DNA from: an uncultured Actinomycetes bacterium
Lineage (GTDB): Bacteria; Actinomycetota; Thermoleophilia; Solirubrobacterales; 70-9
Assembly (NCBI GenBank): GCA_963720015.1
Contig: CAVREA010000004.1
Location: forward strand, 213,141-277,140
Length of the DNA stretch: 64,000 bases
Reading direction: 5' to 3'
The translations under genes and the position numbers were made by a program. Positions within the stretch are counted from its first letter, which is position 1, and each line of letters begins with the position of its first letter. Below, piece by piece: positions 1-64,000 of the stretch. The notes under the pieces are model-generated. The model searched no databases and was not told where the DNA came from. It was given only the letters and a program-made list of their open reading frames with translations.

Positions 1-936
1 ACTTCCAGCGCGGCGCGGTGAGCGCCGCCTTCCGCTGGGTCCCCGCGGAGATCCCCACCCTCGAGTCGCTGCACCTGCCGTCGATCCTGCTCGACATGAC
101 CCGCAAGCCGCGCGGGTTCATCCTCGTCACCGGCCCGACGGGCTCGGGCAAGTCGACGACCCTGGCGGCGATGATCGACGCGATCAACCAGGAGCGCGAG
201 GACCACATCCTCACGATCGAGGACCCGATCGAGTTCCTCCACAAGCCACAAGAGCTCGATCGTCAACCAGCGCGAGGTCGGCTCCGACGCCCCGGACTTC
301 GCCCTCGGCCTGAAGGCGGCCCTGCGCCAGGATCCCGACGTCATCCTCGTCGGCGAGATGAGGGACCTGGAGACGATCTCGACCGCGCTGACGGCGGCCG
401 AGACGGGGCACCTCGTGTTCGCCACCCTGCACACCCAGTCCACCGCGCAGACGGTTGACCGCATCATCGACGTCTTCCCCCCGCAGCAGCAGGGTCAGGT
501 CAGGACGCAGCTCTCGATCGCGCTCCAGGGCATCGTCACCCAGCAGCTTCTTCCCACCGCCGATGGCTCGGGCCGGGTCGTTGCCACCGAGGTGCTGGTG
601 CCGACACCGGCGATCCGCAACCTGATCCGCGAGGCGAAGACGCACCAGATCTACTCCGCGGTCCAGACCTCGGGCTCGGTCGGGATGCAGACGATGGACG
701 CCGACCTGGCGCGCCTCGTCCGCGAGGGGCGGATCACCCGCCAGCTCGCCGAGCAGCGGGCGTCGGTGCCGGAGGAGCTGCGCCGCTTGATGGGCGGGGA
801 GATGCCGCGCCCGGCCGAGCTCGCCGGCCAGGCAAACGGCTCGTCCAACGGCCACCCGGCCGGCTCGGCCTCGCGCCCGGCCGCCGCCTCGGTCCCGGCG
901 CCCAGCGCGCCGCCTCCGCAGGCTCACCAGGGGTAG
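1..936 (+). pseudogene. pilT: Type IV pilus retraction ATPase PilT. The 5' end runs off the window and there is one apparent 1-nt insertion near 246.
   Basis: Frame 0 from nt 3 reads [23 protein letters not shown]...[22 protein letters not shown] (Walker A)...[10 protein letters not shown]. The frame then changes near 246. Frame 1 continues [17 protein letters not shown]...[16 protein letters not shown]...[12 protein letters not shown] (ORF 358..936). This is colinear with PilT family proteins. Confidence 0.85.
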
Positions 937-945
937 GGAGCGGAG

Positions 946-2187
946 ATGGCGGCCAACACTTACGCCTTCAACGCCGTCGACCTCGCGGGCGTCGCCGCCA
1001 AGGGCGAGGTCGAGGCCGAGTCGAAGGCGCAGGTCACCGAGCAGCTCCGCCAGCGCGGGCTGATCGTCCTCGACGTCAACGAGAAGAAGGGGTCGGTCAA
1101 CCTCGAGGAGCTCTTCCAGCGCCTCCAGGGGATCTCGATGCGCGAGCTGGCGATCTTCTCGCGGCAGTTCGCAACCCTGGTCGCCTCGGGGATGCCGATG
1201 CTGCGCTCCCTGCACTCGCTCGAGGCCCAGACCGAGGACCAGCAGATCAAGGAGGCCGTCTACGCGGTCCGCCAGGACGTCGAGGCCGGCAGCTCGCTCG
1301 AGCACGCGATGGAGAAGCACCCGAAGGTTTTCGACCGCCTCTTCCGCTCGATGGTCCGCTCCGGCGAGCAGTCCGGGCGCCTCGAGGAGGCGCTCGACCG
1401 GGTCGCCTTCCATCTCGAGAAGATGGACGCCCTCCGCCGCCAGGTGCGCTCGGCGCTGATGTACCCGTCCTTCGTCTTCGCCGTCGCCCTGATCGTGATG
1501 ATGGTCGTCGTCGCCTTCATCGTCCCCGTCTTCGTCGGCATCTTCCTCGAGCTCGCCGCGGAGAACCCCGAGGAGAGCGTCACGCTGCCGCTGCCGACCA
1601 AGATCACGATGGGCGCCTCGGACGCGATCACCGGCCGCTGGTACATCCTCTTCCCGGCCCTGGGCGGCCTCGCCTTCGCCTTCCTCAAGTGGAAGAAGAC
1701 GGTCGGCGGCCGCGCCCGCTGGGACCGCTTCAAGCTGCACATCCCGTTCAAGATCGGCGACGTGATCCAGAAGATCGCCCTCGCCCGCTGGTCGCGCACC
1801 TTCTCCGGCTCGGTCTCCTCGGGCGTGCCGATGCTGCAGTCGATCCAGATCACCGGCGAGACCTCTGGCAACGTCGTCGTCGAGGAGGCGATGGGCGAGA
1901 TCTACGAGTCCGTCAAGCGGGGCGGCTCGATCGCCGCCCCGATCGAGGCCCACTCGATCTTCCCGCCGATGGTCGGCCACATGGTCGCCGTCGGCGAGGA
2001 GACGGGGCAGCTCGAGAACATGCTCTCCAAGATCGCCGACTTCTACGAGGCCGAGGTCGACGCCAAGGTCAAGGCGCTCACCTCGCTGATCGAGCCGCTG
2101 ATGATCTGCTTCGTCGGCGGCGTCGTCGGCTTCATCGTCATCTCGATGTACCTGCCGATCTTCGAGCTCTACGACAAGATCCGCTAG
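946..2187 (+). CDS. pilC: Type IV pilus platform protein PilC (GspF family), 413 aa
   Basis: The ORF is intact. It has the duplicated GspF-type architecture with hydrophobic segments (LMYPSFVFAVALIVMMVVVAFIVPVF, LIEPLMICFVGGVVGFIVISMYLPIF) and sits between pilT and pilA. Confidence 0.9.
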   Translation: MAANTYAFNAVDLAGVAAKGEVEAESKAQVTEQLRQRGLIVLDVNEKKGSVNLEELFQRLQGISMRELAIFSRQFATLVASGMPMLRSLHSLEAQTEDQQIKEAVYAVRQDVEAGSSLEHAMEKHPKVFDRLFRSMVRSGEQSGRLEEALDRVAFHLEKMDALRRQVRSALMYPSFVFAVALIVMMVVVAFIVPVFVGIFLELAAENPEESVTLPLPTKITMGASDAITGRWYILFPALGGLAFAFLKWKKTVGGRARWDRFKLHIPFKIGDVIQKIALARWSRTFSGSVSSGVPMLQSIQITGETSGNVVVEEAMGEIYESVKRGGSIAAPIEAHSIFPPMVGHMVAVGEETGQLENMLSKIADFYEAEVDAKVKALTSLIEPLMICFVGGVVGFIVISMYLPIFELYDKIR

Positions 2188-2475
2188 CCCGCCCGACCTT
2201 CGATCCGCCGCGGGAGGCGATCAGGCACGCGCGAGCAAGAGGTGCCACTCGTTGCGAGGGCTGTACCTCCCGTCCGCGCGGCGGTGGGGAGCCAGCGCTT
2301 CGACGATCGCCTCTCGTAGTCAGGACCGAGCCGCGGCGGGTTGACCCGTTATTGCGGCGGGGTGCCTGCCGGACCCTCGGTCCACCCAAAATTCGACCCA
2401 CGTTGCAGCACTAGTGACGATCCAGTTCAGGCGTGGGAAGCCGATAACCCCAGCGTGTGGAAATTGCCAGTGCCA

Positions 2476-2555
2476 CGGTGTCAAAGGCAAATCCGTCGCG
2501 AGGCGGAGACGCAAAGCAAACGGAGCTCGTTCGCGAGCTGGCCGGGCTACCACCG
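2476..2555 (+). promoter_or_regulatory. Candidate c-di-GMP-I (GEMM-I) class riboswitch aptamer in the pilA leader
   Basis: Elements read directly:
- P1: CGGUG (2476-2480) pairs with CACCG (2551-2555).
- Junction: UCAAAGGCAAA.
- P2: UCCGUC-GCGA-GGCGGA (2492-2507), a 6-bp stem with a GNRA loop.
- GACGCAAAGC (2508-2517).
- P3: CGG-AGCUCG-UUCG-CGAGCU-GG-CCG (2521-2544).
- GGCUAC before the P1 3' strand.
The block GGCAAA + 6-bp stem + GNRA + 6 nt + GACGCAAAGC has the same lengths and near-identical conserved bases as my recollection of V. cholerae Vc2 (GGCAAACCAUUCGAAAGAGUGGGACGCAAAGCC). GCCGGGCUACC resembles the conserved 3' junction. It lies 68 nt upstream of the pilA ATG in a locally lower-GC, 430-nt non-coding gap. 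Confidence 0.6.
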
Positions 2556-2623
2556 AGGTATTCATTCACCAAGTGGCTTCACGCGGGGCCCTGGCGCAAT
2601 CGATAGGCACCTAGGAGGTTCCT

Positions 2624-3094
2624 ATGCTGCAGAAGATGCGTGAGCGCCTCGGCGCCCGCCTCCGTAACGAGGAGTCCGGCTTCACTCTGGTCGAGCTCCT
2701 GGTCGTCATGCTGATCCTCGGCATCCTCGCCGCGATCGCCATCCCGTCCTTCTTCAACCAGAGGGACAAGGCCGGTGACGCAGAGGCCAAGGCCGGCGCG
2801 AAGACCGCTCAGACCGCGATGGAGACGTACGCGACTGAGAACAACGGCAACTACACCGGCGCTGACGTCGCCGCCCTGGTCGCAATTGAGCCGACCCTGG
2901 GTGGGCTGGGAGCCGATCTCACGGTTTCCGGTGTCGCCGCCAACACCTACACGGTGAGCGTCAACTCGAGCACCCTGAACGATTTCAACATCGCCCGGGG
3001 CGCCGGCGGAGCGCTGACCTACACCTGCACGGTCGATGCCTCCAACGGCACCAACCGTGGTGGCTGCCCCACCGGCGGCAACTGGGACAACTAA
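2624..3094 (+). CDS. pilA: Type IV major pilin (prepilin with N-terminal methylation motif), 156 aa
   Basis: The leader is followed by G/FTLVELLVVMLILGILAAIAIPSF, the class III signal peptide with conserved E5. AGGAGG sits 6-11 nt upstream of the ATG. A strong hairpin follows the stop. Confidence 0.9.
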   Translation: MLQKMRERLGARLRNEESGFTLVELLVVMLILGILAAIAIPSFFNQRDKAGDAEAKAGAKTAQTAMETYATENNGNYTGADVAALVAIEPTLGGLGADLTVSGVAANTYTVSVNSSTLNDFNIARGAGGALTYTCTVDASNGTNRGGCPTGGNWDN

Positions 3095-3126
3095 CCCGGT
3101 CCACCGGTAGCAGCTGACGCACTGAG

Positions 3127-3160
3127 AGGGGCGGGCCCGCAACATGGCCCGCCCCTTGTG
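3127..3160 (+). terminator. Intrinsic-terminator-like hairpin after pilA
   Basis: AGGGGCGGGCC (3127-3137) pairs perfectly with GGCCCGCCCCU (3146-3156) across an 8-nt loop, and is followed by UGUG. It could act as an attenuator separating the highly expressed pilin from downstream genes. The U-tract is weak. Confidence 0.55.
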
Positions 3161-3220
3161 CGTCGAGGCTGCCCGCCGTCAAGCCTGAGCCTGCCCCGCC
3201 GATAACAACCTGACCAGCGC

Positions 3221-6196
3221 ATGAACATGAACCAGATCAAGAGCATTCTCAGCCGGGCCTTTCCCTGCGCGCTCGTAGCCGCGGCTTTCCTCGCGCCGCT
3301 GGCAAGCAGCGCCGCGGCGGCGCCTGCCTCCTTCCTGGCCGTGTCCGACGACGGCAGCCGGGCGCTCTTCTCGACCAGTGAGGCCCTGGTCCCCGGCGAC
3401 ACCGACTTCCGCATCGACGTCTACGAGCGCGCCGGCGGGATCACCCGCCTGCTCTCGACCGGGCCGACCGGCGGCAACAGCGCCTTCGACGCGACCTTCG
3501 GCGGCGCCTCCAACGACGGCCTGCGGGTCTTCTTCACGACCAGCGAGCGCCTCGTGCCCGGCGACACCGACAACGCGCGCGACGTGTACCTGCGTACGGG
3601 CGGCGCGACGACGCTGATCTCGACCGGCCCTGCAGGCGGCAACGGCGACGCCGACGCGGACATCACTGGGATCACCGACGACGGGACGCTCGCGTACTAC
3701 GTCACCAACGAGCAGCTCACCAGCGCCGACCAGGACACCTCCTTCGACATCTACTCCCGCTCGGACACGGCCACCGAGCTGATCTCGACCGGGCCCGGGG
3801 TCGGCAACGGCCCTCACACCGCGGTCTTCAACGGCGCCTCCGCCGACGGCTCGGAGGTCGTGTTCACGACCAGCGAGCAGATGGACGTCGCCGACACCGA
3901 CCTGCGCCCCGACATCTACATGCGCACCGCCGGCACGACCTCGCTCGTCTCGATCGGCCCGAACGGCGGCAACGGCGCCATCGACCCGATCTTCTTCGAC
4001 ATCAGCACCGATGGCACGAAGGTGTTCTTCGAGACCAACGAATCGCTCGTCACCGCCGACACGGACAGCGCCGCAGACGTGTACGAGCGCGACGGAAGCA
4101 CCACCGCCCTCGTCTCGGCCGGCGGGGTCGCCTCCAACGCCGCCAACTACGCCGGCTCCTCCGCCGACGGGTCCCGCGTGTTCTTCGAGACCGACGAGTC
4201 CCTCAGCGGCGTTGACGTCGACTCGGTCTCCGACGTCTACGAGCGGTTCTCGGGGACGACCACGCTGATCTCGACCGGACCCTCCGACGGGCCGGGCGCG
4301 TTCCCCGCCTTCTTCCGGGCGGCATCCACCGACGGGACCCGGGTGATCTTCAGCACCGCCAAGGCCCTGACCGCGGCCGACGTCGACTCCTTCGCCGACG
4401 TCTACGAGACCTCCGGCGGGACGACCACCCTGATCTCGGCGGGCACGGCCGGGCTCCCGGCGTTCTTCAGCCAGGCCTCCGCCGACGGGTCGAGTGTCTT
4501 CTTCCTCACCCAGGAGGAGCTCTCCGGCTCCGACACCGACTCGCAGGCCGACGTCTACCGGGTCAACGGCGGCACCACGCTGCTGATCTCTACGGGCCCG
4601 GGCGTGACCGGCGGCAACGGCCCCTTCGACCCGCAGCTCACGGGTATCTCCGCCGACGGCTCGAAGGCCTTCCTGCAGACCCAGGAGCGCCTCACCACCG
4701 ACGACCTCGAGAACGAGGAGGACATCTTCGAGCGCAGCGGCTCGACGACGGTGCTGGTCTCGATCGGCAACTCCGCCCCCCTCGGACCCGGGGTCCCGGT
4801 GCTGACCGGCTCCTCGCCCGCCTCGCCCGCCAACGCCAACTCGCCGCTGATCGTCGGGCAGTCGGACCCCGGGACGACGCTGAAGCTCTACTCGTCGGCG
4901 AACTGCACGGGCGCGCCGGTCGCCACGGGCACCGCGGCCGAGCTCGCCTCGCCGGGCATCCAGGTGACCGTCGCCGACGACTCGAGCACCACCTTCAGGG
5001 CGCAGGCGACCGACTCCCTCGGTGACACCTCGACCTGCTCGTCGACCTCGGTCACCTACGTCGAGGACTCCCTGGCACCAGGCCCCCCGGACCTGACGGC
5101 GACCGACCCCGGCTCCCCCGCCAACGACAACACGCCGCTGGTCAAGGGTGACGCGGAGGCCGGCTCGGCGGTCGCCCTCTACACCACGGACGACTGCTCG
5201 GGAGCGGCCGCTGCCACCGGCTCCGCCGCCGCCTTCGCCTCACCCGGGATCCAGGTGACCGTCGCGGACGAGTCGACCACCGTCTTCCGCGCCCGCGCCA
5301 CCGACGCCGCGGGCAACGTCTCGGCCTGCTCCTCCGGCTCGATCTCCTACCAGGAGGTCTCGAGCGCGCCGGCCGCTCCTGCGCTCGCGGCGTTCGGCGC
5401 CGCCTCGCCCGCCAACCAGAACAGCGTGCACGTGAAGGGCACCGCCCCGGCGGGCTCCACGGTCGAGATCTTCAAGGGCCCGTGCACGGGGGCCCCGGCG
5501 GCCACCGGCACCGCGGCGGAGCTCGCCGGAGCCGGGATCGTCGTCTCGGTCGTCAACGACTCGACCACGACCTTCCGCGCCACCGCGACCCGTTTCGGCG
5601 TCGAGTCGCCCTGTTCGAACGGGGTGACCTTCGTCGAGGACTCGACCAGGCCCGGGACGCCGCGCCTCGACGTGCCGTCCGCGCCCCGGAACGACAACTC
5701 GCTGCGGATCGAGGGCACGGCCGAGGTCAACTCGACGGTGAAGCTCTACCGGCAGGCCTCCTGCGGCGGAGCGCCGGCGCTCGTCGCCGCCGCCGCCGAG
5801 CTCGGCTCCGGCATCGTCATCCAGGTCCCGGACAACTCGGTCACGACCCTCTACGCGCTCGCCGTCGACCGGGCTGGAAATAACTCGGCCTGCTCCTCTG
5901 AGCCGGCCGTCTACACCGAGGACTCGGCGGCGCCCCGCACCCGGATCACCTTCGCGCCCGGGGTGAAGACGCGCGACCGCACGCCGACCTTCCGCTTCCG
6001 GGACGTCACCGGCAACGAGCACACCCGCTTCCTCTGCAAGCTCGACCGGCGGCCATTCCGCTCCTGCGGCACGCCGCTGCGGCTGCGGAAGCTGGGGCCG
6101 GGCAGGCACACCTTCCGGGTCAAGGCCGTCGACTACGCCGGCAACCGCGAGAAGCGGGCGAGCAAGCGCCGCTTCACGGTGGTCAGGACCCGATGA
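3221..6196 (+). CDS. Secreted repeat protein, 991 aa: Sec signal peptide, about 9 PD40/TolB-like beta-propeller repeats, 4 Ig-like repeats and a C-terminal related domain. Candidate pilus-associated adhesin.
   Basis: The N-terminus MNMNQIKSILSRAFPCALVAAAFLAPLASSAAAAP looks like a signal peptide. The stop overlaps the ATG of the next (minor pilin) gene as ATGA (6193-6196). It is a single intact 2.97-kb ORF with strong internal periodicity. Confidence 0.8.
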   Translation: MNMNQIKSILSRAFPCALVAAAFLAPLASSAAAAPASFLAVSDDGSRALFSTSEALVPGDTDFRIDVYERAGGITRLLSTGPTGGNSAFDATFGGASNDGLRVFFTTSERLVPGDTDNARDVYLRTGGATTLISTGPAGGNGDADADITGITDDGTLAYYVTNEQLTSADQDTSFDIYSRSDTATELISTGPGVGNGPHTAVFNGASADGSEVVFTTSEQMDVADTDLRPDIYMRTAGTTSLVSIGPNGGNGAIDPIFFDISTDGTKVFFETNESLVTADTDSAADVYERDGSTTALVSAGGVASNAANYAGSSADGSRVFFETDESLSGVDVDSVSDVYERFSGTTTLISTGPSDGPGAFPAFFRAASTDGTRVIFSTAKALTAADVDSFADVYETSGGTTTLISAGTAGLPAFFSQASADGSSVFFLTQEELSGSDTDSQADVYRVNGGTTLLISTGPGVTGGNGPFDPQLTGISADGSKAFLQTQERLTTDDLENEEDIFERSGSTTVLVSIGNSAPLGPGVPVLTGSSPASPANANSPLIVGQSDPGTTLKLYSSANCTGAPVATGTAAELASPGIQVTVADDSSTTFRAQATDSLGDTSTCSSTSVTYVEDSLAPGPPDLTATDPGSPANDNTPLVKGDAEAGSAVALYTTDDCSGAAAATGSAAAFASPGIQVTVADESTTVFRARATDAAGNVSACSSGSISYQEVSSAPAAPALAAFGAASPANQNSVHVKGTAPAGSTVEIFKGPCTGAPAATGTAAELAGAGIVVSVVNDSTTTFRATATRFGVESPCSNGVTFVEDSTRPGTPRLDVPSAPRNDNSLRIEGTAEVNSTVKLYRQASCGGAPALVAAAAELGSGIVIQVPDNSVTTLYALAVDRAGNNSACSSEPAVYTEDSAAPRTRITFAPGVKTRDRTPTFRFRDVTGNEHTRFLCKLDRRPFRSCGTPLRLRKLGPGRHTFRVKAVDYAGNREKRASKRRFTVVRTR
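3332..4780 (+). repeat. About 9 tandem ~50-aa coding repeats (S.DGS.V.F.T.E.L...D.D...D.Y.R..G.TTLIS.GP.GGNG)
   Basis: The repeat cores are SDDGSRALF, SNDGLRVFF, TDDGTLAYY, SADGSEVVF, STDGTKVFF, SADGSRVFF, STDGTRVIF, SADGSSVFF and SADGSKAFL. Each is followed by DTD...DVYER..G.TTLISTGP. This pattern is typical of PD40/WD40-like beta-propeller blades. Confidence 0.7.
4790..5930 (+). repeat. 4 tandem ~90-aa Ig-like coding repeats
   Basis: The recurring unit is SPAN.N.P...G.A..GS.V.LY....C.G.P.ATG.AAE....GI.V.V.D.STT.FRA.A.D..GN.S.CSS..V.Y.ED. A fifth, diverged unit follows (5930-6190: TPTFRF...FLCKLD...C...GRHTFRVKAVDYAGN). Confidence 0.7.
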
Positions 6197-6751
6197 CCCG
6201 CCGGGCAGACCTCGAGCAGGGCTTCACCCTGATCGAGCTGATCGTCGCGATGGCGATGCTGATGGCGGTTCTCTCGATCGCCGTTCCCCTGATGACCACG
6301 GCGATGCGCAGCGAGCCGGAGCTGCGGGAGAAGTCGGCGAACGTGCAGACCGCGCGCGTGGTGCTCGACCGTCTCACCCGCGAGATCAGGGAGGGCGTCT
6401 CCGTCGTCAGCTCGACCCCGACGACCCTGGCCTACCGCACCTACACCCGCAGGTCCACCTGCGGCGGGACCGCGATCCTGCCCGCCGGCGCCCCCGCGAT
6501 GCTCTGCCGCGTTACCTACCAGTGCGCGGCCGGTACCTGCACCAGGACCGAGGCGAAGGAGGACGGAACCGGTCCGGGCCCCGCGGTGCAGTTCATCACC
6601 GGCCTGCAGAGCAACAGCATCTTCTCCTACACCCCCGCGGGGGACCCGACGTTTCATCGAGGTCTCACTCGTCCTGCCGAATCCCGACGGCACCGGGAAC
6701 CTGTCGATCGAGGACGGCGCCACCCTCCGCAACGCGACCCTCTCGAACTGA
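6193..6751 (+). pseudogene. Minor (pseudo)pilin with a prepilin-type N-terminus. There is an apparent +1 frameshift near 6652, or alternatively read-through fusion to the next pilin.
   Basis: The N-terminus is MTRRADLEQGFTLIELIVAMAMLMAVLSIAV. After ...YTPAGDPTF the alternative frame reads IEVSLVLPNPDGTGNLSIEDGATLRNATLSN and stops at TGA 6749-6751, which overlaps the ATG at 6751 (TGATG). The in-frame continuation is an Arg/Pro-rich stretch typical of out-of-frame translation. Confidence 0.65.
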
Positions 6752-8187
6752 TGAGGACCGCGCCCCGCAACGAGGACGGGTTCACGATCATCGAGGTGCT
6801 GGTCGCCGCGCTGATCATGGTCCTCGGCCTGCTCGCCACCTTCCAGGTCCTCAACGCCGCAACCACGAACGCGAGCCGCGCCAAGTCGGGTCAGGTCGCG
6901 ATCAACGTCGCCCAGCAGGAGATGGAGAAGCTCCGCGCCCTGACCTGGAGCCAGCTCGCCCTGACCGCGTCCCCGGGCTTCTCGAGCAACCCGAAGAACC
7001 CGCTCAACCGGGTCAACACCAGCGACGGGAGCTTCGCCCTGACGGCCGGCCCCAACGGCAACTGGGCGACGCTCGTCCGCAACGGCGGCTCCCTCAACGG
7101 CGGCGGCGTGATCAGCGGCGGAACGGTGGACCCTGGCCCCCAGTCGTTCACGTCCGGCGACGTCAGCGGCCGCATCTACCGCTTCATCGTCTGGCGGGAC
7201 GACCCCACCTGCCCGACCTCCTACTGCCAGGGCGTCCAGGACTACAAGCGGATCATCGTCGCGGTCAAGCTCAACGTCACCGGCCAGCTCAACTACGACC
7301 GCCGCTATGTCGAGATCACCTCCGACTTCATCGATCCCAACGACAGCCCCGTCACCGAGCCGACGCCGGGGGCGAACGGGGTCGTCACCGGCCAGCAGTT
7401 CTTCCTCTCGGACTCGCCCTGCGCGGCGAGCGGCAGCACCGTTCGCCAGGACATCACCGGCGAGCACCTGCTCCACAACACCCTCGGCACCTGCGCCAGC
7501 GGCCCGCAGACGGGGGTCACCCCGGGCGCGCCCGACGCGCTGATCACGGGCTATCCGCCCGACCCGGAGCCCGCGAACAACCTCGTCCCGCTCAGCTACG
7601 ACTACTCCAACGACTTCTACCTCGAGCCGACCCCCGACTACGACAAGGGCGTGCAGATCCGCCGCCAGGACACGAGCGGCTGCAGCTACACGCCGACCGG
7701 GTCGAACCCGGAGTCGATGATCCACCGCTGGGTCACGGATCCGATGCCCGCCTCCTTCACGATGACGGGCTCGACGACGCTCGAGTTCTACACCCGCACG
7801 ATCAACAGCAGCTCGCACACCGGCAGGATGTGCGCCTACCTCTTCACCCGGTCCGAATCCGGGACGCCGCCGGTGGCGACCGACGCGAGGTTCATGAATA
7901 TAGGCGTGGGATCGATCGGCTTCGGGCAGCCCTACTTCGGCTACCAGCCCGGCGGCAGCAACCTCTGGCCTGGCACCTGCACAGGGGTCGTCGTCAACGG
8001 CTGGACGCGGTGCAGGCTGGCGATGAGCCTCCCGCCGACCACGATCCCCGTCGGCCGGCGGCTCGGCGTCGCGATCAGCGTCGACCGCGCCCTGACCCCC
8101 GCGGACGCCCTGCCCTTCCTCTACGACCATCCGGAGTACCCGAGCCGGCTCGAGGTCGACACGACGACGCCCCTGGACATGGGGTAG
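6751..8187 (+). CDS. Large minor pilin, ~478 aa: prepilin N-terminus plus a ~440-aa C-terminal domain
   Basis: A second class III signal lies inside ORF 6193..8187: MRTAPRNEDGFTIIEVLVAALIMVLGLLATF. A large globular region with several Cys follows. Confidence 0.75.
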   Translation: MRTAPRNEDGFTIIEVLVAALIMVLGLLATFQVLNAATTNASRAKSGQVAINVAQQEMEKLRALTWSQLALTASPGFSSNPKNPLNRVNTSDGSFALTAGPNGNWATLVRNGGSLNGGGVISGGTVDPGPQSFTSGDVSGRIYRFIVWRDDPTCPTSYCQGVQDYKRIIVAVKLNVTGQLNYDRRYVEITSDFIDPNDSPVTEPTPGANGVVTGQQFFLSDSPCAASGSTVRQDITGEHLLHNTLGTCASGPQTGVTPGAPDALITGYPPDPEPANNLVPLSYDYSNDFYLEPTPDYDKGVQIRRQDTSGCSYTPTGSNPESMIHRWVTDPMPASFTMTGSTTLEFYTRTINSSSHTGRMCAYLFTRSESGTPPVATDARFMNIGVGSIGFGQPYFGYQPGGSNLWPGTCTGVVVNGWTRCRLAMSLPPTTIPVGRRLGVAISVDRALTPADALPFLYDHPEYPSRLEVDTTTPLDMG

Positions 8188-8189
8188 CC

Positions 8190-8945
8190 ATGGGAGCCGC
8201 CGCACCGATCGCCTTTGCATGGGGGCTCGTGATGGGCTCGTTCATGACCGTCGTCGCCCACCGCGTCCCGCGCGGCGAGTCGATCGTCGGCCCCCGGTCG
8301 CGCTGCCCGCAGTGCGGCGCGACGATCGCCGCCTACGACAACGTGCCGGTGCTGTCCTGGCTGATGCTGCGGGGCCGGAGCCGCTGCTGCAGGACGCGGA
8401 TCTCGGCCCGGTATCCGCTCACGGAGCTCGCCCTCGGGCTGCTCTACGCGCTCACGGTCCTGGTGCTCTGGGACAACCCCGCGGAGGTCGCTCTCGGCCT
8501 CGTCTTCGTCTCGGTGCTCGTGGTCGTCACGGTCACCGATCTCGAGCGGCGGATCATCCCCAACGCGGTGCTGCTCTACGGGGCGGGGGCCGGTCTCGCG
8601 ATCATCGCCTTCACCGATCCGGCCCAGCTGCCCGAGCACGTCGCCGCCGGAATCGCCGCCGGCGCGCTGCTGCTGCTCGCCGCCCTTCTCTACCCGCGCG
8701 GCATGGGAATGGGCGACGTCAAGCTCGCCGCCGTGATGGGGCTCTTCCTCGGGCGGGCGGTCGGCCCCGCCCTGCTGATCGCGCTGCTGGCCGGGTCCGT
8801 CGTCGGGATCGGGATGATGATCCGGTACGGGGCGCAGGCGCGCAAGGCCGCGATCCCGTTCGGGCCGTTCCTGGCTCTCGGAGGGTTGGTCGGCATGCTC
8901 GCCGGCGGCGAGCTGGTCGATGCCTACCTCGACAGCTTTTCCTAG
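8190..8945 (+). CDS. pilD: Prepilin peptidase / N-methyltransferase PilD (A24 family), 251 aa
   Basis: The ATG at 8190 is 3 nt after the upstream stop. Motifs: CPQCGATIAAYDNVPVLSW (Zn-finger-like CxxC), VTDLERRIIPN and GMGMGDVKL (the two catalytic Asp motifs), and IPFGPFLALG. Confidence 0.9.
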   Translation: MGAAAPIAFAWGLVMGSFMTVVAHRVPRGESIVGPRSRCPQCGATIAAYDNVPVLSWLMLRGRSRCCRTRISARYPLTELALGLLYALTVLVLWDNPAEVALGLVFVSVLVVVTVTDLERRIIPNAVLLYGAGAGLAIIAFTDPAQLPEHVAAGIAAGALLLLAALLYPRGMGMGDVKLAAVMGLFLGRAVGPALLIALLAGSVVGIGMMIRYGAQARKAAIPFGPFLALGGLVGMLAGGELVDAYLDSFS

Positions 8946-9033
8946 TACTGAGTAACTCGCCGGGTCCTCACGGCTACAGCAATCGTCCACGGCGGCCGAT
9001 TGATGGTTAACCGCCGAGGGGGCGGCCAATCCA

Positions 9034-10137
9034 ATGCTCAGAAGCAGGAAGAACAACACCACGGTCGGGCTCCACATCGAGGCGGCCGCCATCACCGCCA
9101 CCGAGGTGCGCGGCAATGGCATCCCGCATGTCGAGGGAGCCGGCGTCGAGCCGCTCGAGCCCGGGGTCTTCGGTGACGGCGAGGTCTCCAACGAAGAGGC
9201 GCTCACCGACCACCTGAAGTCGCTCTTCGCCCGCCAGAAGCTGAGCCGCAAGGTGCGGATCGGAGTCGGCAACCAGCGGGTGATCGTGCGGGCGATGCGC
9301 CTCCCCGCGATCGAGGACCCGAAGGACCTTGCGGCAGCCGTCCGCTTCCGCGCCCAGGAGCAGATCCCGATGCCGCTCGACCAGGCGGTCCTCGACCACC
9401 AGGTCGTCGGCGGCGTCCCCGCCCGGGACGGCGAGCCGGCCCAGGTGGACGTCGCCGTGATCGCCGCCCGCCGGGACATGGTCGCGTCCTTCGTCGAGCC
9501 GGTCCGCAAGGCCGGCCTCGACCCGGTGGGAATCGATCTCTCCGCCTTCGGCATGATCCGCGCCCTGGCCGGCGCCCACGGCCTCGCTCCCGCGGGAGCG
9601 GCGCCGACCGCCCCCGGCGCCGACGGCCCCCCGGTCCCGGGCGCCTACACCGTTCTCTACTGCCATCTCGGCGACGTCACCAACCTCGCCGTCGCGCGCG
9701 GCGCGGGCTGTCACTTCGCCCGGGTCTCCTCCTTCGGCGCCGACGCGATCGCCGCGCAGCTCGCCGAAGCCGCGGAGCTGACGATGGAGCACGCTCGGCA
9801 GTGGTTCACCCACGTCGGTCTCGAAGTTCCGGTCGAGTCGGTCGAGGGAGATCCGAGGATCGTCAGCGCCACCCGCGATGCCCTGCAGCGGGGCGCGGCA
9901 GACCTCGCCAACGAGCTGCGGCTCTCGCTCGACTACTACGGCGCGCAGGAGGCCGTCTCCCCCGTCGACAAGGTCGTCCTCTGCGGTCCGCTGAGCGCGA
10001 TCGCCGGACTCCCCGGGGAGCTTGAGCGCAGCCTCGGCCTGCCGATCGAGGTCGCCAGGCCCGACGCGCTGGAGAAGTTCGGCGCGCCGACCGCCACCCA
10101 GCTGACCCTGTCCTACGGACTTGCCCTGCAGAGCTGA
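9034..10137 (+). CDS. pilM: Type IV pilus assembly ATPase-fold protein PilM, 367 aa
   Basis: The ORF is intact and has an actin-like fold signature (VGLHIEAAAITATEV..., RIGVGNQRVIVRAMRLP, PVGIDLSAFG). Its stop overlaps the pilN start (ATG at 10137). Confidence 0.85.
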   Translation: MLRSRKNNTTVGLHIEAAAITATEVRGNGIPHVEGAGVEPLEPGVFGDGEVSNEEALTDHLKSLFARQKLSRKVRIGVGNQRVIVRAMRLPAIEDPKDLAAAVRFRAQEQIPMPLDQAVLDHQVVGGVPARDGEPAQVDVAVIAARRDMVASFVEPVRKAGLDPVGIDLSAFGMIRALAGAHGLAPAGAAPTAPGADGPPVPGAYTVLYCHLGDVTNLAVARGAGCHFARVSSFGADAIAAQLAEAAELTMEHARQWFTHVGLEVPVESVEGDPRIVSATRDALQRGAADLANELRLSLDYYGAQEAVSPVDKVVLCGPLSAIAGLPGELERSLGLPIEVARPDALEKFGAPTATQLTLSYGLALQS

Positions 10138-10899
10138 TGCGTCCCGTCAACCTCATCCCACCGGATCTGCGCCGCGGCGTCCAGGCCCCCTCGCGCACCG
10201 GCCCCGTTGCCTACCTCGTCGTCGGCGGCCTCGCCCTCGTCCTCGCCGGCGTGACGCTGCTCGTGCTCTCGCAGAACCAGATCTCCGAGCGCGAGGCGGA
10301 CATCACCCGGCTCAAGCAGGAGCGGGCGGAGATCGGCTCGGGCAGAGCGCCTCGCCAGCTACACGCAGTTCAACACCGTCCGCGAACAGCGGGTCATGAC
10401 CGTGAGCAGCCTCGCCGACAGCCGCTTCGACTGGGAGCGCGTGATGGAGGAGTTCTCCCGCGTCCTGCCCTCCGACATCTGGCTCGTCAAGATGACCGGC
10501 AAGGTCCGACCGGAGGTCGACGTCGACGACAGCGCCCAGATCGCGCTGCGCGGCGGCGTCGCTGGACCCGCCCTCGAGCTGATCGGCTGCGCCCCCAGCT
10601 ACGAGTCGCTCGCCGGCTTCATCTCGTCGCTGCGCGACATCGACGGCGTCACCCGCGTCGGCGTGCTCAAGTCCGAGCGGCCGCCCCTCGCCTCCTCCTC
10701 CGACCTCGCGACCGGCGACGGCACCGACCAGGAGGACTGCCGGACCAGGGACTTCATCACCCGCTTCGAGCTCGTCGTCGCCTTCGACGCCGCGCCCGTT
10801 TCGGCGGCCACGACCCCCGGCGCCGTCCCCCCGCCCGCCCCGGCACCGGCACCGGCACCGGCCGAGCCCGCCGCAACCCCGACCTCGACCGAGGGCTGA
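10137..10899 (+). pseudogene. pilN: PilN-like fimbrial assembly protein; apparent frameshift near 10340
   Basis: MRPVNLIPPDLRR, then a TM segment (VAYLVVGGLALVLAGVTLLVL), then a coiled coil (EREADITRLKQERAEI). The frame then changes. The second frame continues AERLASYTQFNTVREQRVMTVSSLADSRFDWERVMEEFSRVLPSDIWL (ORF 10396..10899). The C-terminal tail is PAPAPAPA, encoded by a (CCGGCA)x3 repeat at 10840-10861. Confidence 0.75.
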
Positions 10900-10900
10900 G

Positions 10901-11703
10901 ATGAGCTCGAACCGGATACTCGCCTCAATGCTCGGCGTCGCAGCGATCCTCGCCGCCTTCTGGCTGCTGGCGCTGGCGCCGAAGCGCGATCAGGCCGCCA
11001 AGCTCGGCACCCAGGTCGAGAGCCTCCAGCAGGAGGTCGACCAGCTCAACGCCACCGTGGCCGCGGCCGACGAGGCGAGGCGCGACTTCGCCGACGACTA
11101 CGCGCAGCTGGTCACCCTCGGCAAGGCCGTCCCCGCCGACGACGACACCGCCTCGCTGCTGGTCCAGCTCAACAAGGTTGCGGGGCGCAACGGGCTCGAA
11201 TTCCGCGACATCGAGCTCCAGGACACCGGCGCGAGCGCGGGGGTGCCGGCGCCGACCACCGCGCCCGCCGCCCCGCCACCACCACCACCACCGACCCGGC
11301 CACCGGCGCGGTGCCCGCTGCGAGTCCAGTCCCGGCCACCGAGGCCGCCGCCGCCCTGATGCCGCTCGGCGCCACCATCGGCCCCGCTGGCCTGGCCGTG
11401 ATGCCCTACAAGCTCACCTTCGCGGGCAGCTTCTTCGATGTCTCCAAGTTCGTCGCCGGCGTCGACTCGCTGGTCAAGACCGAGACCGGGCGGGTGACGG
11501 TCGACGGGCGGCTGATGACCATCGACGGGTTCTCGCTGACCAGCGACCCGCGCACCGGCTTCCCCGCGCTGACCGCAAGCGTCTCGGTGACGACCTATGT
11601 GACCCCGCCCGGCCAGGGCGTCACGGTGGGCGCCACGCCCGCCGCCCCGGCTCCGGTCGGCGCGACCGCCACCCCGACCTCGACCACCACCCCGGCCCCA
11701 TGA
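10901..11703 (+). pseudogene. pilO: PilO-like pilus assembly protein; apparent frameshift near 11295, next to a poly-Pro (CCA/CCG) run
   Basis: The N-terminal TM segment (LGVAAILAAFWLLALAP) is followed by a coiled coil (LQQEVDQLNATVAAADEAR) and LLVQLNKVAGRNGLEF. After PPPPPPP the frame changes to DPATGAVPAASPVPATEAAAALMPLG...YKLTFAGSFFDVSKFVAGVDSLV (ORF 11311..11703). Confidence 0.7.
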
Positions 11704-12608
11704 GCAGGTTCAAGCGACCCCAGCTCAAGCGACCGGCGCTCAAGCGACCGGCGCTCAAGACGCCGCAACTGCATGCGCCGCAGGTCCTCAGCGACCTCTT
11801 CCAGGACTTGCGGGACCGGCACCTGCTGCCGCTGGTGGCAGTGCTGGCCGTGGCGATCGTCGCCGTTCCCTTCATCCTCGGCGGCTCCGACTCGGAGCCG
11901 ACGTCCGGCTCCGGCACGAGCACGGCTCCCGCGGCGGGCGCCTCGGCATCGGACGGCGCCTCCAAGCTGGTTGTGGTCGCCGCCAATCCCGGCCTGCGGG
12001 ACTACCGCCTGCGGCTGCGCGCGCTCGAGGCCAAGAACCCCTTCAGGCAGCACTTCACCGCTCCGCAGCTCTCCGGCTCCGAGCTGGGCGGCGGCGCGAC
12101 GACGACGGTGCCGACCGAGTCGACGAACGGCGGCGTGGCGTTCCCGGAGCCGTCGGTTCCCTCCTTCCCCGGCGGCACCGGCGGGAGCACCGGCGGAAAC
12201 GGCGGCGGCGGGACGGGCGGCGGCGGCCAGACCAAGGTCAAGGTCGAGACCGAGTACGTCCAGTACACAGTCGACGTGAAGGTCGTTCGCAGGGCCCAGG
12301 GCGGAAACACGCGCCAGCCTCGCGAGCGCATCCTCGAGGACGTGCCGGAGCTGACGATGCTGCCCGGCAAGAAGGCCCCGGTCGCCGTCTTCATGGGCGT
12401 CAGCGCCGACCGCGAGAAGGCCCTTCTGCTCGTCTCCGAGAACGTCACCTCGATCTTCGGCGACGTGCGCTGCATGGCCGGCTCGGAGAGCTGCCAGCTG
12501 ATCATGGTCGAGCCCGGGTTCCCGGTCACCTTCGTCTACGGGGAGAGGGACCGCGCTTACAGGCTGAACGTGCTGCGGATCGAGGAATCGGTCCGCAAGC
12601 AGCCCTGA
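11700..12608 (+). CDS. Unknown single-pass membrane protein ending the pilMNO operon, 302 aa, with a Gly-rich linker
   Basis: The ATG at 11700 overlaps the pilO stop (ATGA). The N-terminus has KRPxLK repeats, followed by a TM segment (LLPLVAVLAVAIVAVPFILGG), a GGTGGSTGGNGGGGTGGGG linker and a C-terminal beta-rich domain. I recognise no family. Confidence 0.6.
   Translation: MSRFKRPQLKRPALKRPALKTPQLHAPQVLSDLFQDLRDRHLLPLVAVLAVAIVAVPFILGGSDSEPTSGSGTSTAPAAGASASDGASKLVVVAANPGLRDYRLRLRALEAKNPFRQHFTAPQLSGSELGGGATTTVPTESTNGGVAFPEPSVPSFPGGTGGSTGGNGGGGTGGGGQTKVKVETEYVQYTVDVKVVRRAQGGNTRQPRERILEDVPELTMLPGKKAPVAVFMGVSADREKALLLVSENVTSIFGDVRCMAGSESCQLIMVEPGFPVTFVYGERDRAYRLNVLRIEESVRKQP
11709..11768 (+). 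repeat. Four tandem 15-nt units (consensus CTCAAGCGACCGGCG) encoding FKRPQ/LKRPA/LKRPA/LKTPQ
   Basis: Direct reading: ttcaagcgaccccag ctcaagcgaccggcg ctcaagcgaccggcg ctcaagacgccgcaa. The unit length is a multiple of 3, so copy-number change keeps the frame. Confidence 0.75.
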
Positions 12609-12640
12609 GGATCCCTGGCGGAGTGCGGATTTCCCAAGGC

Positions 12641-12669
12641 TTCAGTTTGTGAAGTCTTGGCGCTATACT
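12641..12669 (+). promoter_or_regulatory. Possible sigma-70-type promoter upstream of the hxlR-like gene
   Basis: TTCAGT (12641-12646), a 17-nt spacer, then TATACT (12664-12669), in a locally AT-richer gap. This is a motif match only. Confidence 0.25.
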
Positions 12670-12711
12670 CGCTGAAGCGAGGAGTGGGCCCAAGCGGGCC
12701 GCCCCGCCGTC

Positions 12712-13092
12712 ATGAGCGCAATCAGCAACGCCAGATGCCCCGTCTGCCGCACGGCGGACGTGATCTCCGGGAAGTGGACCCTTCTCGTCATCCGCGACCT
12801 CGCGGCGGGGAGCAGCCGATTTTGCGAGCTCGAGCGCTCACTCGAGGGCATCAGCCCGAGAACGCTCTCGCTGCGCCTGCGGGCGCTCGAGGAGGAGGGC
12901 ATCATCGAGCGCCATACCTTTCCCGAGGTCCCGCCCCGGGTCGAGTACGCCCTCACCGAGAAGGGCGAGGCCCTGGTGCCGCTGATCGAGGACATGCGGC
13001 GCTACGGCAAGCGCTGGCTCGCGGCCGACGGCGAGGTCGACGATTGCGCCCAGCCGCTCGGCGCCTCGGCCCGCGCCGGCCAGGCCGCCTAG
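12712..13092 (+). CDS. HxlR-family winged-helix transcriptional regulator, 126 aa
   Basis: CPVCRTADVISGKWTLLVIRDL...FCELERSLEGISPRTLSLRLRALEEEGIIERHTFPEVPPRVEYALTEKG is the canonical HxlR/DUF24 signature. Confidence 0.85.
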   Translation: MSAISNARCPVCRTADVISGKWTLLVIRDLAAGSSRFCELERSLEGISPRTLSLRLRALEEEGIIERHTFPEVPPRVEYALTEKGEALVPLIEDMRRYGKRWLAADGEVDDCAQPLGASARAGQAA

Positions 13093-13177
13093 CGGCAGCG
13101 GCCCTCGCGGGCGCTCATAACCTGCAACGCCTCGTGCAGCCGCAGGAGCCCCCCCGGCGCAGACGAAGCCTGGGAGC

Positions 13178-14962
13178 GTGCGTGACCCCGCCCTGACCGA
13201 AGCTCTGCGCAGGCTCGCCGCCGAGGCGGCGACCCGCTTCAGCTCGCTGGTCGCGAGCGGTGACGAGATCCCCTTCGACGTCGCCGAGGACGCGGGTCCG
13301 GATTCGCTCTTCTACCGCTACGTCCCGCTCACCGCCCGCTACGTCGCCGAGCGCGCCGACGAGGTCCGCTCGCTGCCGGCCTTCGAGCCCGCCCGCGACG
13401 CGGTGGCCGAGGCCGCGGTTGCCGCCCCTTATCTAGAGGCCAGGGGCCGCCCCGTGCCCGAGCACGAGGGCACGCGGGCCGAGGCGATGCTGCTGCTCTT
13501 CGTCGCCGCCCTCTGGGACGGCTCCACCGACTTCGCGCTCGACCGCCCCCGCCTCGGTCGGGCGCTCGACGCACTCGACGCCGAGACCCGAGATCTCGAG
13601 GAGACCGACATCCTGATCGTGCCGCTGGTCGGCCTGCGGATGTCGGCGCCGCGGATCAGCCTGCCGAGCGGCGTCCGAATCGTGGGCGCCGACAGCATCG
13701 AGGTCCCACTCGAAGCGATGCGCTCTGAGGGCATGAACCGGGAGCCGTGGGAGCCCCAGTTCCTGGCCGTCGCCGAGCAGGATGCCGAAGGCGAGGACCC
13801 GGTCGAGGCCCTCCGGCAGCTCCACGACCTGATCAGCGTCATGCGCCTGTTCAAGGAGGGCGCCATCGGCCTCGGGCCCCATGCCTTCGCGCCCACGGGC
13901 GAGGACAGCTGGCGCCGGATCGCAACCGGCGCTCCCCCGACCAGGCCCGGAAGCTACGAGCTGAGCGAGGCCGAGACGGCGGAGCTGGCCGAGTTCGCCG
14001 GCGACCTGGAGGCGTGTCCCGACCCCCGCGGCTCGCTGGCCTGGGCGATCGCCCGCTTCGAGATGGGCTGCGAGCGGGCCAGCGCGATCGAGGGCCTCTC
14101 CGATCACCTCCTCGCCCTGCAGGCCGTCCTCGAAGGCGAGGGGCCGGTCGGGGCGTCGCTGCCGATGCGGGCAGCGGCGCTGATCGCGGAGCCCGAGGAG
14201 CGCCCCCAGACCTCGCTTCGGTTCGAGCGCATCCAGCATCTCGAGCGCGCGCTGATCGCCGGCGCGCCCGTGGGGCCCGCCGGCCTCGATGCCGGGGCGG
14301 CAGCCGAGCACGCCGCTTGGCTCGAGGAGGGCCTGCGCGCAATCCTTCGCAACGCGGCCCTCGGCGAGCACGGCGCCGACCTCGGCGCCGCGGCGGACGA
14401 GACCCTGATCGCGGCGGGTCTGATCGCCGGCGAGGTGAGCGAGGAGCAGATGGGGTCCGCCGCCGAATGGGACGTCATCTCCGAGGCCGAGGGGAACGCA
14501 GATCGCGAGGAGGAGATCCGGGTGACGGACGAGCGAGACGAATTGCTCGAGCGCGAGGCCCGCGCCGGCAGCGGCGAGGAGATCAGGGTGACGGCCAAGC
14601 CCGCCGCCGAGCAGGAGTTCGACCGGGCGGTCGGCGCCTCGGCCCAGGAGGGGCTCGAAGCCGGGCCGCCGGAGGTCGACGAGGACTTGAGCGGGAAAGC
14701 GCACGACGACGGCAGTCGGGCCGATCCCGGCGACGACTACCAGGAGGGCACGATGATCGACCGTGACTGGCTCGGCGAGGTCGAGCGCGCCGACAGCGCC
14801 ACACTCGAATGGCCCGCGACCGCGATCGGCGAGCCGGCTCCCGGCGAGCGCGAGCGGATCGACACCCCGCGCGTCCGGCACCTGTTCCCGGTCCCCGAGG
14901 ATGCGGACTGGGAGGTTCGCGAACTCGACTACGACCGGCGCAGGACGGCCAACGGCCGCTGA
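13178..14962 (+). CDS. Hypothetical acidic protein, 594 aa; no recognisable domain
   Basis: A GTG start has GGGAG 2-6 nt upstream. It is a single intact 1.8-kb ORF. The C-terminal third is very acidic and carries a duplicated EEIRVT motif. Confidence 0.65.
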   Translation: MRDPALTEALRRLAAEAATRFSSLVASGDEIPFDVAEDAGPDSLFYRYVPLTARYVAERADEVRSLPAFEPARDAVAEAAVAAPYLEARGRPVPEHEGTRAEAMLLLFVAALWDGSTDFALDRPRLGRALDALDAETRDLEETDILIVPLVGLRMSAPRISLPSGVRIVGADSIEVPLEAMRSEGMNREPWEPQFLAVAEQDAEGEDPVEALRQLHDLISVMRLFKEGAIGLGPHAFAPTGEDSWRRIATGAPPTRPGSYELSEAETAELAEFAGDLEACPDPRGSLAWAIARFEMGCERASAIEGLSDHLLALQAVLEGEGPVGASLPMRAAALIAEPEERPQTSLRFERIQHLERALIAGAPVGPAGLDAGAAAEHAAWLEEGLRAILRNAALGEHGADLGAAADETLIAAGLIAGEVSEEQMGSAAEWDVISEAEGNADREEEIRVTDERDELLEREARAGSGEEIRVTAKPAAEQEFDRAVGASAQEGLEAGPPEVDEDLSGKAHDDGSRADPGDDYQEGTMIDRDWLGEVERADSATLEWPATAIGEPAPGERERIDTPRVRHLFPVPEDADWEVRELDYDRRRTANGR

Positions 14963-14978
14963 CCGCGCCCGCCGGCGC

Positions 14979-16127
14979 TCAGGCTCCGGCGGCGATCTCC
15001 TCCCGCTCCGGCTCGGTGGCGAACAGGTAGCGGTTGATCTGGGCTAGGCCGCCGAGGTCGTGGACGTCCTCGTCCAGGTAGGGGACTCGAATCACGGTCG
15101 CGGCCCCCAGCTCGGCCGAGAGCCGCTCTATGTTGCGGGCGTCGCGCTCCGCGAGGGCGCCGTAGTCGGCGAAGTTGGCCGCGACCCGCTCGGCCAGCTC
15201 GGCGTCCTCGAGCGCCGCGGTCAGCTCCTCCCGCAGGTCGCCACCGTCCCCGGGCAGCCGGTCGAACGCGTAGTGGACCTTGTTGACGATCACCCCGCCG
15301 AAGGGGAGGTCGGCCTCGATCAACTTGCGGTGGAAGTAGACGGCCTCCTCGATCGGCTCGCCCTGCGGGCCGCAGACGACGAGGAAGCAGGTGCCGGGGT
15401 CGGCGAGGAGGGCGTTGACCCGCCTCGCCCGCTCCTGAAAACCGTCCACCATGCCGCTCATCGCGGTGAAGAACTCCGAGAGGTCCGCGAGCAGGTCGAA
15501 TCCGACGATCCGCTTCAGGACCGAGAGGACGACCGAGGCCCCGCGGCCGGCGACCCGCGCCGCCATCCCGGTCGGCTTCATGAACACGCGCAGCGAGCGG
15601 CCCTCGATGAACTGCATCAGGCGGCGCGGGGCGTCGAGGAAGTCGAGCGCGTTGCGGGTCGGCGGAGTGTCGAGGACGAGCAGGTCGAAGCGCCCCCCGG
15701 AATGGATCTCGAACAGCTTCTCCATCGCCATGTACTCCTGCGATCCCGCCAGCGCATTCGAGATCTGCTGGTAGATGCGGTTGCCGAGGATGCGGTCGCG
15801 GCTCTGCGCGTCCTCGGCGTAGCGGCTGACGACCTCGTCGAAGGTCGCCTTCGGATCGAGCATCATCGCCCACAGCTCGCCGCTCATCCGAATGCCCGTC
15901 GCCTCGAACAGGGCCGGATCGACACGGCGGGCCTCGTTGCCGAGCTGCTCGAGGCCGAGGGCGTCGGCGAGCCGCTTCGCCGGGTCGATGGTGACCACGC
16001 AGACCTTCAGCCCCTTCGCCGCCATACCGGTGGCGACCGCCGCGGCGGTCGTCGTCTTGCCGACTCCGCCCGATCCGGCGCAGACGCAGACGCCCTTGCC
16101 GGCGAGGACCTCGTCGATCGCGGTCAC
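14979..16127 (-). CDS. ArsA/Get3-family ATPase, 382 aa (BagB/Rv3680-like)
   Basis: It has a deviant Walker A (CAGSGGVGKTTTAAAVA) and TIDPAKRLADALGL. It is the second gene of a same-strand pair. Confidence 0.85.
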   Translation of the reverse strand: MTAIDEVLAGKGVCVCAGSGGVGKTTTAAAVATGMAAKGLKVCVVTIDPAKRLADALGLEQLGNEARRVDPALFEATGIRMSGELWAMMLDPKATFDEVVSRYAEDAQSRDRILGNRIYQQISNALAGSQEYMAMEKLFEIHSGGRFDLLVLDTPPTRNALDFLDAPRRLMQFIEGRSLRVFMKPTGMAARVAGRGASVVLSVLKRIVGFDLLADLSEFFTAMSGMVDGFQERARRVNALLADPGTCFLVVCGPQGEPIEEAVYFHRKLIEADLPFGGVIVNKVHYAFDRLPGDGGDLREELTAALEDAELAERVAANFADYGALAERDARNIERLSAELGAATVIRVPYLDEDVHDLGGLAQINRYLFATEPEREEIAAGA

Positions 16128-16146
16128 GGGGCCTTCCGCATCCGGC

Positions 16147-17073
16147 TCAAAGCCTGGCTCCGAGGGCGCGCGCGGACTCGAGGCCGAGCTCGGGCTCGAA
16201 GAGGAACGGAAGCGTCTTGACCGGCGCCTCGACGCGGCGTCGCAGGCGCGCCAGCTGGGCCCGCTGGGAGCGGGCCCGGTCGTGCTCGGAGATCGCCGCC
16301 CGCGCAGCGGCCCGGACCGCGCCGTTCTCGCGCCCGGCCACGCCGGCGAGCCGCTCGGCCTCCTCGTTGGAGAAGCGCTGCGGGTAGAGCGCGTTCATGT
16401 AGATGCGATCGACCGCGACGCCGACCTCGGCCCGCAGGTCGCGCTCGAGGCTTGCCGACTCGTTGACCGGCATCTCCTCGGGCAGCGAGACGATCGCCGC
16501 CCCGGTCAGGGCCTCGTCGGTGATGAAAGCGTCGAGCTGCCGGGCCTGCGAGTGGATCGGCCCGACCCTGGCGATCCCGGCGAAGGTCCGCGGCGTCTGC
16601 AGAAAGCCGATCCCGTGGCCCGTGGCCGGCGCGTCGACGACGACCAGGTCGTACTTGCGTCCGCGCTTGACCTTGCGGTCGAGCTGGGCCAGCTCCCAGA
16701 TCTTGCCGATCGTGACCAGCTCCTTGAGCCCGGGGGTGGCGGCGGCCAGGTAGGTGAAGATGCGGCTTCGGAATAGCAGGTCCCGCATCGCCCGCACCTT
16801 GAGCTGGAGCAGCACGTACTCGCGCATCGAGTCGTCGGGATCGATCGAGATCGCCCAGAGGTTCTCCGCCATCCGGGTCTCCTCGAAGCCGACCGCCGCG
16901 TGGCCGAAGAAACGCGACGCCCGCTCCTGCGCGGCCACCTCGCAGACGATCGTCCGCCGCCCCTCCGAGGCGGCCCGCAGCCCCATCGCGACCGCCACAG
17001 TCGTCTTGCCGACGCCCCCCTTTCCTGTGACGAAGACCAGCCGCTTGTCGAACAGGTCGGTAACCCGGCTCAT
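16147..17073 (-). CDS. ArsA/Get3-family ATPase, 308 aa (BagA/Rv3679-like)
   Basis: The P-loop is VFVTGKGGVGKTTVAVAMG. It lies 19 nt upstream of the second ArsA-like gene. The sizes and order match the Mtb Rv3679-Rv3680 pair as I remember it. Confidence 0.85.
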   Translation of the reverse strand: MSRVTDLFDKRLVFVTGKGGVGKTTVAVAMGLRAASEGRRTIVCEVAAQERASRFFGHAAVGFEETRMAENLWAISIDPDDSMREYVLLQLKVRAMRDLLFRSRIFTYLAAATPGLKELVTIGKIWELAQLDRKVKRGRKYDLVVVDAPATGHGIGFLQTPRTFAGIARVGPIHSQARQLDAFITDEALTGAAIVSLPEEMPVNESASLERDLRAEVGVAVDRIYMNALYPQRFSNEEAERLAGVAGRENGAVRAAARAAISEHDRARSQRAQLARLRRRVEAPVKTLPFLFEPELGLESARALGARL

Positions 17074-17172
17074 TCAATCAGGGGCGAGGCCCGCCCTCTG
17101 CGGACTGCACCTTCGCTAGCAATTCATCAGGACGGCAGGAAAAACCCGTGGCCATGCGAATAACCGCGGCAA

Positions 17173-18339
17173 ATGGGATTCCTCAGCCGCAAGACCACCA
17201 CAGCAGAGCCATCCACGAACGGCGCGCCGCCCGCGGTCGCCGAGGAGCTCGAGCGCGTCGAGCAGGAGGCGATGGACGAGTCGCCCGAGATTCGCGCCGA
17301 GCCCGACCCGGGGAAGGACGACGGCGGGACCGCCGAGCCTCGAGACCTCGAGAAGGAGCTGGCCGAGGCCGAAGCCGGCGGAGAGCCCGAGGGCGCCGGG
17401 AGCGAACCCTCCAGCAACCCGGCCGCCCCCGGACGCGAAGCGGAGGAGGCGGCCGGCACCGACTCCGAGTCCGAGTCCGAGGGGCGAATGATGCCCCGGG
17501 ACCTGATCGCCCCAGACCGGCGGAAGATGGCCGCCGAGGCGGCCGAGGCCGAGAAGGCGGTCGCCGAGGCTCCCGTCAAGCACGCCGAGGTGATCGCCTT
17601 CGCCAACCAGAAGGGCGGAGTCGCCAAGACGACGACGACCCTCAACCTGGCTGTCGCCTTCGCCGAGAGCGGCCACCGCGTCCTCTGCATCGACCTGGAT
17701 CCGCAGGGCAACCTGACGATGAGCCAGGGGATCGACCCGGACAAGGTGGAAAAGAGCCTCTACGACGTGCTCGTGCACGACATGCCGATCTCCGAGATCA
17801 TCGCCAAGCGCGAGATCGACATCGCCGTGGCCTCGATCGACCTGGCCGGCGCCGAGATCGCGATGAGCACGAAGATCGGCCGCGAGCGCTCGCTGGAGAA
17901 GGCGCTGAAGGAGGTCTCCGGCGATTACGACTTCATCTGCATCGACACGCCGCCCAGCCTCGGGCTGCTCACGATCAACGCGCTGACGGCGGCGACCAAG
18001 GTGATCGTCCCCGTCCAGTGCGAGTATCTGTCGATGCGTGGCCTGGTCCAGCTCCAGAACACGCTCAAGATGATCCAGGAGAACCTCAACCCCGACGTCA
18101 AGATCGAGGGCATCCTGCCCACGATGCTCGACTCGCGGACCGTTCACGCCAAGGAGGCGGTCGAGATCCTCGAGGAGAACTTCGGCGACCTCGTCTTCAA
18201 GTCGCGGATCCGCAAGGCGATCAAGTTCGCCGAGGCCCCGGTGAGAGGTGCTTCCGTGCTCAAGTACGATTCGCAGAGCAACGCCGCCAACTACTACCGG
18301 GAGCTGGCCAAGGAGGTTCTCAGCAATGGCTCGTCGTAA
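17173..18339 (+). CDS. Orphan ParA/MinD-superfamily ATPase, 388 aa, with a ~130-aa acidic disordered N-terminal extension
   Basis: The core is VIAFANQKGGVAKTTTTLNLAVAFAESGHRVLCIDLDPQGNLT (deviant Walker A KGGxxKT). No parB follows. The last 14 nt overlap the ftsZ start. Confidence 0.85.
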   Translation: MGFLSRKTTTAEPSTNGAPPAVAEELERVEQEAMDESPEIRAEPDPGKDDGGTAEPRDLEKELAEAEAGGEPEGAGSEPSSNPAAPGREAEEAAGTDSESESEGRMMPRDLIAPDRRKMAAEAAEAEKAVAEAPVKHAEVIAFANQKGGVAKTTTTLNLAVAFAESGHRVLCIDLDPQGNLTMSQGIDPDKVEKSLYDVLVHDMPISEIIAKREIDIAVASIDLAGAEIAMSTKIGRERSLEKALKEVSGDYDFICIDTPPSLGLLTINALTAATKVIVPVQCEYLSMRGLVQLQNTLKMIQENLNPDVKIEGILPTMLDSRTVHAKEAVEILEENFGDLVFKSRIRKAIKFAEAPVRGASVLKYDSQSNAANYYRELAKEVLSNGSS

Positions 18340-19882
18340 GCGCGCGAGCATGAGGGAGGGGCCGCTCGCCGACCTCTTCCGCTCCACCGTCGACGATCCG
18401 CCCGCGGATCCCCCCGAGGCTCCGCAGGAGCTGTCCCGCGAAGCGTCCCCGAAGCCCGCTCCGGACGCAGACGCGCCGCGCTACGGACGCGAGGACCCGG
18501 TGGGGGAGACCCCTGCTCCCGATCCTGGGCCTGCTCCCGGCCCCGGGCCCGACCCCGGTCCTCCGCCCGCACCTTCGGACCCCGTCCCGCCGACCCAGCC
18601 GGATCCGGCGCCCGAGCCGCAGATCCGCGAGGCGCCCGACGACGAGGACCCCCTTGCCCCGCCGACCCGCGGCGCCGACGTCTCAAGCCTGCCCAAGCCG
18701 AAGGAGCGCCTCAGCCGGATCTTCGGCGACGACGCCTCCCGCGGCCGGGAGCCGGCCGGACGGGACTACGTGGAGACCCCCCGCTACGGCCGCGACGAGC
18801 CCGAGTACGAGCCCCGCGGCGGCAGCCCGCACACGCCGCGGATCCGCGTCGTCGGCGTCGGCGGCGCCGGCGTCAACGCGATAAACCGCATGGTCGAGGC
18901 CCAGATCCCCGGGGTCGAGTTCATGGCCGTGAACACGGACCTGCAGTCGCTGCAGCTGTGCATCGCCGACGTCACCATCCACATCGGCGGCGAGCAGACC
19001 CGCGGCCTCGGCGCCGGAGCGGACCCCGACCTCGGCTTCAAGAGCGCCTTCGAGGAGCAGGACAAGATCAAGCGCCTGCTCAAGGGGTCCGACATGGTCT
19101 TCGTCGCCGCCGGCGCCGGCGGCGGGACGGGAACGGGCGCCGCTCCGGTCGTGGCCCGGCTGGCCCGCGAGGTCGGAGCCCTTACCGTCGGCATCATCTC
19201 GAAGCCGTTCAGCTTCGAGGGCAGCCGCCGGGGCACGCAGGCGGCCAAGGGCATAGAGGCCCTCGCCGCCGAGGTGGACACCCTGATCGTGGTGCCCAAC
19301 GACCGCCTGCTCGACGTCCTCGACCAGCAGACCTCGATGGTGGAGGCCTTCCAGGTTGCCGACGACGTCCTGCGCCAGGGGGTGCAGGGCATCTCGGACC
19401 TCGTCACCCTGCCGGCAGTGATCAACCTCGACTTCGCCGACGTGCGGACGATCATGTCCGAGGCCGGCCAGGCGCTGCTCGGGATCGGCATGGGAACCGG
19501 CGAGGAGCGAGCGCTGGCCGCCGCCGAGAAGGCGATCTCCTCACCGCTGCTGGAGACTTCGATGGACGGAGCCCGCTCGATCCTGCTCTCGATCACCGGC
19601 GGCGCCGACCTCTCGCTGGTGGAGGTGTCGGAGGCGGCCAAGGTTGTCGGCGAGGCCGCGCACCCGGACGCCAACATCATCTTCGGCGCCAACATCGACG
19701 ACGACCTCACCGACCAGGTCTGGGTGACCGTGGTCGCGACCCGCTTCGACGGCCGCGCCCGGCCGCAGCGGCGCACCGAGGAGCCGACCATCCACCGCAC
19801 GAGGGAGAGCGGCCGGCCGCGCCGTTCGGAGCGGCCGGGAGACCTCGGCTCGCTCGACGTACCCGAGTTCCTGCCCAACTGA
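18326..19882 (+). CDS. ftsZ: Cell division GTPase FtsZ with a ~170-aa Pro-rich N-terminal extension
   Basis: The ATG at 18326 is preceded by AAGGAGG (18310-18316). The core motifs are RVVGVGGAGVNAINRM, GGGTGTGAAPVVA (tubulin signature), NLDFADV (T7 loop) and the C-terminal peptide LDVPEFLPN. The extension contains two copies of PRYGR[ED][DE]P. There is no in-frame ATG closer to the core than the Met at residue 9. Confidence 0.85.
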   Translation: MARRKRASMREGPLADLFRSTVDDPPADPPEAPQELSREASPKPAPDADAPRYGREDPVGETPAPDPGPAPGPGPDPGPPPAPSDPVPPTQPDPAPEPQIREAPDDEDPLAPPTRGADVSSLPKPKERLSRIFGDDASRGREPAGRDYVETPRYGRDEPEYEPRGGSPHTPRIRVVGVGGAGVNAINRMVEAQIPGVEFMAVNTDLQSLQLCIADVTIHIGGEQTRGLGAGADPDLGFKSAFEEQDKIKRLLKGSDMVFVAAGAGGGTGTGAAPVVARLAREVGALTVGIISKPFSFEGSRRGTQAAKGIEALAAEVDTLIVVPNDRLLDVLDQQTSMVEAFQVADDVLRQGVQGISDLVTLPAVINLDFADVRTIMSEAGQALLGIGMGTGEERALAAAEKAISSPLLETSMDGARSILLSITGGADLSLVEVSEAAKVVGEAAHPDANIIFGANIDDDLTDQVWVTVVATRFDGRARPQRRTEEPTIHRTRESGRPRRSERPGDLGSLDVPEFLPN

Positions 19883-19917
19883 CGGAGTCTGATGACCCCA
19901 GGAAGCGGGGTCCCTGA

Positions 19918-21466
19918 GTGAACGGGGTGGTGGCCGCCGGCCATCCGCTGACGGCCGAGGCCGGTTCCTGGGCCCTCCGCGAAGGTGGCAACGCGGTCGA
20001 CGCGGCGGTCTGCGCAGCGCTGACATCGTTCGCGCTCGAAACTCCGCTCACCGGCCTCGGCGCCGGCGGCTACATGCTGGTCCACGACCCGGCCGGGGAG
20101 GACGTGCTGGTCGACTTCTTCGTCGAGGCTCCCGGGCTGGGCGGGATCGAGCGCGGCGCCGAGCTGGTCCCGATCGACGTCTACTTCGATCCCTCCACCG
20201 TCCAGGTCTTCCACGTCGGGGCGGCGTCCTGCGGGGTTCCCGGCACCGCCGCCGGTCTCGCCCACGCGCTCGAGCGCTTCGGGACGATGCCGCTGGAGGC
20301 GCTGGTCGCGTCCCGGCGTCCGCCACGCGCGCGAAGGAGCCCATCTCAACCGTCAGCAGGCCTTCCTGCTCGAGATCCTCGAGCCGATCTACACCCGCAC
20401 CGAGGAGCTGCGCGAGATCTACGCGCCAGCCGGCCGGATCCTGCGCGAGGGCGAGATCTTCCGCTTCCCCGATCTCGCCGACGCCCTCGAGCGCCTCGCG
20501 GCGGACGGCCCGCAGCCCTTCTACTCGGGCGAGATCGGCCAGGCGATCGCCGATTTCGTCCTCGCCCGCGGCGGCACGCTCTCGCGCGCCGACCTCGAGG
20601 CCTACGCGGCGGTGGAGCGGGAGCCCGTGCGGGCCGCGTTCGCCGGGTGCGAAGTCCTCACCAACCCGCCGCCCTCATCGGGCGGGATCCTGATCGCCTT
20701 CGCGCTCGACCTGCTCGAGCGGCTCGGCCGCGGCGACGTGGAGGCGGTGGTCACGGTGATGCGGGCGGCGAACGAGGAGCGCGGCGAGAGCTTCACCGAC
20801 GGCCTGCGCGAGCCCGGCTTCCTCGGGCGCTTCCTCGACCCCGCCAGACTCGACGGCATCGCCGAGGGGCTGCGCCGCGGCCCCTCGCCGCCCGGCCGCG
20901 ACCTGCCCGGCGACGCGCTCGGCTCGACGACCCACCTGGTCGCGATCGACGCCGACGGTGTCTGCGCGAGCGTTACCTGCTCGAACGGGACCGGGTCCGG
21001 GGTGCTGGTGCCGGGGACGGGGGTCCACGTCAACAACATGCTCGGCGAGGAAGACCTCAACCCGCACGGGTTCCACCGGACGCCCCCCGGCACCCGGCTG
21101 CCGTCGATGATGTCCCCGACGGTGGTCCTGCGCGACGGCGAGGTGGTCGCAGGCCTCGGCAGCGCCGGCTCCAACCGGATCCGCTCCGCGGTCCTGCAGA
21201 CGGTGTTGAGGATGCTGCTCGACGGGTTCGGGCCCGCGGCGGCGATCGAGGCGCCGCGTGTCCACTTCGAAGCAGGGACCGTGCAGGCCGAGCCGGGCGT
21301 GGACCAGACGGGGCTGCGGCGGATCGAGGAGTCCGGCACGGCCGTCGTCCGCTGGGATCACAAGAACCTCTTCTTCGGAGGCGTCCAGGCCGTCAAGCGG
21401 GAGCCGGACGGGGCCCTGGGCGGGGCCGGGGACTCGCGCCGGGGAGGCGCGGCCGCGGTCGCCTAG
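19918..21466 (+). pseudogene. ggt: Gamma-glutamyltranspeptidase; one apparent 1-nt insertion near 20311
   Basis: The N-terminal part reads VVAAGHPLTAEAG...LGAGGYMLVH...FGTMPLEALVA. After the frame change it reads GVRHAREGAHLNRQQAFLLEIL...PPPSSGGILIAF...GSTTHLVAIDADG (the catalytic Thr in the TTH motif)...NNMLGEEDLNP. Confidence 0.8.
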
Positions 21467-21469
21467 CCC

Positions 21470-22087
21470 TCAGGGGCCGATGTGCACCCTGCCGTTCGAT
21501 TTCGCCCGCTCGGCCAGGTCACCGGCCTTGTCGAGCGCCTCCTGGAGCGTTGTCAGCACCCGCGCCAGCATCGCCATCCGCTCGGCCTCGCCGCGCATCT
21601 GCAGCAGCTCCTGCTTGGTCTCCGCCGGCAGCTCGACCCGGGCGGCCAGACCGTAGGCGGTCGCCTCCGCCAGCTCGTCGTCGGTGGGCCGTTCGCCCGC
21701 AGCCATCTCGGCGAGGTCGGCGAAAGCGCTGCGGGCCGCCGCCGCATCGGGAGCCTCGGCCGCCGGCTCCTCCTCTTCGACCAGCTCGACCTCGGCCGCC
21801 GGCTCCTCCGGGTCGTCGAAGCGGTCGAGCACCCGGAATGGGATGCCGCCGCTGACGACGACGTTGAGGCGGCCGTCCTCGAAGCGCTCGAGGACCTCGG
21901 TGACGTGGGCCGTGCAGCCCATCGAGCGGGCGCCCTCGGCGTCGCGGAGCACGATCCCGAAGGGCTCCCCCGCCTCCAGGCAGCGGCCGATCATCCGCTT
22001 GTAGCGCTCCTCGAATATGTGCAGCGGAATCACCTCTCCGGGGAGCAGCACCAGCGGCAGCTCGAATATCGGCAGCGATTGCGGCAC
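21470..22087 (-). CDS. Lon protease N-terminal (LON substrate-binding) domain protein
   Basis: LPIFELPLVLLPGEVIPLHIFEERYKRMI...GEPFGIVL is the LON-N signature. The maximal ORF runs to 22171 but would then overlap the divergent cyclase start. The GTG at 22087 is my preferred, uncertain start. Confidence 0.7.
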   Translation of the reverse strand: MPQSLPIFELPLVLLPGEVIPLHIFEERYKRMIGRCLEAGEPFGIVLRDAEGARSMGCTAHVTEVLERFEDGRLNVVVSGGIPFRVLDRFDDPEEPAAEVELVEEEEPAAEAPDAAAARSAFADLAEMAAGERPTDDELAEATAYGLAARVELPAETKQELLQMRGEAERMAMLARVLTTLQEALDKAGDLAERAKSNGRVHIGP

Positions 22088-22163
22088 TTCCTCCAGTCTA
22101 GGAATCCCCGGGGACCGGGCCGTCGCGACGCTCCGCTGCCGGGCAGTAGAGAATGAGCCCGGG

Positions 22164-23300
22164 ATGAGCAAGGACGGGATCGATTTCGAGGCGGAGGGGC
22201 TGCTCGGCGACCTCGAGGGGGAGCAGCGCCAGGCCCGCCTCGCCCTGCTCGAGGACCTCGCCGAGGACGGCGCCGAGCTCGAGGAGCTGCGCGAGGCTAC
22301 GGCCGCCGGCCGTCTGGCGCTGCTGCCGGTGGAGAGGGCGCTTGCGGGCGACGGGCCGCGCTACACGCCGGAGGAGGTGGCGGAGAAGGCCGGCGTCGAT
22401 CTCGAGATCCTGCAGCGGTACATCGCCGCTCTCGGCCTGCCGGTTCCCGAGCCTGGCGAGCCGGTCCTCACCGACCACGACGTCGACTCCGCGAAGCGCG
22501 TCAAGGCCTTCGAGGAGATCGGGCTGCCCGAGGAGGGCACGCTTCAGGTCGCCCGCACGATCGGGATGGCGACGGCCCGGATCGCGCAGGCCAACCGCGA
22601 GCTGATCCGCGACGCGCTCGTCCACGAGGACGACAACGAGCACGATCTCGCGCTGCGGTTCGCCGCGGCGGCCAGGGTGATGATGCCGCTGGTGGCCCCG
22701 ACCCTGGCCTACTCGATGCAGATGCACCTGATCGAGCAGATCCGGCGGGACGTGATCGGCGCCGCCGAGATCGCCTCGGGCGAGGTCGGCAGCGCCACCG
22801 ACGTCGCGATCTGCTTCGTCGACATGGTCGACTTCACCAAGCTCGGGGAGCGGGTAGACGTCGAGGAGCTGGGCCACGTCGCCGGTCGGCTCGAGGAGGT
22901 GGCGACCTCGGTCGCGAAGTCGCCGGTGCGCGTCGTCAAGCTGATCGGCGACGCCGCGATGCTGGTCTCGGCCGAGGTCGCGCCGCTCTTCGACGCCGCG
23001 CTCCAGATCATCGAGGCCGCGGACGCCGAGGGTGAGCAGTTCCCCCAGCTTCGCGGCGGAATCGCCTTCGGTACGACTCTCGGGCAGGGCGGCGACTACT
23101 ACGGCAGGCCGGTCAACCTGGCCAGCCGGATCACCGGCGTGGCCAGGCCGAGCAGCCTCCTCGCCACCGCCGAGGCGGTCGAGGCGGCTGGTGACGCCTT
23201 CCACTACTCGTTCGCCGGGGTGCGCTCGCTGAAGGGGATCGACGGCAGGGTGCGGTTGTTCCGGGTCCGCCGCGAGCCCCGGAAGGGCTCGAACGGCTAG
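22164..23300 (+). CDS. Class III adenylate/guanylate cyclase with an N-terminal regulatory region
   Basis: The catalytic-domain motifs are VAICFVDMVDFTKLGERV, VKLIGDAAMLV and RGGIAFGTTLGQGGDYYGRPVNLASRI. The start is the ATG at 22164. Confidence 0.8.
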   Translation: MSKDGIDFEAEGLLGDLEGEQRQARLALLEDLAEDGAELEELREATAAGRLALLPVERALAGDGPRYTPEEVAEKAGVDLEILQRYIAALGLPVPEPGEPVLTDHDVDSAKRVKAFEEIGLPEEGTLQVARTIGMATARIAQANRELIRDALVHEDDNEHDLALRFAAAARVMMPLVAPTLAYSMQMHLIEQIRRDVIGAAEIASGEVGSATDVAICFVDMVDFTKLGERVDVEELGHVAGRLEEVATSVAKSPVRVVKLIGDAAMLVSAEVAPLFDAALQIIEAADAEGEQFPQLRGGIAFGTTLGQGGDYYGRPVNLASRITGVARPSSLLATAEAVEAAGDAFHYSFAGVRSLKGIDGRVRLFRVRREPRKGSNG

Positions 23301-23343
23301 TGCCCGACGGCAGCTTCGTCGTCGTTGCCGTGATCGCGCTGCC

Positions 23344-24270
23344 TCAGGCCGGCTTGCGGCCGGAAAGAACCAGGTTGTAGAAGAGCTCCGCCGGCAGCCG
23401 CGGCTCGAGCAGGGCGCTGTCTACGGCCTGCAGCGCCAGGTAGCTGCGGAAGGCGAACTTGCGCCACCGCCAGGGGATCTCGTCGTGCTCCGCCGATGCC
23501 TCCATCGAGCGCAGCACCCAGCCGTACATGTTGGCCAGCAGCTCCTCGCCGCCGACGCGGCGGTCCTCGAAGCCGGCCTCGCGCAGGAGCCTGCGCAGGT
23601 CGGCGGGGGCGAACGAGTGGACGTCGACCTCCCACTCGAGCCCGTGCCCGCTCTCCGCGGCCTGGACCTTTCCGGAGCGCTCGGGCGCCCTGACGGCGAA
23701 GCGCCACAGGGGCGCGACCGCGATCCCGGCGCGCTTGGGAACGCCCGCCAGCCGGTCGCCGTAGCGGGAGGGCTCGCCGCAGAAGGCGATCGCCCCTCCG
23801 GGGCGCAGCACCCGCCGGAACTCGGCGAATGCGGCGCCGAGGTCGGGGATGTGGTGGAGGACCGCGTGCCCGAAGACCAGGTCGAAGCTCTCGTCCTCGA
23901 ACGGCAGCCGCTCCGCATCGGTTGCGACCGTGTTCACCTCGACGCCGAGCCGCGCCGCGTGGGCGGCAAGGGTGGCGAGCATCCCCGGCGAGATGTCGGT
24001 GGCCGTGGCCCGCTCGACCATGCCTAGGCCGAGCAGGTTGAGGGAGAAGTAGCCGGTTCCGGAGCCGATCTCGAGCGCGTCGCCGAAGGGCGCCGACGGG
24101 GCTCCGCCCAGCGCCTTCGCCAGCTTCGCGGCGACCTGTTCGCGACCGGTTTCGCCGAAGTCGATCCCCCACTTGGCGTCGTAGGAGTCGGCCGCCGCGT
24201 CGTGGTAGCGGGTGTTGACGTCCCTGATGTGGTCGGCGGTGGCGTCGGGGGCGGCCGGCATGGCGGGCAA
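23344..24270 (-). CDS. Class I SAM-dependent methyltransferase, 308 aa
   Basis: Motif I is LEIGSGTGYFSLNL. Post-I and II motifs are DISPGML and FDLVFGHAVLHH. It is divergent from the next methyltransferase. Confidence 0.8.
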   Translation of the reverse strand: MPAMPAAPDATADHIRDVNTRYHDAAADSYDAKWGIDFGETGREQVAAKLAKALGGAPSAPFGDALEIGSGTGYFSLNLLGLGMVERATATDISPGMLATLAAHAARLGVEVNTVATDAERLPFEDESFDLVFGHAVLHHIPDLGAAFAEFRRVLRPGGAIAFCGEPSRYGDRLAGVPKRAGIAVAPLWRFAVRAPERSGKVQAAESGHGLEWEVDVHSFAPADLRRLLREAGFEDRRVGGEELLANMYGWVLRSMEASAEHDEIPWRWRKFAFRSYLALQAVDSALLEPRLPAELFYNLVLSGRKPA

Positions 24271-24319
24271 TAGTAGGCGGCGAGCGGCCCGGTTGAGTCA
24301 GCCATTACCGTCCCGGCCC

Positions 24320-25072
24320 GTGAGCGATCAATACGTTCAGCGCGACCAGCCGCCCGGCGTGCCTCCGCTCGAGCTGACCGGCGAGAGGACCCTTCCCGAC
24401 GTTCCCGAGGAGAACTACTGGTACCGGCGCCACCTCGCCGTCTACGAGTGGATCGCAGGACGCGTCGCGGGACTGCGGATCGCCGACCTCGCCTGCGGCG
24501 AGGGCTACGGCTCCGCCGTTCTGGCGGAGCGGGCCGCCGACGTGATCGGCGTGGACGCCAATCCGGACGCCCACGAGCATGCGCGGCGGCGCTACGTCCG
24601 CGACAACCTCCGCTTCGAGCGCGGCCTGGTCGAGCAGTTCGCCGAGCCCCGTGACGCGATCGTCTTTCTGCAGACGATCGAGCACGTGGAGCGCCCGCAG
24701 GACCTGTTGCGGGGGTTCGCGGCGGCGGCGCCGGTCTCCTACGTATCGACGCCCAACCGGCTGACCCTGGCGCCGGCCGGCGCCGAGAAGTCCGACAACC
24801 CCTGGCACCTGCGCGAGTACACGATCTCCGAGTACCGTGAGCTGCTCGAGCCGTGCTTCGCAAGCGTCGAGATCCTCGGGCTCTTCCACGCCCGCAAGCT
24901 CCGCGCCCACGAGCTCGCGATCGGCCTCGGCTGGGACCACGTCCACAAGACCCTTCGCATCACCAAGCCCTTCTACGACCGCTTCACCCCCGCCATAAGT
25001 GCAAAGGACTTCCGGCTCATGAGTGACGGCCTGGAGGGGGCGTTGGACTTCCTCGCGATCTGCCATGCGTAG
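24320..25072 (+). CDS. Class I SAM-dependent methyltransferase, ~250 aa (Rv3030-like position)
   Basis: Motifs: IADLACGEGYGSAVLA (motif I), VIGVDANPDA and IVFLQTIEHV. The GTG start at 24320 was chosen to avoid overlapping the divergent gene. Confidence 0.75.
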   Translation: MSDQYVQRDQPPGVPPLELTGERTLPDVPEENYWYRRHLAVYEWIAGRVAGLRIADLACGEGYGSAVLAERAADVIGVDANPDAHEHARRRYVRDNLRFERGLVEQFAEPRDAIVFLQTIEHVERPQDLLRGFAAAAPVSYVSTPNRLTLAPAGAEKSDNPWHLREYTISEYRELLEPCFASVEILGLFHARKLRAHELAIGLGWDHVHKTLRITKPFYDRFTPAISAKDFRLMSDGLEGALDFLAICHA

Positions 25073-25133
25073 GAGAAACGGGCTTGTAGAGGGGGTGGGA
25101 CTGGGGCGTGACGTCTTCTTCCGGTGGGTGGTG

Positions 25134-25187
25134 CGGAAATGGGGGACCGCGCCTCGGCGCAGCCGAGGTGTGGTGGCACCATTTCCG
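25134..25187 (+). other. Nested inverted repeats (stem-loop) immediately upstream of the GH57 gene
   Basis: The outer arms are CGGAAATGG (25134-25142) and CCATTTCCG (25179-25187). The inner arms are CCTCGGC (25152-25158) and GCCGAGG (25162-25168). Function unknown. Confidence 0.3.
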
Positions 25188-26637
25188 TGACAGGACCCGC
25201 CGGGCAGGGCACCGATCCCTCGGCCGTCAACGGACACGACACGGTCGGAGACCTGGCGATCGTGCTGCACAGCCACATGCCCTACGTCGAGGGCTTCGGC
25301 ACCTACCCCTTCGGCGAGGAGTGGCTCTTCGACGCGGTGATCCGCTCCTACCTGCCGGTGCTCGATGTCGCCCGCGACGTGACGATGACGATCACGCCGG
25401 TGCTGGCCGACCAGCTCGAGGACCCTGGGACCGCGGAGCGGCTGCGGGAATTCCTGCTGACCTACCGGATCGCCAGCGCCGAGGCCGACGTCGAGGAGGT
25501 CGAGGCCGCGTGCCGGCCCGCGGCTGCGGCGGAGGCCGCCCGCCACCGGCGCGCGCTCGAGCTGCTCGACGCCGCCGGCGATCCGCTGACGCCGTTCCGG
25601 GCCGCGGCGGAGGAGGGGAGGGTCGCGCTGATGGCGTCGGCCGCCACCCACGCCGTCCTGCCGATGCTCGCGACCCGCCCCGGAATGGCCCTGCAGCTCG
25701 ACGCGGGCATCCGCTCGCACCGCCGCCGCTTCGGCTGGGACGGGGGCTTCTGGCTGCCGGAGTGCGCCTACGCCCCGGCGATCGACGATGAGCTCGCCCG
25801 CCACGGTGTGCGCTGGTTCTGCATCGATCAGAGCGCCGCCGAGCCGGGGGTGGCCGCCCCGGCGCCGATCCGCTCGCCGGGAGGCCCGGTTGCGTTTGCC
25901 CTCGACTGGGAGGCGATCGGTTGGCTCTGGTCGCTGGACGGCTACCCGTCCGACCCCGCCCATGCGCAGTTCGCCGGCAAGTCGTGGCGGGGCACGAGGA
26001 TCTGGCGGGTCGGCGGCGGCGCCTACGACCCGGCGGCGGCCGAGGGGGCCGCGCGCCGGCAGGCGCGCGAATTCCTCGAGGCGGTCGCAGCGCGGCTCGG
26101 CGAGCGGGCCCGCCAGGCCGGAAAGCGCGGGCTGCTCGTCTTCGCAATCGACACCGAGCTTCTCGGCCACTGGTGGCTGGAAGGGCCCGTCTGGTTCCGG
26201 CAGGTGCTCGAGGGGGCGGCCGGCGCCGGGATCAGCCTGACCACGCTGCCCGCCGCGCTCGCCATCCACGAGGCCGAGGACCGCCCGTTGCGCGCCTCGA
26301 CCTGGGGCGAGGGCAAGGACCTGCGGACCTGGGACTCGCCGCCGGTCGCCGACCTCGCCTGGGCGCGCGCGCAGGCTGGAGCTGCGCCTGCTGCGCGCCC
26401 TGGGCCGCGGCCTCGACGGGCCCGCGGCGGAGCGCGCCGCGCGCGAGCTGCTGGCCGCCCAGGCGAGCGACTGGGCATTCCTCGACAGCCGCGGTCAGGC
26501 CGGCGACTATCCGTTCCGGCGGGCCAGCGGTCACGCCGAGGCGATGCTCGAGGCCATAGACTCCGGGCCTGCACCGGACCCGCGGATGCGGGCCCTGGCA
26601 CCCAGACCTCAGCCTCGCGCCGCTCCTCGAGCCCTAG
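25187..26637 (+). pseudogene. GH57-family glycoside hydrolase (branching-enzyme-like, Rv3031-like); frame changes near 26365 and probably near 26602
   Basis: The N-terminus is LAIVLHSHMPYVEGFGTYPFGEEWLFDAVIRSYLPVL (GH57). The frame switches inside a GCGCGCGCGC run (26363-26372) to RLELRLLRALGRG...ASDWAFLDSRGQAGDYPF. The natural-looking end DLSLAPLLEP-TAG (26635-26637) is in a third frame. Read literally, the second frame instead runs into the GT4 gene. The start could be 25124 or 25187. Confidence 0.7.
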
Positions 26638-26654
26638 CCACTCCGTCAGCCATC

Positions 26655-27850
26655 GTGCCCCGCGTCCTGATCCTCTCCTGGGAGTACCCGCCGCTGATCG
26701 AGGGCGGGCTCGCCCGCCACGTCCGCAAGCTCTCCGAGGGCCTCGTCGAGCTCGGCGTCGAGGTCCACGTGCTCACCCGCGGCGGCGAGGAGTCGCCCGA
26801 CGAGGAGCGTGCCGGCGGCGTGGCCATCCACCGCATCCGCGAGCCGAAACGGCCCACCGACCTCGGAGAGTTCGTCGCCTGGGTCGAGCGCATGAACTCG
26901 GACATGCTCGCCGCCGGCGTCGACCTCGGAGACCGTCACGACTTCGACCTCGTCCACGGCCATGACTGGCTCGTCGCGAATGCCTGCGACCACCTCGCGA
27001 AGCGGTTCGGCGCACCCCTGGTGACCACGATCCACGCCACCGAGCACGGACGCCACCAGGGCTGGGTGGACAAGCATCCCCAGTCCTATATCCACGGGGT
27101 CGAGAGGTGGATCACCAACCGCTCCGAGCGGGTGATCGCCTGCTCGTTCTACATGCGCGAGCAGATCGCCGACATCTTCGGGGTCGAGGAGGAATATGTG
27201 ACCGTGATCCCCAACGGCATCGACCCGGAGGACCTGCCGATGCCCAGGACGACACCGAGCTCGCCCGCCTGCGCTCCGAGTTCGCCGCGCCCGACGAGAA
27301 GCTCGTCCTCCTGATCGGCAGGCTGGTCTACGAGAAGGGCTTCCAGCTCGCCCTCGAGGCGATGCCGAAGCTGGTCGCCGAGGTGCCCGGCACCCGCTTC
27401 CTCGTGGCCGGCTCCGGCACCCATGAGGTCGAGCTTCACCGCCAGGCCCGCGACCTCGGGCTGATGGATCACGGCACCTTCCTCGGCTGGATCGGCGACG
27501 ACGTGCTCCACTCGCTCTACCGGATCGCCGACCTCACCGTGGTCCCCTCGATCTACGAGCCGTTCGGCCTCGTCGCCCTCGAGGCGATGGCGTCCGGGTG
27601 TCCGTGCATCGTCGCCGACACCGGCGGGCTGCGCGAGGTCGTCCCCCACGACGAGGCCGGCCTGCGCTTCCGGGCCCACGATCCCGAGGCCCTCGCTGAC
27701 GTCGCGATCAAGGTGCTCAGCGACGACGACCTCGGCCGCCGCCTGGTGGCGGAGGCCCACGAGCACGTTCGCCGCTTCGACTGGGCCGACGTCGCCGAGC
27801 AGACCGCCGCCGTCTACGAGACCCTGATCGCCGAGGCGGCCCGCGCCTAG
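26655..27850 (+). pseudogene. GT4-family glycosyltransferase (Rv3032-like); apparent frameshift near 27237
   Basis: From the GTG at 26655 it reads PRVLILSWEYPPLIEGGLARHV...HGHDWL. After NGIDPEDL the frame changes to DAQDDTELARLRSEFAAPDEKLVLLIGRLVYEKG...VPSIYEPFGLVALEAMASGCPCIVADTGGLREVV (the GT4 E-x7-E region). Confidence 0.8.
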
Positions 27851-28504
27851 GGGATCTCCAGCACTCCCGGGCCCCCCGCGGCGGGCTCGACCGGGTCCGG
27901 CCAGCGCAGGCGCTGCGGCGCGTCGCGCATCCGCAGGACCCGGGCCGGTACGCCGCCGACGACCGCGTTCGCGGGAACGTCCCTGGTCACCACCGAGTTG
28001 GTCCCGATCACCGCGTTGTCGCCGACAGTGACCCCGCGCAGGATGCAGGCGCCGTAGCCGATCCAGACATTGGAGCCGACGACCACGTCCCGCTTGTAGA
28101 TGCCCTGGTGGCGGATCGGGCGTCTCGACGTCGACGACGCCGTGGTCGAAGTCGATGAACATCGCCCGGTCCGCGATCACGCACTGGTCGCCGATGCGGA
28201 CCCGCTGGAACGCGGAGATCGTGCACTCCTGGCCGATCACCGTCTTCTGGCCGATCTCGACGACTCCCTCGTGGCAGCGGATCTTGGTCCCGTCGCCGAC
28301 CCAGACGAAGCGCCCGAAGCGGATCTGGCCCCGGCGCCCGGTCTGCAGCTGCAGGCCGCGGCCGAGGAAGACGGAGCCCGTCGGTGCGCCAGCGCCACCC
28401 GGCCGGGGTGAGCAGCGCGCCGCCAGGCCCAGCGCCAGCAGCAGGCGCCCGTACTTGGCGTTGAGCAGCCCGTTGCGGGCGGCGAATCGGGCGAGACGGA
28501 TCAC
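27847..28504 (-). pseudogene. Hexapeptide-repeat (LbH) acetyltransferase (Rv3034c-like position); apparent frameshift near 28108
   Basis: The N-terminal part, in the frame of ORF 27149..28561, reads IRFGRFVWVGDGTKIRCHEGVVEIGQKTVIGQECTISAFQRVRIGDQCVIADRAMFIDFDHG. The C-terminal part (ORF 27847..28086) reads VVVGSNVWIGYGACILRGVTVGDNAVIGTNSVVTRDVPANAVVGGVPARV. The start is uncertain (28504 or 28537). Confidence 0.7.
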
Positions 28505-28535
28505 GGCGGGCGGGACTCTAGACTGCCCGGCCCGC

Positions 28536-29503
28536 ATGCCCGACGCCGCCGAAGCAGGCAACCCTCGCGCAGCGCCTCGTCGAAGGCGACAAGCGCGCCC
28601 TTGCCCGCGCGATCACGCTGATCGAGTCCGACGACCCGGCCGGCTGGGAGCTCGTCCGCGAGGTCTACCCGCGCACGGGCAGGGCGCGGATCATCGGCTT
28701 CACCGGGCCTCCGGGCGTCGGCAAGAGCACCCTGATCGGGGCGCTGACCAAGGAGCTGCGCGAGGCGGAGCGCGAGCGTCGCGGTGCTCTCGATCGACCC
28801 CTCCAGCCCGTTCACCCGCGGCGCCCTGCTCGGCGACCGGATCCGGCTCTCCGACCACTTCCTCGACCCGGGCGTCTTCATCCGCTCGATGGCCTCGCGC
28901 GGCGCCCTCGGCGGCCTCTCCGAGGCCGCCCTCCAGGTGGCGCTGGTGATGGACGCCGCCGGCAAGGACGACGTCCTGATCGAGACCGTCGGCGTCGGCC
29001 AGGCCGAGATCGACATCGTCGACCACGCCGACACGATCGTGCTGGCGCTGATGCCGGGCTCGGGCGACTCGATCCAGGCCCTGAAGGCCGGCGTGATGGA
29101 GATCCCCGACGTGATCGTCGTCAACAAGGCCGACCACCCGATGACCGACACGATGGTGCGGGAGGTCCGCGGCGTGCTCGCGCTCGCCCAGGACCCGGAC
29201 GGCTGGAAGGTGCCGATCCTGCGCACCGAGGCGGCCCGCGGCGAGGGGGTGGCGGAGCTGCGCGAGCAGATCGACGAGCACCGCGCCTTCATCGAGGCGC
29301 AGGGGACGCTCGGCCGAGCGCCGCGCCCGCAACCTGCGCAACGAGGTGCTCGGGATCGCCGCCTCGCGGCTGCGCCGCCGGCTCGAGGGGACGGTCGCCG
29401 CGGACCCCGCGACCGCGGAGCTGCTCGACCGGGTCGTCAGGCGGGAGCTCGACCCGGCGAGCGCGGCGGGCGAGTTGCTAGAACACGGACCGGCGATGGC
29501 TGA
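28536..29503 (+). pseudogene. meaB: MeaB/ArgK-type G3E GTPase (methylmalonyl-CoA mutase chaperone), with 3-4 frame changes (about 28556, 28775, 29318, and the stop region)
   Basis: The pieces in three frames are:
- MPDAAEA
- TLAQRLVEGDKRALARAITLIESD...IIGFTGPPGVGKSTLIGAL (P-loop)
- VAVLSIDPSSPFTRGALLGDRIR...ETVGVGQAEIDI...VVNKADH
- ERRARNLRNEVLGIAASRL...DPASAAGELL
The exact 3' end is unclear. Confidence 0.75.
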
Positions 29504-29897
29504 GGCGCCGAGCCGCGCGAGGCCGGCTGAACGACGAGCTGGATCGGGCACCGGGTCGACGAGCTCGGACGGCACCAGCGTCGCCCGCGTGACCAGGCCT
29601 CTACGTCGACAGCGCAGGCGGCGAGCCCGTCTGGGTGGTCGCCAAGATGGGCCGCTTCGGCAGGGTCGTGGCGATCCCGCTACCGGGACTGCGCCGCCGT
29701 CGTCGGGCACGTCTGGGCCCCGTTCAGCAGGGACGCTCTCCGCGGCGCTCCGCCGGTCGATCCGGAGAAGCCGCTCAGCCGCGAGCAGGAGATCGCGATC
29801 TGCACGCACTACGCGATCGGCGAAGGCCAGGGGCGCCACGCCGAGGTGTTGCCGCGCAGCGAGGGCGAGATCACCGCCGAGTGCCGTGTCCTCGCGC

Positions 29898-31041
29898 TCA
29901 GCAGCCGAGCTGGCGCGCGATCACCATCTGCTGGACCTCGTCGGTGCCCTCGCCGATGGTGAGGATCTTGGCGTCGCGGTAGAAGCGGCAGACCGGGTAC
30001 TCCTCGATGTAGCCGTAGCCGCCGTGGATCTGGACGGCCTCCTCGGTGGCGCGGACCGCGAGGCGCCCGGTGATCAGCTTGGCCTGAGCGGCCGTCAGGG
30101 TGAACGGCTCGCCCACGGTCCTTCTCTATCGCCGCCCGGTAGGTGAGCAGGCGGGCGGCCTCGATCTGGGCGGAGAGGTCGGCGATCTTCGCCTGGATCG
30201 CCTGGTAGGTGGAGATCGGCTTGCCGAAGGCCCGCCGCTCCTTGGCGTATGCGATCGCCTCGTCGAGCGCCCCCTGGGCGAGGCCGACGCCCATCGCGGC
30301 GACGCCGATCCGCCCGCCGTCGAGGATCTGCAGGAACTGCTTGAAGCCGTCGCCGCGGCGCCCGAGCAGGTTCGCCTCGGGCACCCGGCAGTCCTCGAAG
30401 GTCAGCGGGCGCGTGTCGGACGCGTTCCAGCCCATCTTCCGGTAGGGCTCGCCGATCTCGTAGCCGGGCGTGCCGTTGGGGACGATCAGGTTCGAGATCT
30501 CGGGCGCGCCGTTGCGGCCGGTGACGGCGGTGATCGTCACGCAGCCCGAGATCTCCGTCCCCGAGTTGGTGATGAACTGCTTGGCGCCGTTGACGACCCA
30601 CTCGCCGTCCTCGAGGGCCGCCGTGGTCCGGGTGTTGCCTGCGTCCGAGCCCGCCTCGGGCTCGGTCAGGCCGAAGGCGGCGAGCCTGCGCCCGGCGGTC
30701 AGCTCCGGCAGCCACTCCGACTTCTGCTCGTCCGTCCCCCAGAGGTGGATCGGCATCGTCCCCAGCGAGGTGTGGGCCGCCATCGTGATCGCCACCGAGG
30801 AGTCGATCCGGGTCAGCTCCTCGACCGCGAGCGCGTACGAGAGGGTGTCGGCGCCGCCGCCCCCGTACTCCTCCGGGAACGGGATCCCCATCAGGCCGAG
30901 CTCGCCCATCTTGGCGACGATCTCGTAGGGAAACGCCTTGGTCCGGTCCAGCTCCTCGGCGACCGGCGCCACCTCGTTGCGGGCGAAGTCGCGGACGGTG
31001 TCGCGCAGAAGGCGCTGCTCGTCGGTGAGGCCGAAGTCCAT
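29898..31041 (-). pseudogene. Acyl-CoA dehydrogenase; one apparent frameshift near 30115
   Basis: The N-terminal 310 aa (MDFGLTDEQRLLRDTVRDFARNEVAP...LTEPEAGSDAG...) are in one frame. The C-terminal part, EPFTLTAAQAKL...IHGGYGYIEEYPVCRFYRDAKILTIGEGTDEVQ, is in ORF 29898..30116. Confidence 0.85.
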
Positions 31042-31054
31042 GCGGGCGCGGATC

Positions 31055-31467
31055 TTAGGGCCGCTCGAGCCCGGCCGCTTCGAGCGCCTCTTCGCGGTCC
31101 TGGTAGAGGGTGACCCTGGTGATCACGTCCCCGTCGAACTCGAAGACCTGCGCTCCCTTCGCCGAGAAGGGGGTGCCGCTCCCCTTGCCGCGGGCGCGGA
31201 TCCCGCCGACTCTGATCACCGATCCCCCGCCGGCCTTGATGAACTCGTCGTGAAAGAACTCGATGTCGTCGAAGACATCGAGCAATCCGGTGAGGAAGCC
31301 CTGCACTTCGGCCCGCCCTCGATACACGCCCTGTCCGAGTCCACGTGACCGCGACCAGTCGGCGACGATCTCGGGATCGGCGAGCTCGAGCACCTGCCCC
31401 GGCTCGACCGAGGGTCCGGCCGCGTAGAACGCCTTGATCGTCTCGACCCGGCGCTCGTACTCCGCGC

Positions 31468-31471
<4 letters not shown>
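31055..31471 (-). CDS. SnoaL/NTF2-like fold protein, 138 aa
   Basis: The GTG start at 31471 overlaps the aldehyde dehydrogenase stop (GTGA). The motif [12 protein letters not shown] and the C-terminus ...[20 protein letters not shown] resemble the two other small paralogs in this window. Confidence 0.65.
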
Positions 31472-32904
<1,433 letters not shown>

Positions 32905-32917
32905 CGGTTCCTTTCGG

Positions 32918-34929
32918 TCAGGTTGCGGTTGCCGCCACCTCGGCGGCGGGTGCGGCGCCGCTCGCTCCCGGGGCCGAGGCGGCGATCGCCTCGGCGGTGC
33001 GGTGCGCGAGCGCCATGATCGAGATCATCGGGTTGGTGCCGGAGGAGGTCGGGAAGGCGGATGCGTCGCCGATCCACACCCCGGGCACGTCGTGGAGCTC
33101 GCCCCACGGCCCGGCGACGCTCGTCTCCGGGTCGGTTCCCATCCGGCAGCTTCCCATCTGGTGGGCGGAGAACAGCCGGTAGCCGCCGAAGCGGAGCGGC
33201 ACCCGCTGGGCGGCGGCGATGAAGGCGTCGAGGTCGTCGCCGCGCCGCCAGCGGGGCATCCCCGCCGCCAGGGCGCGGATCTCGTAGGCGCCGGCGGCCT
33301 CGTGCATCCGCGCCTGCGCGGCGATCCCGCCCAGGGCGTTGGCGGTGTCGACCTCGTCGGTGAGGGCGTAATGGTGGAGGGCCTGGCCGTCGCCGTCGAT
33401 CGTGACCCGGCCGTGGCCGCGATCGCGCAGCAGCGCGATCGAGGTCGAGCAGTGGCGGTACCGCTCGAGCGTCGCCTTGTGGGCGGCGGCGCTGGCGAAC
33501 GGGATCGCGGAGGCGCCGATCCCCGTCGTGTACTGGGCGGTCTCGATCAGGAACCCCCAGCCGTCCCCGGTGTCGGCGAACTCGTCGATCGACCCCCGAG
33601 TGGGGAGGACCCCACCAGGCCCGCTGGTCCTCGGAGTACTCGCCGAGGAAGGCCGTGCAGGGGTGGAGGCGCAGGTGGTCGCCGACCGCGGGGCCGCCGA
33701 TCTGCGAGCGCAGCAGCAGCGCCGGCGACTCGAGCGAGCCGCAGGCGACCACGACCTGAGGCGCCCGCGCGGTGACCGCGGCCGAGCGCCCCGTCTCCGG
33801 ATCGAGGTACGTGGCCGCCACGCCGGCGGCGCGGCCCTTCTCGACCATCACCCGCTCGGCGCCGGTGCGGACGAGGATCTGGGCCCCGGCGTCGCAGGCG
33901 TCGCGGAGGTAGGTCTTGGTGGTGGTCTGCTTCGATCCCGACTGGTCGCCGAAGCCCATGTACGCCGCAGTCTCCGGCGAGTAGCAGGAGGGGTCGGCGT
34001 TGCGGACCACGCGTCTTGAAGTCCCAGCCGAGCCGCTCGGCGCCCTCCTTCATCCGCAGCGTGGGACCGTTGAAGTCCGAGCAGGCGTCGGTCGCGCCGA
34101 TCCGCTCCATCACCGCGTCGAGGTGGCGGTCGTACTCGGGCCCGTCCACTCCCTCGAGGCCGAACTCGCCGGCCCACTGCTCCCGCACCCAGGGCGTGGT
34201 CCGCAGGCAGTTGGTCCAGTTGATCGTGGTGCCGCCGCCGAGGTTGGAGCCCGCCTGGAGCGAGACGTTGCCATCGACCGTGGGCACTGGCCCGGCCCGG
34301 TAGTAGAGGTTCTGGTAGGCCCAGAGCTCGAGCTGGTTGAAGTCCGACTCGTCGTAGTAGCCGCCCGCCTCGAGGACCACGACCCTGAGGCCGGCTTCCG
34401 CCAGGGTGCCTGCGATCACGCCGCCGCCGGCGCCCGAGCCGACGACGACGACGTCGGCCTCGAGGGTGAGCTCGTCACCCTCGGGGACGAGCGGGGAGAT
34501 CGGCTTCCGGGCGGACGAGGGGAGGCCGATCGGCCCGGGATAGCCGAAGGTCTTCCAGGCCGGGTTCTGCCCCGTCTCGGGGTCCGGGATCGAGTAGGTG
34601 AGGAAGAGCGCCCCGCCGATCAGGGCGCCGACGCCGCCGGCGGCCTCAGGGCCGAGCAGCGAGATGTTGCGGAGGATCTGCTCGCGGGAGAGCTGCGAGG
34701 CGCGGGCAAAGCCCTGTTCCTCGAGCGCCTCGAGCAGCTGCACGAGGCCTGCGAACTGGAGCGGGGGAGCGGCCTCGAGGAGGTCGGCGAGGACCACGTC
34801 TGCGCCGACGTCGGTCGCCCTTCGGCCCCAGAACCCGTCCGGATCGGGCTCGTGCGCGATCGCGGGCACGACGGTGTCGCAGAGCGCGGCCAGGGTGGCG
34901 CGATGGGCGTCGCTCAGGCTCTGACTCAT
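32918..34929 (-). pseudogene. GMC-family FAD oxidoreductase (long-chain alcohol oxidase-like) with two frame changes (about 34012 and 33595)
   Basis: The ATG at 34929 has GGAG upstream. The pieces are:
- ~190-aa N-terminal region followed by DVVVVGSGAGGGVIAGTLAEAG (FAD GxGxxG)...GGGTTINW
- VRNADPSCY...VVACGSLESPALLLRS
- IDEFADTGDGWGF...FSAHQMGSCRMG...VWIGDASAFPTSSGTNPM. Confidence 0.8.
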
Positions 34930-35000
34930 CTCACATCTCCTTGCCTCGCTCGGCCCGGGTGCCGGGCCGAGCGGTAAAGCTATCGCTACCGGAGCGCGTG

Positions 35001-35462
35001 CTAGGCGACGGCGGCCGGCTCGCGCAGGTGCACGGCACGGGCGTCGCGAACCTCGAGCTGCTCGCCGCAGCGCTCGCAGATGCGGCGGTCGTTGACGTCG
35101 CCGCCGCAGTCCTTGTGGACGATCGCGACGGCGGGGCCCTCGGGCCCGGCCACGTGCCGGTCGCCCCAGGAGATCAGTGAGATCATCACCGGCCACAGGT
35201 CGAGGCCCTTCTCGGTGAGGAAGTACTCGTAGCGCTGGGGGCGCTCCTGGTAGATGCGCCTCTCGATGATGCCCTCGTCGAGGAGGCGCTGGAGGCGGTT
35301 GGAGAGGACGTTGCGGGCGACGCCGAGCGACTCCTGGATCTGGCTGAAGCGGCGCCGGCCGAGCCAGATGTCGCGGATCACCAGCAGGGTCCAGCGCTCA
35401 CCGATCAGCTCGAGCGTCCCGGCGATCGAGCAGTCCTGTCCGCGGTAGTCGCGCAGCAGCAT
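35001..35462 (-). CDS. HxlR-family transcriptional regulator with a C-terminal Cys-rich tail
   Basis: The signature is CSIAGTLELIGERWTLLVIRDI...FSQIQESLGVARNVLSNRLQRLLDEGIIERRIYQERPQRYEYFLTEKG. I prefer the ATG at 35462 to the GTG at 35483. Confidence 0.8.
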   Translation of the reverse strand: MLLRDYRGQDCSIAGTLELIGERWTLLVIRDIWLGRRRFSQIQESLGVARNVLSNRLQRLLDEGIIERRIYQERPQRYEYFLTEKGLDLWPVMISLISWGDRHVAGPEGPAVAIVHKDCGGDVNDRRICERCGEQLEVRDARAVHLREPAAVA

Positions 35463-35463
35463 C

Positions 35464-35502
35464 GTGTGTGAAGTGTCGCACACACGGTTGCTTGATGCAA
35501 CC
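35464..35502. promoter_or_regulatory. Two adjacent inverted repeats in the divergent hxlR / sORF-paaI intergenic region (candidate operator)
   Basis: The first repeat is GTGTGTG-N8-CACACAC (35464-35485). The second is GGTTGC-TTGAT-GCAACC (35486-35502). Both arm pairs are perfect. Confidence 0.35.
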
Positions 35503-35555
35503 TACCCTGTTACCGTCGGTTTCGTCAAACAACCAATCCCGAGAGGGGATTCGAG

Positions 35556-35711
35556 ATGGCCGCTCACAAGCTCAACTTCGACTTCAGCCGGATCCGGATC
35601 ACTGACGAGGAGATCCTCGCCGACCTCAGCTATCCGGCCCGGCCCCGGCACAACCGCAACCGGATCCGGGGCCTCGAGGCGCGCGCCGCCCGCCGCGGGC
35701 TGCGGCGATGA
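35556..35711 (+). CDS. Small ORF (51 aa) translationally coupled to the thioesterase gene
   Basis: The ATG at 35556 has GAGAGGGGA 7 nt upstream. The product is MAAHKLNFDFSRIRITDEEILADLSYPARPRHNRNRIRGLEARAARRGLRR. Its stop overlaps the next ATG (ATGA at 35708-35711). It is not in the supplied ORF track, presumably because it is too short. Confidence 0.4.
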   Translation: MAAHKLNFDFSRIRITDEEILADLSYPARPRHNRNRIRGLEARAARRGLRR

Positions 35712-36268
35712 GCCCCGCCGCAGTGCGCACCACCGCGGTCGAGTCGGCGCTCGCCCACGCCGAGCGCTCGCCGCAGGCCACGCGCGAGCGCCGGCTGGTC
35801 TGGCAGGACCCGGTGACGACGTTCGCCGAGGCGGCGGACCGCACCGGCCTCCAGTACCTGGAGGCGATCTCCGCCGGCGAGATCCCCCCGCCGCCGATCG
35901 CCGTCCTGATGAGGATGCAGCCCGCCGAGCTCGGCGACGGGACCGCCGCCTTCGAGGGCGAGCCCGGGGAGGAGCACTACAACCCGATCGGGGTCGTCCA
36001 CGGCGGCTACGCCGCGACCATCCTCGACTCGGTCCTCGGCTGCGCCGTCCAGACCACCCTGCCGGCCGGCAGCGGCTACACGACGCTCTCGCTCGAGGTC
36101 AAGTACGCGCGGCCGATCACGCGGGACACGGGGCCGGTCCGCGCCGAGGCCGAGGTCGTCCACCGCGGACGCACCCAGGCGATCGCCGAGGGGCGGCTCG
36201 TCGCCGCCCGGACCGGCAAGGTGCTCGCCAGCGCCACCTCGACCCTGCTCATCCTCGGCGAGGGGTGA
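35708..36268 (+). CDS. PaaI-family hotdog-fold thioesterase, 186 aa
   Basis: GVVHGGYAATILDSVLGCAV...SLEVKYARPI...VVHRGRTQAIAEGRL is the typical PaaI/4HBT pattern. Confidence 0.8.
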   Translation: MSPAAVRTTAVESALAHAERSPQATRERRLVWQDPVTTFAEAADRTGLQYLEAISAGEIPPPPIAVLMRMQPAELGDGTAAFEGEPGEEHYNPIGVVHGGYAATILDSVLGCAVQTTLPAGSGYTTLSLEVKYARPITRDTGPVRAEAEVVHRGRTQAIAEGRLVAARTGKVLASATSTLLILGEG

Positions 36269-36279
36269 GGAGCGCGCCT

Positions 36280-37719
<1,440 letters not shown>

Positions 37720-37854
37720 CGCGGCGAGTCTATGCACTGGGGCTGTACGGGCGCGAGGCCGCCGCTCGGTATCGTCCGGACGGCAGCGTGCGGTCCGCTT
37801 CGGCCGCCCGCGACCCGGAACCACACCTCAAGAACTCGGAAGGGATAGGCAGCA

Positions 37855-39039
37855 ATGCCAAGCACAGTCATCCTCGGAACCGCCCGGACGCCGTTCGGCA
37901 AGATGGGGGGAGGGCTCTCCACCCTCGACGCCACCGATCTCGGCGGAACCGTGATCGAGGCCGCCCTCGAGCGCTCCGGCGTCGAGCCCGGCCAGGTGCA
38001 GCAGGTCGTCTTCGGTCAGGTCCTGCAGGCGGGGCAGGGCCAGATCCCGTCGCGCCAGGCGCAGATCAAGGCCGGGATACCGAAGGAGGTCCCCTCCGAG
38101 ACCATCAACAAGGTCTGCGCCTCGGGAATGCGGGCGATCGGCCTCGCCGACCAGGCGATCAGAGCCGGCGACACGGAGGTGGCGGTTACCGGCGGCATGG
38201 AGTCGATGAGCCAGGCTCCGTACCTGCTTCCGGGCGCCCGCTTCGGCTTTCGCATGGGCGACGTCAAGGCGATCGACGCGATGACGCACGACGGCCTCAC
38301 CAACCCCTTCACGCGGAAGCAGATGATCAACGAGGCGAGCGAGGTGTCCAACGAGCTCGAGATCACCCGCGCCGATATGGACCGCTTCGCGGCCCGCTCG
38401 CACCAGCTCGCCGCCGAGGCGACCGATGCCGGCCGACTCGCCGACGAGATCGTCGGCGTCACGATCAGCTCCCGCAAGGGCGACACGGTCGTCGAGGCAG
38501 ACGAGGCGATCCGGCCCGACACGACGATCGAGACCCTCGCCAAGCTGAAGGCGATCGGCGGCGACGACGCCACCCACACCGCCGGCAACGCCCCCGGCGT
38601 CAACGACGGCGCCGGCGCCGTGATCGTCGCCTCCGACGAATGGGCGTCCGCCAACGGGCGCGAGGTGCTGGCCCGCGTGGTCGGATACGGCACGGTCGCC
38701 GACGACTTCCCCTACCTGGCGAAGACCCCCGCGCGGGCCGCCCAGCAGGCCCTCGAGAAGATCGGCAAGTCCCCCGAGGACGTCGACCTCTGGGAGATCA
38801 ACGAGGCCTTCGCATCGGTGGCGATCAACTCGCTGCGGATGCTCGGGATCGACGAGGAGAACGTCAACGTCAACGGCGGCGCGATCGCTCTCGGGCATCC
38901 GATCGGCGCCTCCGGCGCCCGCATCGTCGGCTCGCTCGTCCACGAGCTGAGGCGGCGGGGCGGCGGGCTCGGCTGTGCGGCGATCTGCTCGGGCGGGGGC
39001 CAGGGCGACGCCATCCTGATCGAGGCAGGCGGGGGCTGA
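37855..39039 (+). CDS. Acetyl-CoA C-acetyltransferase (thiolase II), 394 aa
   Basis: Motifs: [11 protein letters not shown] (active-site Cys), [20 protein letters not shown] and [12 protein letters not shown]. Confidence 0.9.
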
Positions 39040-39058
39040 CCAAGACCCGCCCCGCCAG

Positions 39059-39868
39059 TTGAGCACCGAGCCCGATCCGCAGAAGGCGGGCGCCTTCTTC
39101 GATCTCGACAAGACCCTGATGGCCGGCTCGAGCGGGATGCAGTTCGCCCGCGTCGCGGCGCGCCACGGGGTCGTCAAGCGGCGCCAGCTTGCGGAGTGGG
39201 GGTGGGACCACTTCCGCTACCGGCTGCGGGGCGCGACCGACGAGGAGACCGCCGACGTGCTCAAGGTCGCCCGCGAGCTGATCACCGGCGTCCGCGGGCT
39301 GGACATCGACCGCATGGGGCCCGAAGTGATGGCGGCGATCCTGCCGCGGGTCTATCCGCAGATGCTCGCCGAGGTCCACCGCCACCAGGATGAGGGCCGG
39401 CCGGCGTTCATCGTCAGCGCCGCGGGCAATGACGTCGTCCGCCTGCTGGCCACCGTGCTGCAGATGGACGGCGGAATAGGGACCCGCTACGAGGTCGGGC
39501 CGGACGGCCGCTTCACCGGCCGCCTCGACGGCCCCTTCGTCTACGGGCCCGGGAAGGTCGAGGCCATGGAGCGCTTCGCGGCCGACCACGAGATCGACCT
39601 CCGCGCCTCCTACGCCTATTCCGACTCGATCTCCGACCTGCCGATGCTGCAGGCGGTCGGCATCCCGGTGGCGGTCAACCCCGACCCCGCCCTCGCCCAG
39701 ATAGCCCGCGACGAGGGGTGGCAGGTGATGCGCTTCGAGCAGCTCGGGCGCCGGCTTGCGATCGGCGCCGCAACGCTGGTCGCCGCCGCCGTCGGACTGG
39801 GAAGCAGGGAGATCGCCGCCCGCCGCCGCCCGCCGCCGCGACGGCTGCGGCGCCAGTCGCGGCGCTGA
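39059..39868 (+). CDS. HAD-IB family hydrolase with a C-terminal hydrophobic tail, 269 aa
   Basis: Motifs: FFDLDKTL (motif I), [11 protein letters not shown] and [11 protein letters not shown]. The start is TTG. Confidence 0.8.
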
Positions 39869-39923
39869 GCGGACGCGGGCGCCGTCGAACCGTGCCACGA
39901 GATGATGTAAACCTCCGGGGGCG

Positions 39924-41980
39924 ATGAGCTCCGCCGAAACCGCACCGTTGACGCTGGACGCCGTCGCGCTGCGCGTCTACCTCGACGGCTCCCGGCGCGA
40001 GGTCCGCGAGTACACACGCGCGATCCTCTGCAATTCCCGCTTCGCCAGGCCCGAGGACGATCTGCCCACCGAGGCCCGCCGCGAGAAGGTCGCCGAGTGG
40101 ACCGAGGCCCTCGCCTCGACGGGGGGACCGGCACTCCTCTTCCCCGAGGAGTTCGGCGGGCTCGGGATGGTGGGCGAGGCGATCGCGAGCTTCGAGACGC
40201 TGGCGCTCGCCGACCTCTCGCTGCTGGTCAAGTGCGGCGTGCAGTTCGGCCTCTTCGGCGGCGCCGTGCACCACCTCGGCACCCGCTCGCATCACGAGCG
40301 GCTACCTCTCCCGGATCGCCACCTTCGAGCTGCCCGGCGCTTTCGCGATGAGCGAGACGGGTCACGGGTCGAACGTGCAGCGGGTGGGAACGATCGCGAC
40401 CTACGATCCCGAGAGCGAGGAGTTCGTGGTCGACACTCCGACCGACGCGGACCGCAAGGACTACATCGGCAACGCGGCCCGCGACGGGCGGCTCGCGGCG
40501 GTCTTCTGCCAGCTGGTCGTGGGCGGGGAGCGGCGCGGCGTGCACTGCGTCCTGGTGCCGCTGCGCGACGACGACGGCAGCGTCCTTCGCCGGCATCCGC
40601 ATCGAGGACTGCGGGCACAAGCTCGGGCTGAACGGCGTCGACAACGGGCGGATCTGGTTCGACGGGGTGCGGGTGCCGCGCGAGAACCTGCTCGACCGCT
40701 ACGCACAGGTCAGCCCGGAGGGCGAGTACACGAGCCCGATCGAGGACGAGAACCGCCGCTTCTTCACCATGCTCGGGACCCTGATCCAGGGGCGGATCAG
40801 CGTCGGAGGCGCCGCGATCAGCGCCACCAAGACGGCGCTGACGATCGCCATCCGCCACGGCGCCCGCCGGGCGCCAGTTCGGCCCGCCCGACGCCGAATG
40901 ACGAGGTGCCGCTGCTCGACTACCGCGTGCATCAGCGCCGCCTCCTCCCGCCCCTCGCCCGCGTCTACGCCCTGCACTTCGCCCAGGAGGGCGTCGTCGG
41001 CGGAGCTCGACCGGATCTTCGGCGCCGACGACGGCCGCCCCGAGCGCAGCCCGGAGGAGGACCAGGCGCGCCGCGAGCTCGAGACCCGGGCGGCCGGGCT
41101 GAAGGCGCTGGCGACCTGGCACGCGACCGAGACGATCCAGGTCTGCCGCGAGGCCTGCGGCGGAGCCGGCTACCTGAGCGAGAACCGGCTCGGGGAGCTG
41201 AAGGCCGACACGGACGTGTTCACCACCTTCGAGGGGGACAACACGATCCTCCTCCAGCTGGTGGCGAAGTCGCTGCTCACCGGCTACCGCGACGAGTTCG
41301 GCGAGCTCAACCCGATCGGCGTCGCCGCTTTCGTCGCCGGCCAGGTCTGGGAGAGCGTGATCGAGCGGACCGCGGCGCGCGAGGTGATCCAGCGGCTCAC
41401 CGACGACCTCGTCCCCGGTCGCGAGCGGGAGGAAGACCTGCTCGACCGCGAGTACCACCTCGGGCTCTTCCGCTGGCGCGAGGAGCACGTCCTCTCCGGC
41501 GCCGCCCGACGGCTGAAGCGGGGAATCGACTCGGGCGAGGAGCCCTTCGACGTCTTCAACGACTGCCAGGACCACGTGCTGGCAGCGGCCCGCGCCCACA
41601 CCGAGCGCGAGATCCTCGAGTCGTTCGCCGGCGCGATCGAGCGCTGCGAGGACGGTGCGCTCGCGGCGATCCTGGGCCGCGTCTGCGACCTCCACGCGCT
41701 CGCCGAGGTCGAGCGCGACCGCGCCTGGTTCCAGGAGCACGGCCGGATCTCCTCCACCCGGGCGAAGGCGATCACGCGCCAGGTCAACGCCCTCTGCGCC
41801 GAGCTGCGCCCGCTCGCCGTCGACCTGGTCGACGCCTTCGGCATCCCGGACGAGCTGATCGGGGCGCCGATCGGGCTCCCGGGCGGGGAAGCGAGCCGCG
41901 GGGCCGCGGCTGAGACCGGCGACGAGCTGCCCGACGTGCGCATGCTCGTCCGCGAACTGGGTAGCGGGACAGCGGCTTGA
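39924..41980 (+). pseudogene. Acyl-CoA oxidase/dehydrogenase (FadE5-like position) with at least 5 frame changes (about 40300, 40588, 40870, 40897, 41000)
   Basis: The colinear pieces in three frames are:
- ...FGGAVHHLGTRSHHER
- YLSRIATFELPGAFAMSETGHGSNVQ...
- GIRIEDCGHKLGLNGVDNGRIWFDGVRVPRENLL...
- RQFGPPDAE
- NDEVPLLDYRVHQRRLLPPLARVYALHFAQ
- ELDRIFG...CREACGGAGYLSENRLGELKADTDVFTTFEGDNTIL... Confidence 0.8.
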
Positions 41981-43263
41981 GCCCCGACGCCAGACAGGCG
42001 GCCGTCCTCGGCGGCAACCGGATCCCGTTTGCCCGCAGCAACGGGTCCTACGCCCACGCCACGAACCAGGACATGTTCACGACGGCGCTCGACGGGCTCG
42101 TCAGCAGGTTCGGCCTGCAGGGACGGCGGCTCGGCGAGGTCGCGGCCGGCGGGGTCCTCAAGCACAGCCACGACTTCAACCTCACCCGCGAGTGCGTCCT
42201 CGGCTCCGCGCTCGACGCCGCGACTCCGGCCTACGACGTCCAGCAGGCGTGCGGAACCGGCCTGCAGACGGTCATCCACGTCGCCAACAAGGTCGCCCTG
42301 GGCCAGGCCGAGTGCGGCATCGCGGGCGGCTTCGACACCACCTCGGACGCGCCGATCGAGGTAGGCGAGGATCTGCGCCGCATCCTTCTCGATCTCAACC
42401 GGGCCCGCTCGCTCGCCGCCCGTCTCGCCCTCGTCACGCGGCTGCGCCCCGGGCAGGTCGTCCCGCGCATCCCCCGCAACGAGGAGCCGCGCACGGGCCT
42501 CTCGATGGGCGAGCACCAGGCGATCTCGACCCGCCGCTGGGGCATCGGGCGAGCGGAGCAGGACGAGTGGACGGTGACGAGCCACCGCAAGCTCGCCGCC
42601 GCCTACGACCGCGGGTTCTTCGAGGACCTGCTCACCCCGTACCTCGGGCTCGAGCGTGACGAGAACCTGCGCCCCGACTCGACCGTGGAGACGCTCGCCA
42701 AGCTGAGGCCGGTTTTCGGCGAGGGACCGGACGCGTCGATGACGGCGGCGAATTCGACCCCGCTGACCGATGGCGCCGCCGCCGTCCTGCTGGCGAGCGA
42801 CGACTGGGCGGCCGAGAACGGGCTTCCGGTCCTGGCGCACCTGGTCGACGCCGAGACCGGCGCCGTCGACTTCGTCCAGGGAGAGGACGACCTCCTCGGC
42901 GCGCCGCTCTTCGCCGTCCCGCGACTGCTCGACCGCAACGGGCTCGCGCTGCAGGACTTCGACTTCTACGAGATCCACGAGGCCTTCGCGTCGCAGGTGC
43001 TGATGACCCTGAAGGCATGGCAGGACCCGGGCTTCTGCGCGGAGAGGCTCGGTCGCGACGAGCCTCTCGGGGCGATCGATCCGGAGAAGATCAACGTCGC
43101 CGGCTCCTCGCTGGCGGCGGGTCACCCCTTCGGCGCCACCGGGGGGCGGATCGTCGCCACCCTCGCCAAGCTGCTGCACGAGCGGGGCTCGGGCCGCGGC
43201 CTGATCTCGATCTGCGCGGCGGGGGGGCAGGGGGTCTGCGCGATCCTGGAGAAGTCCGGATGA
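41977..43263 (+). CDS. Acetyl-CoA C-acyltransferase (thiolase I, FadA2-like), 428 aa
   Basis: The ORF is intact. Motifs: QQACGTGLQT (Cys), NVAGSSLAAGHPFGATGGRI and ICAAGGQG. The TTG start overlaps the upstream stop. Confidence 0.85.
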   Translation: MSPDARQAAVLGGNRIPFARSNGSYAHATNQDMFTTALDGLVSRFGLQGRRLGEVAAGGVLKHSHDFNLTRECVLGSALDAATPAYDVQQACGTGLQTVIHVANKVALGQAECGIAGGFDTTSDAPIEVGEDLRRILLDLNRARSLAARLALVTRLRPGQVVPRIPRNEEPRTGLSMGEHQAISTRRWGIGRAEQDEWTVTSHRKLAAAYDRGFFEDLLTPYLGLERDENLRPDSTVETLAKLRPVFGEGPDASMTAANSTPLTDGAAAVLLASDDWAAENGLPVLAHLVDAETGAVDFVQGEDDLLGAPLFAVPRLLDRNGLALQDFDFYEIHEAFASQVLMTLKAWQDPGFCAERLGRDEPLGAIDPEKINVAGSSLAAGHPFGATGGRIVATLAKLLHERGSGRGLISICAAGGQGVCAILEKSG

Positions 43264-44597
43264 GCGACCGCTACCAGGCGCTGACCAACTCCCGGCTCGG
43301 CGCGCTGACCGGCCGCATCGGGCTGCCCGCCCCGCCGCTTCTCGAGCGCCACGAGCCGGGCCGCCCTGTGGTCTCTGGAACGGTCGTGCTCGACGGCGCC
43401 CGCGGCGGGCGCCTGGGCGAGCCCGCGGCCCAGGTCCTGCGCTCGATCGGCGCCGGCGCGACCGCGGGCGACGGCGAGACGGCCGACGCGGCCGCCCTCG
43501 TCTTCGACGCCAGCGGGATCGACGAGCCGGAGCGGCTGCGGGCGCTCTACGAGTTCTTCCATCCACTCGTCCGCGGCCTGCGGCGCAACGGGCGGATCGT
43601 AGTCCTCGCCGGGGTCCCGGAGGAGGAGTCCGGGCCGGCCGCGATCGCCCAGCGGGCAATCGAGGGCTTCACGCGCTCGATCGCCAAGGAGATCGGCGGC
43701 AAGGGCTCGACCGCGCAGCTGGTCCGGGTTGCTCGGGGGGCCGAGGACGCGATCGAGTCGACGCTGCGCTTCCTGCTCTCGGCGAGGTCGGCGTTCGTCG
43801 ATGGCCAGGTGATTCACGTCCGTCCCGCCCGCGAGGTGCCGGCCCCCGCCGACTGGGGGCAGCCTCTCGCGGGCCGGGTCGCCGCCGTGACCGGCGCGGC
43901 GCGGGGGATCGGCGAGGCGATCGCCGCCACCCTGGCACGGGACGGGGCCGAGGTTGTATGCGTCGACGTCCCCGCGGCGGGGGCGGAGCTGAGCGCGGTC
44001 GCGAACCGGGTAGGAGGCTCGTCGCTGCAGCTGGACATCAAGGCGGCCGACTCGCCGCAGCGCCTCGCCGAGCACCTGGCGGAGCGCCACGGGCGGGTCG
44101 ACGCGATGGTCCACAACGCCGGGATCACCAGGGACAGGACGGTCGGGCGGATGGAGCCCGAGCAGTGGGACGCGGTGATGGCGGTGAACCTCACCAGCCA
44201 GCTGCGCCTCAACCGGCCGCTGCTGGAGGGGGAGCTCCTCGGGGCCGGCGGCCGCATCGTCTCCGTCTCGTCGGTGAGCGGGATCGCCGGGAACCGCGGC
44301 CAGGCCAACTACGCCACCAGCAAGGCCGGAGTCATCGGGATGGTCGACGCGCTCGCGCCGGAGCTGGCCGAGCGCGGCGCGACCGCAAACGCCGTCGCGC
44401 CCGGATTCATCGAGACGAAGATGACCGAGACCATGCCGCTGGCGGTGCGCGAGGGCGGGCGGCGCCTCAGCAGCCTGCTCCAGGGCGGGCAGCCGGTTGA
44501 CGTCGCGGAGACGGTCGCCTGGCTGGCCGCGGGCGCGTCGGCGGGTGTAAACGGGAACGTGGTTCGCGTCTGCGGCCAGGCCCTGATCGGCGCCTGA
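43260..44597 (+). CDS. High-molecular-weight 3-oxoacyl reductase (FabG4-like SDR with an extra N-terminal domain), 445 aa
   Basis: The ATG at 43260 overlaps the upstream stop (ATGA). A ~200-aa N-terminal domain is followed by VTGAARGIGEAIA (TGxxxGxG), NAGI and the catalytic YATSKAG. Confidence 0.85.
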   Translation: MSDRYQALTNSRLGALTGRIGLPAPPLLERHEPGRPVVSGTVVLDGARGGRLGEPAAQVLRSIGAGATAGDGETADAAALVFDASGIDEPERLRALYEFFHPLVRGLRRNGRIVVLAGVPEEESGPAAIAQRAIEGFTRSIAKEIGGKGSTAQLVRVARGAEDAIESTLRFLLSARSAFVDGQVIHVRPAREVPAPADWGQPLAGRVAAVTGAARGIGEAIAATLARDGAEVVCVDVPAAGAELSAVANRVGGSSLQLDIKAADSPQRLAEHLAERHGRVDAMVHNAGITRDRTVGRMEPEQWDAVMAVNLTSQLRLNRPLLEGELLGAGGRIVSVSSVSGIAGNRGQANYATSKAGVIGMVDALAPELAERGATANAVAPGFIETKMTETMPLAVREGGRRLSSLLQGGQPVDVAETVAWLAAGASAGVNGNVVRVCGQALIGA

Positions 44598-44609
44598 GCG
44601 TCCGCGGCG

Positions 44610-45461
44610 GTGGAGACGCGCGAGCACGACTCGATGCCCTCGCTGGCCCCGCTCTACGCGCGGGCGGCGGCCGGGCTTCTCCCGGGCGGGGGAGATGACC
44701 TGCCCGATCACTCCGTCGGCATCGCCGCCGCGCCGATCGACCCGGATGCGGTTGCGGAGTACGCGCGGGTATGCGGCTTCACCCTCACCGACCGCGTTCC
44801 GCCCACCTATCCGCACGTGCTCGCCTTCCCGCTGGCGATGTCGCTGATGACCGAGCGGTCGTTTCCATTCGCGCTGCTCGGTCTGGTCCACATCGCCAAC
44901 CGGATCGAGCAGCGCTCCCCGCTCGAGGTCTCGGCGCGGCCGGCGCTGCGCGTCTGGGCCGAGGACCTGCGCCCCCACCACCGCGGACGCCAGCTCGACG
45001 TCGTCACCGAGGCGAGCGTCGGCGGCGAAGCCCTCTGGATCGAGCGCTCGACCTACCTGCGCACCGGCGGCGGCTCCGGCGAGAAGCCCGAGCGCGGCGG
45101 CGACCGCCTCGAGCGAGCCGAGGTGGCGGCGGTCTGGGACGTCCCGGGCGACATCGGGCGTCGCTACGCAGCCGTTTCCGGCGACCGCAACCCGATCCAC
45201 CTTCACGGCCTCAGCGCCCGGCTCTTCGGCTTTCCCGGCGCGATCGCGCACGGGATGTGGACCTACGCTCGCGCGCTTGCCTCGCTCGGGGGGAAGCTGC
45301 CGGCCGAGCACGAGTCGGCCGTCGAGTTCAGCGCGCCCCTCCGCATCCCGGGGCGGGCGCGGCTGCGGGCGGCGCAGACCGGGGACGGGTGGATGCTCGC
45401 GCTCGAGTCCCCGGACGGCTCGCGCCGCCACCTGCGGCTCGAAGTCCGCGCCGGCGGCTGA
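44610..45461 (+). CDS. MaoC-like double-hotdog (R)-specific enoyl-CoA hydratase (HtdX-like), ~283 aa
   Basis: The hydratase-2 motif region is YAAVSGDRNPIHLHGLSARLFGFPGAIAHGMW. The start is uncertain (44610 GTG or 44634 ATG). Confidence 0.8.
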   Translation: METREHDSMPSLAPLYARAAAGLLPGGGDDLPDHSVGIAAAPIDPDAVAEYARVCGFTLTDRVPPTYPHVLAFPLAMSLMTERSFPFALLGLVHIANRIEQRSPLEVSARPALRVWAEDLRPHHRGRQLDVVTEASVGGEALWIERSTYLRTGGGSGEKPERGGDRLERAEVAAVWDVPGDIGRRYAAVSGDRNPIHLHGLSARLFGFPGAIAHGMWTYARALASLGGKLPAEHESAVEFSAPLRIPGRARLRAAQTGDGWMLALESPDGSRRHLRLEVRAGG

Positions 45462-45493
45462 TCGGGCGCGGCGCCCCGGGGCGCACCTAGACT

Positions 45494-47152
<1,659 letters not shown>

Positions 47153-47162
47153 GCGGGCTCCG

Positions 47163-47555
47163 ATGGGGGCCGCGGAGATCGAGACGGTCAGGGCGGGGGT
47201 CGAGGCCTACAACCGCGGCGACGCCGAGGGCGTCGTCGCCATGTCGCACCCCGACGTGCGCCTGGTGCCGATTCGCTCGCTGCTCGAGGGCGGCGAATAC
47301 CGCGGCCACGACGGGGTGCGGCGCTTCATGGCGGACATGGAGGAGGACTGGGCCGATCGCCACATCGAGATCGACGAGATCCGCGAGGTCGACGACGGGG
47401 TCCTCGTGCTCGGCGGCTTCACCGCCACCGGGCGCACCGGCACCGAGGTGCGCCTCCCGGTCGCCTGGCACGCACGCATGGTCGACGGCCTCTTGATCGG
47501 GCTCAGGGCCTACAGCGATCGCGAGGCTGCGCTGCGCGAGCTGGGGAGCCACTAA
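47163..47555 (+). CDS. SnoaL/NTF2-like fold protein, 130 aa, inserted between the two mutase subunit genes
   Basis: It shares the [10 protein letters not shown] motif and overall layout with the 62519..62911 paralog. Confidence 0.7.
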
Positions 47556-47566
47556 CCTCCCCGCCC

Positions 47567-48004
47567 GTGACGACCGCCGAGACGACCGAGAGCCCGACCG
47601 CGCGCAAGATCCGCGTCGTCGTCGCCAAGCCCGGCCTCGACGGCCACGATCGGGGCGCCAAGATCATCGCCAGGGCGCTGCGCGACGCCGGCATGGAGGT
47701 GATCTACACGGGCCTTCACCAGACCCCCGAGCAGATCGCCGAGACGGTCATCCAGGAGGACGCCGACGCCGTCGGCCTGTCGATCCTCTCGGGGGCCCAC
47801 ATGACGCTCGTGCCGAGGGTCGTCGAGCTGCTCCGCGAGCAGGGCGTCGAGGACGTGCTCGTCACCGTCGGGGGCACCATCCCCGCCGACGACATCCCCG
47901 AGCTCAAGGGGCTCGGTGTCGCCGAGGTCTTCACGCCGGGCTCGGGCACCGACGAGATCGTCGAGTTCATCCGCACCGGGGCCACCGCCCGCCACGCTTC
48001 CTAG
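47567..48004 (+). CDS. Methylmalonyl-CoA mutase small subunit (cobalamin-binding domain), 145 aa
   Basis: [19 protein letters not shown] contains the DxHxxG B12 motif. Also present are GLSILSGAH and VTVGGTIP. Confidence 0.9.
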
Positions 48005-48024
48005 CGGGCGCTTCGCTCCAGCGC

Positions 48025-48894
48025 CTAGACGTCGCCGAAGTCCCGCTCGACGAAGGTGGCGTCCATGCCGACCGCCAGCAGCGCTGCCAGGCCGAGGTAG
48101 ACGGCGGCGACCAGGATGCGGTTGCGGGTGGATACGCGGTGGTACTCGCGCGCCTCCGGGTCCTTGCGACTTCGCCACCTGTGCCAGGTTTCGAGCCCGC
48201 CGAAGATCAGCACCAGCAGCATGATCGGGTTGGGGAAGACGAACGTGACCGCGACCAGGATCGCGAAGCCCGCCAGCCAGAGGGCCGGAGAGAGGGCCGC
48301 CATCGCCCGGCCGCCGTCGAGCGGCAGGACGGGAAGCAGGTTGAAGAGGTTGAGGAAGAACCCGACGAATGCGAGCGCCTTGAAGAGCTCGTTCCCGGTC
48401 AGCGCGTAGAGGCCGAGGGCGGCCAGCGCCCCGACCGAGCCGAGCACCGGGCCGGCAAGGCCGACGCGGGCCTCGGCCGCGGCGTCGTCCGGCAGGCGCT
48501 TCATCGCGACGACAGCGCCGAGGAAGGGGATGAACATCGGGGCGCTGGCCGGAATGCCTTCGCGGCGCAGCTGAAGCACGTGGCCCATCTCGTGGACCAG
48601 GAGCAGGAGCACGAAGCCGACGGCGAAGGTCCAGCCCCAGATCAGCGCGTAGGCGCCGATCGACACCAGCATCGTCGCCGAGGTCGTGAACAGCTTCAGC
48701 TTCGGCAGCAAGAGCAGGAGCGCCTTCGCCTTCGCCCCGAACTTGAGCAGGATCAGGCCGAGCGCCGCGAGCGCGCCGCCGGCCCGCTTGTAGAGCGGCC
48801 GGTCCTCGCCGGCGCGCGAGGGCGCGGGCGCAGGTGGATCGGTCGCCGGCAGGGGCGACCGGTAGCGGGTGTCGGGGGCGTCCATCACCCTCAA
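48025..48894 (-). CDS. Site-2 protease family (M50) membrane metalloprotease, 289 aa
   Basis: It has HEMGH (HExxH) in a TM helix and NLFNLLPVLPLDGG (NxxPxxxLDG), with multiple TM segments. Confidence 0.8.
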   Translation of the reverse strand: MRVMDAPDTRYRSPLPATDPPAPAPSRAGEDRPLYKRAGGALAALGLILLKFGAKAKALLLLLPKLKLFTTSATMLVSIGAYALIWGWTFAVGFVLLLLVHEMGHVLQLRREGIPASAPMFIPFLGAVVAMKRLPDDAAAEARVGLAGPVLGSVGALAALGLYALTGNELFKALAFVGFFLNLFNLLPVLPLDGGRAMAALSPALWLAGFAILVAVTFVFPNPIMLLVLIFGGLETWHRWRSRKDPEAREYHRVSTRNRILVAAVYLGLAALLAVGMDATFVERDFGDV

Positions 48895-48909
48895 TTCTGG
48901 CAGCGCCGC

Positions 48910-50388
48910 TCAGCCGGGGCCGGGAATGGGACCGCCGGCGGCGCGGCAGCTCGCCCCGGCGCAGTTGCGCAGGGTGCCGAGGCGGTTGAGCAGCGCCCTG
49001 CGGGTCCGCCGGTAGCGGCGGTCGCGATGGCGGGAGACCAGCTCACCCGGGTCACGGGCGAGGTCGTAGAGCTCCAGCTCGCCGGAGCGGTAACTGATCA
49101 GCTTGTAGCGGTCGGTCCTGATGCCGACGTAGGGCAGCCCGGGCGAGGGGTCGTCCCTGGAGTTCGCCTCGAGCAGGAGCGGCCGCGTCGTGCGCTTGCC
49201 GGGCTGCTCGAGGAAGGGCAGCAGCGAGCGGCCGTCGACCGGCTCGGTGGGGGTGGCGCCGGAGAGCTCGAGGATGGTGGGGGCGAGGTCGACGTTGGCC
49301 GTAAGCTCGGCGCTGGTCCGGTTCTGGGCGATGCCGGGACCGCTGACGAGCAGCGGCACCCGCGAGGAGCCCTCGTAGGGGAGGTACTTGCCCTTGCCGA
49401 TCCGGTGCTGGCCGAAGAAGAACCCGTTGTCGGAGACGAACATCACGTAGGTGCGGCCGGTGAGGCCGTTGGCCTGCAGCGCGTTGACTATCTTGGCCAC
49501 CGCCTCGTCGACGGCGAGCAGGGTGCGCGCCCGCGAGCGCGAGAAGCGGGTGATCTTGCGGACCTTGGCCCGCGAGAAGCGCTTCATCCTGCGGATGAAG
49601 CGGGGCTTGTCCGAGACGTTCGCCTCGTTGAAGGAGCGCGCCTTCGGCAGTGGCCGCCGGCGGAACCTGTCGCGGTGGCGCCTGGCCGCTTCCGCGGGCA
49701 GGTGGGGGGCGGTGAACGCGGTGTAGATGAAGAAGGGCTCGCCCCCCGCGCCGAGCGCCGCCCGCTGGTTGATCGCGGCGACGGTCTTGCGCGCGTAGAC
49801 GTCGGTCTTGTAGTCGGCCGGGGCGTTGCCGTAGTTGACGATCGTTCCGTTCTCGTTGAGCTGGTAGTTCGAGTAGCGGTTCGTGGTCGAGTCGATCGAC
49901 GCGTACCACTCGTCCCAGCCCGGAGGTATGTAGGTGGGGTCGGCGAGGCCGTAGCCGTTGAGGAACTTGCCGATCTGAATCGTGTGGTAGCCGGCGCTCT
50001 GGAGCCAGACGTTGAGTGCGTTGGGCTGGTCGAAGGCCTCGAAGCCGCCGATCGGGGTCCCGTTTCCGAGCACCCCGTGGTTGTGGCTGTACTGGCCCGT
50101 GAGGAAGGTCGTTCGCGAGGGGCAGCAGAGGGGGTAGGACGTGTAGAAGCGGTCGAAGGAGACCCCCCGGCGCCCGATCAGCCGCCGCGTCCTCGGCATC
50201 ACCGCCATCTCCCCGGAGGCCTGGTCGTCGGTCATCAGGACGACGAAGTTCGGCGGCGCCGCTGCGGCCGCGGCCGGGTGCGCCGCGAGCGCGAGCAGCA
50301 GCGCGAGGATTGCCACGAGGGCAACGCAACTCCGCCGGCCCGGCGGGGTTGAAGGCCGCGGATGTCGGTAATGGGGGGACTGGAACAT
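48910..50388 (-). CDS. Secreted sulfatase (formylglycine-dependent), ~492 aa
   Basis: The preferred start is MFQSPHY at 50388. The signal peptide is ...ALLLALAAHPAAAAAA. Motifs: NFVVLMTDDQ and CCPSRTTFLTGQY (the CxPxR FGly motif). Confidence 0.85.
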   Translation of the reverse strand: MFQSPHYRHPRPSTPPGRRSCVALVAILALLLALAAHPAAAAAAPPNFVVLMTDDQASGEMAVMPRTRRLIGRRGVSFDRFYTSYPLCCPSRTTFLTGQYSHNHGVLGNGTPIGGFEAFDQPNALNVWLQSAGYHTIQIGKFLNGYGLADPTYIPPGWDEWYASIDSTTNRYSNYQLNENGTIVNYGNAPADYKTDVYARKTVAAINQRAALGAGGEPFFIYTAFTAPHLPAEAARRHRDRFRRRPLPKARSFNEANVSDKPRFIRRMKRFSRAKVRKITRFSRSRARTLLAVDEAVAKIVNALQANGLTGRTYVMFVSDNGFFFGQHRIGKGKYLPYEGSSRVPLLVSGPGIAQNRTSAELTANVDLAPTILELSGATPTEPVDGRSLLPFLEQPGKRTTRPLLLEANSRDDPSPGLPYVGIRTDRYKLISYRSGELELYDLARDPGELVSRHRDRRYRRTRRALLNRLGTLRNCAGASCRAAGGPIPGPG

Positions 50389-50415
50389 CAAGATCGAGGA
50401 GGGACGAGGGACGTC

Positions 50416-51818
50416 ATGATTGGAACACCGAAGACACGCCTGACGATGCGGTGGCTCATCCTCGCAGCAATGGCGGCGGCCCTCGTGCTCAGCCTGCCCG
50501 CGGCGGCCGGGGCCGCGGTGATCAGGGTCACCACGACCACCGACGAGTTCGACGAGGGCACGCGCTGCTCGTTGCGCGAGGCGATCACCTCGTCCAACTC
50601 CGACTCCGCCGTCAACGCCGACGGCTGCGTCGCCGGCAGCGGCACCGACACGATCCTCGTCCGCCCCGGCGTCCACAACCTGACCCGCTTCGACCCCGCG
50701 CCGACAGGCCTCCAGGAGGACGGCAACGTCTACGGCGACCTCGACATCGCCGCCCCCGTGACGATCAAGGCGGACACCGGCCAGGGGATCCGCCCGGTCG
50801 CGATCGACGGTCCCGGCTTCGACGGGCGCGTCTTCCACGTGCTCGCGGGGCCGGTCGTCATGGACGGCCTCTGGATCCGCAACGGGTACGCCAAGGAGGC
50901 GGCCTCCAACAAGGGCGGCGGCATCCTCAATGCCGGCGGCCTGACGATCCGCAACAGCACGATCTCCGACAACGACGCGATCTTCGGCGGCGGCGTGTCC
51001 TCCGACGGCCCGAGCGCGCTGACGATGATCGACAGCACGGTCTCGAGCAACGACGCCGAGGAGGACGGGGAGGGCTCTCGGTCGAGACCGACGGCACGAT
51101 GACGCTGAAGAGCGTCACCGTCTCCGGCAACGAGGCCGACTCCGACCGCTCAGGGGGCGGCGACGGCGGCGGGCTCGCGGCCTCGACCTCGGGCGGTGGC
51201 GGCGTCGCGCTGCTCCGCAACACCCTGCTCGCAGGCAACCTCGATTTCGGCCGGGAGGCGTTCGACTGCGTCGAGATCGGCGGCGCGATCCGCTCGCTCG
51301 GCCGCACCTTCATCACCAACCCGACCGGTTGCTCCTATGCCCGGGGGCCCGGCGACGTCCGCAACCTGAGCGCGCAGATCCTGCCGCTCACCGACAACGG
51401 CGGGTTCACGCCCACGCATGCCCTGAAGAAGACCAGCCCCGCGCTCAACAGGGCGGGCGGCTGCGACAAGACCGACCAGCGCGGCCTTCCCCGCAAGCTC
51501 GGCGGCCGCTGCGACATCGGCTCCTGGGAGCTGGGCCGCTGCGAGGGCGTCGTCATCAACCGGATCGGCCTGCCCGGCGGCGTCCGCCTCGACGGAACCG
51601 CGAAGGCCGACGGGTTCTACGGCTCGAACGGCGCCGACGTGCTGCTCGGCAAGGGCGGCAACGACGGCCTCTGCGGCCGCGGCGGCCGCGACCGGCTCGA
51701 GGGCGCGGGGGGCAACGACAAGCTCAACGGCGGCAAGGGCCGAGACACCTGCCTCGGCGGCGGAGGCCGCAACCGGATCCGCAACTGCGAGATCCCGCGG
51801 CCCAAGTCCGGCCGTTAG
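50416..51818 (+). pseudogene. Secreted CSLREA-domain / parallel beta-helix / choice-of-anchor-Q-like / RTX-repeat protein, paralog 1. There is a 1-nt deletion in a G-run near 51069.
   Basis: The signal peptide is MIGTPKTRLTMRWLILAAMAAALVLSLPAAAGA, followed by VTTTTDEFDEGTRCSLREAI. After NDAEEDG the frame changes to GLSVETDGTMTLKSVTVSGN...LTDNGGFTPTHALKKTSPALN...DQRGLPR...CDIGSWE...GNDGLCGRGGRDRLEGAGGNDKLNGGKGRDTC. It is colinear with paralog 2 throughout. Confidence 0.75.
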
Positions 51819-51829
51819 CGATTCCGGAT

Positions 51830-51870
51830 CCGCACGGCGCCCGCGCAACTCGCGGGCGCCGTGCGGGTTT
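51830..51870 (+). terminator. Rho-independent terminator after CSLREA paralog 1
   Basis: There is a perfect 16-bp stem, CCGCACGGCGCCCGCG (51830-51845) with CGCGGGCGCCGTGCGG (51851-51866), a 5-nt loop, and then GTTTAA. Confidence 0.7.
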
Positions 51871-51945
51871 AAGCGACTGCCGGCCCGGCGCCGGAGTCGA
51901 TAGCCCAACTGCGGCACGTCCGCCGCTCCACCCAGGGAGAAGACG

Positions 51946-53343
51946 ATGGGTCTCCATGTCTCGCTTCGACGTGCCACCGCGCTGCTCTGCGCCGTCTGCG
52001 CCGCCGCCACGCTCTCCTTTGCCTCCGCCGCGGGCGCCGCGACGATCAATGTCACCACGACCACCGACGAGTTCGACAGCGGCAGCCGCTGCTCGCTGCG
52101 GGAGGCGATCTGGTCGGCGAACAACGACTCGACCACGCTCGCCGACGGCTGTCAGGCCGGCTCCAGCGGCCGCGACCAGATCAACGTCCCGGCCGGCCGC
52201 TTCAACCTGACCCGATTCAACCCGGCGCCGATGGGCACCACCACCGAGGACGGCAACCTCTACGGCGACCTCGACGTGACCGCTCCGGCGACGATCGTCC
52301 ACACCGGGATCAGGCCCGCGAACATCCATTCCTCGCTCGGCGGCGAGCGCGCCCTCCACACGATGGCGTCCGGCGGAGTCACGCTCCAGGGGCTGACGGT
52401 GTCGGGCGGGGGCGCGTTCTCGGGGTCGGAGAACCGCGGCGGCGGCATCCTCAACGAGGGGTCGCTGGTGGTCCGCAACTCCTCGATCCAGGACAACAAC
52501 GCGGTCTTCGGCGGCGGCGTGTCGACCGAGGGCGACAGCACCGCCACCCTGATCAACGTGACGATCTCCGGCAACGACGCGACCGAGGACGGCGGGGGAG
52601 TCTCGGCGGAGACCGGCGGCACCGTGGTCCTGCGCAGCGTCACCGTCAGCGGCAACCGCGCCGACTCCGACGGCAGCGGCGGCGGCGACGGCGCCGGCCT
52701 CTTCGCCTCGACCTCGGGCAGCGGCGGCGTGATCACGCTTCGCAACACCCTGATCGGCGGCAACACCGACTCCGGCGGCGAGGCCCACGACTGCGCCAAG
52801 CTCGGCGGCACGATCACGTCGCTCGGGCACAACATGGTCACCAACACCAACGGCTGCGACTACCAGCGCGGCACCGGCGACGTCCTCAACCGCAGCGCCC
52901 GGATCCTGCCCCTCCTCGACAACGGCGGTCCGACCGAGACGCACGCGCTGAAGAAGACGAGCCCGGCGATCGACAAGGGCGCTGCCTGCCCGGCCACCGA
53001 TCAGCGCGGGGTCAAGCGGAGCATCGGTGGCCGCTGCGACATCGGCGCCTGGGAGCTCGCCCGCTGCATGGGCGTGGTCATCAACAAGATCGGCACCGGC
53101 GGCCCCGAGCTGCTGATCGGCTCGCCGACGGCGGACGGGATCCTCGGCCTCGGCGGCACCGACGTGATCCGCGGCGTCGCAGGCAACGATGGCCTCTGCG
53201 GCGGCGGCGGCGGCGACCGCCTCGAGGGCGGCCTCGGCAGCGACCAGTTCGACGGCGGCCGCGGCCGCGACACCTGCCTGCCCGGCCCCGGCCTGCGCGG
53301 GCGCCCGCAGCGGGTCGTCAACTGCGAGCTTCCCCGCCGCTAG
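51946..53343 (+). CDS. Secreted CSLREA-domain / parallel beta-helix / choice-of-anchor-Q-like / RTX-repeat protein, paralog 2, 465 aa, intact
   Basis: The signal peptide is ...AVCAAATLSFASAAGA. Motifs: VTTTTDEFDSGSRCSLREAI, repeated (V/I)xxNxAxxGGG beta-helix rungs, LLDNGGPTETHALKKTSPAIDKG...DQRGVKR...CDIGAWE, and C-terminal GGxGxD-type repeats. Confidence 0.8.
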   Translation: MGLHVSLRRATALLCAVCAAATLSFASAAGAATINVTTTTDEFDSGSRCSLREAIWSANNDSTTLADGCQAGSSGRDQINVPAGRFNLTRFNPAPMGTTTEDGNLYGDLDVTAPATIVHTGIRPANIHSSLGGERALHTMASGGVTLQGLTVSGGGAFSGSENRGGGILNEGSLVVRNSSIQDNNAVFGGGVSTEGDSTATLINVTISGNDATEDGGGVSAETGGTVVLRSVTVSGNRADSDGSGGGDGAGLFASTSGSGGVITLRNTLIGGNTDSGGEAHDCAKLGGTITSLGHNMVTNTNGCDYQRGTGDVLNRSARILPLLDNGGPTETHALKKTSPAIDKGAACPATDQRGVKRSIGGRCDIGAWELARCMGVVINKIGTGGPELLIGSPTADGILGLGGTDVIRGVAGNDGLCGGGGGDRLEGGLGSDQFDGGRGRDTCLPGPGLRGRPQRVVNCELPRR

Positions 53344-53360
53344 CCCCCGACGCTCGCTGA

Positions 53361-53390
53361 GCATTTCACCCCCGATGGCGGGTGAAATGC
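53361..53390 (+). terminator. AT-richer hairpin after CSLREA paralog 2
   Basis: GCATTTCACCC (53361-53371) pairs perfectly with GGGTGAAATGC (53380-53390) across an 8-nt loop. There is no clear U-tract. The first in-frame ATG of the next ORF (53375) lies in the loop. Confidence 0.4.
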
Positions 53391-54412
53391 ATCAATCATC
53401 GATCCATTCACGCCCGGCTCGCGTAAGACTGGGGCAGGTGCTCGCGCGCGTGCTCGACAAGGCGATGGACTGGACCGTGGTGCCCGGCTACTCGAAGCTG
53501 GGGGCCGCGGTTCGCGACCGCCTCGACCCGCCTGGGCCCCTCGACCTCGAGGGGCGTTCCGCGATCGTCACCGGGGCGAGCTCGGGGATCGGCGAGGCCG
53601 TCTGCGACGGGCTCGCGCGGGCCGGCGCGCGGGTGCACATGGTCGTCCGCAACCTGGAGAAGGGTGAGGCCTCCCGCGCACGGGTCGAGGTGGCGACGGG
53701 CTCGGAGGCGCTGGAGCTGCACGAGTGCGACGTCTCCAGCCTGGCGTCGGTGCGCGCGTTCGCTGACCGATTCCTTTCCTGCGGCGACCCCCTGCACGTC
53801 CTCGTCAACAACGCCGGCGTCCTCCCGCCGGAGCGCACGCACACCGAGGACGGGGTCGAGCTCACTTTCGCCACCAACGTACTCGGGCCGTTCCTTCTCA
53901 CCGCCCTGCTGTTGCCCCTGCTGCGGGGCAACGCTCCCGCCAGCGTGGTCAACGTCGCCTCGGGCGGCATGTACACCCAGAGGCTCGACGCTTCCGACCC
54001 CCAGCTCGAGCGGCGCGACTTCGACGGGGCGACGTTCTACGCGCACACCAAGCGGGCCGAGGTCGCGCTGACCGAGGAATGGGCGCGGCGCACCGCCGGC
54101 CAGGGCGTCGCCTTCCACTCGATGCATCCCGGATGGGTCGCGACTCCCGGGGTGGAGACCTCGCTGCCGCGCTTCAACAGGGTGATGGGGCCGCTCCTGC
54201 GCGACGCCGGCCAGGGCGCCGAGACGATCGTCTGGCTCGCCGGCTCGCCCGCCGGAGCGGTGTCCTCGGGCGGTTTCTGGCACGACCGCCGGCCCCGCCC
54301 AAGGCACCGCGGGCCGTGGACCCGGGAGACGCCGGAGGAACGGCGGCGGTTCTTCGACTACTGCGAGCGGGCCGCCGGCCTCGGCCCGGGAGAGGCCGGC
54401 GGGACGGTCTAG
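53375..54412 (+). CDS. Short-chain dehydrogenase/reductase (classical SDR); true start probably downstream, around 53430-53465
   Basis: Motifs: AIVTGASSGIGEAV (TGxxxGxG), NNAG and the catalytic YAHTKRA. The conserved N-terminal VVPGYSKLG precedes the Rossmann fold. Confidence 0.8.
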   Translation: MAGEMHQSSIHSRPARVRLGQVLARVLDKAMDWTVVPGYSKLGAAVRDRLDPPGPLDLEGRSAIVTGASSGIGEAVCDGLARAGARVHMVVRNLEKGEASRARVEVATGSEALELHECDVSSLASVRAFADRFLSCGDPLHVLVNNAGVLPPERTHTEDGVELTFATNVLGPFLLTALLLPLLRGNAPASVVNVASGGMYTQRLDASDPQLERRDFDGATFYAHTKRAEVALTEEWARRTAGQGVAFHSMHPGWVATPGVETSLPRFNRVMGPLLRDAGQGAETIVWLAGSPAGAVSSGGFWHDRRPRPRHRGPWTRETPEERRRFFDYCERAAGLGPGEAGGTV

Positions 54413-54423
54413 GCGCGCATCCC

Positions 54424-54464
54424 GATTGACTGGTCAATCAGCCAGTCCGATTTGTCGGTAATAT
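54424..54464 (+). promoter_or_regulatory. Candidate operator plus -10 element upstream of the etf operon
   Basis: A perfect palindrome, GATTGAC-TG-GTCAATC (54424-54439), is followed 19 nt later by TAATAT (54459-54464). Both lie in a locally AT-richer stretch 68 nt upstream of the etfB TTG start. Confidence 0.4.
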
Positions 54465-54531
54465 GCCCGGCCCGCCGCGGTCCCCGACCGGCCCGCGGCC
54501 CACGGAGAACCACCCGCTTAGGAGGCCTGAC

Positions 54532-55326
54532 TTGAAGATCTGCGTCCTGGTCAAAGAGGTACCGGACGCCGCGGTCCAGAAGCGCATCGACCCGAACACG
54601 ATGCGGCTCGACCGCAGCGGCGAGAAGAACCTCAACCCCTTCGACACGCACGCGATCGAGGCCGCGATGCAGATCAAGGAGGGCGGCGCGATCCCGGTCG
54701 AGGAGGTCGTCGCGGTGACGATGGGCCCCGACTCCGCCGTCCGCGCCCTGCACAAGGCGGTCGCGCTCGGCGCCGACCGCTCGCGTCCACCTCTCCGACG
54801 ACGCCCTCGCGGGCTCCGACGTCTGCGCGACCGGCTACGCGCTGGCCAAGGTGCTCGAGTCCGAGAGCCCGGACCTCGTCCTGCTCGGCCAGCAGTCCGA
54901 CGACGGCGAGTGCTACACGATCGGCGCCGTCGTCGCCGACCACCTGAAGATGCCCTCGCTGACCCAGGTGATCAAGATCGACGTCGAGGACGGCAAGCTG
55001 CGCTGCGAGCGCCAGGCCGAGTACGGCTACGACACCGTCTAGGTCGAGCTGCCGGCCGTGATCAGCGTCGGCGACGCGATCAACGAGCCGCGCTACCCGT
55101 CCCTGAAGGCGATCATGGGGGCGAAGAAGAAGCCGCTCGACACGAAGGCGACCGGCGACGTCGGCATCGAGGCCGACCGGGTCGGCGAGGGCGGCTCCAG
55201 GACCGCGGTCCTCGCGCTCAACCCGCCGCCGCCAGAAGGAGGCCGGGCGAGATCATCGAGGACGAGGACACCAACGAGACGGTCGAGAAGATCGTCGCCT
55301 GGCTCGACGAAAGGAAGCTGATCTAG
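54532..55326 (+). pseudogene. etfB: Electron transfer flavoprotein beta subunit, with two frame changes (about 54783 and about 55235) and an in-frame TAG at 55040
   Basis: The TTG at 54532 has AGGAGG 8 nt upstream. The pieces are:
- KICVLVKEVPD...NPFDTHAIEAAM...ALGADR
- VHLSDDALAGSDVCATGYALAKVLESESPDLVLLGQQSDDGECYTIG...[38 protein letters not shown]
- [26 protein letters not shown]. Confidence 0.85.
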
Positions 55327-56304
55327 ATGGCCGGCATCCTGGTCTACGCCCTCCACGACGACGAGGGCAACTTCAACAAGAACTCGCTCGGGGCGATCTC
55401 CGAGGCCGCGAAGCTGGCCGGCGAGCTCGGCGGCGAGGCCGCCGCGGTGGTGGTCGGCGACGTCGCCGACGACGCCTGCGCCTCGCTCGGCAACTACGGC
55501 GCCGCCAAGGTCTACCGGGCCAAGGACGTGCCCGAGGGCCTGGCCCAGCCGATCGTCGACGTGATGGCGAAGGTGATCGGCGACGAGGGCTTCGGCTACG
55601 CCCTGTTCGGCGGCGGCCTGCTCGGCTTCGAGATCGGCGCCGGCCTCACCGCCCGCCTCGGCGCCGGCGTGACGATGGAGGTCACCGCAGGTCAAGGTCG
55701 CCGACGGCAAGCTCGTCGCCGAGCGCCCGATCCTGCAGGACTCCGAGATCGCCGACGTCGGCTACGTCGCCGAGCCCGGAATCATCATCGGCCGCCTCAA
55801 CGCGTTCGACGCCAACGAGACCGGCGGCACGGCCGAGGTCGTCGACGTCGACGTCGAGCTCTCGCCCGTGGTCGACCAAGGCGACGATGGTCCAGCGCGG
55901 CGAGCAGCGCGGCGCCGACGTCAACATCGAGGACGCCGACATCCTCGTCGGCGGCGGCCGCGGCCTCGGCGCGGCCGAGGGCTTCAAGCTCTGCGAGGAG
56001 CTGGCCGAGTCGATGGGCGGCGCCGTCGCGGCGACCCGCGCGGTCGTCGACGCCGGCTGGTACCCCTACGCGGCCCAGATCGGCCAGACCGGCAAGACGG
56101 TCGCGCCGAAGCTCTACCTCGCGGCCGGCATCTCCGGGCGCGATCCAGCACAAGGTCGGGATGCAGAACTCGGAGAACATCCTCGCGATCAACAAGGACC
56201 CGAACGCGCCGATCTTCGAGTTCTCCGACCTCGGCGTGGTCGGCGACCTGCACAAGATCGTCCCCAAGCTGACCGAGGCGATCAAGGCGAAGAAGGGCGG
56301 TTGA
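55327..56304 (+). pseudogene. etfA: Electron transfer flavoprotein alpha subunit, with three frame changes (about 55690, 55875, 56140)
   Basis: The pieces are:
- [14 protein letters not shown]...[16 protein letters not shown]
- [24 protein letters not shown]...
- [28 protein letters not shown]...[32 protein letters not shown]
- [36 protein letters not shown]. Confidence 0.85.
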
Positions 56305-58018
56305 GCTGGCGCCGCACGCCCCGAGCGAGTATCCCGCCGCCGTTCGACCCGGCCGACGTGATCGGCCCGCCGACCGACCCCGAGGAGGAGCGGATCGAGG
56401 TCGGCGTGGCGATCGTCGGCGGCGGCCCCGCCGGGCTCGCCTGCGCGAACAAGCTGATGCAGCTGCTCGAGGACGAGCCGGAGCTGACCGAGAAGCTCGG
56501 CGAGGTCCCGGTCGCGGTGATCGAGAAGGGCAAGGTCGCCGGCGCGCACCTGCTCTCCGGGGCCAACATGCGGCCCTCGGCGATGCGGGAGCTGTTCCCC
56601 GACCTCGACCCGTCCGAGTGGCCGGTCTACCAGGAGGTCACCAAGGACGCCGTCTACCTCCTGACCAAGAAGCGGGCGCTGCCCGCTGAAGCCGATGCCG
56701 CCCAACTTCCGCAACCACGGCAACTACGTGACCTCGGTCGCGAAGCTGGGCCGCTTCCTCGCCGAGAAGGCCGAGGAGGCGGGCGTCTACATCCTCTCCG
56801 AGACCGCCGCCGACAAGCTGCTGGTCGAGGACCGGATCGTCAAGGGCGTCCGCTCCGGCGACCGGGGCCGCGGCAAGGACGGCGAGGAGCTCGGCAACTT
56901 CGAGCCCGGCTCCGACGTCGTCGCCAAGGCGACCGTGCTCGCCGAGGGCACGCTCGGCCACCTCACCTACGCGGCGCTCGACTACTTCGACCTCGCACGG
57001 CGCGGACCCGCAGCGCTGGGAGCTCGGCGTGAAGGAGGTCTGGGAGGTCGCCGAAGCCGCTCGACCGCGTCATCCACACGATGGGCTGGCCGCTGCGCAA
57101 GGCGCCGCAAGCTACAACGAGTTCGGCGGCAGCTTCATCTACCCGATGGGCGAGGACAAGGTCTGCATCGGCCTCGTCGTCGGGCTCGACTACACCGACG
57201 CCACCTTCTCCTGTCCACGACGCCCTGCAGCTGCTCAAGACCCACCCCTTCGTCAAGAAGATCCTCGAGGGCGGCAAGCGGGTCGCCTGGGGCGCGAAGA
57301 CGATTCCCTCGGGCGGCTACTGGGCGATGCCGAAGCGGCTCGCGGTGCCGGGCATGGTGATCGCCGGCGACGGCGCCGGGATGGTCAACATCGCCGAGCT
57401 CTGAAGGGCGTCCACTACGCGATGCACGCCGGGATGTACGCGGCCGAGGCGATCGTCGAGGCGCTGAAGAAGGACTCGGTCAACTTCGAGGCCTACGACG
57501 AGAAGGTCCACAACTCGCTGATCGAGAAGGACATCTACCGCTCGCGCAACATGCGCCAGCCGCTTCTCCAAGGGGCTTCTTCGTCGGCGGCGCGATCGGC
57601 CTCGGCGATGACGATCACCAAGGGCGCCTTCCCCGGCGGCCACTGGAAGCAGGAGGACGACGCCGAGACCGCGATGGAGATCGGCAAGCGCCGGCGAAGA
57701 GCTACCCGAAGCCCGACAACGAGCTCACCTTCAACAAGCTCGACTCGGTCTTCCTCTCGGGCAACGCGACCCGCGACGACGCGCCCAACCACATCCGGGT
57801 GCAGACCAGGGTGCCGCGCGAGATCGCCCAGACCTGGGTCTCGATGTGCCCGGCGCAGGTCTACGAGATCCCCGAGGACCAGCTCGAGAACGGCGCCGCC
57901 GACGGTCGACGTCCACGTCACCGCCTCGAACTGCGTCCAGTGCGGCGCGATCACCGCCAAGGGCGGGCGGCTGACGCTGCCCGAGGGCGGCGACGGCCCG
58001 CTCTACCAGGAGACCTAG
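56301..58018 (+). pseudogene. Electron transfer flavoprotein:quinone oxidoreductase (ETF-QO/FixC-FixX-like) with at least 8 frame changes
   Basis: Colinear fragments are scattered over all three frames:
- [16 protein letters not shown] (FAD)
- [30 protein letters not shown]
- [11 protein letters not shown]
- IHTMGWPLR
- YNEFGGSFIYPMGEDKVCIGLVVGLDY
- LQLLKTHPFVKKILEGGKRVAWGAKTIPSGGYWAMP...AGDGAGMVN
- KGVHYAMHAGMYAAE
- MCPAQVYEI
- NCVQCGAITAKGGRLTLPEGGDGPLY (4Fe-4S region). Confidence 0.8.
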
Positions 58019-58059
58019 GGAAAGCCCCCTTCGCGGGGGGCCGGTCCCTCCTGTTGGGG

Positions 58060-58236
58060 CTAGGCGGCGGGGGGCGGTGCGGTGAAGCCCTGGCGGGGGA
58101 AGGGTTCGGGCAATTGAGCGGCGAGGGTGCGCCGGCGGGGAGGCGCGATCGTCCACTCGTTGGTGTCTGCAAGAGCCTCGTTCAGGCGCCTTGCCAGTGC
58201 GCTCTTCGGCTGCTTCTGGTCGAAGATCTTCGCCAA
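58060..58236 (-). CDS. Possible small ORF (58 aa) in a lower-GC island; function unknown
   Basis: The TTG at 58236 is preceded by GTAGGAGAGAG. The product would be (M)AKIFDQKQPKSALARRLNEALADTNEWTIAPPRRRTLAAQLPEPFPRQGFTAPPPAA. The N-terminal half has non-random, Lys-containing composition that is unusual for spurious ORFs here. Confidence 0.25.
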   Translation of the reverse strand: MAKIFDQKQPKSALARRLNEALADTNEWTIAPPRRRTLAAQLPEPFPRQGFTAPPPAA

Positions 58237-58473
58237 AATCTCTCTCCTACTCGCACTCGGGACATTCCCGGAGATCAGGGACGGCCCGCAGCATGGCGGT
58301 TGTGCCGGACGGCACGCAAGCAGCGGCCCGGAATAAAGCCCCAAGTTGCGGAATCGGCTTCCGGCAGGGGCCCGGCGGCACTCAGGCCGCGGCGGCGAAC
58401 TGCCTGATCGCTGCCGCCAGCCGCCCGGCTGGCGGTGTCGTGCGCGATTGCCGCCTCGCTAGACTTCTCGGCG

Positions 58474-58689
58474 ATGAAGACCGAGATCCATCCCGAGTAC
58501 GTGCTCGCCAACGTGCACTGCTCCTGCGGGAACCAGTTCTATACCCGCTCCACCAAGGCTGACCTGCACGTCGAGCTCTGCTCGGAGTGCCACCCCTTCT
58601 ACACGGGCAAGCAGAAGCTCGTGGACACGGGTGGCCGAGTCGAGCGCTTCCAGCGCCGCGCCGCCAAGCGCGCCAAGGCTGGGAAGTAA
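58474..58689 (+). CDS. rpmE: 50S ribosomal protein L31 (Zn-binding type A), 71 aa
   Basis: MKTEIHPEY...CSCG...[27 protein letters not shown], with both CxxC-type pairs present. Confidence 0.9.
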
Positions 58690-58695
58690 CCGGGC

Positions 58696-59748
58696 GTGAC
58701 CGAGGGGCCCTCCGAGGGCGCCGCCGGCCCCCCCGAAGCAATCGCCGAGGCCTCTCGGGCCGCCGGCAACGGGCGCCGGGGAGCCGCACCGGCCGGCGCC
58801 GACGAGCGCCGCATGCCGGACGGCGCCCTGGTCGCCAAGAAGGACGCTCCGATCGGCGGTCAGGCCGTGCTCGAGGGCGTGATGATGCGCGGCGTCTCGG
58901 TCTGGGCCGTCGCCGTGCGCACGCCGGAGGGAGAGATCTCGGTCACCTCGGAGCCGCTCGTCTCCTGGGCGAAGCGCCACAGGTTCCTGCGGCTTCCGGT
59001 GATCCGCGGGGTGGTCGCGCTCGGCGAATCGCTCAAGATCGGCTTCAAGGCGCTGGCGATCTCGGCCAACGCCCAGCTCGACCCCGAGGAGGAGCAGGAG
59101 ATCGGGGGGTGGACCTGGGGATTCACGATCTTCCTCTCGATGGTGCTGGCGATCGGGCTCTTCTTCGTGATCCCGGTCGGCGCCACCAGCCTGATCAAGG
59201 ACCAGCTCGGCTCGGCGCTCCTGTTCTGGCTGGTCGAGGGGGTCCTGCGGACGGCCATCTTCATCGGCTACATCGTCGCGATCAGCCGCCTTCCCGACCT
59301 GCGCCGGGTCTTCGAGTACCACGGCGCCGAGCACAAGACGATCTCCACCTTCGAGGCCGAGGACCGGCTGATCCCGTCGCGGGCCAAGCTCTACTCCCGC
59401 CTCCATCCGCGCTGCGGGACCAGCTTCCTGCTGATCGTGATGGTGCTGGCGATCTTCGTCTTCGCCCCGATCGGGCTGCCGGCCTGGTACTGGCTGGTCC
59501 TCTCCCGCATCCTCGGCATCCCGCTGATCGCGGGCCTCTCCTACGAGGTGATCAAGTGGGCCGGGAAGAACCGCAGCAAGCGCTGGGTGCGGGGGCTGAT
59601 GTGGCCGGGCCTGATGCTCCAGAACCTGACCACCCGCGAGCCCGACGAGGAGCAGCTCGCCGTCGCCATCGCCGCCCTCGAGGCCGTCCTCGCCGTCGAG
59701 AGCCCCGACGAGGCGGCGCGGGAGCAGCCGATCGAGATAGTCGCCTGA
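58696..59748 (+). CDS. DUF1385 (YqhQ-like) membrane protein, 350 aa
   Basis: Motifs: GGQAVLEGVMMRG and YHGAEHKTI...RLHPRCGTSFLL, with multiple TM segments. The position between rpmE and prfA is conserved. Confidence 0.85.
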   Translation: MTEGPSEGAAGPPEAIAEASRAAGNGRRGAAPAGADERRMPDGALVAKKDAPIGGQAVLEGVMMRGVSVWAVAVRTPEGEISVTSEPLVSWAKRHRFLRLPVIRGVVALGESLKIGFKALAISANAQLDPEEEQEIGGWTWGFTIFLSMVLAIGLFFVIPVGATSLIKDQLGSALLFWLVEGVLRTAIFIGYIVAISRLPDLRRVFEYHGAEHKTISTFEAEDRLIPSRAKLYSRLHPRCGTSFLLIVMVLAIFVFAPIGLPAWYWLVLSRILGIPLIAGLSYEVIKWAGKNRSKRWVRGLMWPGLMLQNLTTREPDEEQLAVAIAALEAVLAVESPDEAAREQPIEIVA

Positions 59749-59913
59749 TTCGCCTGATCGGGCGGACGTTCACCAGCAGATCTACTCGCCGCCCGATCAG
59801 GCGAAAATCAATCCGCCGGAATGCTCCGCTTCGCGTCCGCTTCCGGCGGTTCTCCGCCTTCACCTCGTCGAGGGCTCGATTTGGGGCGCTATACGGCCCT
59901 TTTCGAGCCCTCG
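59749..59913 (+). other. Three consecutive perfect stem-loops between the DUF1385 gene and prfA
   Basis: - Stem 1: TTCGCCTGATCGGGCGG (59749-59765) with CCGCCCGATCAGGCGAA (59789-59805), 17 bp with a 23-nt loop.
- Stem 2: CCGCCGGAA (59813-59821) with TTCCGGCGG (59841-59849).
- Stem 3: CGAGGGCTCG (59869-59878) with CGAGCCCTCG (59904-59913).
TCGCCTGAT is also directly duplicated across the stop codon (59741-59758). Confidence 0.5.
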
Positions 59914-59956
59914 GCGGGTGGGGCGTCGCCGGTGATGCGGTGAACGTCACAATTCG

Positions 59957-61041
<1,085 letters not shown>

Positions 61042-61045
<4 letters not shown>

Positions 61046-61890
61046 CGATGGCGGCGACCACCTCGGCTGGCACCGTCGCCGAGGCCCTGGGCTCGGCAAC
61101 CGACGCTCTCAGGGCCGCCGGAGCCGACTCGCCGCGGCTCGACGCCGAGCTGCTCTTGGCCGAGGCGACCGGGTTCGACCGGGTCCGTCTCGCCGCCCAT
61201 CCGCGGGCCGGCATCGCCCCCGCGGCAGCACGCCGATTCGGCGAGATGCTGCGCCGCCGCCTGCGGCGCGAGCCGCTCGCATACATCCTCGGCCGGCGCG
61301 GGTTCCGCCGCATCGATCTGGCCGTTGACCGCCGGGTGCTGATCCCGCGCCCGGAGACCGAGCTACTCGTCGAGGTCGCCCTCGAGCTGGAGCCGGCGAC
61401 CGTGGTCGACGTTGGCACCGGCTCGGGAGCGGTCGCCCTCGCCCTCGCCGACGAGCTTCCCGCCGCGGTCGTCATCGCCACCGACACCTCGGCGGCGGCG
61501 CTCGACGCCGCCAGGGCAAACGCACGGCGCCTCGGCCTCGAGAGCAGGGTCTCCTTCGAGGCCGGCTCGCTCCCGTCCGGACAGAACTTCGACCTGCTGC
61601 TCGCAAACCTCCCCTACGTCGCCGCCGCCGACTTCGAGCGCCTCGAGCCCGAGATCCGGGACTGGGAGCCGCCCGAGGCCCTGGTCCCCGGGCCGACGGG
61701 CTACGAGGCCTTCGAGAGCCTGGCCGCCGCCCTGGCCGCGGCGCCCAACCCGCCGCCGGCGCTCGCCCTCGAGGTCGGCGAGCGACAGGCGGCGACGGTC
61801 GCCGGGCTTCTCCGCCGCGCCGGCTACGAGTCGACGGCGACGCGCCGCGACCTGGCCGGCATCGATCGCGTGGTGACCGCTAGCAGATGA
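61042..61890 (+). CDS. prmC: Release factor glutamine N5-methyltransferase PrmC/HemK, 282 aa
   Basis: Motifs: [16 protein letters not shown] (SAM motif I) and LLANLPYV (an NPPY-type motif). The start overlaps the prfA stop. Confidence 0.9.
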
Positions 61891-62522
61891 GCGAGCTGCT
61901 CCGGATCTCCGAGGCGGGGGAGGAGGCCGCCCGCGACGCGCTCGAGGCCTGCATCGGCGCCGGCGGGGTGGCGATCTTCCCGGCCGACGGCCTCTACGGC
62001 CTCGCCTGCGACCCGATCAGCCCGGCGGCGATCCGCCGCATCCACGTGCTCAAGGGCCGGCCCCGGCGCAAGCCCTCCGCGGTCCTCTACTTCGACGCCC
62101 TGGCGATGCGGGAGCTGGTCGGCTCGATGGGGGACAGGACCCGGGCGGCCGCCTCGGCGCTGCTGCCCGGCCCGGTGACGCTGGTGATCGCCAACCCGCA
62201 GGAGCGTTACCGCCTCGCCTGCGGCGAGGACCCGCAGAGGCTCGGCGTGCGCCTGATCGACGGGCCGCTCCGAGGGGCTCGCTGCCCGGTGTTCCAGACC
62301 AGCGCCAACCGCAGCGGCGACCCGCCGCCGTCGAGCTTCGGCGAGATCGCCCTCGACCTGGTCGAGTCGGTGGACCTCGCCATCGACGGCGGCGCCCTCA
62401 CCGGGGAGCCGTCGACGGTCGTGGACATCAGCCGCATCGATTCGGGCGGAGGGTGGTCGGTCCTGCGCCAGGGCGGCCTGCCCGCCGCCGAGGTGGAGCG
62501 CCTGCTCGAAGCGGCGGGCTAG
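61887..62522 (+). CDS. L-threonylcarbamoyladenylate synthase, YrdC/YwlC/TsaC family, 211 aa
   Basis: Motifs: [39 protein letters not shown] and [12 protein letters not shown]. There is an ATGA overlap with prmC. Confidence 0.85.
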
Positions 62523-62911
62523 CCGGCCGCCGCGCGGGCCTCGTCGATCGTCGCGTAGAACTCGATCCGCGTCGCCCGCCCGTCGACGACGGTGCCGAGG
62601 GCCGCGGCCTCCTGGACCATCTCGAGACCGGTGGTCCGGCCGCGGGCGACCATCCGGAAACGCATCGCCACCCGCCCCGCGACGGCCTCGAAGCCCTGCG
62701 GCTCGATCCGGACCATGTCCATCGCCTCGTAGAAGCTCTCGAACCAGCGGCGGACGCCGTCGTGCCCGCGATAGGTGTCGGGCTCGGCGGCGAGATTCGA
62801 CGGCGTCGTCATCTCGAAGTCCTCCGCGATGTAGGGGAGCATCGCCTCCACGCCGGCCTCGGCCAGCGCCTCGAAGGCGCGGCGCATCTGCTCGACGTCG
62901 GCCTCGCTCAC
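62519..62911 (-). CDS. SnoaL/NTF2-like fold protein, 130 aa
   Basis: It is the same length as the 47163..47555 paralog and shares its [10 protein letters not shown] motif. Confidence 0.7.
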
Positions 62912-62951
62912 GGGCTCAGGGTATCCCTGGCCGTTGGTAAGGTCGAGCGCG

Positions 62952-63401
62952 ATGAAGGTCGCTCTCGGATCAGATCACGCCGGCTTCGAGCTGAAGCAGA
63001 GGGTCGCCCCGATCCTCGCTTCGGCGGGGCACGAGGTGGTCGACGTCGGCACCGATTCCGAGGAGTCCACGGACTACCCGAAGTACGCCTCCGCGGCCGC
63101 CCAGATGGTCGCCGCCGGGGACGCCGAACGGGCCGTTCTCGTCTGCGGGTCCGGCGTCGGCGTCTCGATCGTCGCCAACAAGGTCGACGGCGTCCGGGCC
63201 GTCAACGCCCACGATCCCGACGAGGCCGAGATGAGCAGGCGGCACAACGACGCCAACGTGCTCGCGCTCGCCGGGCGCCGGCTCGGGGAGGACGACGCGG
63301 CCGCGATCGTCGAGCGCTTCCTCGCCACCGACTTCGAGGGCGGACGCCACGAGCGCCGCGTCGACCAGATCGCCCAGGTCGAGAGAGGAGACCAGCCGTG
63401 A
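62952..63401 (+). CDS. rpiB: Ribose-5-phosphate isomerase B, 149 aa
   Basis: [15 protein letters not shown]...GTDS...DYP...[21 protein letters not shown]...[14 protein letters not shown]. Confidence 0.9.
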
Positions 63402-64000
63402 GCTCCCTGCCCGAGGACTTCCAGACCGCGCCCCTGGCCGAGGTGGACCCGCAGATCGCCGAGGTCCTCGAGCGCGAACTGCGGCGCCAGCAGGGGACCC
63501 TCGAGATGATCGCTTCCGAGAACTTCGTGCCGCAGGCCGTGCTCGACGCCGCGGGCTCGGTGCTGACGAACAAGTACGCCGAGGGCTATCCCGGCCGCCG
63601 CTACTACGGTGGCTGCGAGGAGGTCGACGTCGCCGAGCAGCTGGCGATCGACCGGGCACTGGAGCTGTTCGGCGCCGAGCACGCCAACGTCCAGCCGCAC
63701 GCCGGCGCCCAGGCCAACAACGCTGTCTACATGGCGCTGCTCGAGCCGGGCGACAAGATCATGGGGATGGCGCTCGACCACGGCGGGCATCTCACCCACG
63801 GGATGAAGCTCAACCTCTCGGGCAAGCTCTACGAGGTCGTCGCCTACCACGTCCGCCGCGACGACCTGCTCGTCGACATGGAGGAGGTCGAGCGACTCGC
63901 CCACGAGGAACGCCCGAAGCTGATCATCGCCGGCTGGAGCGCCTACCCGCGCCAGCTCGACTTCGCCGCCTTCCGCGAGATCGCCGACGCGGTGGGGGCG
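63398..64000 (+). CDS. glyA: Serine hydroxymethyltransferase; the 3' end runs off the window
   Basis: The GTG at 63398 overlaps the rpiB stop (GTGA). The product reads [43 protein letters not shown]...[14 protein letters not shown]...GGHLTHG. It is not in the ORF track because it has no stop within the window. Confidence 0.9.

Follow-up and report, generated by a model that had tools for sequence, protein, structure and literature searches.

The gap between the genes pilC and pilA of a type IV pilus locus raises the question of whether the mRNA of the major pilin carries its own sensor of c-di-GMP and, if it does, whether ligand binding turns the gene on or off. The locus lies within a 64-kb stretch of DNA, referred to here as the window, which was analysed over its full length; its source is a soil actinobacterium of the order Solirubrobacterales, class Thermoleophilia, Actinomycetota. 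The gap, given as 430 nt in a first-pass annotation, actually measures 436 nt (2188-2623). The drop in GC recorded there is modest and confined to the surroundings of the promoter, where the value at 2380-2499 is 0.57 compared with 0.71-0.73 over the first half of the gap.

The pilin gene and its transcription unit

The gene that follows the gap, and the structure behind it, are:

2624-3094, + strand: pilA, major type IV pilin of 156 aa, leader peptide ...EESG/FTLVELLVVM, Pfam N_methyl E = 4e-9
3110-3172, + strand: G+C-rich hairpin after pilA, probable terminator, from the fold of 3092-3225

The fold of 3092-3225 has an energy of -59.9 kcal/mol (z = -3.5), and the hairpin within it is a probable terminator by this prediction, so pilA would form a single-gene unit. 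Relatives of PilA number 5247 at E <= 1e-10, the named ones being designated type IV pilus assembly protein PilA, type II secretion system protein G or prepilin-type N-terminal cleavage/methylation protein. A search through these homologues for a cultured named species with the riboswitch gave none among the best 120 of the 5247, all of which are environmental or metagenome-assembled genomes.

A class I c-di-GMP aptamer in the pilin leader

Between the two genes lie:

2472-2559, + strand: c-di-GMP-I (GEMM-I) aptamer, recognized by its RF01051 score of 53.4 bits, its fold, covariation and contact bases
2472-2480 with 2551-2559, + strand: extended P1, from the minimum-free-energy fold

The covariance model of the c-di-GMP-I class, RF01051, matches 2476-2554 on the + strand along its full length (positions 1-87 of 87), and the E value, taken over both strands of the 64-kb window, is 1.3e-7; this aptamer is the only Rfam match in the whole 64 kb. 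The score is far over the gathering threshold of 35, which settles in the affirmative the cmsearch-type check named in the first-pass annotation, and the three-helix GEMM-I-like element described there is present with all of its parts in place. The P1 core CGGUG/CACCG (2476-2480 with 2551-2555) encloses the junction segment AAAGGCAAA (2483-2491), a P2 composed of a 2-bp base and a 6-bp stem, UCCGUC/GGCGGA (2492-2497 with 2502-2507), capped by the GNRA loop GCGA (2498-2501), the segment GACGCAAAGC (2508-2517), a P3 (2515-2548) with a UUCG loop (2530-2533) and a 2-nt bulge (GG, 2540-2541), and the segment GCCGGGCUAC (2542-2551). The same three helices are found in the minimum-free-energy fold of 2470-2560, in which P1 grows to nine pairs with one mismatch. 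The energy of this fold is unexceptional when compared with shuffled sequences (z = -1.5), so that fold energy is by itself no proof and the covariance model is the deciding test. By family membership the pilin-leader RNA is a canonical class I c-di-GMP riboswitch, and sensing of c-di-GMP is predicted for it. The aptamer is a fresh instance of a known RNA class, of which the class, the ligand and the link with pilus genes are all established.

Conservation and covariation in related genomes

The aptamer is present upstream of the orthologous pilin gene in 40 of 80 related Solirubrobacterales genomes, whose loci were collected with PilC as the anchor and whose PilC proteins are 62-75% identical to that of the window. 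RF01051 itself matches 11 of 16 related loci with 47-60 bits, and a covariance model built from the relatives (model R1) gives 95.9 bits in the window and 76-108 bits for the complete aptamers of the 40 related loci. Each positive locus contains one complete copy, on the pil strand every time, and one locus (L048) has in addition an extra copy interrupted by a contig end. A pilin open reading frame follows all 40 complete related aptamers, as it does in the window, and the distance between the end of the aptamer model and this frame is 55-70 nt, with 5 nt in a single locus, L027.

The model alignment of 42 rows, which comprises the window, the 40 complete related aptamers and one copy interrupted by a contig end, has 97.1% of its paired cells filled by pairing bases, compared with 30-50% when the partners are slid. 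Both-sided changes occur in ten pairs, five of them in P2 and four in P3; in P1 there is one double change in a single sequence, and the remaining variation is one-sided. The compensatory changes in orthologous pilin leaders that the first-pass annotation had pointed to as a check are therefore present.

A sigma-28/WhiG-type promoter

Upstream of the aptamer the following elements can be recognized:

2421-2447, + strand: sigma-28 (FliA/WhiG)-type promoter, with -35 TCCA at 2421-2424, a 15-nt spacer and -10 GCCGATAA at 2440-2447
2455 (plus or minus a few nt), + strand: predicted transcription start, placed 7 nt past the -10 element at a near-invariant GU

At pilus genes of Rubrobacter the consensus of WhiG promoters is TAAA-N15-GCCGATAA (PMC8325347), from which the promoter of the window differs by two mismatches, both within the -35 element. 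Exact copies of GCCGATAA occur only twice in the 64 kb, one of them being the pilA promoter. In the leaders of the relatives the promoter reads T(A/C)AAG-N15-G(C/T)CGAT-N-A, with T(A/C)AAG standing 16 nt upstream of the CGAT core of the -10 element. All 41 of 41 leaders have this core unchanged. In 39 of them 27-30 nt separate it from the aptamer model, the distance being 23 nt in L042 and 35 nt in L027. The strict promoter motif has 38 matches on the pil strand and none on the other strand over 702 kb of related loci. The near-invariant GU at 2455 opens the conserved leader in the leader alignment (A3).

Judged by its motif, the sigma factor of the pilA promoter would be of the WhiG type. Both RsiG and WhiG are reported in Thermoleophilia, and in related actinobacteria the anti-sigma factor RsiG holds WhiG inactive when c-di-GMP is bound, so that pilus genes are off at high c-di-GMP (PMC8325347). 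Because a promoter of this type is combined here with the published control of WhiG by RsiG, the pilin is probably controlled by c-di-GMP twice, by two sensors acting in series, one at the promoter (RsiG-WhiG) and the other on the mRNA (the riboswitch). No gene for WhiG, RsiG, a diguanylate cyclase (GGDEF) or EAL domains was found among the approximately 45 open reading frames scanned in the 64-kb window.

A long-range helix around the aptamer

The conserved part of the leader extends beyond the aptamer on both sides, and contains:

2466-2477, + strand: 5' strand of the long-range helix LR, GCCAG-U-GCC-A-CG, pairing with the G-rich element according to RNAalifold; GCCAG in 40 of 40 leaders
2556-2583, + strand: linker from the aptamer to the G-rich element, containing the H1 region, a weak hairpin in the window
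2584-2595, + strand: 3' strand of LR, the G-rich element CGGGGCCCUGGC; GGGG and CUGGC invariant in 40 of 40 leaders

In LR the 5' leader GCCAGNGCYYCG pairs with the G-rich element CGGGGCNCUGGC, and the whole aptamer is located inside the loop of this helix. The duplex is kept by every one of the 27 distinct strand pairs tabulated, including 11 taken from leaders lacking the aptamer. Between the G-rich element and the 5' leader the mean pairing energy is -21.4 kcal/mol, whereas 60-nt windows drawn at random from the same loci give -16.5 (sd 2.7). In most relatives GGGGUC, the 3' extension of P1, pairs with a GACNYC further downstream to give another helix, H1; it was predicted on alignment A3 (columns 117-122 with 129-134), shows a few compensatory changes and amounts to just about three pairs in the window.

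Nucleotides 2472-2477 are shared by the two structures, being at once the 3' half of the LR 5' strand and the outer part of the P1 5' strand. Since P1 draws on the 5' nucleotides of LR for its five outer pairs, a full P1 locked by the ligand and a complete LR are mutually exclusive. Over 40 full leaders RNAalifold chooses LR together with H1 over the outer half of P1, and enforcing full P1 makes the ensemble less stable than the unconstrained one by a mean of 4.5 kcal/mol; the minimum-energy fold of the unconstrained leader contains LR in the five structures inspected. These folding models suggest that competition between P1 and LR would be the switch. The LR strands and both G runs are near-invariant in the riboswitch-bearing leaders, in which variation in LR and outer P1 consists of one-sided changes only, and thus covariation cannot separate outer P1 from LR. 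Ligand binding might also coexist with LR and an inner P1 of 4 bp, in which case LR would not be the switch.

The ribosome-binding region and rejected outputs

The remaining element of the leader is:

2603-2625, + strand: ribosome-binding-site hairpin H3, AUAGGCACC at 2603-2611, loop UAGGA at 2612-2616, GGUUCCUAU at 2617-2625

The Shine-Dalgarno (SD) sequence AGGAGG (2613-2618) lies in H3, the stem of which also includes the A and U of the start codon. Folded sequence by sequence, 24 of 28 distinct leaders enclose the beginning of the SD in at least five pairs, and the stem sequences vary with pairing kept, as in AAAC...GUUU, AGC...GCU and CAG...CUG, where the pairing partner is codon 2 in every case. 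RNAalifold gave no consensus for the ribosome-binding region because bulges shift the register.

The first-pass annotation had seen neither a clear terminator nor an anti-SD downstream of the aptamer, and the same is found here. An intrinsic terminator within the leader is rejected, there being no terminator-like site on its + strand. Sequestration of the SD as the output is unsupported as well: in 40 leaders modelled with full P1, with LR and H1, or without constraint, the probability of the SD being unpaired is about 0.6 in all three states, with no shift between the states of the aptamer. The 3' strand of H1 was also considered as an anti-SD. Perfect pairing of GACUUCC with GGAGGUC was noted by eye in three leaders only (L064, L076 and L053); neither GACACC, the version of the main group, nor the window's own sequence offers such pairing. 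Finally, a lock on the ribosome-binding site, in which the G-rich element freed by P1 would pair with the first codons, is rejected as a generic G+C effect. Enforcing P1 raised the cost of opening the ribosome-binding site by 3.8 kcal/mol in 34 of 40 leaders, the window not being among them, and this increase vanished under controls. The G-rich element pairs with codons 1-20 no better than random 60-nt windows of the same loci do (median percentile 0.46), and the actual codons have no advantage over synonymous recodings (mean z = -0.52; 3 of 35 below 0.05).

Relatives without the aptamer and the direction of the switch

The direction of the switch can be approached through 19 related loci that keep the orthologous pilin and have no aptamer match. 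On the PilC tree they occupy at least five separate positions, and in two of them, L031 and L046, a simple internal deletion has removed the aptamer. A helix on the GCCAG/YUGG base is present in all 14 aptamer-less leaders examined, whether by calculated duplexes, by folds of the whole leader or by direct reading; its loop is 2-30 nt where measured, and its upper part differs by lineage. Of the five remaining loci, L001 has a degenerate helix, and the other four (L022, L024, L039 and L043) fall outside this analysis. An LR-type state selected for alongside intact pilin genes should permit expression, and its retention without the aptamer therefore leads us to infer an OFF switch; on such comparative grounds the balance leans slightly towards this direction. 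A single locus with the aptamer, L027, has a textbook OFF design: the SD lies within the 3' strand of P1, the aptamer model ending 5 nt before the ATG, and the 5' strand of P1 has a competing partner in a GAGGC located upstream. A metagenome pattern scan of at least 120 stretches for this design revealed no other pilin case among the 80 loci listed, four of which contain the aptamer, none before a pilin. The OFF direction would also agree with the RsiG-WhiG logic, in which high c-di-GMP turns pilus genes off.

The opposite direction is distinctly less probable. In an ON switch LR would close the leader beside the ribosome-binding hairpin, and P1 locked by c-di-GMP would free a single-stranded standby platform and raise translation. 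Such a design fits the position of LR, which ends just 2-8 nt before H3 with its start codon, and the prediction of no SD-sequestering alternative in the ligand-bound state, and the known pilus-linked cyclic-dinucleotide riboswitches of Clostridioides difficile and Geobacter (pilM) are ON switches. An inhibitory LR is, however, hard to reconcile with the LR-type helix standing before intact pilin genes in the 14 aptamer-less leaders, and an ON switch runs against the position of the SD inside P1 in L027 and would oppose RsiG-WhiG, whose promoter is active at low c-di-GMP.

It is very improbable that the aptamer still binds c-di-GMP and no longer regulates, remaining as a structural passenger in the LR hairpin loop that is being lost: its repeated deletion from related lineages that kept the pilin and the lack of a conventional expression platform would suit such a passenger, but conservation of the aptamer, the G-rich element and the H1 region is far above that of neutral DNA, with PilC identity at just 62-75%, the binding-site bases are invariant, and compensatory change maintains the stems.

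Ligand contacts and specificity

The ligand contacts G20, A47 and C92 of Vc2, the reference aptamer from Vibrio cholerae, are taken here to correspond to G2486, A2513 and C2550 of the window; this numbering reportedly originates from Smith et al. in 2009. In the model alignment the first position is G in 42 of 42 sequences, the second A in 42 of 42 and the third C in 41 of 41. Aptamers of the 3'3'-cGAMP class (GEMM-Ib) are said to have A at the G20-equivalent position, as reportedly described by Kellenberger in 2015 and Nelson in 2015. The P2 loop is G-Y-G-A in 40 of the 42 sequences, GCGA being the version of the window. Loops of the GYRA type usually come without the 11-nt receptor (Weinberg 2007).

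The c-di-GMP-I-GGC variant, RF03167, is ruled out, since its score of 53.9 bits is under its own threshold of 59 and the window has A in GACGCAAAGC at the A47-equivalent position, where the variant has G (consensus GACGCGAAgC in RF03167 and GACGCAAAgC in RF01051). Nor does the c-di-GMP-II model RF01786, proposed earlier as a control, give any match in 2190-2700 at E <= 10 with permissive filters, in line with the assignment to class I. That the ligand is 3'3'-cGAMP or another dinucleotide (GEMM-Ib or another variant specificity) is hardly credible: GEMM-I variants of altered specificity exist and RF03167 scores nearly as high as RF01051, but the constant G at the first contact argues against the cGAMP class, the A at the second differs from the RF03167 consensus, the C at the third is likewise constant, and RF03167 stays below its threshold.

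A proposed mechanism

These elements suggest the following course of events. Transcription would start near 2455 from the sigma-28/WhiG-type promoter, and the aptamer at 2472-2559 would sense c-di-GMP. When the ligand is absent, LR would form and allow expression of the pilin, a state that the aptamer-less relatives would have fixed. With c-di-GMP bound, P1 would win, LR would open and a stretch of about 45 nt ahead of the ribosome-binding hairpin would become exposed; pilin output would then fall through poorer initiation, RNase attack or loading of Rho. This account as a whole, a c-di-GMP riboswitch behind a WhiG-type promoter, operating by P1/LR competition and in the OFF direction, is considered reasonably probable. 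A broader reading is more tentative and, in our view, somewhat doubtful: the major pilin of Solirubrobacterales would be gated by RsiG-WhiG as well as by GEMM-I, and the platform would be one not described for the class, with the aptamer nested in the loop of an older 5' stem that is itself under selection and with ligand-locked P1 unzipping this stem. As part of that reading the LR stem would function alone, and for this reason the aptamer could be deleted cleanly, as would have happened at least five times.

Relation to known cyclic-dinucleotide control of pili

With the known c-di-GMP-I riboswitches (RF01051), such as Vc2 of V. cholerae and Cd1 of C. difficile, the pilA leader has in common the three-helix aptamer, the GNRA loop of P2, the G, A and C contacts, the junction sequences AAAGGCAAA, GACGCAAAGC and GCCGGGCU-CC, and the placement within a 5' leader that belongs to a surface or motility gene. 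It differs from them in having no terminator overlapping P3 and no anti-SD, in the placement of the aptamer within the loop of a long-range helix, in its Thermoleophilia host and in its sigma-28/WhiG-type promoter. The theme of a cyclic dinucleotide acting on the mRNA of a type IV pilus is shared with C. difficile pilA1 and Geobacter pilM. The pilA1 riboswitch belongs to c-di-GMP-II, a different RNA class, for which RF01786 has no match here, and it acts by termination and is ON with ligand. The pilM riboswitch, of the GEMM-I/Ib type, likewise controls transcription termination and is an ON switch, whereas the present leader has no terminator, serves the major pilin and no other gene, and probably works in the OFF direction. 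Under its original motif name, GEMM was listed with pilM, pilO, pilQ, pulF and cpaA (Weinberg 2007).

The closest parallel in protein-based control is the (RsiG)2-(c-di-GMP)2-WhiG complex of Rubrobacter, a member of a sister class among the early-branching Actinomycetota, where the same promoter consensus precedes pilus genes and the same second messenger is used (PMC8325347). RsiG-WhiG is a protein switch acting on transcription initiation, whereas here an RNA sensor lies downstream of such a promoter, the dependence of which on WhiG is suggested by its motif. In two papers on the control of actinobacterial pili by c-di-GMP and WhiG, PMC8325347 among them, the word riboswitch is absent, and a full-text literature search gave no paper joining a c-di-GMP riboswitch with Thermoleophilia, Conexibacter or an actinobacterial pilin.

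Knowledge of GEMM-I as such is unchanged by the finding. It places an RNA sensor of c-di-GMP in an early-branching actinobacterial lineage for which those papers attribute the control of pili by c-di-GMP to a protein switch of sigma and anti-sigma factors. Two sensors on one gene, if confirmed, would allow pilin mRNA already made to be shut off quickly, in addition to the slower control of the promoter. The unusual platform and the naturally occurring series of aptamer deletions constitute a comparative set for the wiring of a riboswitch into, and its removal from, an existing leader.

The pilus locus

The start of the window is occupied by a type IV pilus cluster.

Genes of the pilus cluster in the window
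358-936, secretion ATPase fragment
946-2187, PilC
2624-3094, pilin (pilA)
3221-6196, 991-aa protein with Ig-like repeats (weak matches, below Pfam cut-offs)
6193-8187, minor pilins
8190-8942, prepilin peptidase
9004-10134, PilM

The gap between pilC and pilA, put at 430 nt in the first-pass annotation, measures 436 nt, and the drop in G+C described for it is found around the promoter only (to no lower than 0.57) and not in the rest of the gap. The first 160 nt past the pilC stop (2186-2345) are 71-73% G+C and form one long imperfect hairpin, which may be a pilC terminator or another structured element; the entire 2186-2420 stretch folds at -113 kcal/mol (z = -2.2). Directly 3' of the pilA stop lies a very stable G+C-rich hairpin (3110-3172; core AGGGGCGGGCC / GGCCCGCCCCUU; z = -3.5), a probable terminator setting pilA apart as a single-gene unit, so the riboswitch described below probably acts on the major pilin and on no other gene. 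The 664-aa ORF at 6193-8187 carries two prepilin N-terminal methylation motifs, around residue 10 and at residues 192-216, and represents either two minor pilin genes in one frame or a fused protein.

A c-di-GMP-I aptamer ahead of pilA

The elements of the GEMM-I riboswitch-like aptamer proposed for the leader of the pilin gene were all found where they had been placed.

Elements of the aptamer, + strand
2476-2480 with 2551-2555, helix P1, CGGUG/CACCG
2483-2491, junction element AAAGGCAAA
within the aptamer, helix P2, 6 bp, with a GCGA cap
2508-2517, junction element GACGCAAAGC
within the aptamer, P3 hairpin with a UUCG loop
3' of P3, junction element GCCGGGCUAC

The minimum-energy fold of 2470-2560 contains the same three helices, with P1 lengthened to nine pairs; its energy is unremarkable against shuffled sequences (z = -1.5), so that folding energy by itself proves nothing. 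Family assignment comes from the covariance-model search. There, 2476-2554 (+ strand) aligns to the full length of RF01051 (c-di-GMP-I) and scores 53.4 bits, the gathering score being 35, with E = 1.3e-7 across the whole window. This is the sole above-threshold Rfam match across the 64 kb. Region 2190-2700 was also searched for other clan members, under permissive filters. RF01786 (class II), suggested as a control, gave no match there at E <= 10. The variant c-di-GMP-I-GGC (RF03167) scored 53.9 bits, under its threshold of 59, and is also contradicted by a base, since its consensus G is an A in the window (GACGCAAAGC vs GACGCGAAgC).

The ligand-contact bases of the Vibrio aptamer, numbered G20, A47 and C92, have their equivalents in G2486, A2513 and C2550, which are kept in 42/42, 42/42 and 41/41 related sequences, respectively. 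Specificity of the cGAMP type goes with A at the G20-equivalent position; as all three contact bases are conserved and the first is G in 42/42, such specificity appears unlikely for the window aptamer.

PilC relatives (52-75% identity) come nearly all from metagenome-assembled genomes of Solirubrobacterales. Of the 16 related loci taken first, 11 match RF01051 (47-60 bits). R1, a covariance model built from the sequences of those matched loci, recovers a single complete aptamer from each of 40 among 80 PilC-anchored loci, always on the strand carrying the pil genes (76-108 bits); an extra copy in locus L048 is ended by the contig edge. In the alignment of the window, the 40 complete aptamers and the cut copy, 97.1% of cells are paired, and ten pairs have changed on both sides, five of them in P2 and four in P3. 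When the 3' partners are slid by 1-3 columns as a control, pairing falls to 30-50%. Compensatory changes are thus present in orthologous leaders, and this covariation and the RF01051 score both came out in favour of the riboswitch interpretation of the first-pass annotation. An orthologous pilin ORF lies downstream of all 40 complete related aptamers, as in the window, 55-70 nt from the end of the model (5 nt in locus L027). By every feature that can be examined from sequence, the window element is a member of RF01051.

A sigma-28/WhiG-type promoter

All leaders share an invariant CGAT, within G(C/T)CGAT-N-A, some 28 nt 5' of the aptamer, and T(A/C)AAG sits 16 nt farther upstream, a motif matching the sigma-28/FliA/WhiG consensus TAAA-N15-GCCGATAA.

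Promoter of pilA, + strand
2421-2447, TCCA-N15-GCCGATAA, two mismatches to the consensus, both in the -35

Exact GCCGATAA occurs twice in the 64 kb, in this promoter and at 3198-3205, just 5' of the next gene. In 702 kb of related loci, the pil strand has 38 occurrences of the strict motif and the other strand 0. Judged from the promoter motif alone, the sigma factor would be of the sigma-28/WhiG type. Type IV pilus genes of Rubrobacter are transcribed from promoters of this type, and (RsiG)2-(c-di-GMP)2 sequesters WhiG (Schumacher et al. 2021, PMC8325347); single-motif RsiG and WhiG are present in Thermoleophilia, e.g., Conexibacter and Patulibacter (PMC8325347). The word riboswitch is absent from that paper and from its 2026 follow-up preprint. 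The WhiG-type promoter, taken together with the published RsiG-WhiG c-di-GMP switch, leads us to infer two tiers of c-di-GMP control over the pilin, at the promoter and on the mRNA. The window contains no sigma, RsiG, GGDEF or EAL genes; the only nucleotide-cyclase gene seen in it is an ORF at 22005-23297, for an adenylate/guanylate cyclase that also has a regulatory domain.

It is also worth mentioning that a second promoter of this type, TCAA-N15-GCCGATAA with one mismatch (3179-3205), ends 16 nt before the ATG of the gene for the 991-aa protein, and its predicted transcript would be leaderless or nearly so. Two related loci have three such motifs within about 2 kb of the pil strand, L023 (6062, 6481, 7280) and L068 (6871, 8154, 8923), with one aptamer each, pointing to several pilin-like genes with individual promoters.

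Architecture of the leader

Conservation spans the whole leader, beyond the aptamer. Two further segments are invariant in 40/40 leaders: GCCAG, which directly precedes P1, and GGGG-C-N-CUGGC, which follows the aptamer at a distance of about 25-50 nt, the window's spacing being 25 nt. When the full leaders are folded with RNAalifold, the two segments pair with each other as a long-range helix, LR.

Leader elements outside the aptamer, + strand
2466-2477 with 2584-2595, LR (RNAalifold)
2603-2625, H3, ribosome-binding-site hairpin (loop, Shine-Dalgarno (SD) core; stem, start codon and codon 2)

With LR formed, RNAalifold reduces P1 to its 4-bp inner part, and the P1 3' extension GGGGUC pairs with a downstream GACNYC in a linker hairpin, H1. 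The outer five P1 pairs and the upper half of LR share 5' nucleotides and are therefore mutually exclusive. Per sequence, the unconstrained ensemble beats that with full P1 enforced by a mean of 4.5 kcal/mol, and the unconstrained minimum-energy fold contains LR in the five structures inspected.

The stems of H3 vary in sequence between lineages, with pairing kept in 24 of 28 distinct leaders. Covariation of this type joins codon 2 to the leader as AAAC/GUUU, AGC/GCU and CAG/CUG. By inspection of the leader alignment, pilin codons 2 and 5 in the main group are UUU (Phe) and AAU (Asn) (e.g., L017 5586-5600), in contrast with a third-position G+C of about 0.9 in window genes. The loop of H3 and of its equivalents in relatives presents A-GGA, and close to the 5' end another GGA is found in some leaders (GUAAAGGAAAC; GUGUGGAAAU in the window); the arrangement resembles CsrA binding sites on sigma-28-dependent flagellin mRNAs.

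Leaders without the aptamer

Nineteen loci without an aptamer match still have the orthologous pilin: L001, L014, L015, L018, L021, L022, L024, L031, L032, L039, L041, L043, L046, L050, L051, L055, L056, L073 and L077. Most of their pilin leaders, which lie at roughly 5300-5600 in most loci, have a promoter of the same type upstream and the same ends. In those that could be delimited the predicted start lies 63-102 nt from the start codon, leaving no room for an aptamer. Remnants such as GGUGCCGAAAGGCAA persist, and L031 and L046 are plain internal deletions in which P2, P3 and the P1 3' strand are gone. The 19 loci are scattered over at least five positions of a PilC neighbour-joining tree; their largest group sits within the main aptamer-bearing clade, and repeated loss of the aptamer is the simplest reading.

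A helix based on GCCAG/YUGG, now a short hairpin, is found in 14/14 aptamer-less leaders examined: 11 by duplex calculation (loops of 2-30 nt), L021 and L077 by whole-leader fold or sequence reading, and L043 by sequence reading. Its upper part varies by lineage, e.g., CCUCGG/CCGAG in L018. L022 and L024, absent from the duplex table, and L039 lie outside this tally, as does L001, in which the helix is degenerate (GCCAAC...GGC). Since the helix persists in the lineages of the 14, LR appears to be maintained by selection in its own right, with the aptamer living in its loop.

Proposed direction of the switch

Strong purifying selection on the binding site implies that the aptamer has a job. Provided that the RNA binds c-di-GMP, we lean slightly towards an OFF switch. 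LR would be the only conserved competitor available to the aptamer; lineages lacking the aptamer hold LR permanently with an intact pilin, so the LR-formed state should permit expression and the ligand-bound state should lower it. If LR opened, about 45 nt on the 5' side of H3 would lie exposed; an RNase or Rho might enter there, or initiation might change. Two further points count towards OFF, namely agreement with the RsiG-WhiG logic and the variant leader of L027 (5969-6105), which is without the platform. There the SD GGAGG lies inside the P1 3' strand (CCAAAGGAGG), the model ends 5 nt before the ATG, and the P1 5' strand has a potential competing partner in an upstream GAGGC, in sequence a textbook translational OFF layout, although a single case. 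A metagenome scan found no further leader of this type before a pilin among the loci listed.

On the same proviso an ON switch is rather improbable, and other outcomes, such as no regulation, somewhat more so.

SD accessibility does not differ among the modelled states; the ribosome-binding site is harder to open with P1 enforced (+3.8 kcal/mol) in 34/40 leaders, not in the window. A lock on this site by the G-rich element was rejected, its pairing with the first 60 coding nt being no better than with random windows and real codons no better than synonymous recodings, and an anti-SD role fits the H1 3' strand in just one subgroup.

Significance

GEMM was tied in its first description to the pilus genes pilM, pilO, pilQ, pulF and cpaA, in Proteobacteria, Firmicutes and Planctomycetes, Actinobacteria not being named. 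Within the incomplete literature covered, no paper was found that joins this riboswitch with Thermoleophilia, Conexibacter or an actinobacterial pilin. The riboswitch class is already known, the window element adds one more member, and any pipeline running Rfam would flag it. Of moderate interest are the probable two-tier control by c-di-GMP, the platform nested in a stem, and the repeated loss of the aptamer.

Follow-up and report, generated by a model that had tools for sequence, protein, structure and literature searches.

The 64-kb window, meaning the whole stretch of DNA that was analysed, begins with a type IV pilus (T4P) locus on the forward strand. Positions 1-2187 hold a partial pilT, frameshifted near 255, and pilC (946-2187), recognised by T2SSE and T2SSF matches. 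They are followed by pilA (2624-3094), encoding a major prepilin of 156 aa (N_methyl, 36 bits; PilA, GspG and ComGC N-terminal matches), with a strong Shine-Dalgarno sequence, AGGAGG, upstream. The gene studied here, termed the propeller-Ig gene, occupies 3221-6196, and its stop codon (TGA, 6194-6196) overlaps the start codon of minor pilin 1 (ATG, 6193-6195), giving the ATGA junction (6193-6196) that a sequence-only reading of this DNA had reported. The distance between these two genes in orthologue loci is about -12 to +30 nt. Minor pilin 1 (6193-6751; about 185 aa in relatives) has an N_methyl match and a ComGF, GspJ-type N-terminus; through a 1-nt insertion near 6651 its reading frame runs on into that of minor pilin 2 (6751-8187). 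The latter is an acidic protein of 478 aa with an N_methyl match and a large globular part that belongs to no Pfam family. The prepilin peptidase gene pilD (8190-8945; A24_N_bact 111 bits, Peptidase_A24 63 bits), pilM (9034-10137), pilN (10137-10899; 2-nt deletion near 10333), pilO (10901-11703; frameshift at about 11260-11305) and a conserved gene of unassigned function (about 11706-12608) complete the cluster, all on the forward strand. Frameshifts therefore affect four pilus genes here (pilT, minor pilin 1, pilN, pilO); FtsZ, RF1, PrmC and a ParA-like gene are intact. The pilus system may be inactive in this genome, or the frameshifts may be indel errors in the assembly. The 64-kb window holds no paralogue of the propeller-Ig gene.

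Transcriptional organisation of the locus

Upstream of pilA, a motif scan found a sigma-28/WhiG-type -10 element, GCCGATAA, at 2440-2447 on the forward strand, 184 nt before the pilA ATG. It is one of two GCCGATAV matches within the window and fits the WhiG2 -10 consensus (PMC12871210), with a weak -35 (TCCA). The pilA leader contains a c-di-GMP-I-GGC riboswitch-like aptamer at 2477-2555 (forward strand), which aligned to the full Rfam model RF03167 (1-80) at 53.9 bits and E 1e-11, the gathering score being 59. The same element is present upstream of pilA in three other loci (L002, L008 and L013) at 58-59 bits.

The 126-nt spacer between pilA and the propeller-Ig gene holds a strong hairpin and a promoter-like motif. 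Folding and cross-locus comparison point to a GC-rich terminator or attenuator 3' of pilA at 3110-3172 (forward strand; core stem 3126-3157), and folding of 3095-3220 gave an MFE of -59.8 kcal/mol (z -3.55). A GGGGCGGGCC...GGCCCGCCCC hairpin recurs 3' of pilA in the orthologous loci with a correctly delimited pilA-to-gene spacer. A consensus terminator scan missed the pilA hairpin because its T tract is short.

Beyond the hairpin, a WhiG/sigma-28-type promoter is predicted at 3179-3205 (forward strand), composed of a -35 TCAA (3179-3182), a 15-nt spacer and a -10 GCCGATAA (3198-3205). At the sequence level it agrees with the WhiG pattern (-35 T(A/C)AA, N15-16, -10 GCCGATAA), a consensus taken from PMC12871210 and PMC8325347. 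CTAA(A/G)-N16-GCCGATA lies directly 5' of the propeller-Ig start in 51 of the 52 orthologous loci, and the start codon usually follows the 8-mer by 7 nt, a spacing that predicts a leaderless mRNA. In the sister class Rubrobacteria, type IV pilus clusters are known to be under WhiG control (PMC8325347). The WhiG-controlled clusters of Rubrobacter and Actinoplanes share with this locus a T(A/C)AA-N16-GCCGATAA motif inside the pilus cluster, although the papers describing them (PMC12871210, PMC8325347) do not mention a propeller protein.

These features suggest that the propeller-Ig gene heads a separate minor-pilin and assembly unit, mostly leaderless and driven by the predicted WhiG-type promoter. 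The gene had been described as embedded in, and translationally coupled to, the pilin operon. It is tightly joined to the downstream minor pilin only, and the hairpin and its own predicted promoter speak against its being embedded in, and coupled to, the pilA transcript. The predicted regulatory logic would run from a c-di-GMP-type riboswitch to pilA, its terminator, the WhiG promoter, and then the propeller-Ig gene, the minor pilins and the genes for assembly.

Architecture and fold of the propeller-Ig protein

The propeller-Ig ORF (3221-6196, forward strand) is intact and encodes 991 aa; it starts at the first ATG downstream of a stop, and its GC3 is 95%. A secreted propeller and Ig protein of this length had been proposed from the sequence, and the ORF, a predicted Sec signal and a pattern conserved among orthologues all agree with it. 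The Sec-type signal peptide, with AxA followed by AP, would cover about residues 1-33 (3221-3319) and was assigned by eye and conservation, with a putative cleavage site. N-terminal K/R, a hydrophobic core and AxA-AP are kept across 12 orthologues, with R12, A31, A33, P35 and A36 invariant, and the AF2 model starts with a helix (4-27) followed by a low-confidence linker. Neither a lipobox nor a Tat motif was found in the window copy. In the Pfam scan, N_methyl matched pilA and both minor pilins but not the propeller-Ig protein, and the class III signal (G-F-T-L-I-E) is absent, in line with the earlier conclusion that the protein is not itself a pilin. The sequence of the C-terminus shows neither an LPXTG motif nor a transmembrane anchor.

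Residues 35-520 (3323-4780) form a nine-bladed PD40-like beta-propeller, as indicated by repeats, AF2 and Foldseek. Nine repeats of about 55 aa were identified, anchored at D66, 121, 176, 231, 286, 338, 393, 444 and 501, and each blade carries DxDxxxD-[VI]-[YF]. The Asp triads are invariant or nearly invariant in homologue sets of 48 and 94 and, judging from the motif, may bind Ca2+. The full-length AF2 model had a pLDDT of 87.2. Because its domains are flexibly linked, its Foldseek TM-scores were low, and the propeller was therefore modelled alone (pLDDT 92.9, pTM 0.91). AF2 gave nine blades of four strands each, matching the approximate count made from the sequence.

Pfam PD40 (PF07676) itself was below significance on the propeller-Ig protein. 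We retain the label PD40-like because a paralogue passes the PD40 cut-off and Foldseek finds S9-peptidase/TolB propellers: with PF07676, homologue P0018 reached 32.8 bits (cut-off 20.9) and the protein of locus L009 reached 19.8 bits. The top 50 Foldseek matches of the propeller-only model were nearly all S9-family or prolyl oligopeptidases, Trilobed protease and TolB, with sortilin as the sole outlier. The best of them had E values of 6e-11 to 1e-8 and TM-scores of only 0.26-0.46, because nine blades were compared with six or seven. The blade type is thus common to PD40 propellers (TolB, S9 peptidase and prolyl oligopeptidase N-terminal domains), but the propeller-Ig protein has neither the peptidase domain nor the TolB N-terminal domain, and it adds a DxDxxxD motif in every blade. 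Relatives of the protein bear the JGI label 'Tol biopolymer transport system component'. When the family profile was run against PDB sequences, there were 0 matches at E<=1, and no close match to a nine-bladed closed propeller with an Asp triad per blade was found among solved structures.

The propeller is followed by four tandem Ig-like modules (residues 526-900; 4796-5920), detected by NCBIfam NF047446 (OmpL47-type; 54.1 bits, cut-off 40) and by an internal repeat of 47% identity. Each has one Cys pair (562/606, 659/703, 755/798 and 848/891). Composition and conservation delimit a fifth, C-terminal Ig-like domain (residues 905-991; 5933-6193) with a pI of about 12, a net charge of +19 and Cys 939/949, so that the four to five Ig-like modules with a conserved Cys pair noticed earlier are accounted for. 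The Cys pairs are invariant in orthologues wherever the module exists. In the Pfam scan (E<=0.1) the protein matched only Big_13 (25.9 against 27) and Big_6 (24.3 against 27.6), both slightly under cut-off, and CHB_HEX_C_1.

Blade 1 and the C-terminal Ig domain are the best-conserved regions among the 51 orthologues. The final 85 residues have a pI of 11-12 and a net charge of +11 to +25 in all 51, and the body has a pI of 4.1. Ig-2 to Ig-4 were found in just 3-5 of the 51 proteins, the usual length being about 800 aa; the four-Ig stalk of the window protein is atypical for its orthologues. The fold of the C-terminal Ig is a generic repeat of giant surface proteins and part of a very large family; an exhaustive HMMER search found its repeat in 16,566 representative proteins. 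With the 96-aa C-terminal domain as query, a word-indexed search for homologues gave almost no matches.

Linkage to the minor pilins

Among 80 species-representative loci from a protein-side search, about 48 proteins whose match reached the C-terminal domain sit between pilA and minor pilin 1. Loci found independently via minor pilin 2 gave the same picture, with the propeller-Ig gene directly upstream of minor pilin 1 in 58 of the 64 informative ones. Co-occurrence with pilus genes across relatives, on which the sequence-only reading depended, is thus strong from both sides. In a tree of 78 propeller domains, which took 49 of the 51 extracted pilus-cluster proteins, the 49 pilus-linked domains were monophyletic and 29 non-pilus paralogues fell outside. 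All 49 pilus-clade proteins remain in the pilus cluster. In one lineage the gene was relocated within the cluster and now lies between pilC and pilA; where it follows pilA, it always stands immediately before minor pilin 1. The L009 gene was considered as an orthologue that had moved out of the pilus cluster and was rejected, its propeller grouping among the paralogues in the tree.

Pilus-linked orthologues share 42-50% identity across the order, and with a dN/dS of 0.19-0.26 the gene is under purifying selection. The remaining six of the 64 related operons have no propeller-Ig gene, yet keep the same promoter and the minor pilins, indicating that the protein is not needed to build the pilus machine. 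Overall, the propeller-Ig gene is a conserved partner gene of T4P minor pilins in soil Solirubrobacterales, and its pilus link is strong.

Possible roles at the cell surface

Non-pilin pilus partners have been described mainly for Proteobacteria (PMC4471445). Such partners, for example PilY1, determine the targets to which a pilus adheres and the timing of its extension, and the actinobacterial pilus literature examined does not mention one. The propeller-Ig gene, between pilA and the minor pilins, occupies the place at which Gram-negative bacteria encode PilY1, an adhesin of the pilus tip, and the different architecture that had been read from its sequence is borne out by an N-terminal, nine-bladed propeller. 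PilY1/PilC are likewise non-pilin, Sec-exported (here by a predicted signal), propeller-bearing proteins encoded with minor pilins, and PilY1 is a precedent for such a protein acting with minor pilins (PMC4471445, PMC7541494). PilY1 has an EF-hand-like Ca2+ site (PMC4471445), and the conserved acidic motifs of the propeller-Ig protein could likewise bind Ca2+. In PilY1, however, the propeller is C-terminal and of a modified seven-bladed kind, in contrast to the N-terminal one of nine four-stranded PD40-like blades. PilY1 also has a variable N-terminal adhesin domain in place of the Ig stalk and basic terminal Ig. PilY1/PilC, tip-associated adhesins of type IVa pili, occur in Proteobacteria and Myxococcus, whereas the present host is an actinobacterium, assumed to be single-membraned, and the propeller-Ig gene is dispensable in some lineages. 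Membership of the PilY1/PilC family (PF05567) was rejected: there was no Pfam match, the PDB profile search gave none, and PilY1 was absent from the top 50 Foldseek matches of both the full-length and the propeller-only model.

TM7x PilX2, of the T4P-2 system of Saccharibacteria, is required for host binding and not for filament extrusion (PMC11623550), which matches the six operons lacking the propeller-Ig gene. It too is a propeller protein among T4P genes of a non-proteobacterial host, without a canonical PilD signal, and it is a second precedent for a non-pilin propeller protein that acts with minor pilins. PilX2 differs in that its N-terminus is pilin-like and its propeller, seven-bladed and of RCC1 type, is C-terminal; the likeness is one of description, and no homology is expected. 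Likeness of design only is also seen with the integrin alpha ectodomain, a propeller head on an Ig-like stalk (TM <=0.17 between integrins and the full-length model in Foldseek), and with bacterial Ig-repeat adhesins (SiiE, Big_13/Big_6 proteins), whose tandem Ig modules vary in number as they do here.

We favor, with a probability of roughly 0.45, a non-pilin accessory of the Solirubrobacterales T4P that rides on the minor-pilin complex and presents its propeller as a binding head. The protein would be co-expressed with the low-abundance minor pilins, its gene coming first in the WhiG/sigma-28-type, mostly leaderless unit past the pilA terminator, and would be exported by Sec. It would most likely ride on the minor-pilin initiation complex and end at the pilus tip, or stay at the base until extension. 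The acidic nine-bladed propeller would serve as binding head and the Ig modules as spacer, with the basic C-terminal Ig as the end touching an acidic pilus or minor-pilin surface. As such it would be a convergent functional analogue of PilY1/PilC and TM7x PilX2, and the role of a pilus-presented adhesin appears to be the best interpretation of the protein. In favor of this reading are the linkage seen from both sides, the single pilus-linked clade, the purifying selection and the conserved promoter motif. The variable Ig number, typical of adhesin stalks, counts for an adhesin. The generic nature of all modules and the lack of PilY1 homology count against the favored reading, as do the six operons without the gene and, in this window, the frameshifts in the four pilus genes.

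The charges of the partners bear on the proposed contact in two ways. The C-terminal domain carries about +17, against about -19 for minor pilin 2 and about -11 for PilA, and this opposite polarity fits a pilus contact. Across 42 loci, there was no support for the C-terminal domain compensating the charge of either minor pilin or of PilA; C-terminal charge correlated with that of minor pilin 2 at rho +0.39, the wrong sign for compensation.

The basic terminus could instead attach to the membrane surface or to anionic polymers of the wall. In that case this would be a wall-retained surface protein beside the pilus, its stalk spanning the wall and its propeller acting as a surface adhesin or as a guide or collar where the pilus passes the peptidoglycan. 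The same kind of basic terminal Ig ends paralogues outside pilus loci (L009 and L005), as expected of a general retention module, and this counts against the favored reading. With no visible anchor, some such route of retention would be needed if the protein is cell-bound. A secretin was not found among the recognisable cluster genes in Pfam scans of a gene subset, and TolB and other PD40 propellers serve as scaffolds in the envelope. On the other hand, the linkage is tight, ancient and specifically to minor pilin 1, not pilMNO; the six operons without the gene argue against an essential conduit, and no known wall-binding domain was detected with Pfam or NCBIfam. We consider wall retention rather unlikely, if worth keeping in view.

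The gene could also be a passenger, one adhesin from the large propeller family of Solirubrobacterales, which would have the WhiG promoter in common with the pilus genes and be co-regulated for attachment without interacting with the pilus. More than 2,500 homologues of the family are detectable; among loci sampled by similarity to the propeller-Ig protein, about 30 propeller-only relatives are encoded at a distance from pilus genes, and the generic domains and the six operons without the gene are compatible with it. Against this, the pilus-linked proteins form one old clade that has stayed in the cluster even after internal rearrangement and, when behind pilA, has kept its place before minor pilin 1, which makes a mere passenger improbable.

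The host belongs to Solirubrobacterales (Thermoleophilia, Actinomycetota), and what is known of this phylum leads us to assume a single-membrane (monoderm) envelope. The type IVb pilus operons of Vibrio cholerae and enterotoxigenic E. coli encode TcpF and CofJ, respectively, which bind the minor pilin at the tip; by analogy, the Sec-type signal, the lack of a visible anchor and the adjoining minor pilins might suggest a soluble factor whose release is aided by the pilus, but this is the least probable reading, since a Sec-exported protein of a cell without an outer membrane needs no pilus piston, and the modular design, a propeller on an Ig stalk whose repeats vary in number, is one typical of surface adhesins.

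Within the favored reading of a pilus-presented adhesin, we tentatively propose that the retractile T4P of soil Solirubrobacterales are tipped by a non-pilin adhesin that arose independently. Its nine-bladed PD40-like propeller, probably loaded with Ca2+, would sit on an Ig stalk, and it would be expressed leaderless with the minor pilins from a c-di-GMP-controlled WhiG promoter. A Gram-positive phylum would then have its own, convergent equivalent of PilY1. The confident structural model and the predicted regulatory logic make T4P surface attachment in Actinomycetota testable. The orthologous group is now defined with clear boundaries; its members come from about 50 lineages at the species level, together with numerous metagenome contigs, of Solirubrobacterales, an order that is common in soil metagenomes.

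Linkage of X to the pilus genes

The pilus cluster is encoded on the + strand of the window, which has a G+C content of about 71% and draws its best protein matches from Solirubrobacterales metagenome-assembled genomes. A partial pilT is followed by pilC (946-2187), pilA (2624-3094), X, the 991-aa ORF of propeller and Ig domains (3221-6196), the prepilin genes mp1 (minor pilin 1, 6193-6751) and mp2 (minor pilin 2, 6751-8187), pilD (8190-8945), pilM (9034-10137), pilN and pilO. The operon closes with a conserved unknown gene of about 300 aa (about 11706-12608). Nearly all related loci carry this last gene. Its product, which belongs to no Pfam family, starts with a basic N-terminus, contains one hydrophobic segment and a Gly/Ser-rich linker, and ends in a conserved C-terminal domain. 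No secretin was present among the recognisable cluster genes of the window and about 100 related loci. The host, as a member of the Actinomycetota, is assumed to have a single membrane.

Co-occurrence of X with pilus genes, which the sequence-only reading had named as its test, was found from both the protein and the minor-pilin side. One genome per species was scanned with the protein, giving 80 loci. About 48 proteins whose match reached the C-terminal domain sit between pilA and mp1, in the order pilB-pilT-pilC-...-pilA-X-mp1-mp2-pilD-pilMNO-unknown and at an approximate distance of -12 to +30 nt from mp1; about 30 propeller-only relatives are located elsewhere. A neighbour-joining tree was built from 78 propeller domains: the 49 linked to pilus genes grouped in one clade, and the other 29 all fell outside. 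In one lineage X lies between pilC and pilA, indicating that it moved yet stayed in the cluster. When metagenome contigs were scanned with mp2, 64 loci had enough upstream DNA; X directly precedes mp1 in 58, and pilA leads straight to mp1 in the remaining six (L090, L142, L147, L151, L154 and L163). X is under purifying selection (dN/dS 0.19-0.26). These results indicate that X, an accessory gene of the Solirubrobacterales pilus system, is conserved without being universal.

Among the relatives, about 30 loci (L020-L087; e.g., L025, L042 and L050) carry a large paralogue family with the same nine-blade propeller, encoded away from pilus genes. The usual paralogues have a different, acidic, Cys-containing C-terminal domain, closed at the very C-terminus by a conserved ...T(Q)GIFVP motif. 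At L040 (2800-16550), one genome has a further, diverged type IV pilus cluster. It comprises two pilA genes, a PilX-like gene and genes resembling mp1 and mp2 (27-30% identity); a 976-aa propeller paralogue is encoded there between pilC and the minor pilins.

Predicted transcription signals around X

X had been placed within the pilin operon and described as translationally coupled to it. Its stop codon does overlap the mp1 start (ATGA, 6193-6196), but X is not simply part of the pilA transcript, since a hairpin and a promoter motif intervene. The GC-rich hairpin, GGGGCGGGCC-loop-GGCCCGCCCC (3110-3172, + strand; folding z -3.55), is conserved in sequence in related loci with a correctly delimited spacer, and probably acts as a terminator or attenuator, keeping the abundant pilA message apart from that of the minor pilins. 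Directly 5′ of X, CTAA(A/G)-N16-GCCGATA was found in 51 of 52 loci. The predicted WhiG/sigma-28-type promoter motif of the window, TCAA-N15-GCCGATAA (3179-3205), agrees with the consensus T(A/C)AA-N16-GCCGATAA reported for Rubrobacter and Actinoplanes from within their type IV pilus clusters (PMC12871210; PMC8325347). In most loci the X start codon lies 7 nt past the 8-mer and lacks a Shine-Dalgarno sequence, a spacing that would correspond to leaderless mRNA geometry; the predicted leader in the window is about 8 nt. In the six operons that lack X, the same hairpin and WhiG-type promoter stand directly before mp1, which becomes the predicted leaderless first gene. The hairpin after pilA and the separate promoter motif, both kept where X is missing, indicate that the unit of minor-pilin and assembly genes starts with X.

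GCCGATAV has two matches in the 64-kb window, before X and before pilA, where a second GCCGATAA lies at 2440-2447. The pilA 5′ leader also carries a c-di-GMP-I-GGC (RF03167) riboswitch-like aptamer (2477-2555, + strand; E 1e-11), with the same element before pilA in L002 (7268-7345), L008 (9236-9316) and L013 (9106-9186; all three E about 1e-11). The matches span the full-length model, and all four, at 53.9 bits in the window and 58-59 bits elsewhere (top 58.9), fall just short of the gathering score of 59.

Domain architecture of X

All the elements of X listed from sequence were present. At the N-terminus, a basic n-region precedes a hydrophobic core and an AxA-AP site; the pattern is kept across orthologues, with R12, A31, A33, P35 and A36 invariant. 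No prepilin motif was found in X, as claimed. The anticipated blades, about nine, correspond to nine repeats, each about 55 aa long and reading S-x-DG ... VFF-x-T ... D-x-D-x-x-x-D-[VI]-[YF] ... T-x-L-[VI]-S. In alignments of 48 and 94 homologues, no columns vary less than those of the Asp triads. AlphaFold2 models built with the homologue alignments were confident (pLDDT 87.2 for full-length X; pLDDT 92.9 and pTM 0.91 for the propeller alone), and the predicted propeller consists of nine blades of four strands each (36 in all). "PD40-like" is a fair but indirect label: Pfam PD40 gave no significant match on X, its homologue P0018 passed the cut-off, and among solved folds the PD40 propellers of S9 peptidases and TolB come closest. 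The TM-scores against solved folds were low (0.26-0.46; top, ten-bladed sortilin), which fits a nine-bladed ring without a close solved counterpart.

The propeller is followed by four Ig-like modules and then by a fifth Ig domain of a different kind, matching the expected four to five. The Cys pair described for each module was located (562/606, 659/703, 755/798, 848/891 and 939/949) and is invariant in orthologues wherever the respective module exists. Ig-2 to Ig-4 occur in only 3-5 of 51 orthologues, which are usually about 800 aa long; the 991-aa protein of the window is an expanded variant.

PD40-type propellers and bacterial Ig repeats are already known kinds of parts. The searched literature did not describe the domain combination, a nine-bladed ring bearing one Asp triad in each blade, or a conserved position at the head of an actinobacterial minor-pilin operon.

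Possible role of X and state of the window copy

X is probably part of the pilus system functionally, in some way. In the best-supported reading (probability roughly 0.45), X would be made in step with the minor pilins, associate with their initiation complex and then display its propeller at the pilus tip as an adhesive head, in parallel to PilY1 and TM7x PilX2. Membership of the PilY1 family itself was rejected: X was checked for the features of sequence and fold that define the family and lacks them, in keeping with the difference in architecture noted earlier. X may nevertheless work like PilY1.

Alternatively, though this is rather doubtful, the basic C-terminus of X could retain it at the wall as an adhesin or guide, a reading favoured by the same terminus in some non-pilus paralogues. 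A co-regulated passenger gene is improbable, and a TcpF/CofJ-like secreted factor is the least probable of these explanations.

A strongly basic end (the last 85 residues, with pI 11-12 and a net charge of +11 to +25) distinguishes all 51 orthologues from the usual paralogues with their acidic C-terminal domain; the remainder of the protein has a pI of 4.1. This end is not exclusive to pilus loci: L009 and two adjacent L005 genes, whose propellers fall outside the pilus-linked clade, also have a basic terminal Ig. On the pilin side, mp2 and PilA are acidic and mp1 is neutral to basic; no charge compensation between the X C-terminus and mp2 was detected across orthologues. With 16,566 cluster representatives at E<=0.001, the Ig-repeat family of the C-terminal domain (5906-6193) is very large, and giant proteins carry up to 44 tandem copies; X has a single, terminal and unusually basic copy of this generic repeat.

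In the window, four pilus genes have 1-2-nt frame-breaking indels compared with relatives of 82-97% identity: pilT (near 255), mp1 (1-nt insertion near 6651), pilN (2-nt deletion near 10333) and pilO (about 11260-11305). mp1 and mp2 consequently read as a single fused 664-aa ORF. The frames of X, pilA, pilC, mp2, pilD and pilM are intact, as are, in other parts of the window, FtsZ, RF1, PrmC and a ParA-like gene. The indels reflect either local assembly errors or real decay of the machine. Another frameshift may be present in a gamma-glutamyltranspeptidase ORF (20011-20310 versus 20024-21466), where the Pfam match begins only at profile position 74 and the codon-position GC signal changes frame near 20290.

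Follow-up and report, generated by a model that had tools for sequence, protein, structure and literature searches.

How the division site is chosen in the Actinomycetota is a long-standing question, because Min and Noc are lacking in this phylum. The stretch of DNA analysed here, 64 kb in length and hereafter termed the window, bears on that question in that a gene for a ParA-like ATPase runs into an ftsZ whose product carries a long N-terminal extension; might the two proteins together place the division ring? To our knowledge, the known ParA-family regulators of the Z-ring, i.e. MinD, MipZ and PomZ, all act via separate proteins. The overlapping pair suggests that two genes make up a hitherto undescribed system for placement of the division ring, no description of such a ParA-FtsZ system having been found in the searchable literature. 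A first-pass annotation of the window had pointed to the coupled ParA and FtsZ genes as candidates for a division-site module not yet described; the conserved adjacency of the genes and the upstream ftsZ start, both described below, support this proposal, the positioning role being one that we infer.

The upstream gene (17173..18339, + strand) encodes a protein of 388 aa, which its Pfam matches and solved relatives place with the Soj/ParA-type deviant-Walker-A ATPases. Residues 139-385 match AAA_31 (205 bits, cut-off 27) and CbiA (95 bits), and no NCBIfam equivalog scores at or above its cut-off. The best solved relatives are from Mycobacterium smegmatis (4pfs/5if9, 214 bits) and Myxococcus xanthus (ParA, 8ray, 204 bits), with the Soj proteins of Helicobacter pylori and Thermus thermophilus also among the best. 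[quoted passage not shown] R322, a residue without variation in the orthologue alignment, is presumably the equivalent of R189 of Bacillus subtilis Soj, based on a by-eye alignment to the Soj sequence.

[quoted passage not shown] The residues aligned with these in the ParA-like protein, i.e. I229, L263, G264, L265, I268, M300 and L305, are identical or conservatively substituted, and the DNA-binding R238 of M. xanthus ParA (numbering of PMC12462528) aligns with K351. Judged by sequence, the protein is a ParA/MinD deviant Walker A ATPase of the Soj/ParA type, in which the catalytic motifs, the basic DNA-binding residues and the ParB-peptide pocket all appear to be retained. An identity as MinD was considered and rejected, the match to TIGR01968 being 53.5 bits versus a cut-off of 212.9 and the window being devoid of min genes; the amphipathic membrane-targeting tail of the MinD type is likewise absent from the C terminus, which ends ...YRELAKEVLSNGSS.

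The ATPase core is preceded by an extension that the first-pass annotation had described as about 130 acidic residues. The length and the overall acidity hold, but by no means every residue is acidic: aa 1-138 contain 35 D/E versus 15 K/R, giving a net charge of -20. The extension opens with the peptide MGFLSRK (17173..17193, +), in which G2, F3, L4, S5, R6 and K7 are each at least 90% conserved among the 85 orthologues, and continues as an acidic, mostly disordered region (17194..17586, +) with conserved islands, including a helix at aa 22-34 and, in the conservation profile, RMxxRDLIAPxR (aa 105-117; nt 17485-17523, +). AF2 assigns pLDDT values below 50 to most of it, with helices predicted at 22-34, 59-67 and 116-132. 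Both the MGFLSRK peptide and the acidic extension are absent from a Gaiellaceae-like lineage that has the same gene pair; the extension is specific to Solirubrobacterales and thus lies outside the core of the module.

The downstream gene (18326..19882, +) encodes a 518-aa FtsZ. As the first-pass annotation had it, core and C terminus are canonical: the protein scores 411 bits against the NCBIfam ftsZ equivalog TIGR00065 (cut-off 295), the GTPase core (aa 173-474; 18842..19747, +) comprises the Pfam domains Tubulin (aa 173-332) and FtsZ_C (aa 381-474), with the GGGTGTG motif at nt 19118, and the C-terminal peptide LDVPEFL (aa 510-516; 19853..19873, +) is at least 90% conserved at V512, P513, E514, F515 and L516. 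The ftsZ ATG lies at 18326 and the TAA stop of the parA-like gene at 18337-18339, so that the genes overlap by 14 nt, in agreement with the ORF coordinates given earlier, and the Shine-Dalgarno sequence AAGGAGG noted before is indeed present (18310..18316, +), 9 nt before the ATG and within the C-terminal ParA codons A-K-E-V-L. The public record of the contig contains the same 518-aa FtsZ (P0121). Across 80 related loci, the codons for K5-R6-A7-S8, which lie upstream of an alternative Met9, vary at third positions only, which argues that translation of FtsZ begins at 18326; a downstream start, named at the outset as an outcome that would undo the proposal, is thus disfavoured at the codon level.

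The comparison of the arrangement covered some 80 genomes of Solirubrobacterales, some 76 metagenome contigs of the Gaiellaceae-like lineage and three loci looked up via the FtsZ N-terminal peptide, and overlap, Shine-Dalgarno sequence and gene order are repeated in essentially every informative one. In Solirubrobacterales, the parA stop and ftsZ ATG overlap in 80/80 loci with both ends readable (by 14 nt in 62, by 17 nt in 15, and by 29, 8 and 4 nt once each), with AAGGAGG 8-10 nt before the ATG in nearly all 80. The overlap is 29 nt in 63 Gaiellaceae-like loci; seven more were scored by script as 8 nt, an upstream ATG/GTG start having been overlooked, as inspection revealed, and AAGGAGG was also found in the inspected loci of this lineage. 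All three peptide-first look-ups have the parA gene directly upstream of ftsZ. The same arrangement in about 160 independent loci is far beyond chance, and the adjacency, loss of which would have told against the proposal, is kept in all informative loci of both lineages. The parA-like and ftsZ genes thus evidently form a conserved two-gene module, in all probability with coupled translation, within the class Thermoleophilia.

Pfam searches of the 40 ORFs of the window reveal no parB, min or dcw genes, bearing out the earlier remark that dcw genes do not flank this ftsZ, and ftsQ, ftsA and sepF are likewise absent from the flanks of the related loci; residence in the dcw cluster is the rule for ftsZ but no defining trait. 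A scan for the ParB motif GERRxRA in the window and the related loci gave no true match, a lone off-frame chance match in one locus (L057) being dismissed, ParB was absent from the Pfam matches there as well, and no minE or pomXY-like genes occur near the pair. Its neighbours encode BagA/BagB-like ATPases, a protein of unknown function, GGT and adenylate cyclase. The description of the ATPase as an orphan without parB holds for the 64-kb window and for the 3-10 kb on either side of the pair in relatives, rather than at the scale of whole genomes. On this gene-content evidence, the context of chromosomal ParABS systems, in which parB is adjacent and the origin close by, appears to be lacking in the window and in the related loci.

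The FtsZ extension, earlier described as some 170 Pro-rich residues with a duplicated PRYGR[ED][DE]P motif, is 172 aa long and has copies of that motif at aa 51 (PRYGREDP) and aa 152 (PRYGRDEP). It appears to be more than generic disorder, consisting of a near-invariant peptide, a variable linker and two short motifs. The peptide, which the first-pass annotation had overlooked, comprises aa 1-21 (18326..18388, +) and reads MARRKRASMREGPLADLFRST; six of its 21 residues are K/R, for a net charge of +4. Among 120 homologues, M9, R10, E11, G12, P13, L14, L17, F18, S20 and T21 are invariant and M1, R3, R4, K5, R6, A7 and S8 are at least 90% conserved, and the peptide is also present in the Gaiellaceae-like lineage. 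AF2 models, which are of low confidence (mean pLDDT 61), place a 5-residue helix at aa 13-17, within the helix-prone L-A-D-L-F stretch, in an otherwise disordered peptide. An exhaustive profile (HMM) search of 1.84 billion representatives returned the peptide in 1025 protein clusters (50% identity); it is restricted to FtsZ, being the FtsZ N terminus in 150/150 of the best 150 of the 1025 clusters, and was found in no other type of protein among these.

The linker (aa 22-124; 18389..18697, +) is Pro-rich and acidic (34 Pro in 103 aa, net charge -15), is predicted to be disordered, and contains the first, semi-conserved PRYGREDP copy (aa 51-58; nt 18476-18499, +). Its length varies, such that the distance from Met1 to GGGTGxG ranges over 181-296 aa across loci; its alignment columns are little conserved, and AF2 gives it no secondary structure and low confidence (10-residue block means 48-69). 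Next come an amphipathic motif, (P)ERL[KS]R[VI]F (aa 125-133; 18698..18724, +), with R128, L129 and F133 invariant or nearly so, which AF2 models as a helix at 125-133 and which has the maximum hydrophobic moment in the extension (0.80), and, just before the core, the motif E-T-P-R-Y-G-R-[ED]-E-P-x-Y-E-P (aa 150-163; 18773..18814, +), in which R153, G155, R156, P159 and Y161 are invariant in the 120 homologues.

What defines the partners of ParA/MinD ATPases is an N-terminal stretch that is short, disordered and positively charged; the partners are either attached to the cargo or themselves a component of it (PMC7993993, PMC10241942). In both sequence and gene context, the FtsZ N terminus seems to qualify as one of this class, which includes ParB, MinE, ParG, PomX, McdB and TlpT, and the peptide is thus a candidate ParA-partner peptide of the ATPase-activating type. 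In published work, the genes around a ParA/MinD ATPase are taken as pointers to its cargo (PMC10241942), a rule with which the parA-like/ftsZ neighbourhood agrees. The strict register of the M. xanthus ParB motif, L-x-[RK]-x-L-x-x-L-[IL] (L11, R13, L15, L18, I19; PMC12462528), is not reproduced in the FtsZ peptide, which reads M9-R10-E-G-P-L14-A-D-L17-F18: only L14, L17 and F18 fall in register, forming the L-x-x-L-[FI] half, the hydrophobic residue at the start of the motif and the basic one at its centre being shifted. A profile of the peptide retrieved nothing at E<=10 from the PDB, ParB N termini included.

We consider the chances evenly balanced that the pair is a coupled module in which a ParA-type ATPase bound to the nucleoid has FtsZ itself as partner, or client, and as cargo, with no adaptor in between. 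The ATP-bound ParA-like dimer would bind the nucleoid via non-specific DNA binding, as do Soj/ParA proteins; the invariant basic/hydrophobic peptide, carried on a flexible linker of 60-190 residues, would be displayed in many copies on each FtsZ filament, which would thereby act as a multivalent cargo, and a ParA gradient would set the place of the filament relative to the nucleoid. Most likely, FtsZ would collect at the middle of the nucleoid or of the cell, in the manner of the PomXYZ, McdAB or plasmid ParABS systems; alternatively, it might be held off the DNA, as in nucleoid occlusion or with MipZ. A separate adaptor such as ParB, MinE or PomX/Y would be unnecessary. The more specific proposal, that FtsZ serves as its own adaptor, its peptide docking directly on an ATPase produced from the same overlapping message and activating it, and that the Z-ring positions itself by a ParA gradient in the absence of Min, Noc, MipZ/ParB and PomXY, is more tentative and falls a little short of an even chance. 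Physical contact of the peptide with the ATPase, stimulation of ATPase activity, nucleoid binding and the sign of the effect on the Z-ring are what we infer here. The ERL[KS]R[VI]F and ETPRYGR motifs of the extension have no role in this client model.

It is possible, although on balance unlikely, that the genes are merely co-expressed, the ATPase serving ParB-parS, or a different cargo whose gene lies elsewhere, in the manner of other second ParAs of actinobacteria such as PldP/Rv1708, and its location upstream of ftsZ tying its dosage or timing to division, while the FtsZ peptide contacts some other component of the divisome, the membrane or an anchor in it, or tunes polymerization, as does the N-terminal peptide of Anabaena FtsZ. 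The departure from the ParB register and the lack of profile similarity to ParB N termini would fit such an arrangement, as would the finding that a cyanobacterial FtsZ N-terminal peptide affects polymerization (PMC6175996), and the amphipathic ERLKRVF helix offers a possible membrane or protein contact. Against this, peptide and upstream ATPase occur together in every locus examined, in two lineages and in the peptide-first look-ups; the position of the peptide at the exact N terminus of a long flexible tether is the architecture of partner proteins (PMC7993993, PMC10241942); and other segments of the extension surpass the peptide in amphipathicity, its E11 and D16 being atypical of a membrane-targeting helix.

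It is improbable that the ATPase is instead an inhibitor akin to MipZ or nucleoid occlusion factors, whose nucleoid-bound dimer would antagonize FtsZ polymerization via the core, so that rings form where the ATPase is scarce, the FtsZ peptide only raising the local concentration or being irrelevant. The retained DNA-binding residues are compatible with such a role, for which MipZ is a ParA-family precedent in acting directly on FtsZ (PMC9897490). The Pfam MipZ profile does match the parA-like ORF above its cut-off (49.6 bits versus 20.7), but the match is partial (profile positions 2-137 of 262) and far below that to AAA_31, and the nearest solved relatives are Soj/ParA, not MipZ; inhibition via the core would also leave unexplained a tethered, invariant FtsZ peptide in just this clade. 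That the FtsZ extension is an untranslated annotation artefact, with the true start near the core and an accidental overlap, is scarcely credible even though certain gene callers choose Met9 as the start, or a site much further downstream (373 aa in locus L001), given that GC3 stays at 0.82-0.97 throughout from each proposed start, in both extensions, that protein-level conservation extends over the invariant N-terminal peptide and two other motifs, the DNA differing only at third positions, that the frame from ATG to core is open in about 150 loci despite changing linker length, and that interruptions of the frame are confined to indel-prone long-read MAGs.

If FtsZ is indeed the client of the ATPase, the pair would constitute a minimal two-protein system for positioning the division site, the simplest of its kind yet, and the first case of a cytoskeletal polymer as direct cargo of a ParA ATPase; it would imply that the logic of an N-terminal peptide plus a ParA/MinD ATPase can be grafted onto a cytoskeletal protein. 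The module is abundant in soil and conserved across the Thermoleophilia, a class of soil actinobacteria, and the hypothesis is directly testable with just the two proteins and the one peptide, together with DNA and ATP.

Comparison with known systems reveals partial likenesses. With canonical ParA/ParB systems, the module shares an ATPase core that is about as similar to M. xanthus ParA (8ray, 204 bits) as to any solved protein, the DNA-binding residues and ParB-peptide pocket (PMC12462528), and, in the FtsZ peptide, the basic cluster and L-x-x-L-[FIL] character of ParB N termini; it differs in having no parB/parS context, in a peptide that is off-register and not detectably homologous, and in that FtsZ takes the place of a DNA-bound clamp as the proposed client. 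MipZ of Caulobacter and other Alphaproteobacteria is likewise a DNA-binding ParA-family ATPase that regulates FtsZ placement directly, but it is ParB-dependent and inhibits FtsZ via the core, no coupling exists between its gene and ftsZ, and the FtsZ of these bacteria lacks an N-terminal partner peptide. In the PomXYZ system of M. xanthus, the nucleoid-bound ParA/MinD-family ATPase PomZ positions the Z-ring, and its activator works via a short conserved positive N-terminal peptide with a Pro/Ala-rich disordered region (PMC7993993). In the present case there are no neighbours resembling pomX and pomY, the genes for coiled-coil / HEAT activators that accompany pomZ, the peptide is on FtsZ itself, the genes are translationally coupled, the host belongs to the Actinomycetota and the ATPase is nearest to Soj/ParA and mycobacterial 4pfs-type proteins.

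The second ParAs of actinobacteria (PldP/Rv1708/SCO1772 and the 4pfs-type Rv3213c/MSMEG_1927) are likewise parB orphans of this phylum, and PldP/Rv1708 has been implicated in septum placement (PMC4255298, PMC10482377). Among solved structures, one of the 4pfs type matches the ParA-like ATPase best, and both have the unusual Walker A KGGVAKTT; the likeness is one of structure match and context, and neither PMC4255298 nor PMC10482377 mentions an ftsZ adjacency of these proteins or an N-terminal FtsZ peptide. In heterocyst-forming cyanobacteria, FtsZ has a clade-specific conserved N-terminal extension (PMC6175996), a likeness by description, and there the peptide acts on polymerization without a linked ParA gene. 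In the TlpT/PpfA system of chemoreceptor clusters and the McdB/McdA system of carboxysomes, the partner with a charged tail is part of, or bound to, the cargo and the ATPase gene adjoins the cargo genes (PMC7993993; PMC10241942), whereas in the Thermoleophilia module the cargo would be the cytokinetic polymer itself.

The parA-like gene (17173..18339, + strand, as for all features of the pair) encodes a 388-residue protein, aa 139-385 of which constitute a ParA/Soj-type deviant-Walker-A ATPase (Pfam AAA_31, 205 bits; CbiA, 95 bits). It is followed by ftsZ (ATG at 18326, end at 19882; 518 aa), the product of which scores 411 bits against NCBIfam TIGR00065 (cut-off 295). As the first-pass annotation had described, the two genes overlap: the ftsZ ATG lies 14 nt ahead of the end of the ParA-like stop codon (TAA, 18337-18339), and a Shine-Dalgarno sequence, AAGGAGG, is located at 18310-18316, i.e. 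with a 9-nt spacing to the ATG. The codons for the ParA-like C-terminal A-K-E-V-L (GCC AAG GAG GTT CTC, in the region 18310-18339) also serve as this Shine-Dalgarno, and the stretch is thus under two constraints at once; FtsZ codons 1-4 are overlapped by the weakly conserved ParA-like tail (SNGSS). The codons for FtsZ K5, R6, A7 and S8 lie past the ParA-like stop and ahead of an alternative Met9, and in 80 loci they vary at third positions only, revealing that they are translated and that ftsZ starts at 18326; a start further downstream is not supported. GC3, counted from the proposed starts, is 0.82-0.97 across both frames, and an FtsZ of the same extent (518 aa; P0121 in our numbering of homologous proteins) is called in the contig's public record. 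Scans for promoter and terminator consensus sequences near the pair, which are uninformative for this phylum, gave no match.

Homologues of both proteins come from Thermoleophilia, with source names including Solirubrobacterales, Conexibacteraceae and Gaiellaceae. A scan of the ParA-like protein against one genome per GTDB species gave at least 549 relatives; the loci of the best 80 are all from Solirubrobacterales/Thermoleophilia MAGs, and in every readable one ftsZ is directly downstream of the ParA-like gene, the few exceptions being contig ends or long-read assemblies with indel damage. Most loci (62) have a 14-nt overlap of the ParA-like stop with the ftsZ ATG; it is 17 nt in a further 15, and one locus each has 29, 8 and 4 nt. 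AAGGAGG ahead of the ATG is encoded by the conserved A-K-E-V-L. A metagenome scan seeded with a Gaiellaceae orthologue provided 80 further loci of a second, Gaiellaceae-like lineage. The ParA-like gene could be located in 76 of these, and 75 have the same arrangement (with a 29-nt overlap in 63), the remaining locus having <60 nt of contig after the ParA-like gene. Apparent Met9 starts with an 8-nt overlap in seven second-lineage loci were rejected, because MARKRATM or a GTG start lies upstream. Three look-ups that took the FtsZ peptide, instead of ParA, as their starting point again placed the ATPase directly upstream. The adjacency surveyed at the suggestion of the first-pass annotation is thus conserved in both lineages, and we are highly confident that the pair is a functional unit. 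The wider order in Solirubrobacterales is HxlR, an unknown protein, BagB/BagA (opposite strand), ParA-like, FtsZ, GGT, cyclase and methyltransferase, of which the Gaiellaceae locus keeps only ParA-like, FtsZ and GGT; given that chromosomal synteny is stable across ~80 genomes, a mobile-element origin was rejected.

In Pfam scans of 40 ORFs over the 64 kb, the upstream side carries genes for type IV pili, HxlR, a conserved protein of unknown function and two BagA/BagB-like ATPases of the Get3/ArsA type, and genes for gamma-glutamyltranspeptidase, a Lon-substrate-binding-domain protein, adenylate cyclase and fatty-acid/CoA metabolism lie downstream of ftsZ. Consistent with the initial reading that the ATPase has no parB partner and ftsZ no flanking dcw genes, neither Pfam on these ORFs nor a ParB motif scan revealed a parB, min or dcw gene in the 64-kb window; a ParB-like GERRxRA match in one related locus (L057) was rejected as an off-frame chance ORF across the GGT and cyclase genes. 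The two Get3/ArsA-fold ATPases (14979-16127 and 16147-17073, both - strand) are divergent from the parA-like gene and most like mycobacterial BagB/BagA, below NCBIfam cut-offs. They are kept in 77-79 of 83 Solirubrobacterales loci, are absent from the Gaiellaceae locus, and form with the ParA-like protein three adjoining SIMIBI-class P-loop ATPases. Upstream of them, in 69 of the 83 loci, is a conserved 594-residue protein (13178-14962, +), which has an acidic C-terminal half and no Pfam or NCBIfam match. The type IV pilus cluster (358-12000, +), likewise upstream in related locus L001, encodes PilM, T2SSF/PilC, a fragment of T2SSE and a protein of 991 residues that matches no Pfam family, together with two prepilin-type N-methylation proteins, one of which lies inside a 664-residue ORF. 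The gamma-glutamyltranspeptidase gene is split (19918-21466, +): the frame of its N-terminal part runs from 19918 to ~20300 and then gives way to Arg-rich text that is out of frame, and its C-terminal part is at 20612-21466; T2SSE (358-936), MeaB (28784-29503) and GT4 (26544-27314) also look truncated, and ftsZ itself is split within the C/G-rich Pro linker in related MAG loci L048, L073, L084 and L085. These split and truncated window genes fit indel errors of long-read MAG assembly rather than pseudogenes. The Lon-substrate-binding-domain ORF (21470-22171, -) overlaps the adenylate cyclase ORF (22017-23300, +) head to head by ~155 nt; a later start of the cyclase, near MSKDGIDFEAEGLL at ~22164, is probable, as in related loci.

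The FtsZ core is complete and, in agreement with the first-pass annotation, canonical (Pfam Tubulin, aa 173-332; FtsZ_C, aa 381-474; LDVPEFL, aa 510-516). Both proteins do carry long N-terminal extensions, of 138 residues in the ParA-like protein and 172 in FtsZ. An alignment of 120 homologues reveals that the latter is modular and not evenly disordered. It opens with a peptide (aa 1-21), M-[AS]-R-R-(x)-K-R-A-S-M-R-E-G-P-L-[AS]-[DE]-L-F-R-S-T, in which M9, R10, E11, G12, P13, L14, L17, F18, S20 and T21 are invariant, M1, R3, R4, K5, R6, A7 and S8 are >=90% conserved, and 6 of the 21 residues are Lys or Arg. The linker that follows (aa 22-124) is acidic and Pro-rich (34 Pro in 103 residues), with next to no column conservation; its length is variable, such that the distance from Met1 to GGGTGxG ranges from 181 to 296 residues among loci. 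The extension ends with a conserved short amphipathic helix, (P)ERL[KS]R[VI]F (aa 125-133; nt 18698-18724), which has its highest hydrophobic moment, and, directly ahead of the core, the motif E-T-P-R-Y-G-R-E-E-P-x-Y-E-P; the duplicated PRYGR[ED][DE]P reported initially is present at aa 51 and aa 152. Confidence is low (pLDDT 61) in the AlphaFold2 monomer models of the two proteins, which are informative for disorder and short helices only; in these the FtsZ extension is disordered save for short helices at aa 13-17 and aa 125-133. The second of these helices resembles the short MinD-type membrane-targeting helix (…FLKRLF…). It could contact a membrane or another protein independently of the N-terminal peptide, and it has no role in the mechanism proposed below. 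A Tat signal was rejected on reading the N-terminal sequence, as the RR is not followed by a hydrophobic h-region.

In the second lineage the peptide is M-A-R-[KR]-R-A-[ST]-M-R-E-G-P-L-A-E-L-F-[RK]-A-T and the linker is unrelated; the same peptide is also found on a third linker type (…STEESV…VTAT…HEGLERLMGG…AFGRDEP). An exhaustive search with a peptide profile over 1.84 billion cluster representatives gave 1025 matches at E<=1e-3, with 107 at E<=1e-10. The peptide is at the FtsZ N-terminus in all of the best 150 of the 1025 matches, a few being frameshifted calls in which it sits after a read-through ParA C-terminus, and was found on no other protein type among those 150. Homologue searches with 54-residue FtsZ N-termini matched mostly short fragments, which are ftsZ genes split by indels in long-read MAGs, and stand-alone peptide genes were thus rejected; apparent peptide losses in L054, L094, L119 and L120 proved to be indel damage or R10H/E11D variants.

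The ParA-like core is >90% identical across 85 orthologues. Its best solved relative is the M. smegmatis protein 4pfs/5if9 (214 bits), with which it has an unusual KGGVAKTT Walker A in common, further ones being M. xanthus ParA 8ray (204 bits), H. pylori Soj and T. thermophilus Soj. R322, which is invariant in the 85 orthologues, we take from our own alignment to be the counterpart of B. subtilis Soj R189. The alignment to 8ray, mapped to native M. xanthus numbering (chain position + 19, calibrated on the chain's visible D60A), places I229, L263, G264, L265, I268, M300 and L305 at the positions of the ParB-peptide pocket residues V116, L150, G151, L152, L155, L187 and L192 (PMC12462528), and K351 at that of the DNA-binding R238. 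Retention of these residues gives the protein the traits to be expected of a ParA that binds DNA and is stimulated by a partner; a C-terminal amphipathic helix is absent, and no NCBIfam model (MinD, MipZ or other) is matched at equivalog level. Its extension is acidic (35 Asp/Glu, 15 Lys/Arg, net charge -20), and in Solirubrobacterales begins with a conserved basic/hydrophobic MGFLSRK.K (17173-17193, aa 1-7), after which come a conserved helix and a disordered acidic linker; the MGFLSRK-type peptide might be autoregulatory or bind a landmark protein. The Gaiellaceae-like protein is a plain ~255-residue ParA, with neither MGFLSRK, helix nor acidic linker, implying that the acidic extension is a later addition outside the module core. 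In one Gaiellaceae MAG (GCA_036555865.1; locus L002, 8001-9125; P0026) the ParA-like gene has an internal tandem duplication of ~118 residues (NLNPDTIERSMYDVLVH … SMIRENLNPD, repeated); 80 related metagenome loci match it over only ~768 nt, so the duplication is private to that MAG and probably an assembly artefact.

The partners of ParA/MinD ATPases, including ParB, MinE, ParG, PomX, McdB and TlpT, contact and activate the ATPase dimer through a short stretch at the N-terminus that is disordered and carries positive charge; they are components of the cargo or are bound to it, and are usually encoded next to the ATPase gene (PMC7993993; PMC10241942). The FtsZ peptide has every descriptive feature of such a partner: it is basic, forms the very N-terminus of the protein, is held on a flexible tether, and is encoded by a gene overlapping that of the ATPase. 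We thus propose that FtsZ is both partner and cargo of the ATPase. ATP-bound ParA-like dimers would coat the nucleoid; FtsZ peptides would dock in the dimer pocket and set off hydrolysis; and the ATPase gradient so formed would determine where the multivalent FtsZ filaments are placed with respect to the nucleoid, with translational coupling setting the stoichiometry of the two proteins. We prefer a recruiting, PomZ-like effect over an excluding, MipZ- or Noc-like one. The conserved coupling and the invariant partner-type peptide support and sharpen the original proposal of the pair as a candidate division-site module, and we give the peptide an even chance of being the partner peptide of the ATPase.

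A less probable explanation is that the ATPase works mainly with another partner and that the FtsZ peptide binds something else, candidates being a membrane anchor or a control of polymerization, the latter as for the Anabaena FtsZ N-peptide (PMC6175996). The M. xanthus ParB motif is L11-x-R13-x-L15-x-x-L18-I19 (PMC12462528), and its strict register is absent from the FtsZ peptide, of which only L14, L17 and F18 align; this counts against a partner role. Moreover, the peptide profile, when compared with all PDB sequences in a check for ParB N-termini, gave no match at E<=10, so its resemblance to ParB is one of kind rather than detectable homology. It is unlikely that the ATPase acts on the FtsZ core as an inhibitor of the MipZ type. 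That the extension and overlap are annotation artefacts is essentially excluded by the GC3 values and by the restriction of K5-S8 codon variation to third positions.

With FtsZ as the proposed partner of the ATPase, the module can be compared with known systems; no description of it was found in the full text of open-access papers and bioRxiv. A partner-type peptide on FtsZ itself is present in none of PomXYZ, ParABS, MipZ, TlpT/PpfA, McdB/McdA or the second ParAs of actinobacteria. The activator peptide is on PomX in PomXYZ and on ParB in ParABS, whereas the candidate here is on FtsZ. MipZ acts directly on FtsZ, yet is ParB-dependent, and in TlpT/PpfA and McdB/McdA the peptide is on the cargo, but the cargo is not FtsZ. 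The actinobacterial second ParAs (PldP/Rv1708; Rv3213c-type) are implicated in septum placement, with no ftsZ link in PMC4255298 and PMC10482377. We class the module as a putative ParA/MinD positioning system in which the client is unprecedented and there is no adaptor.
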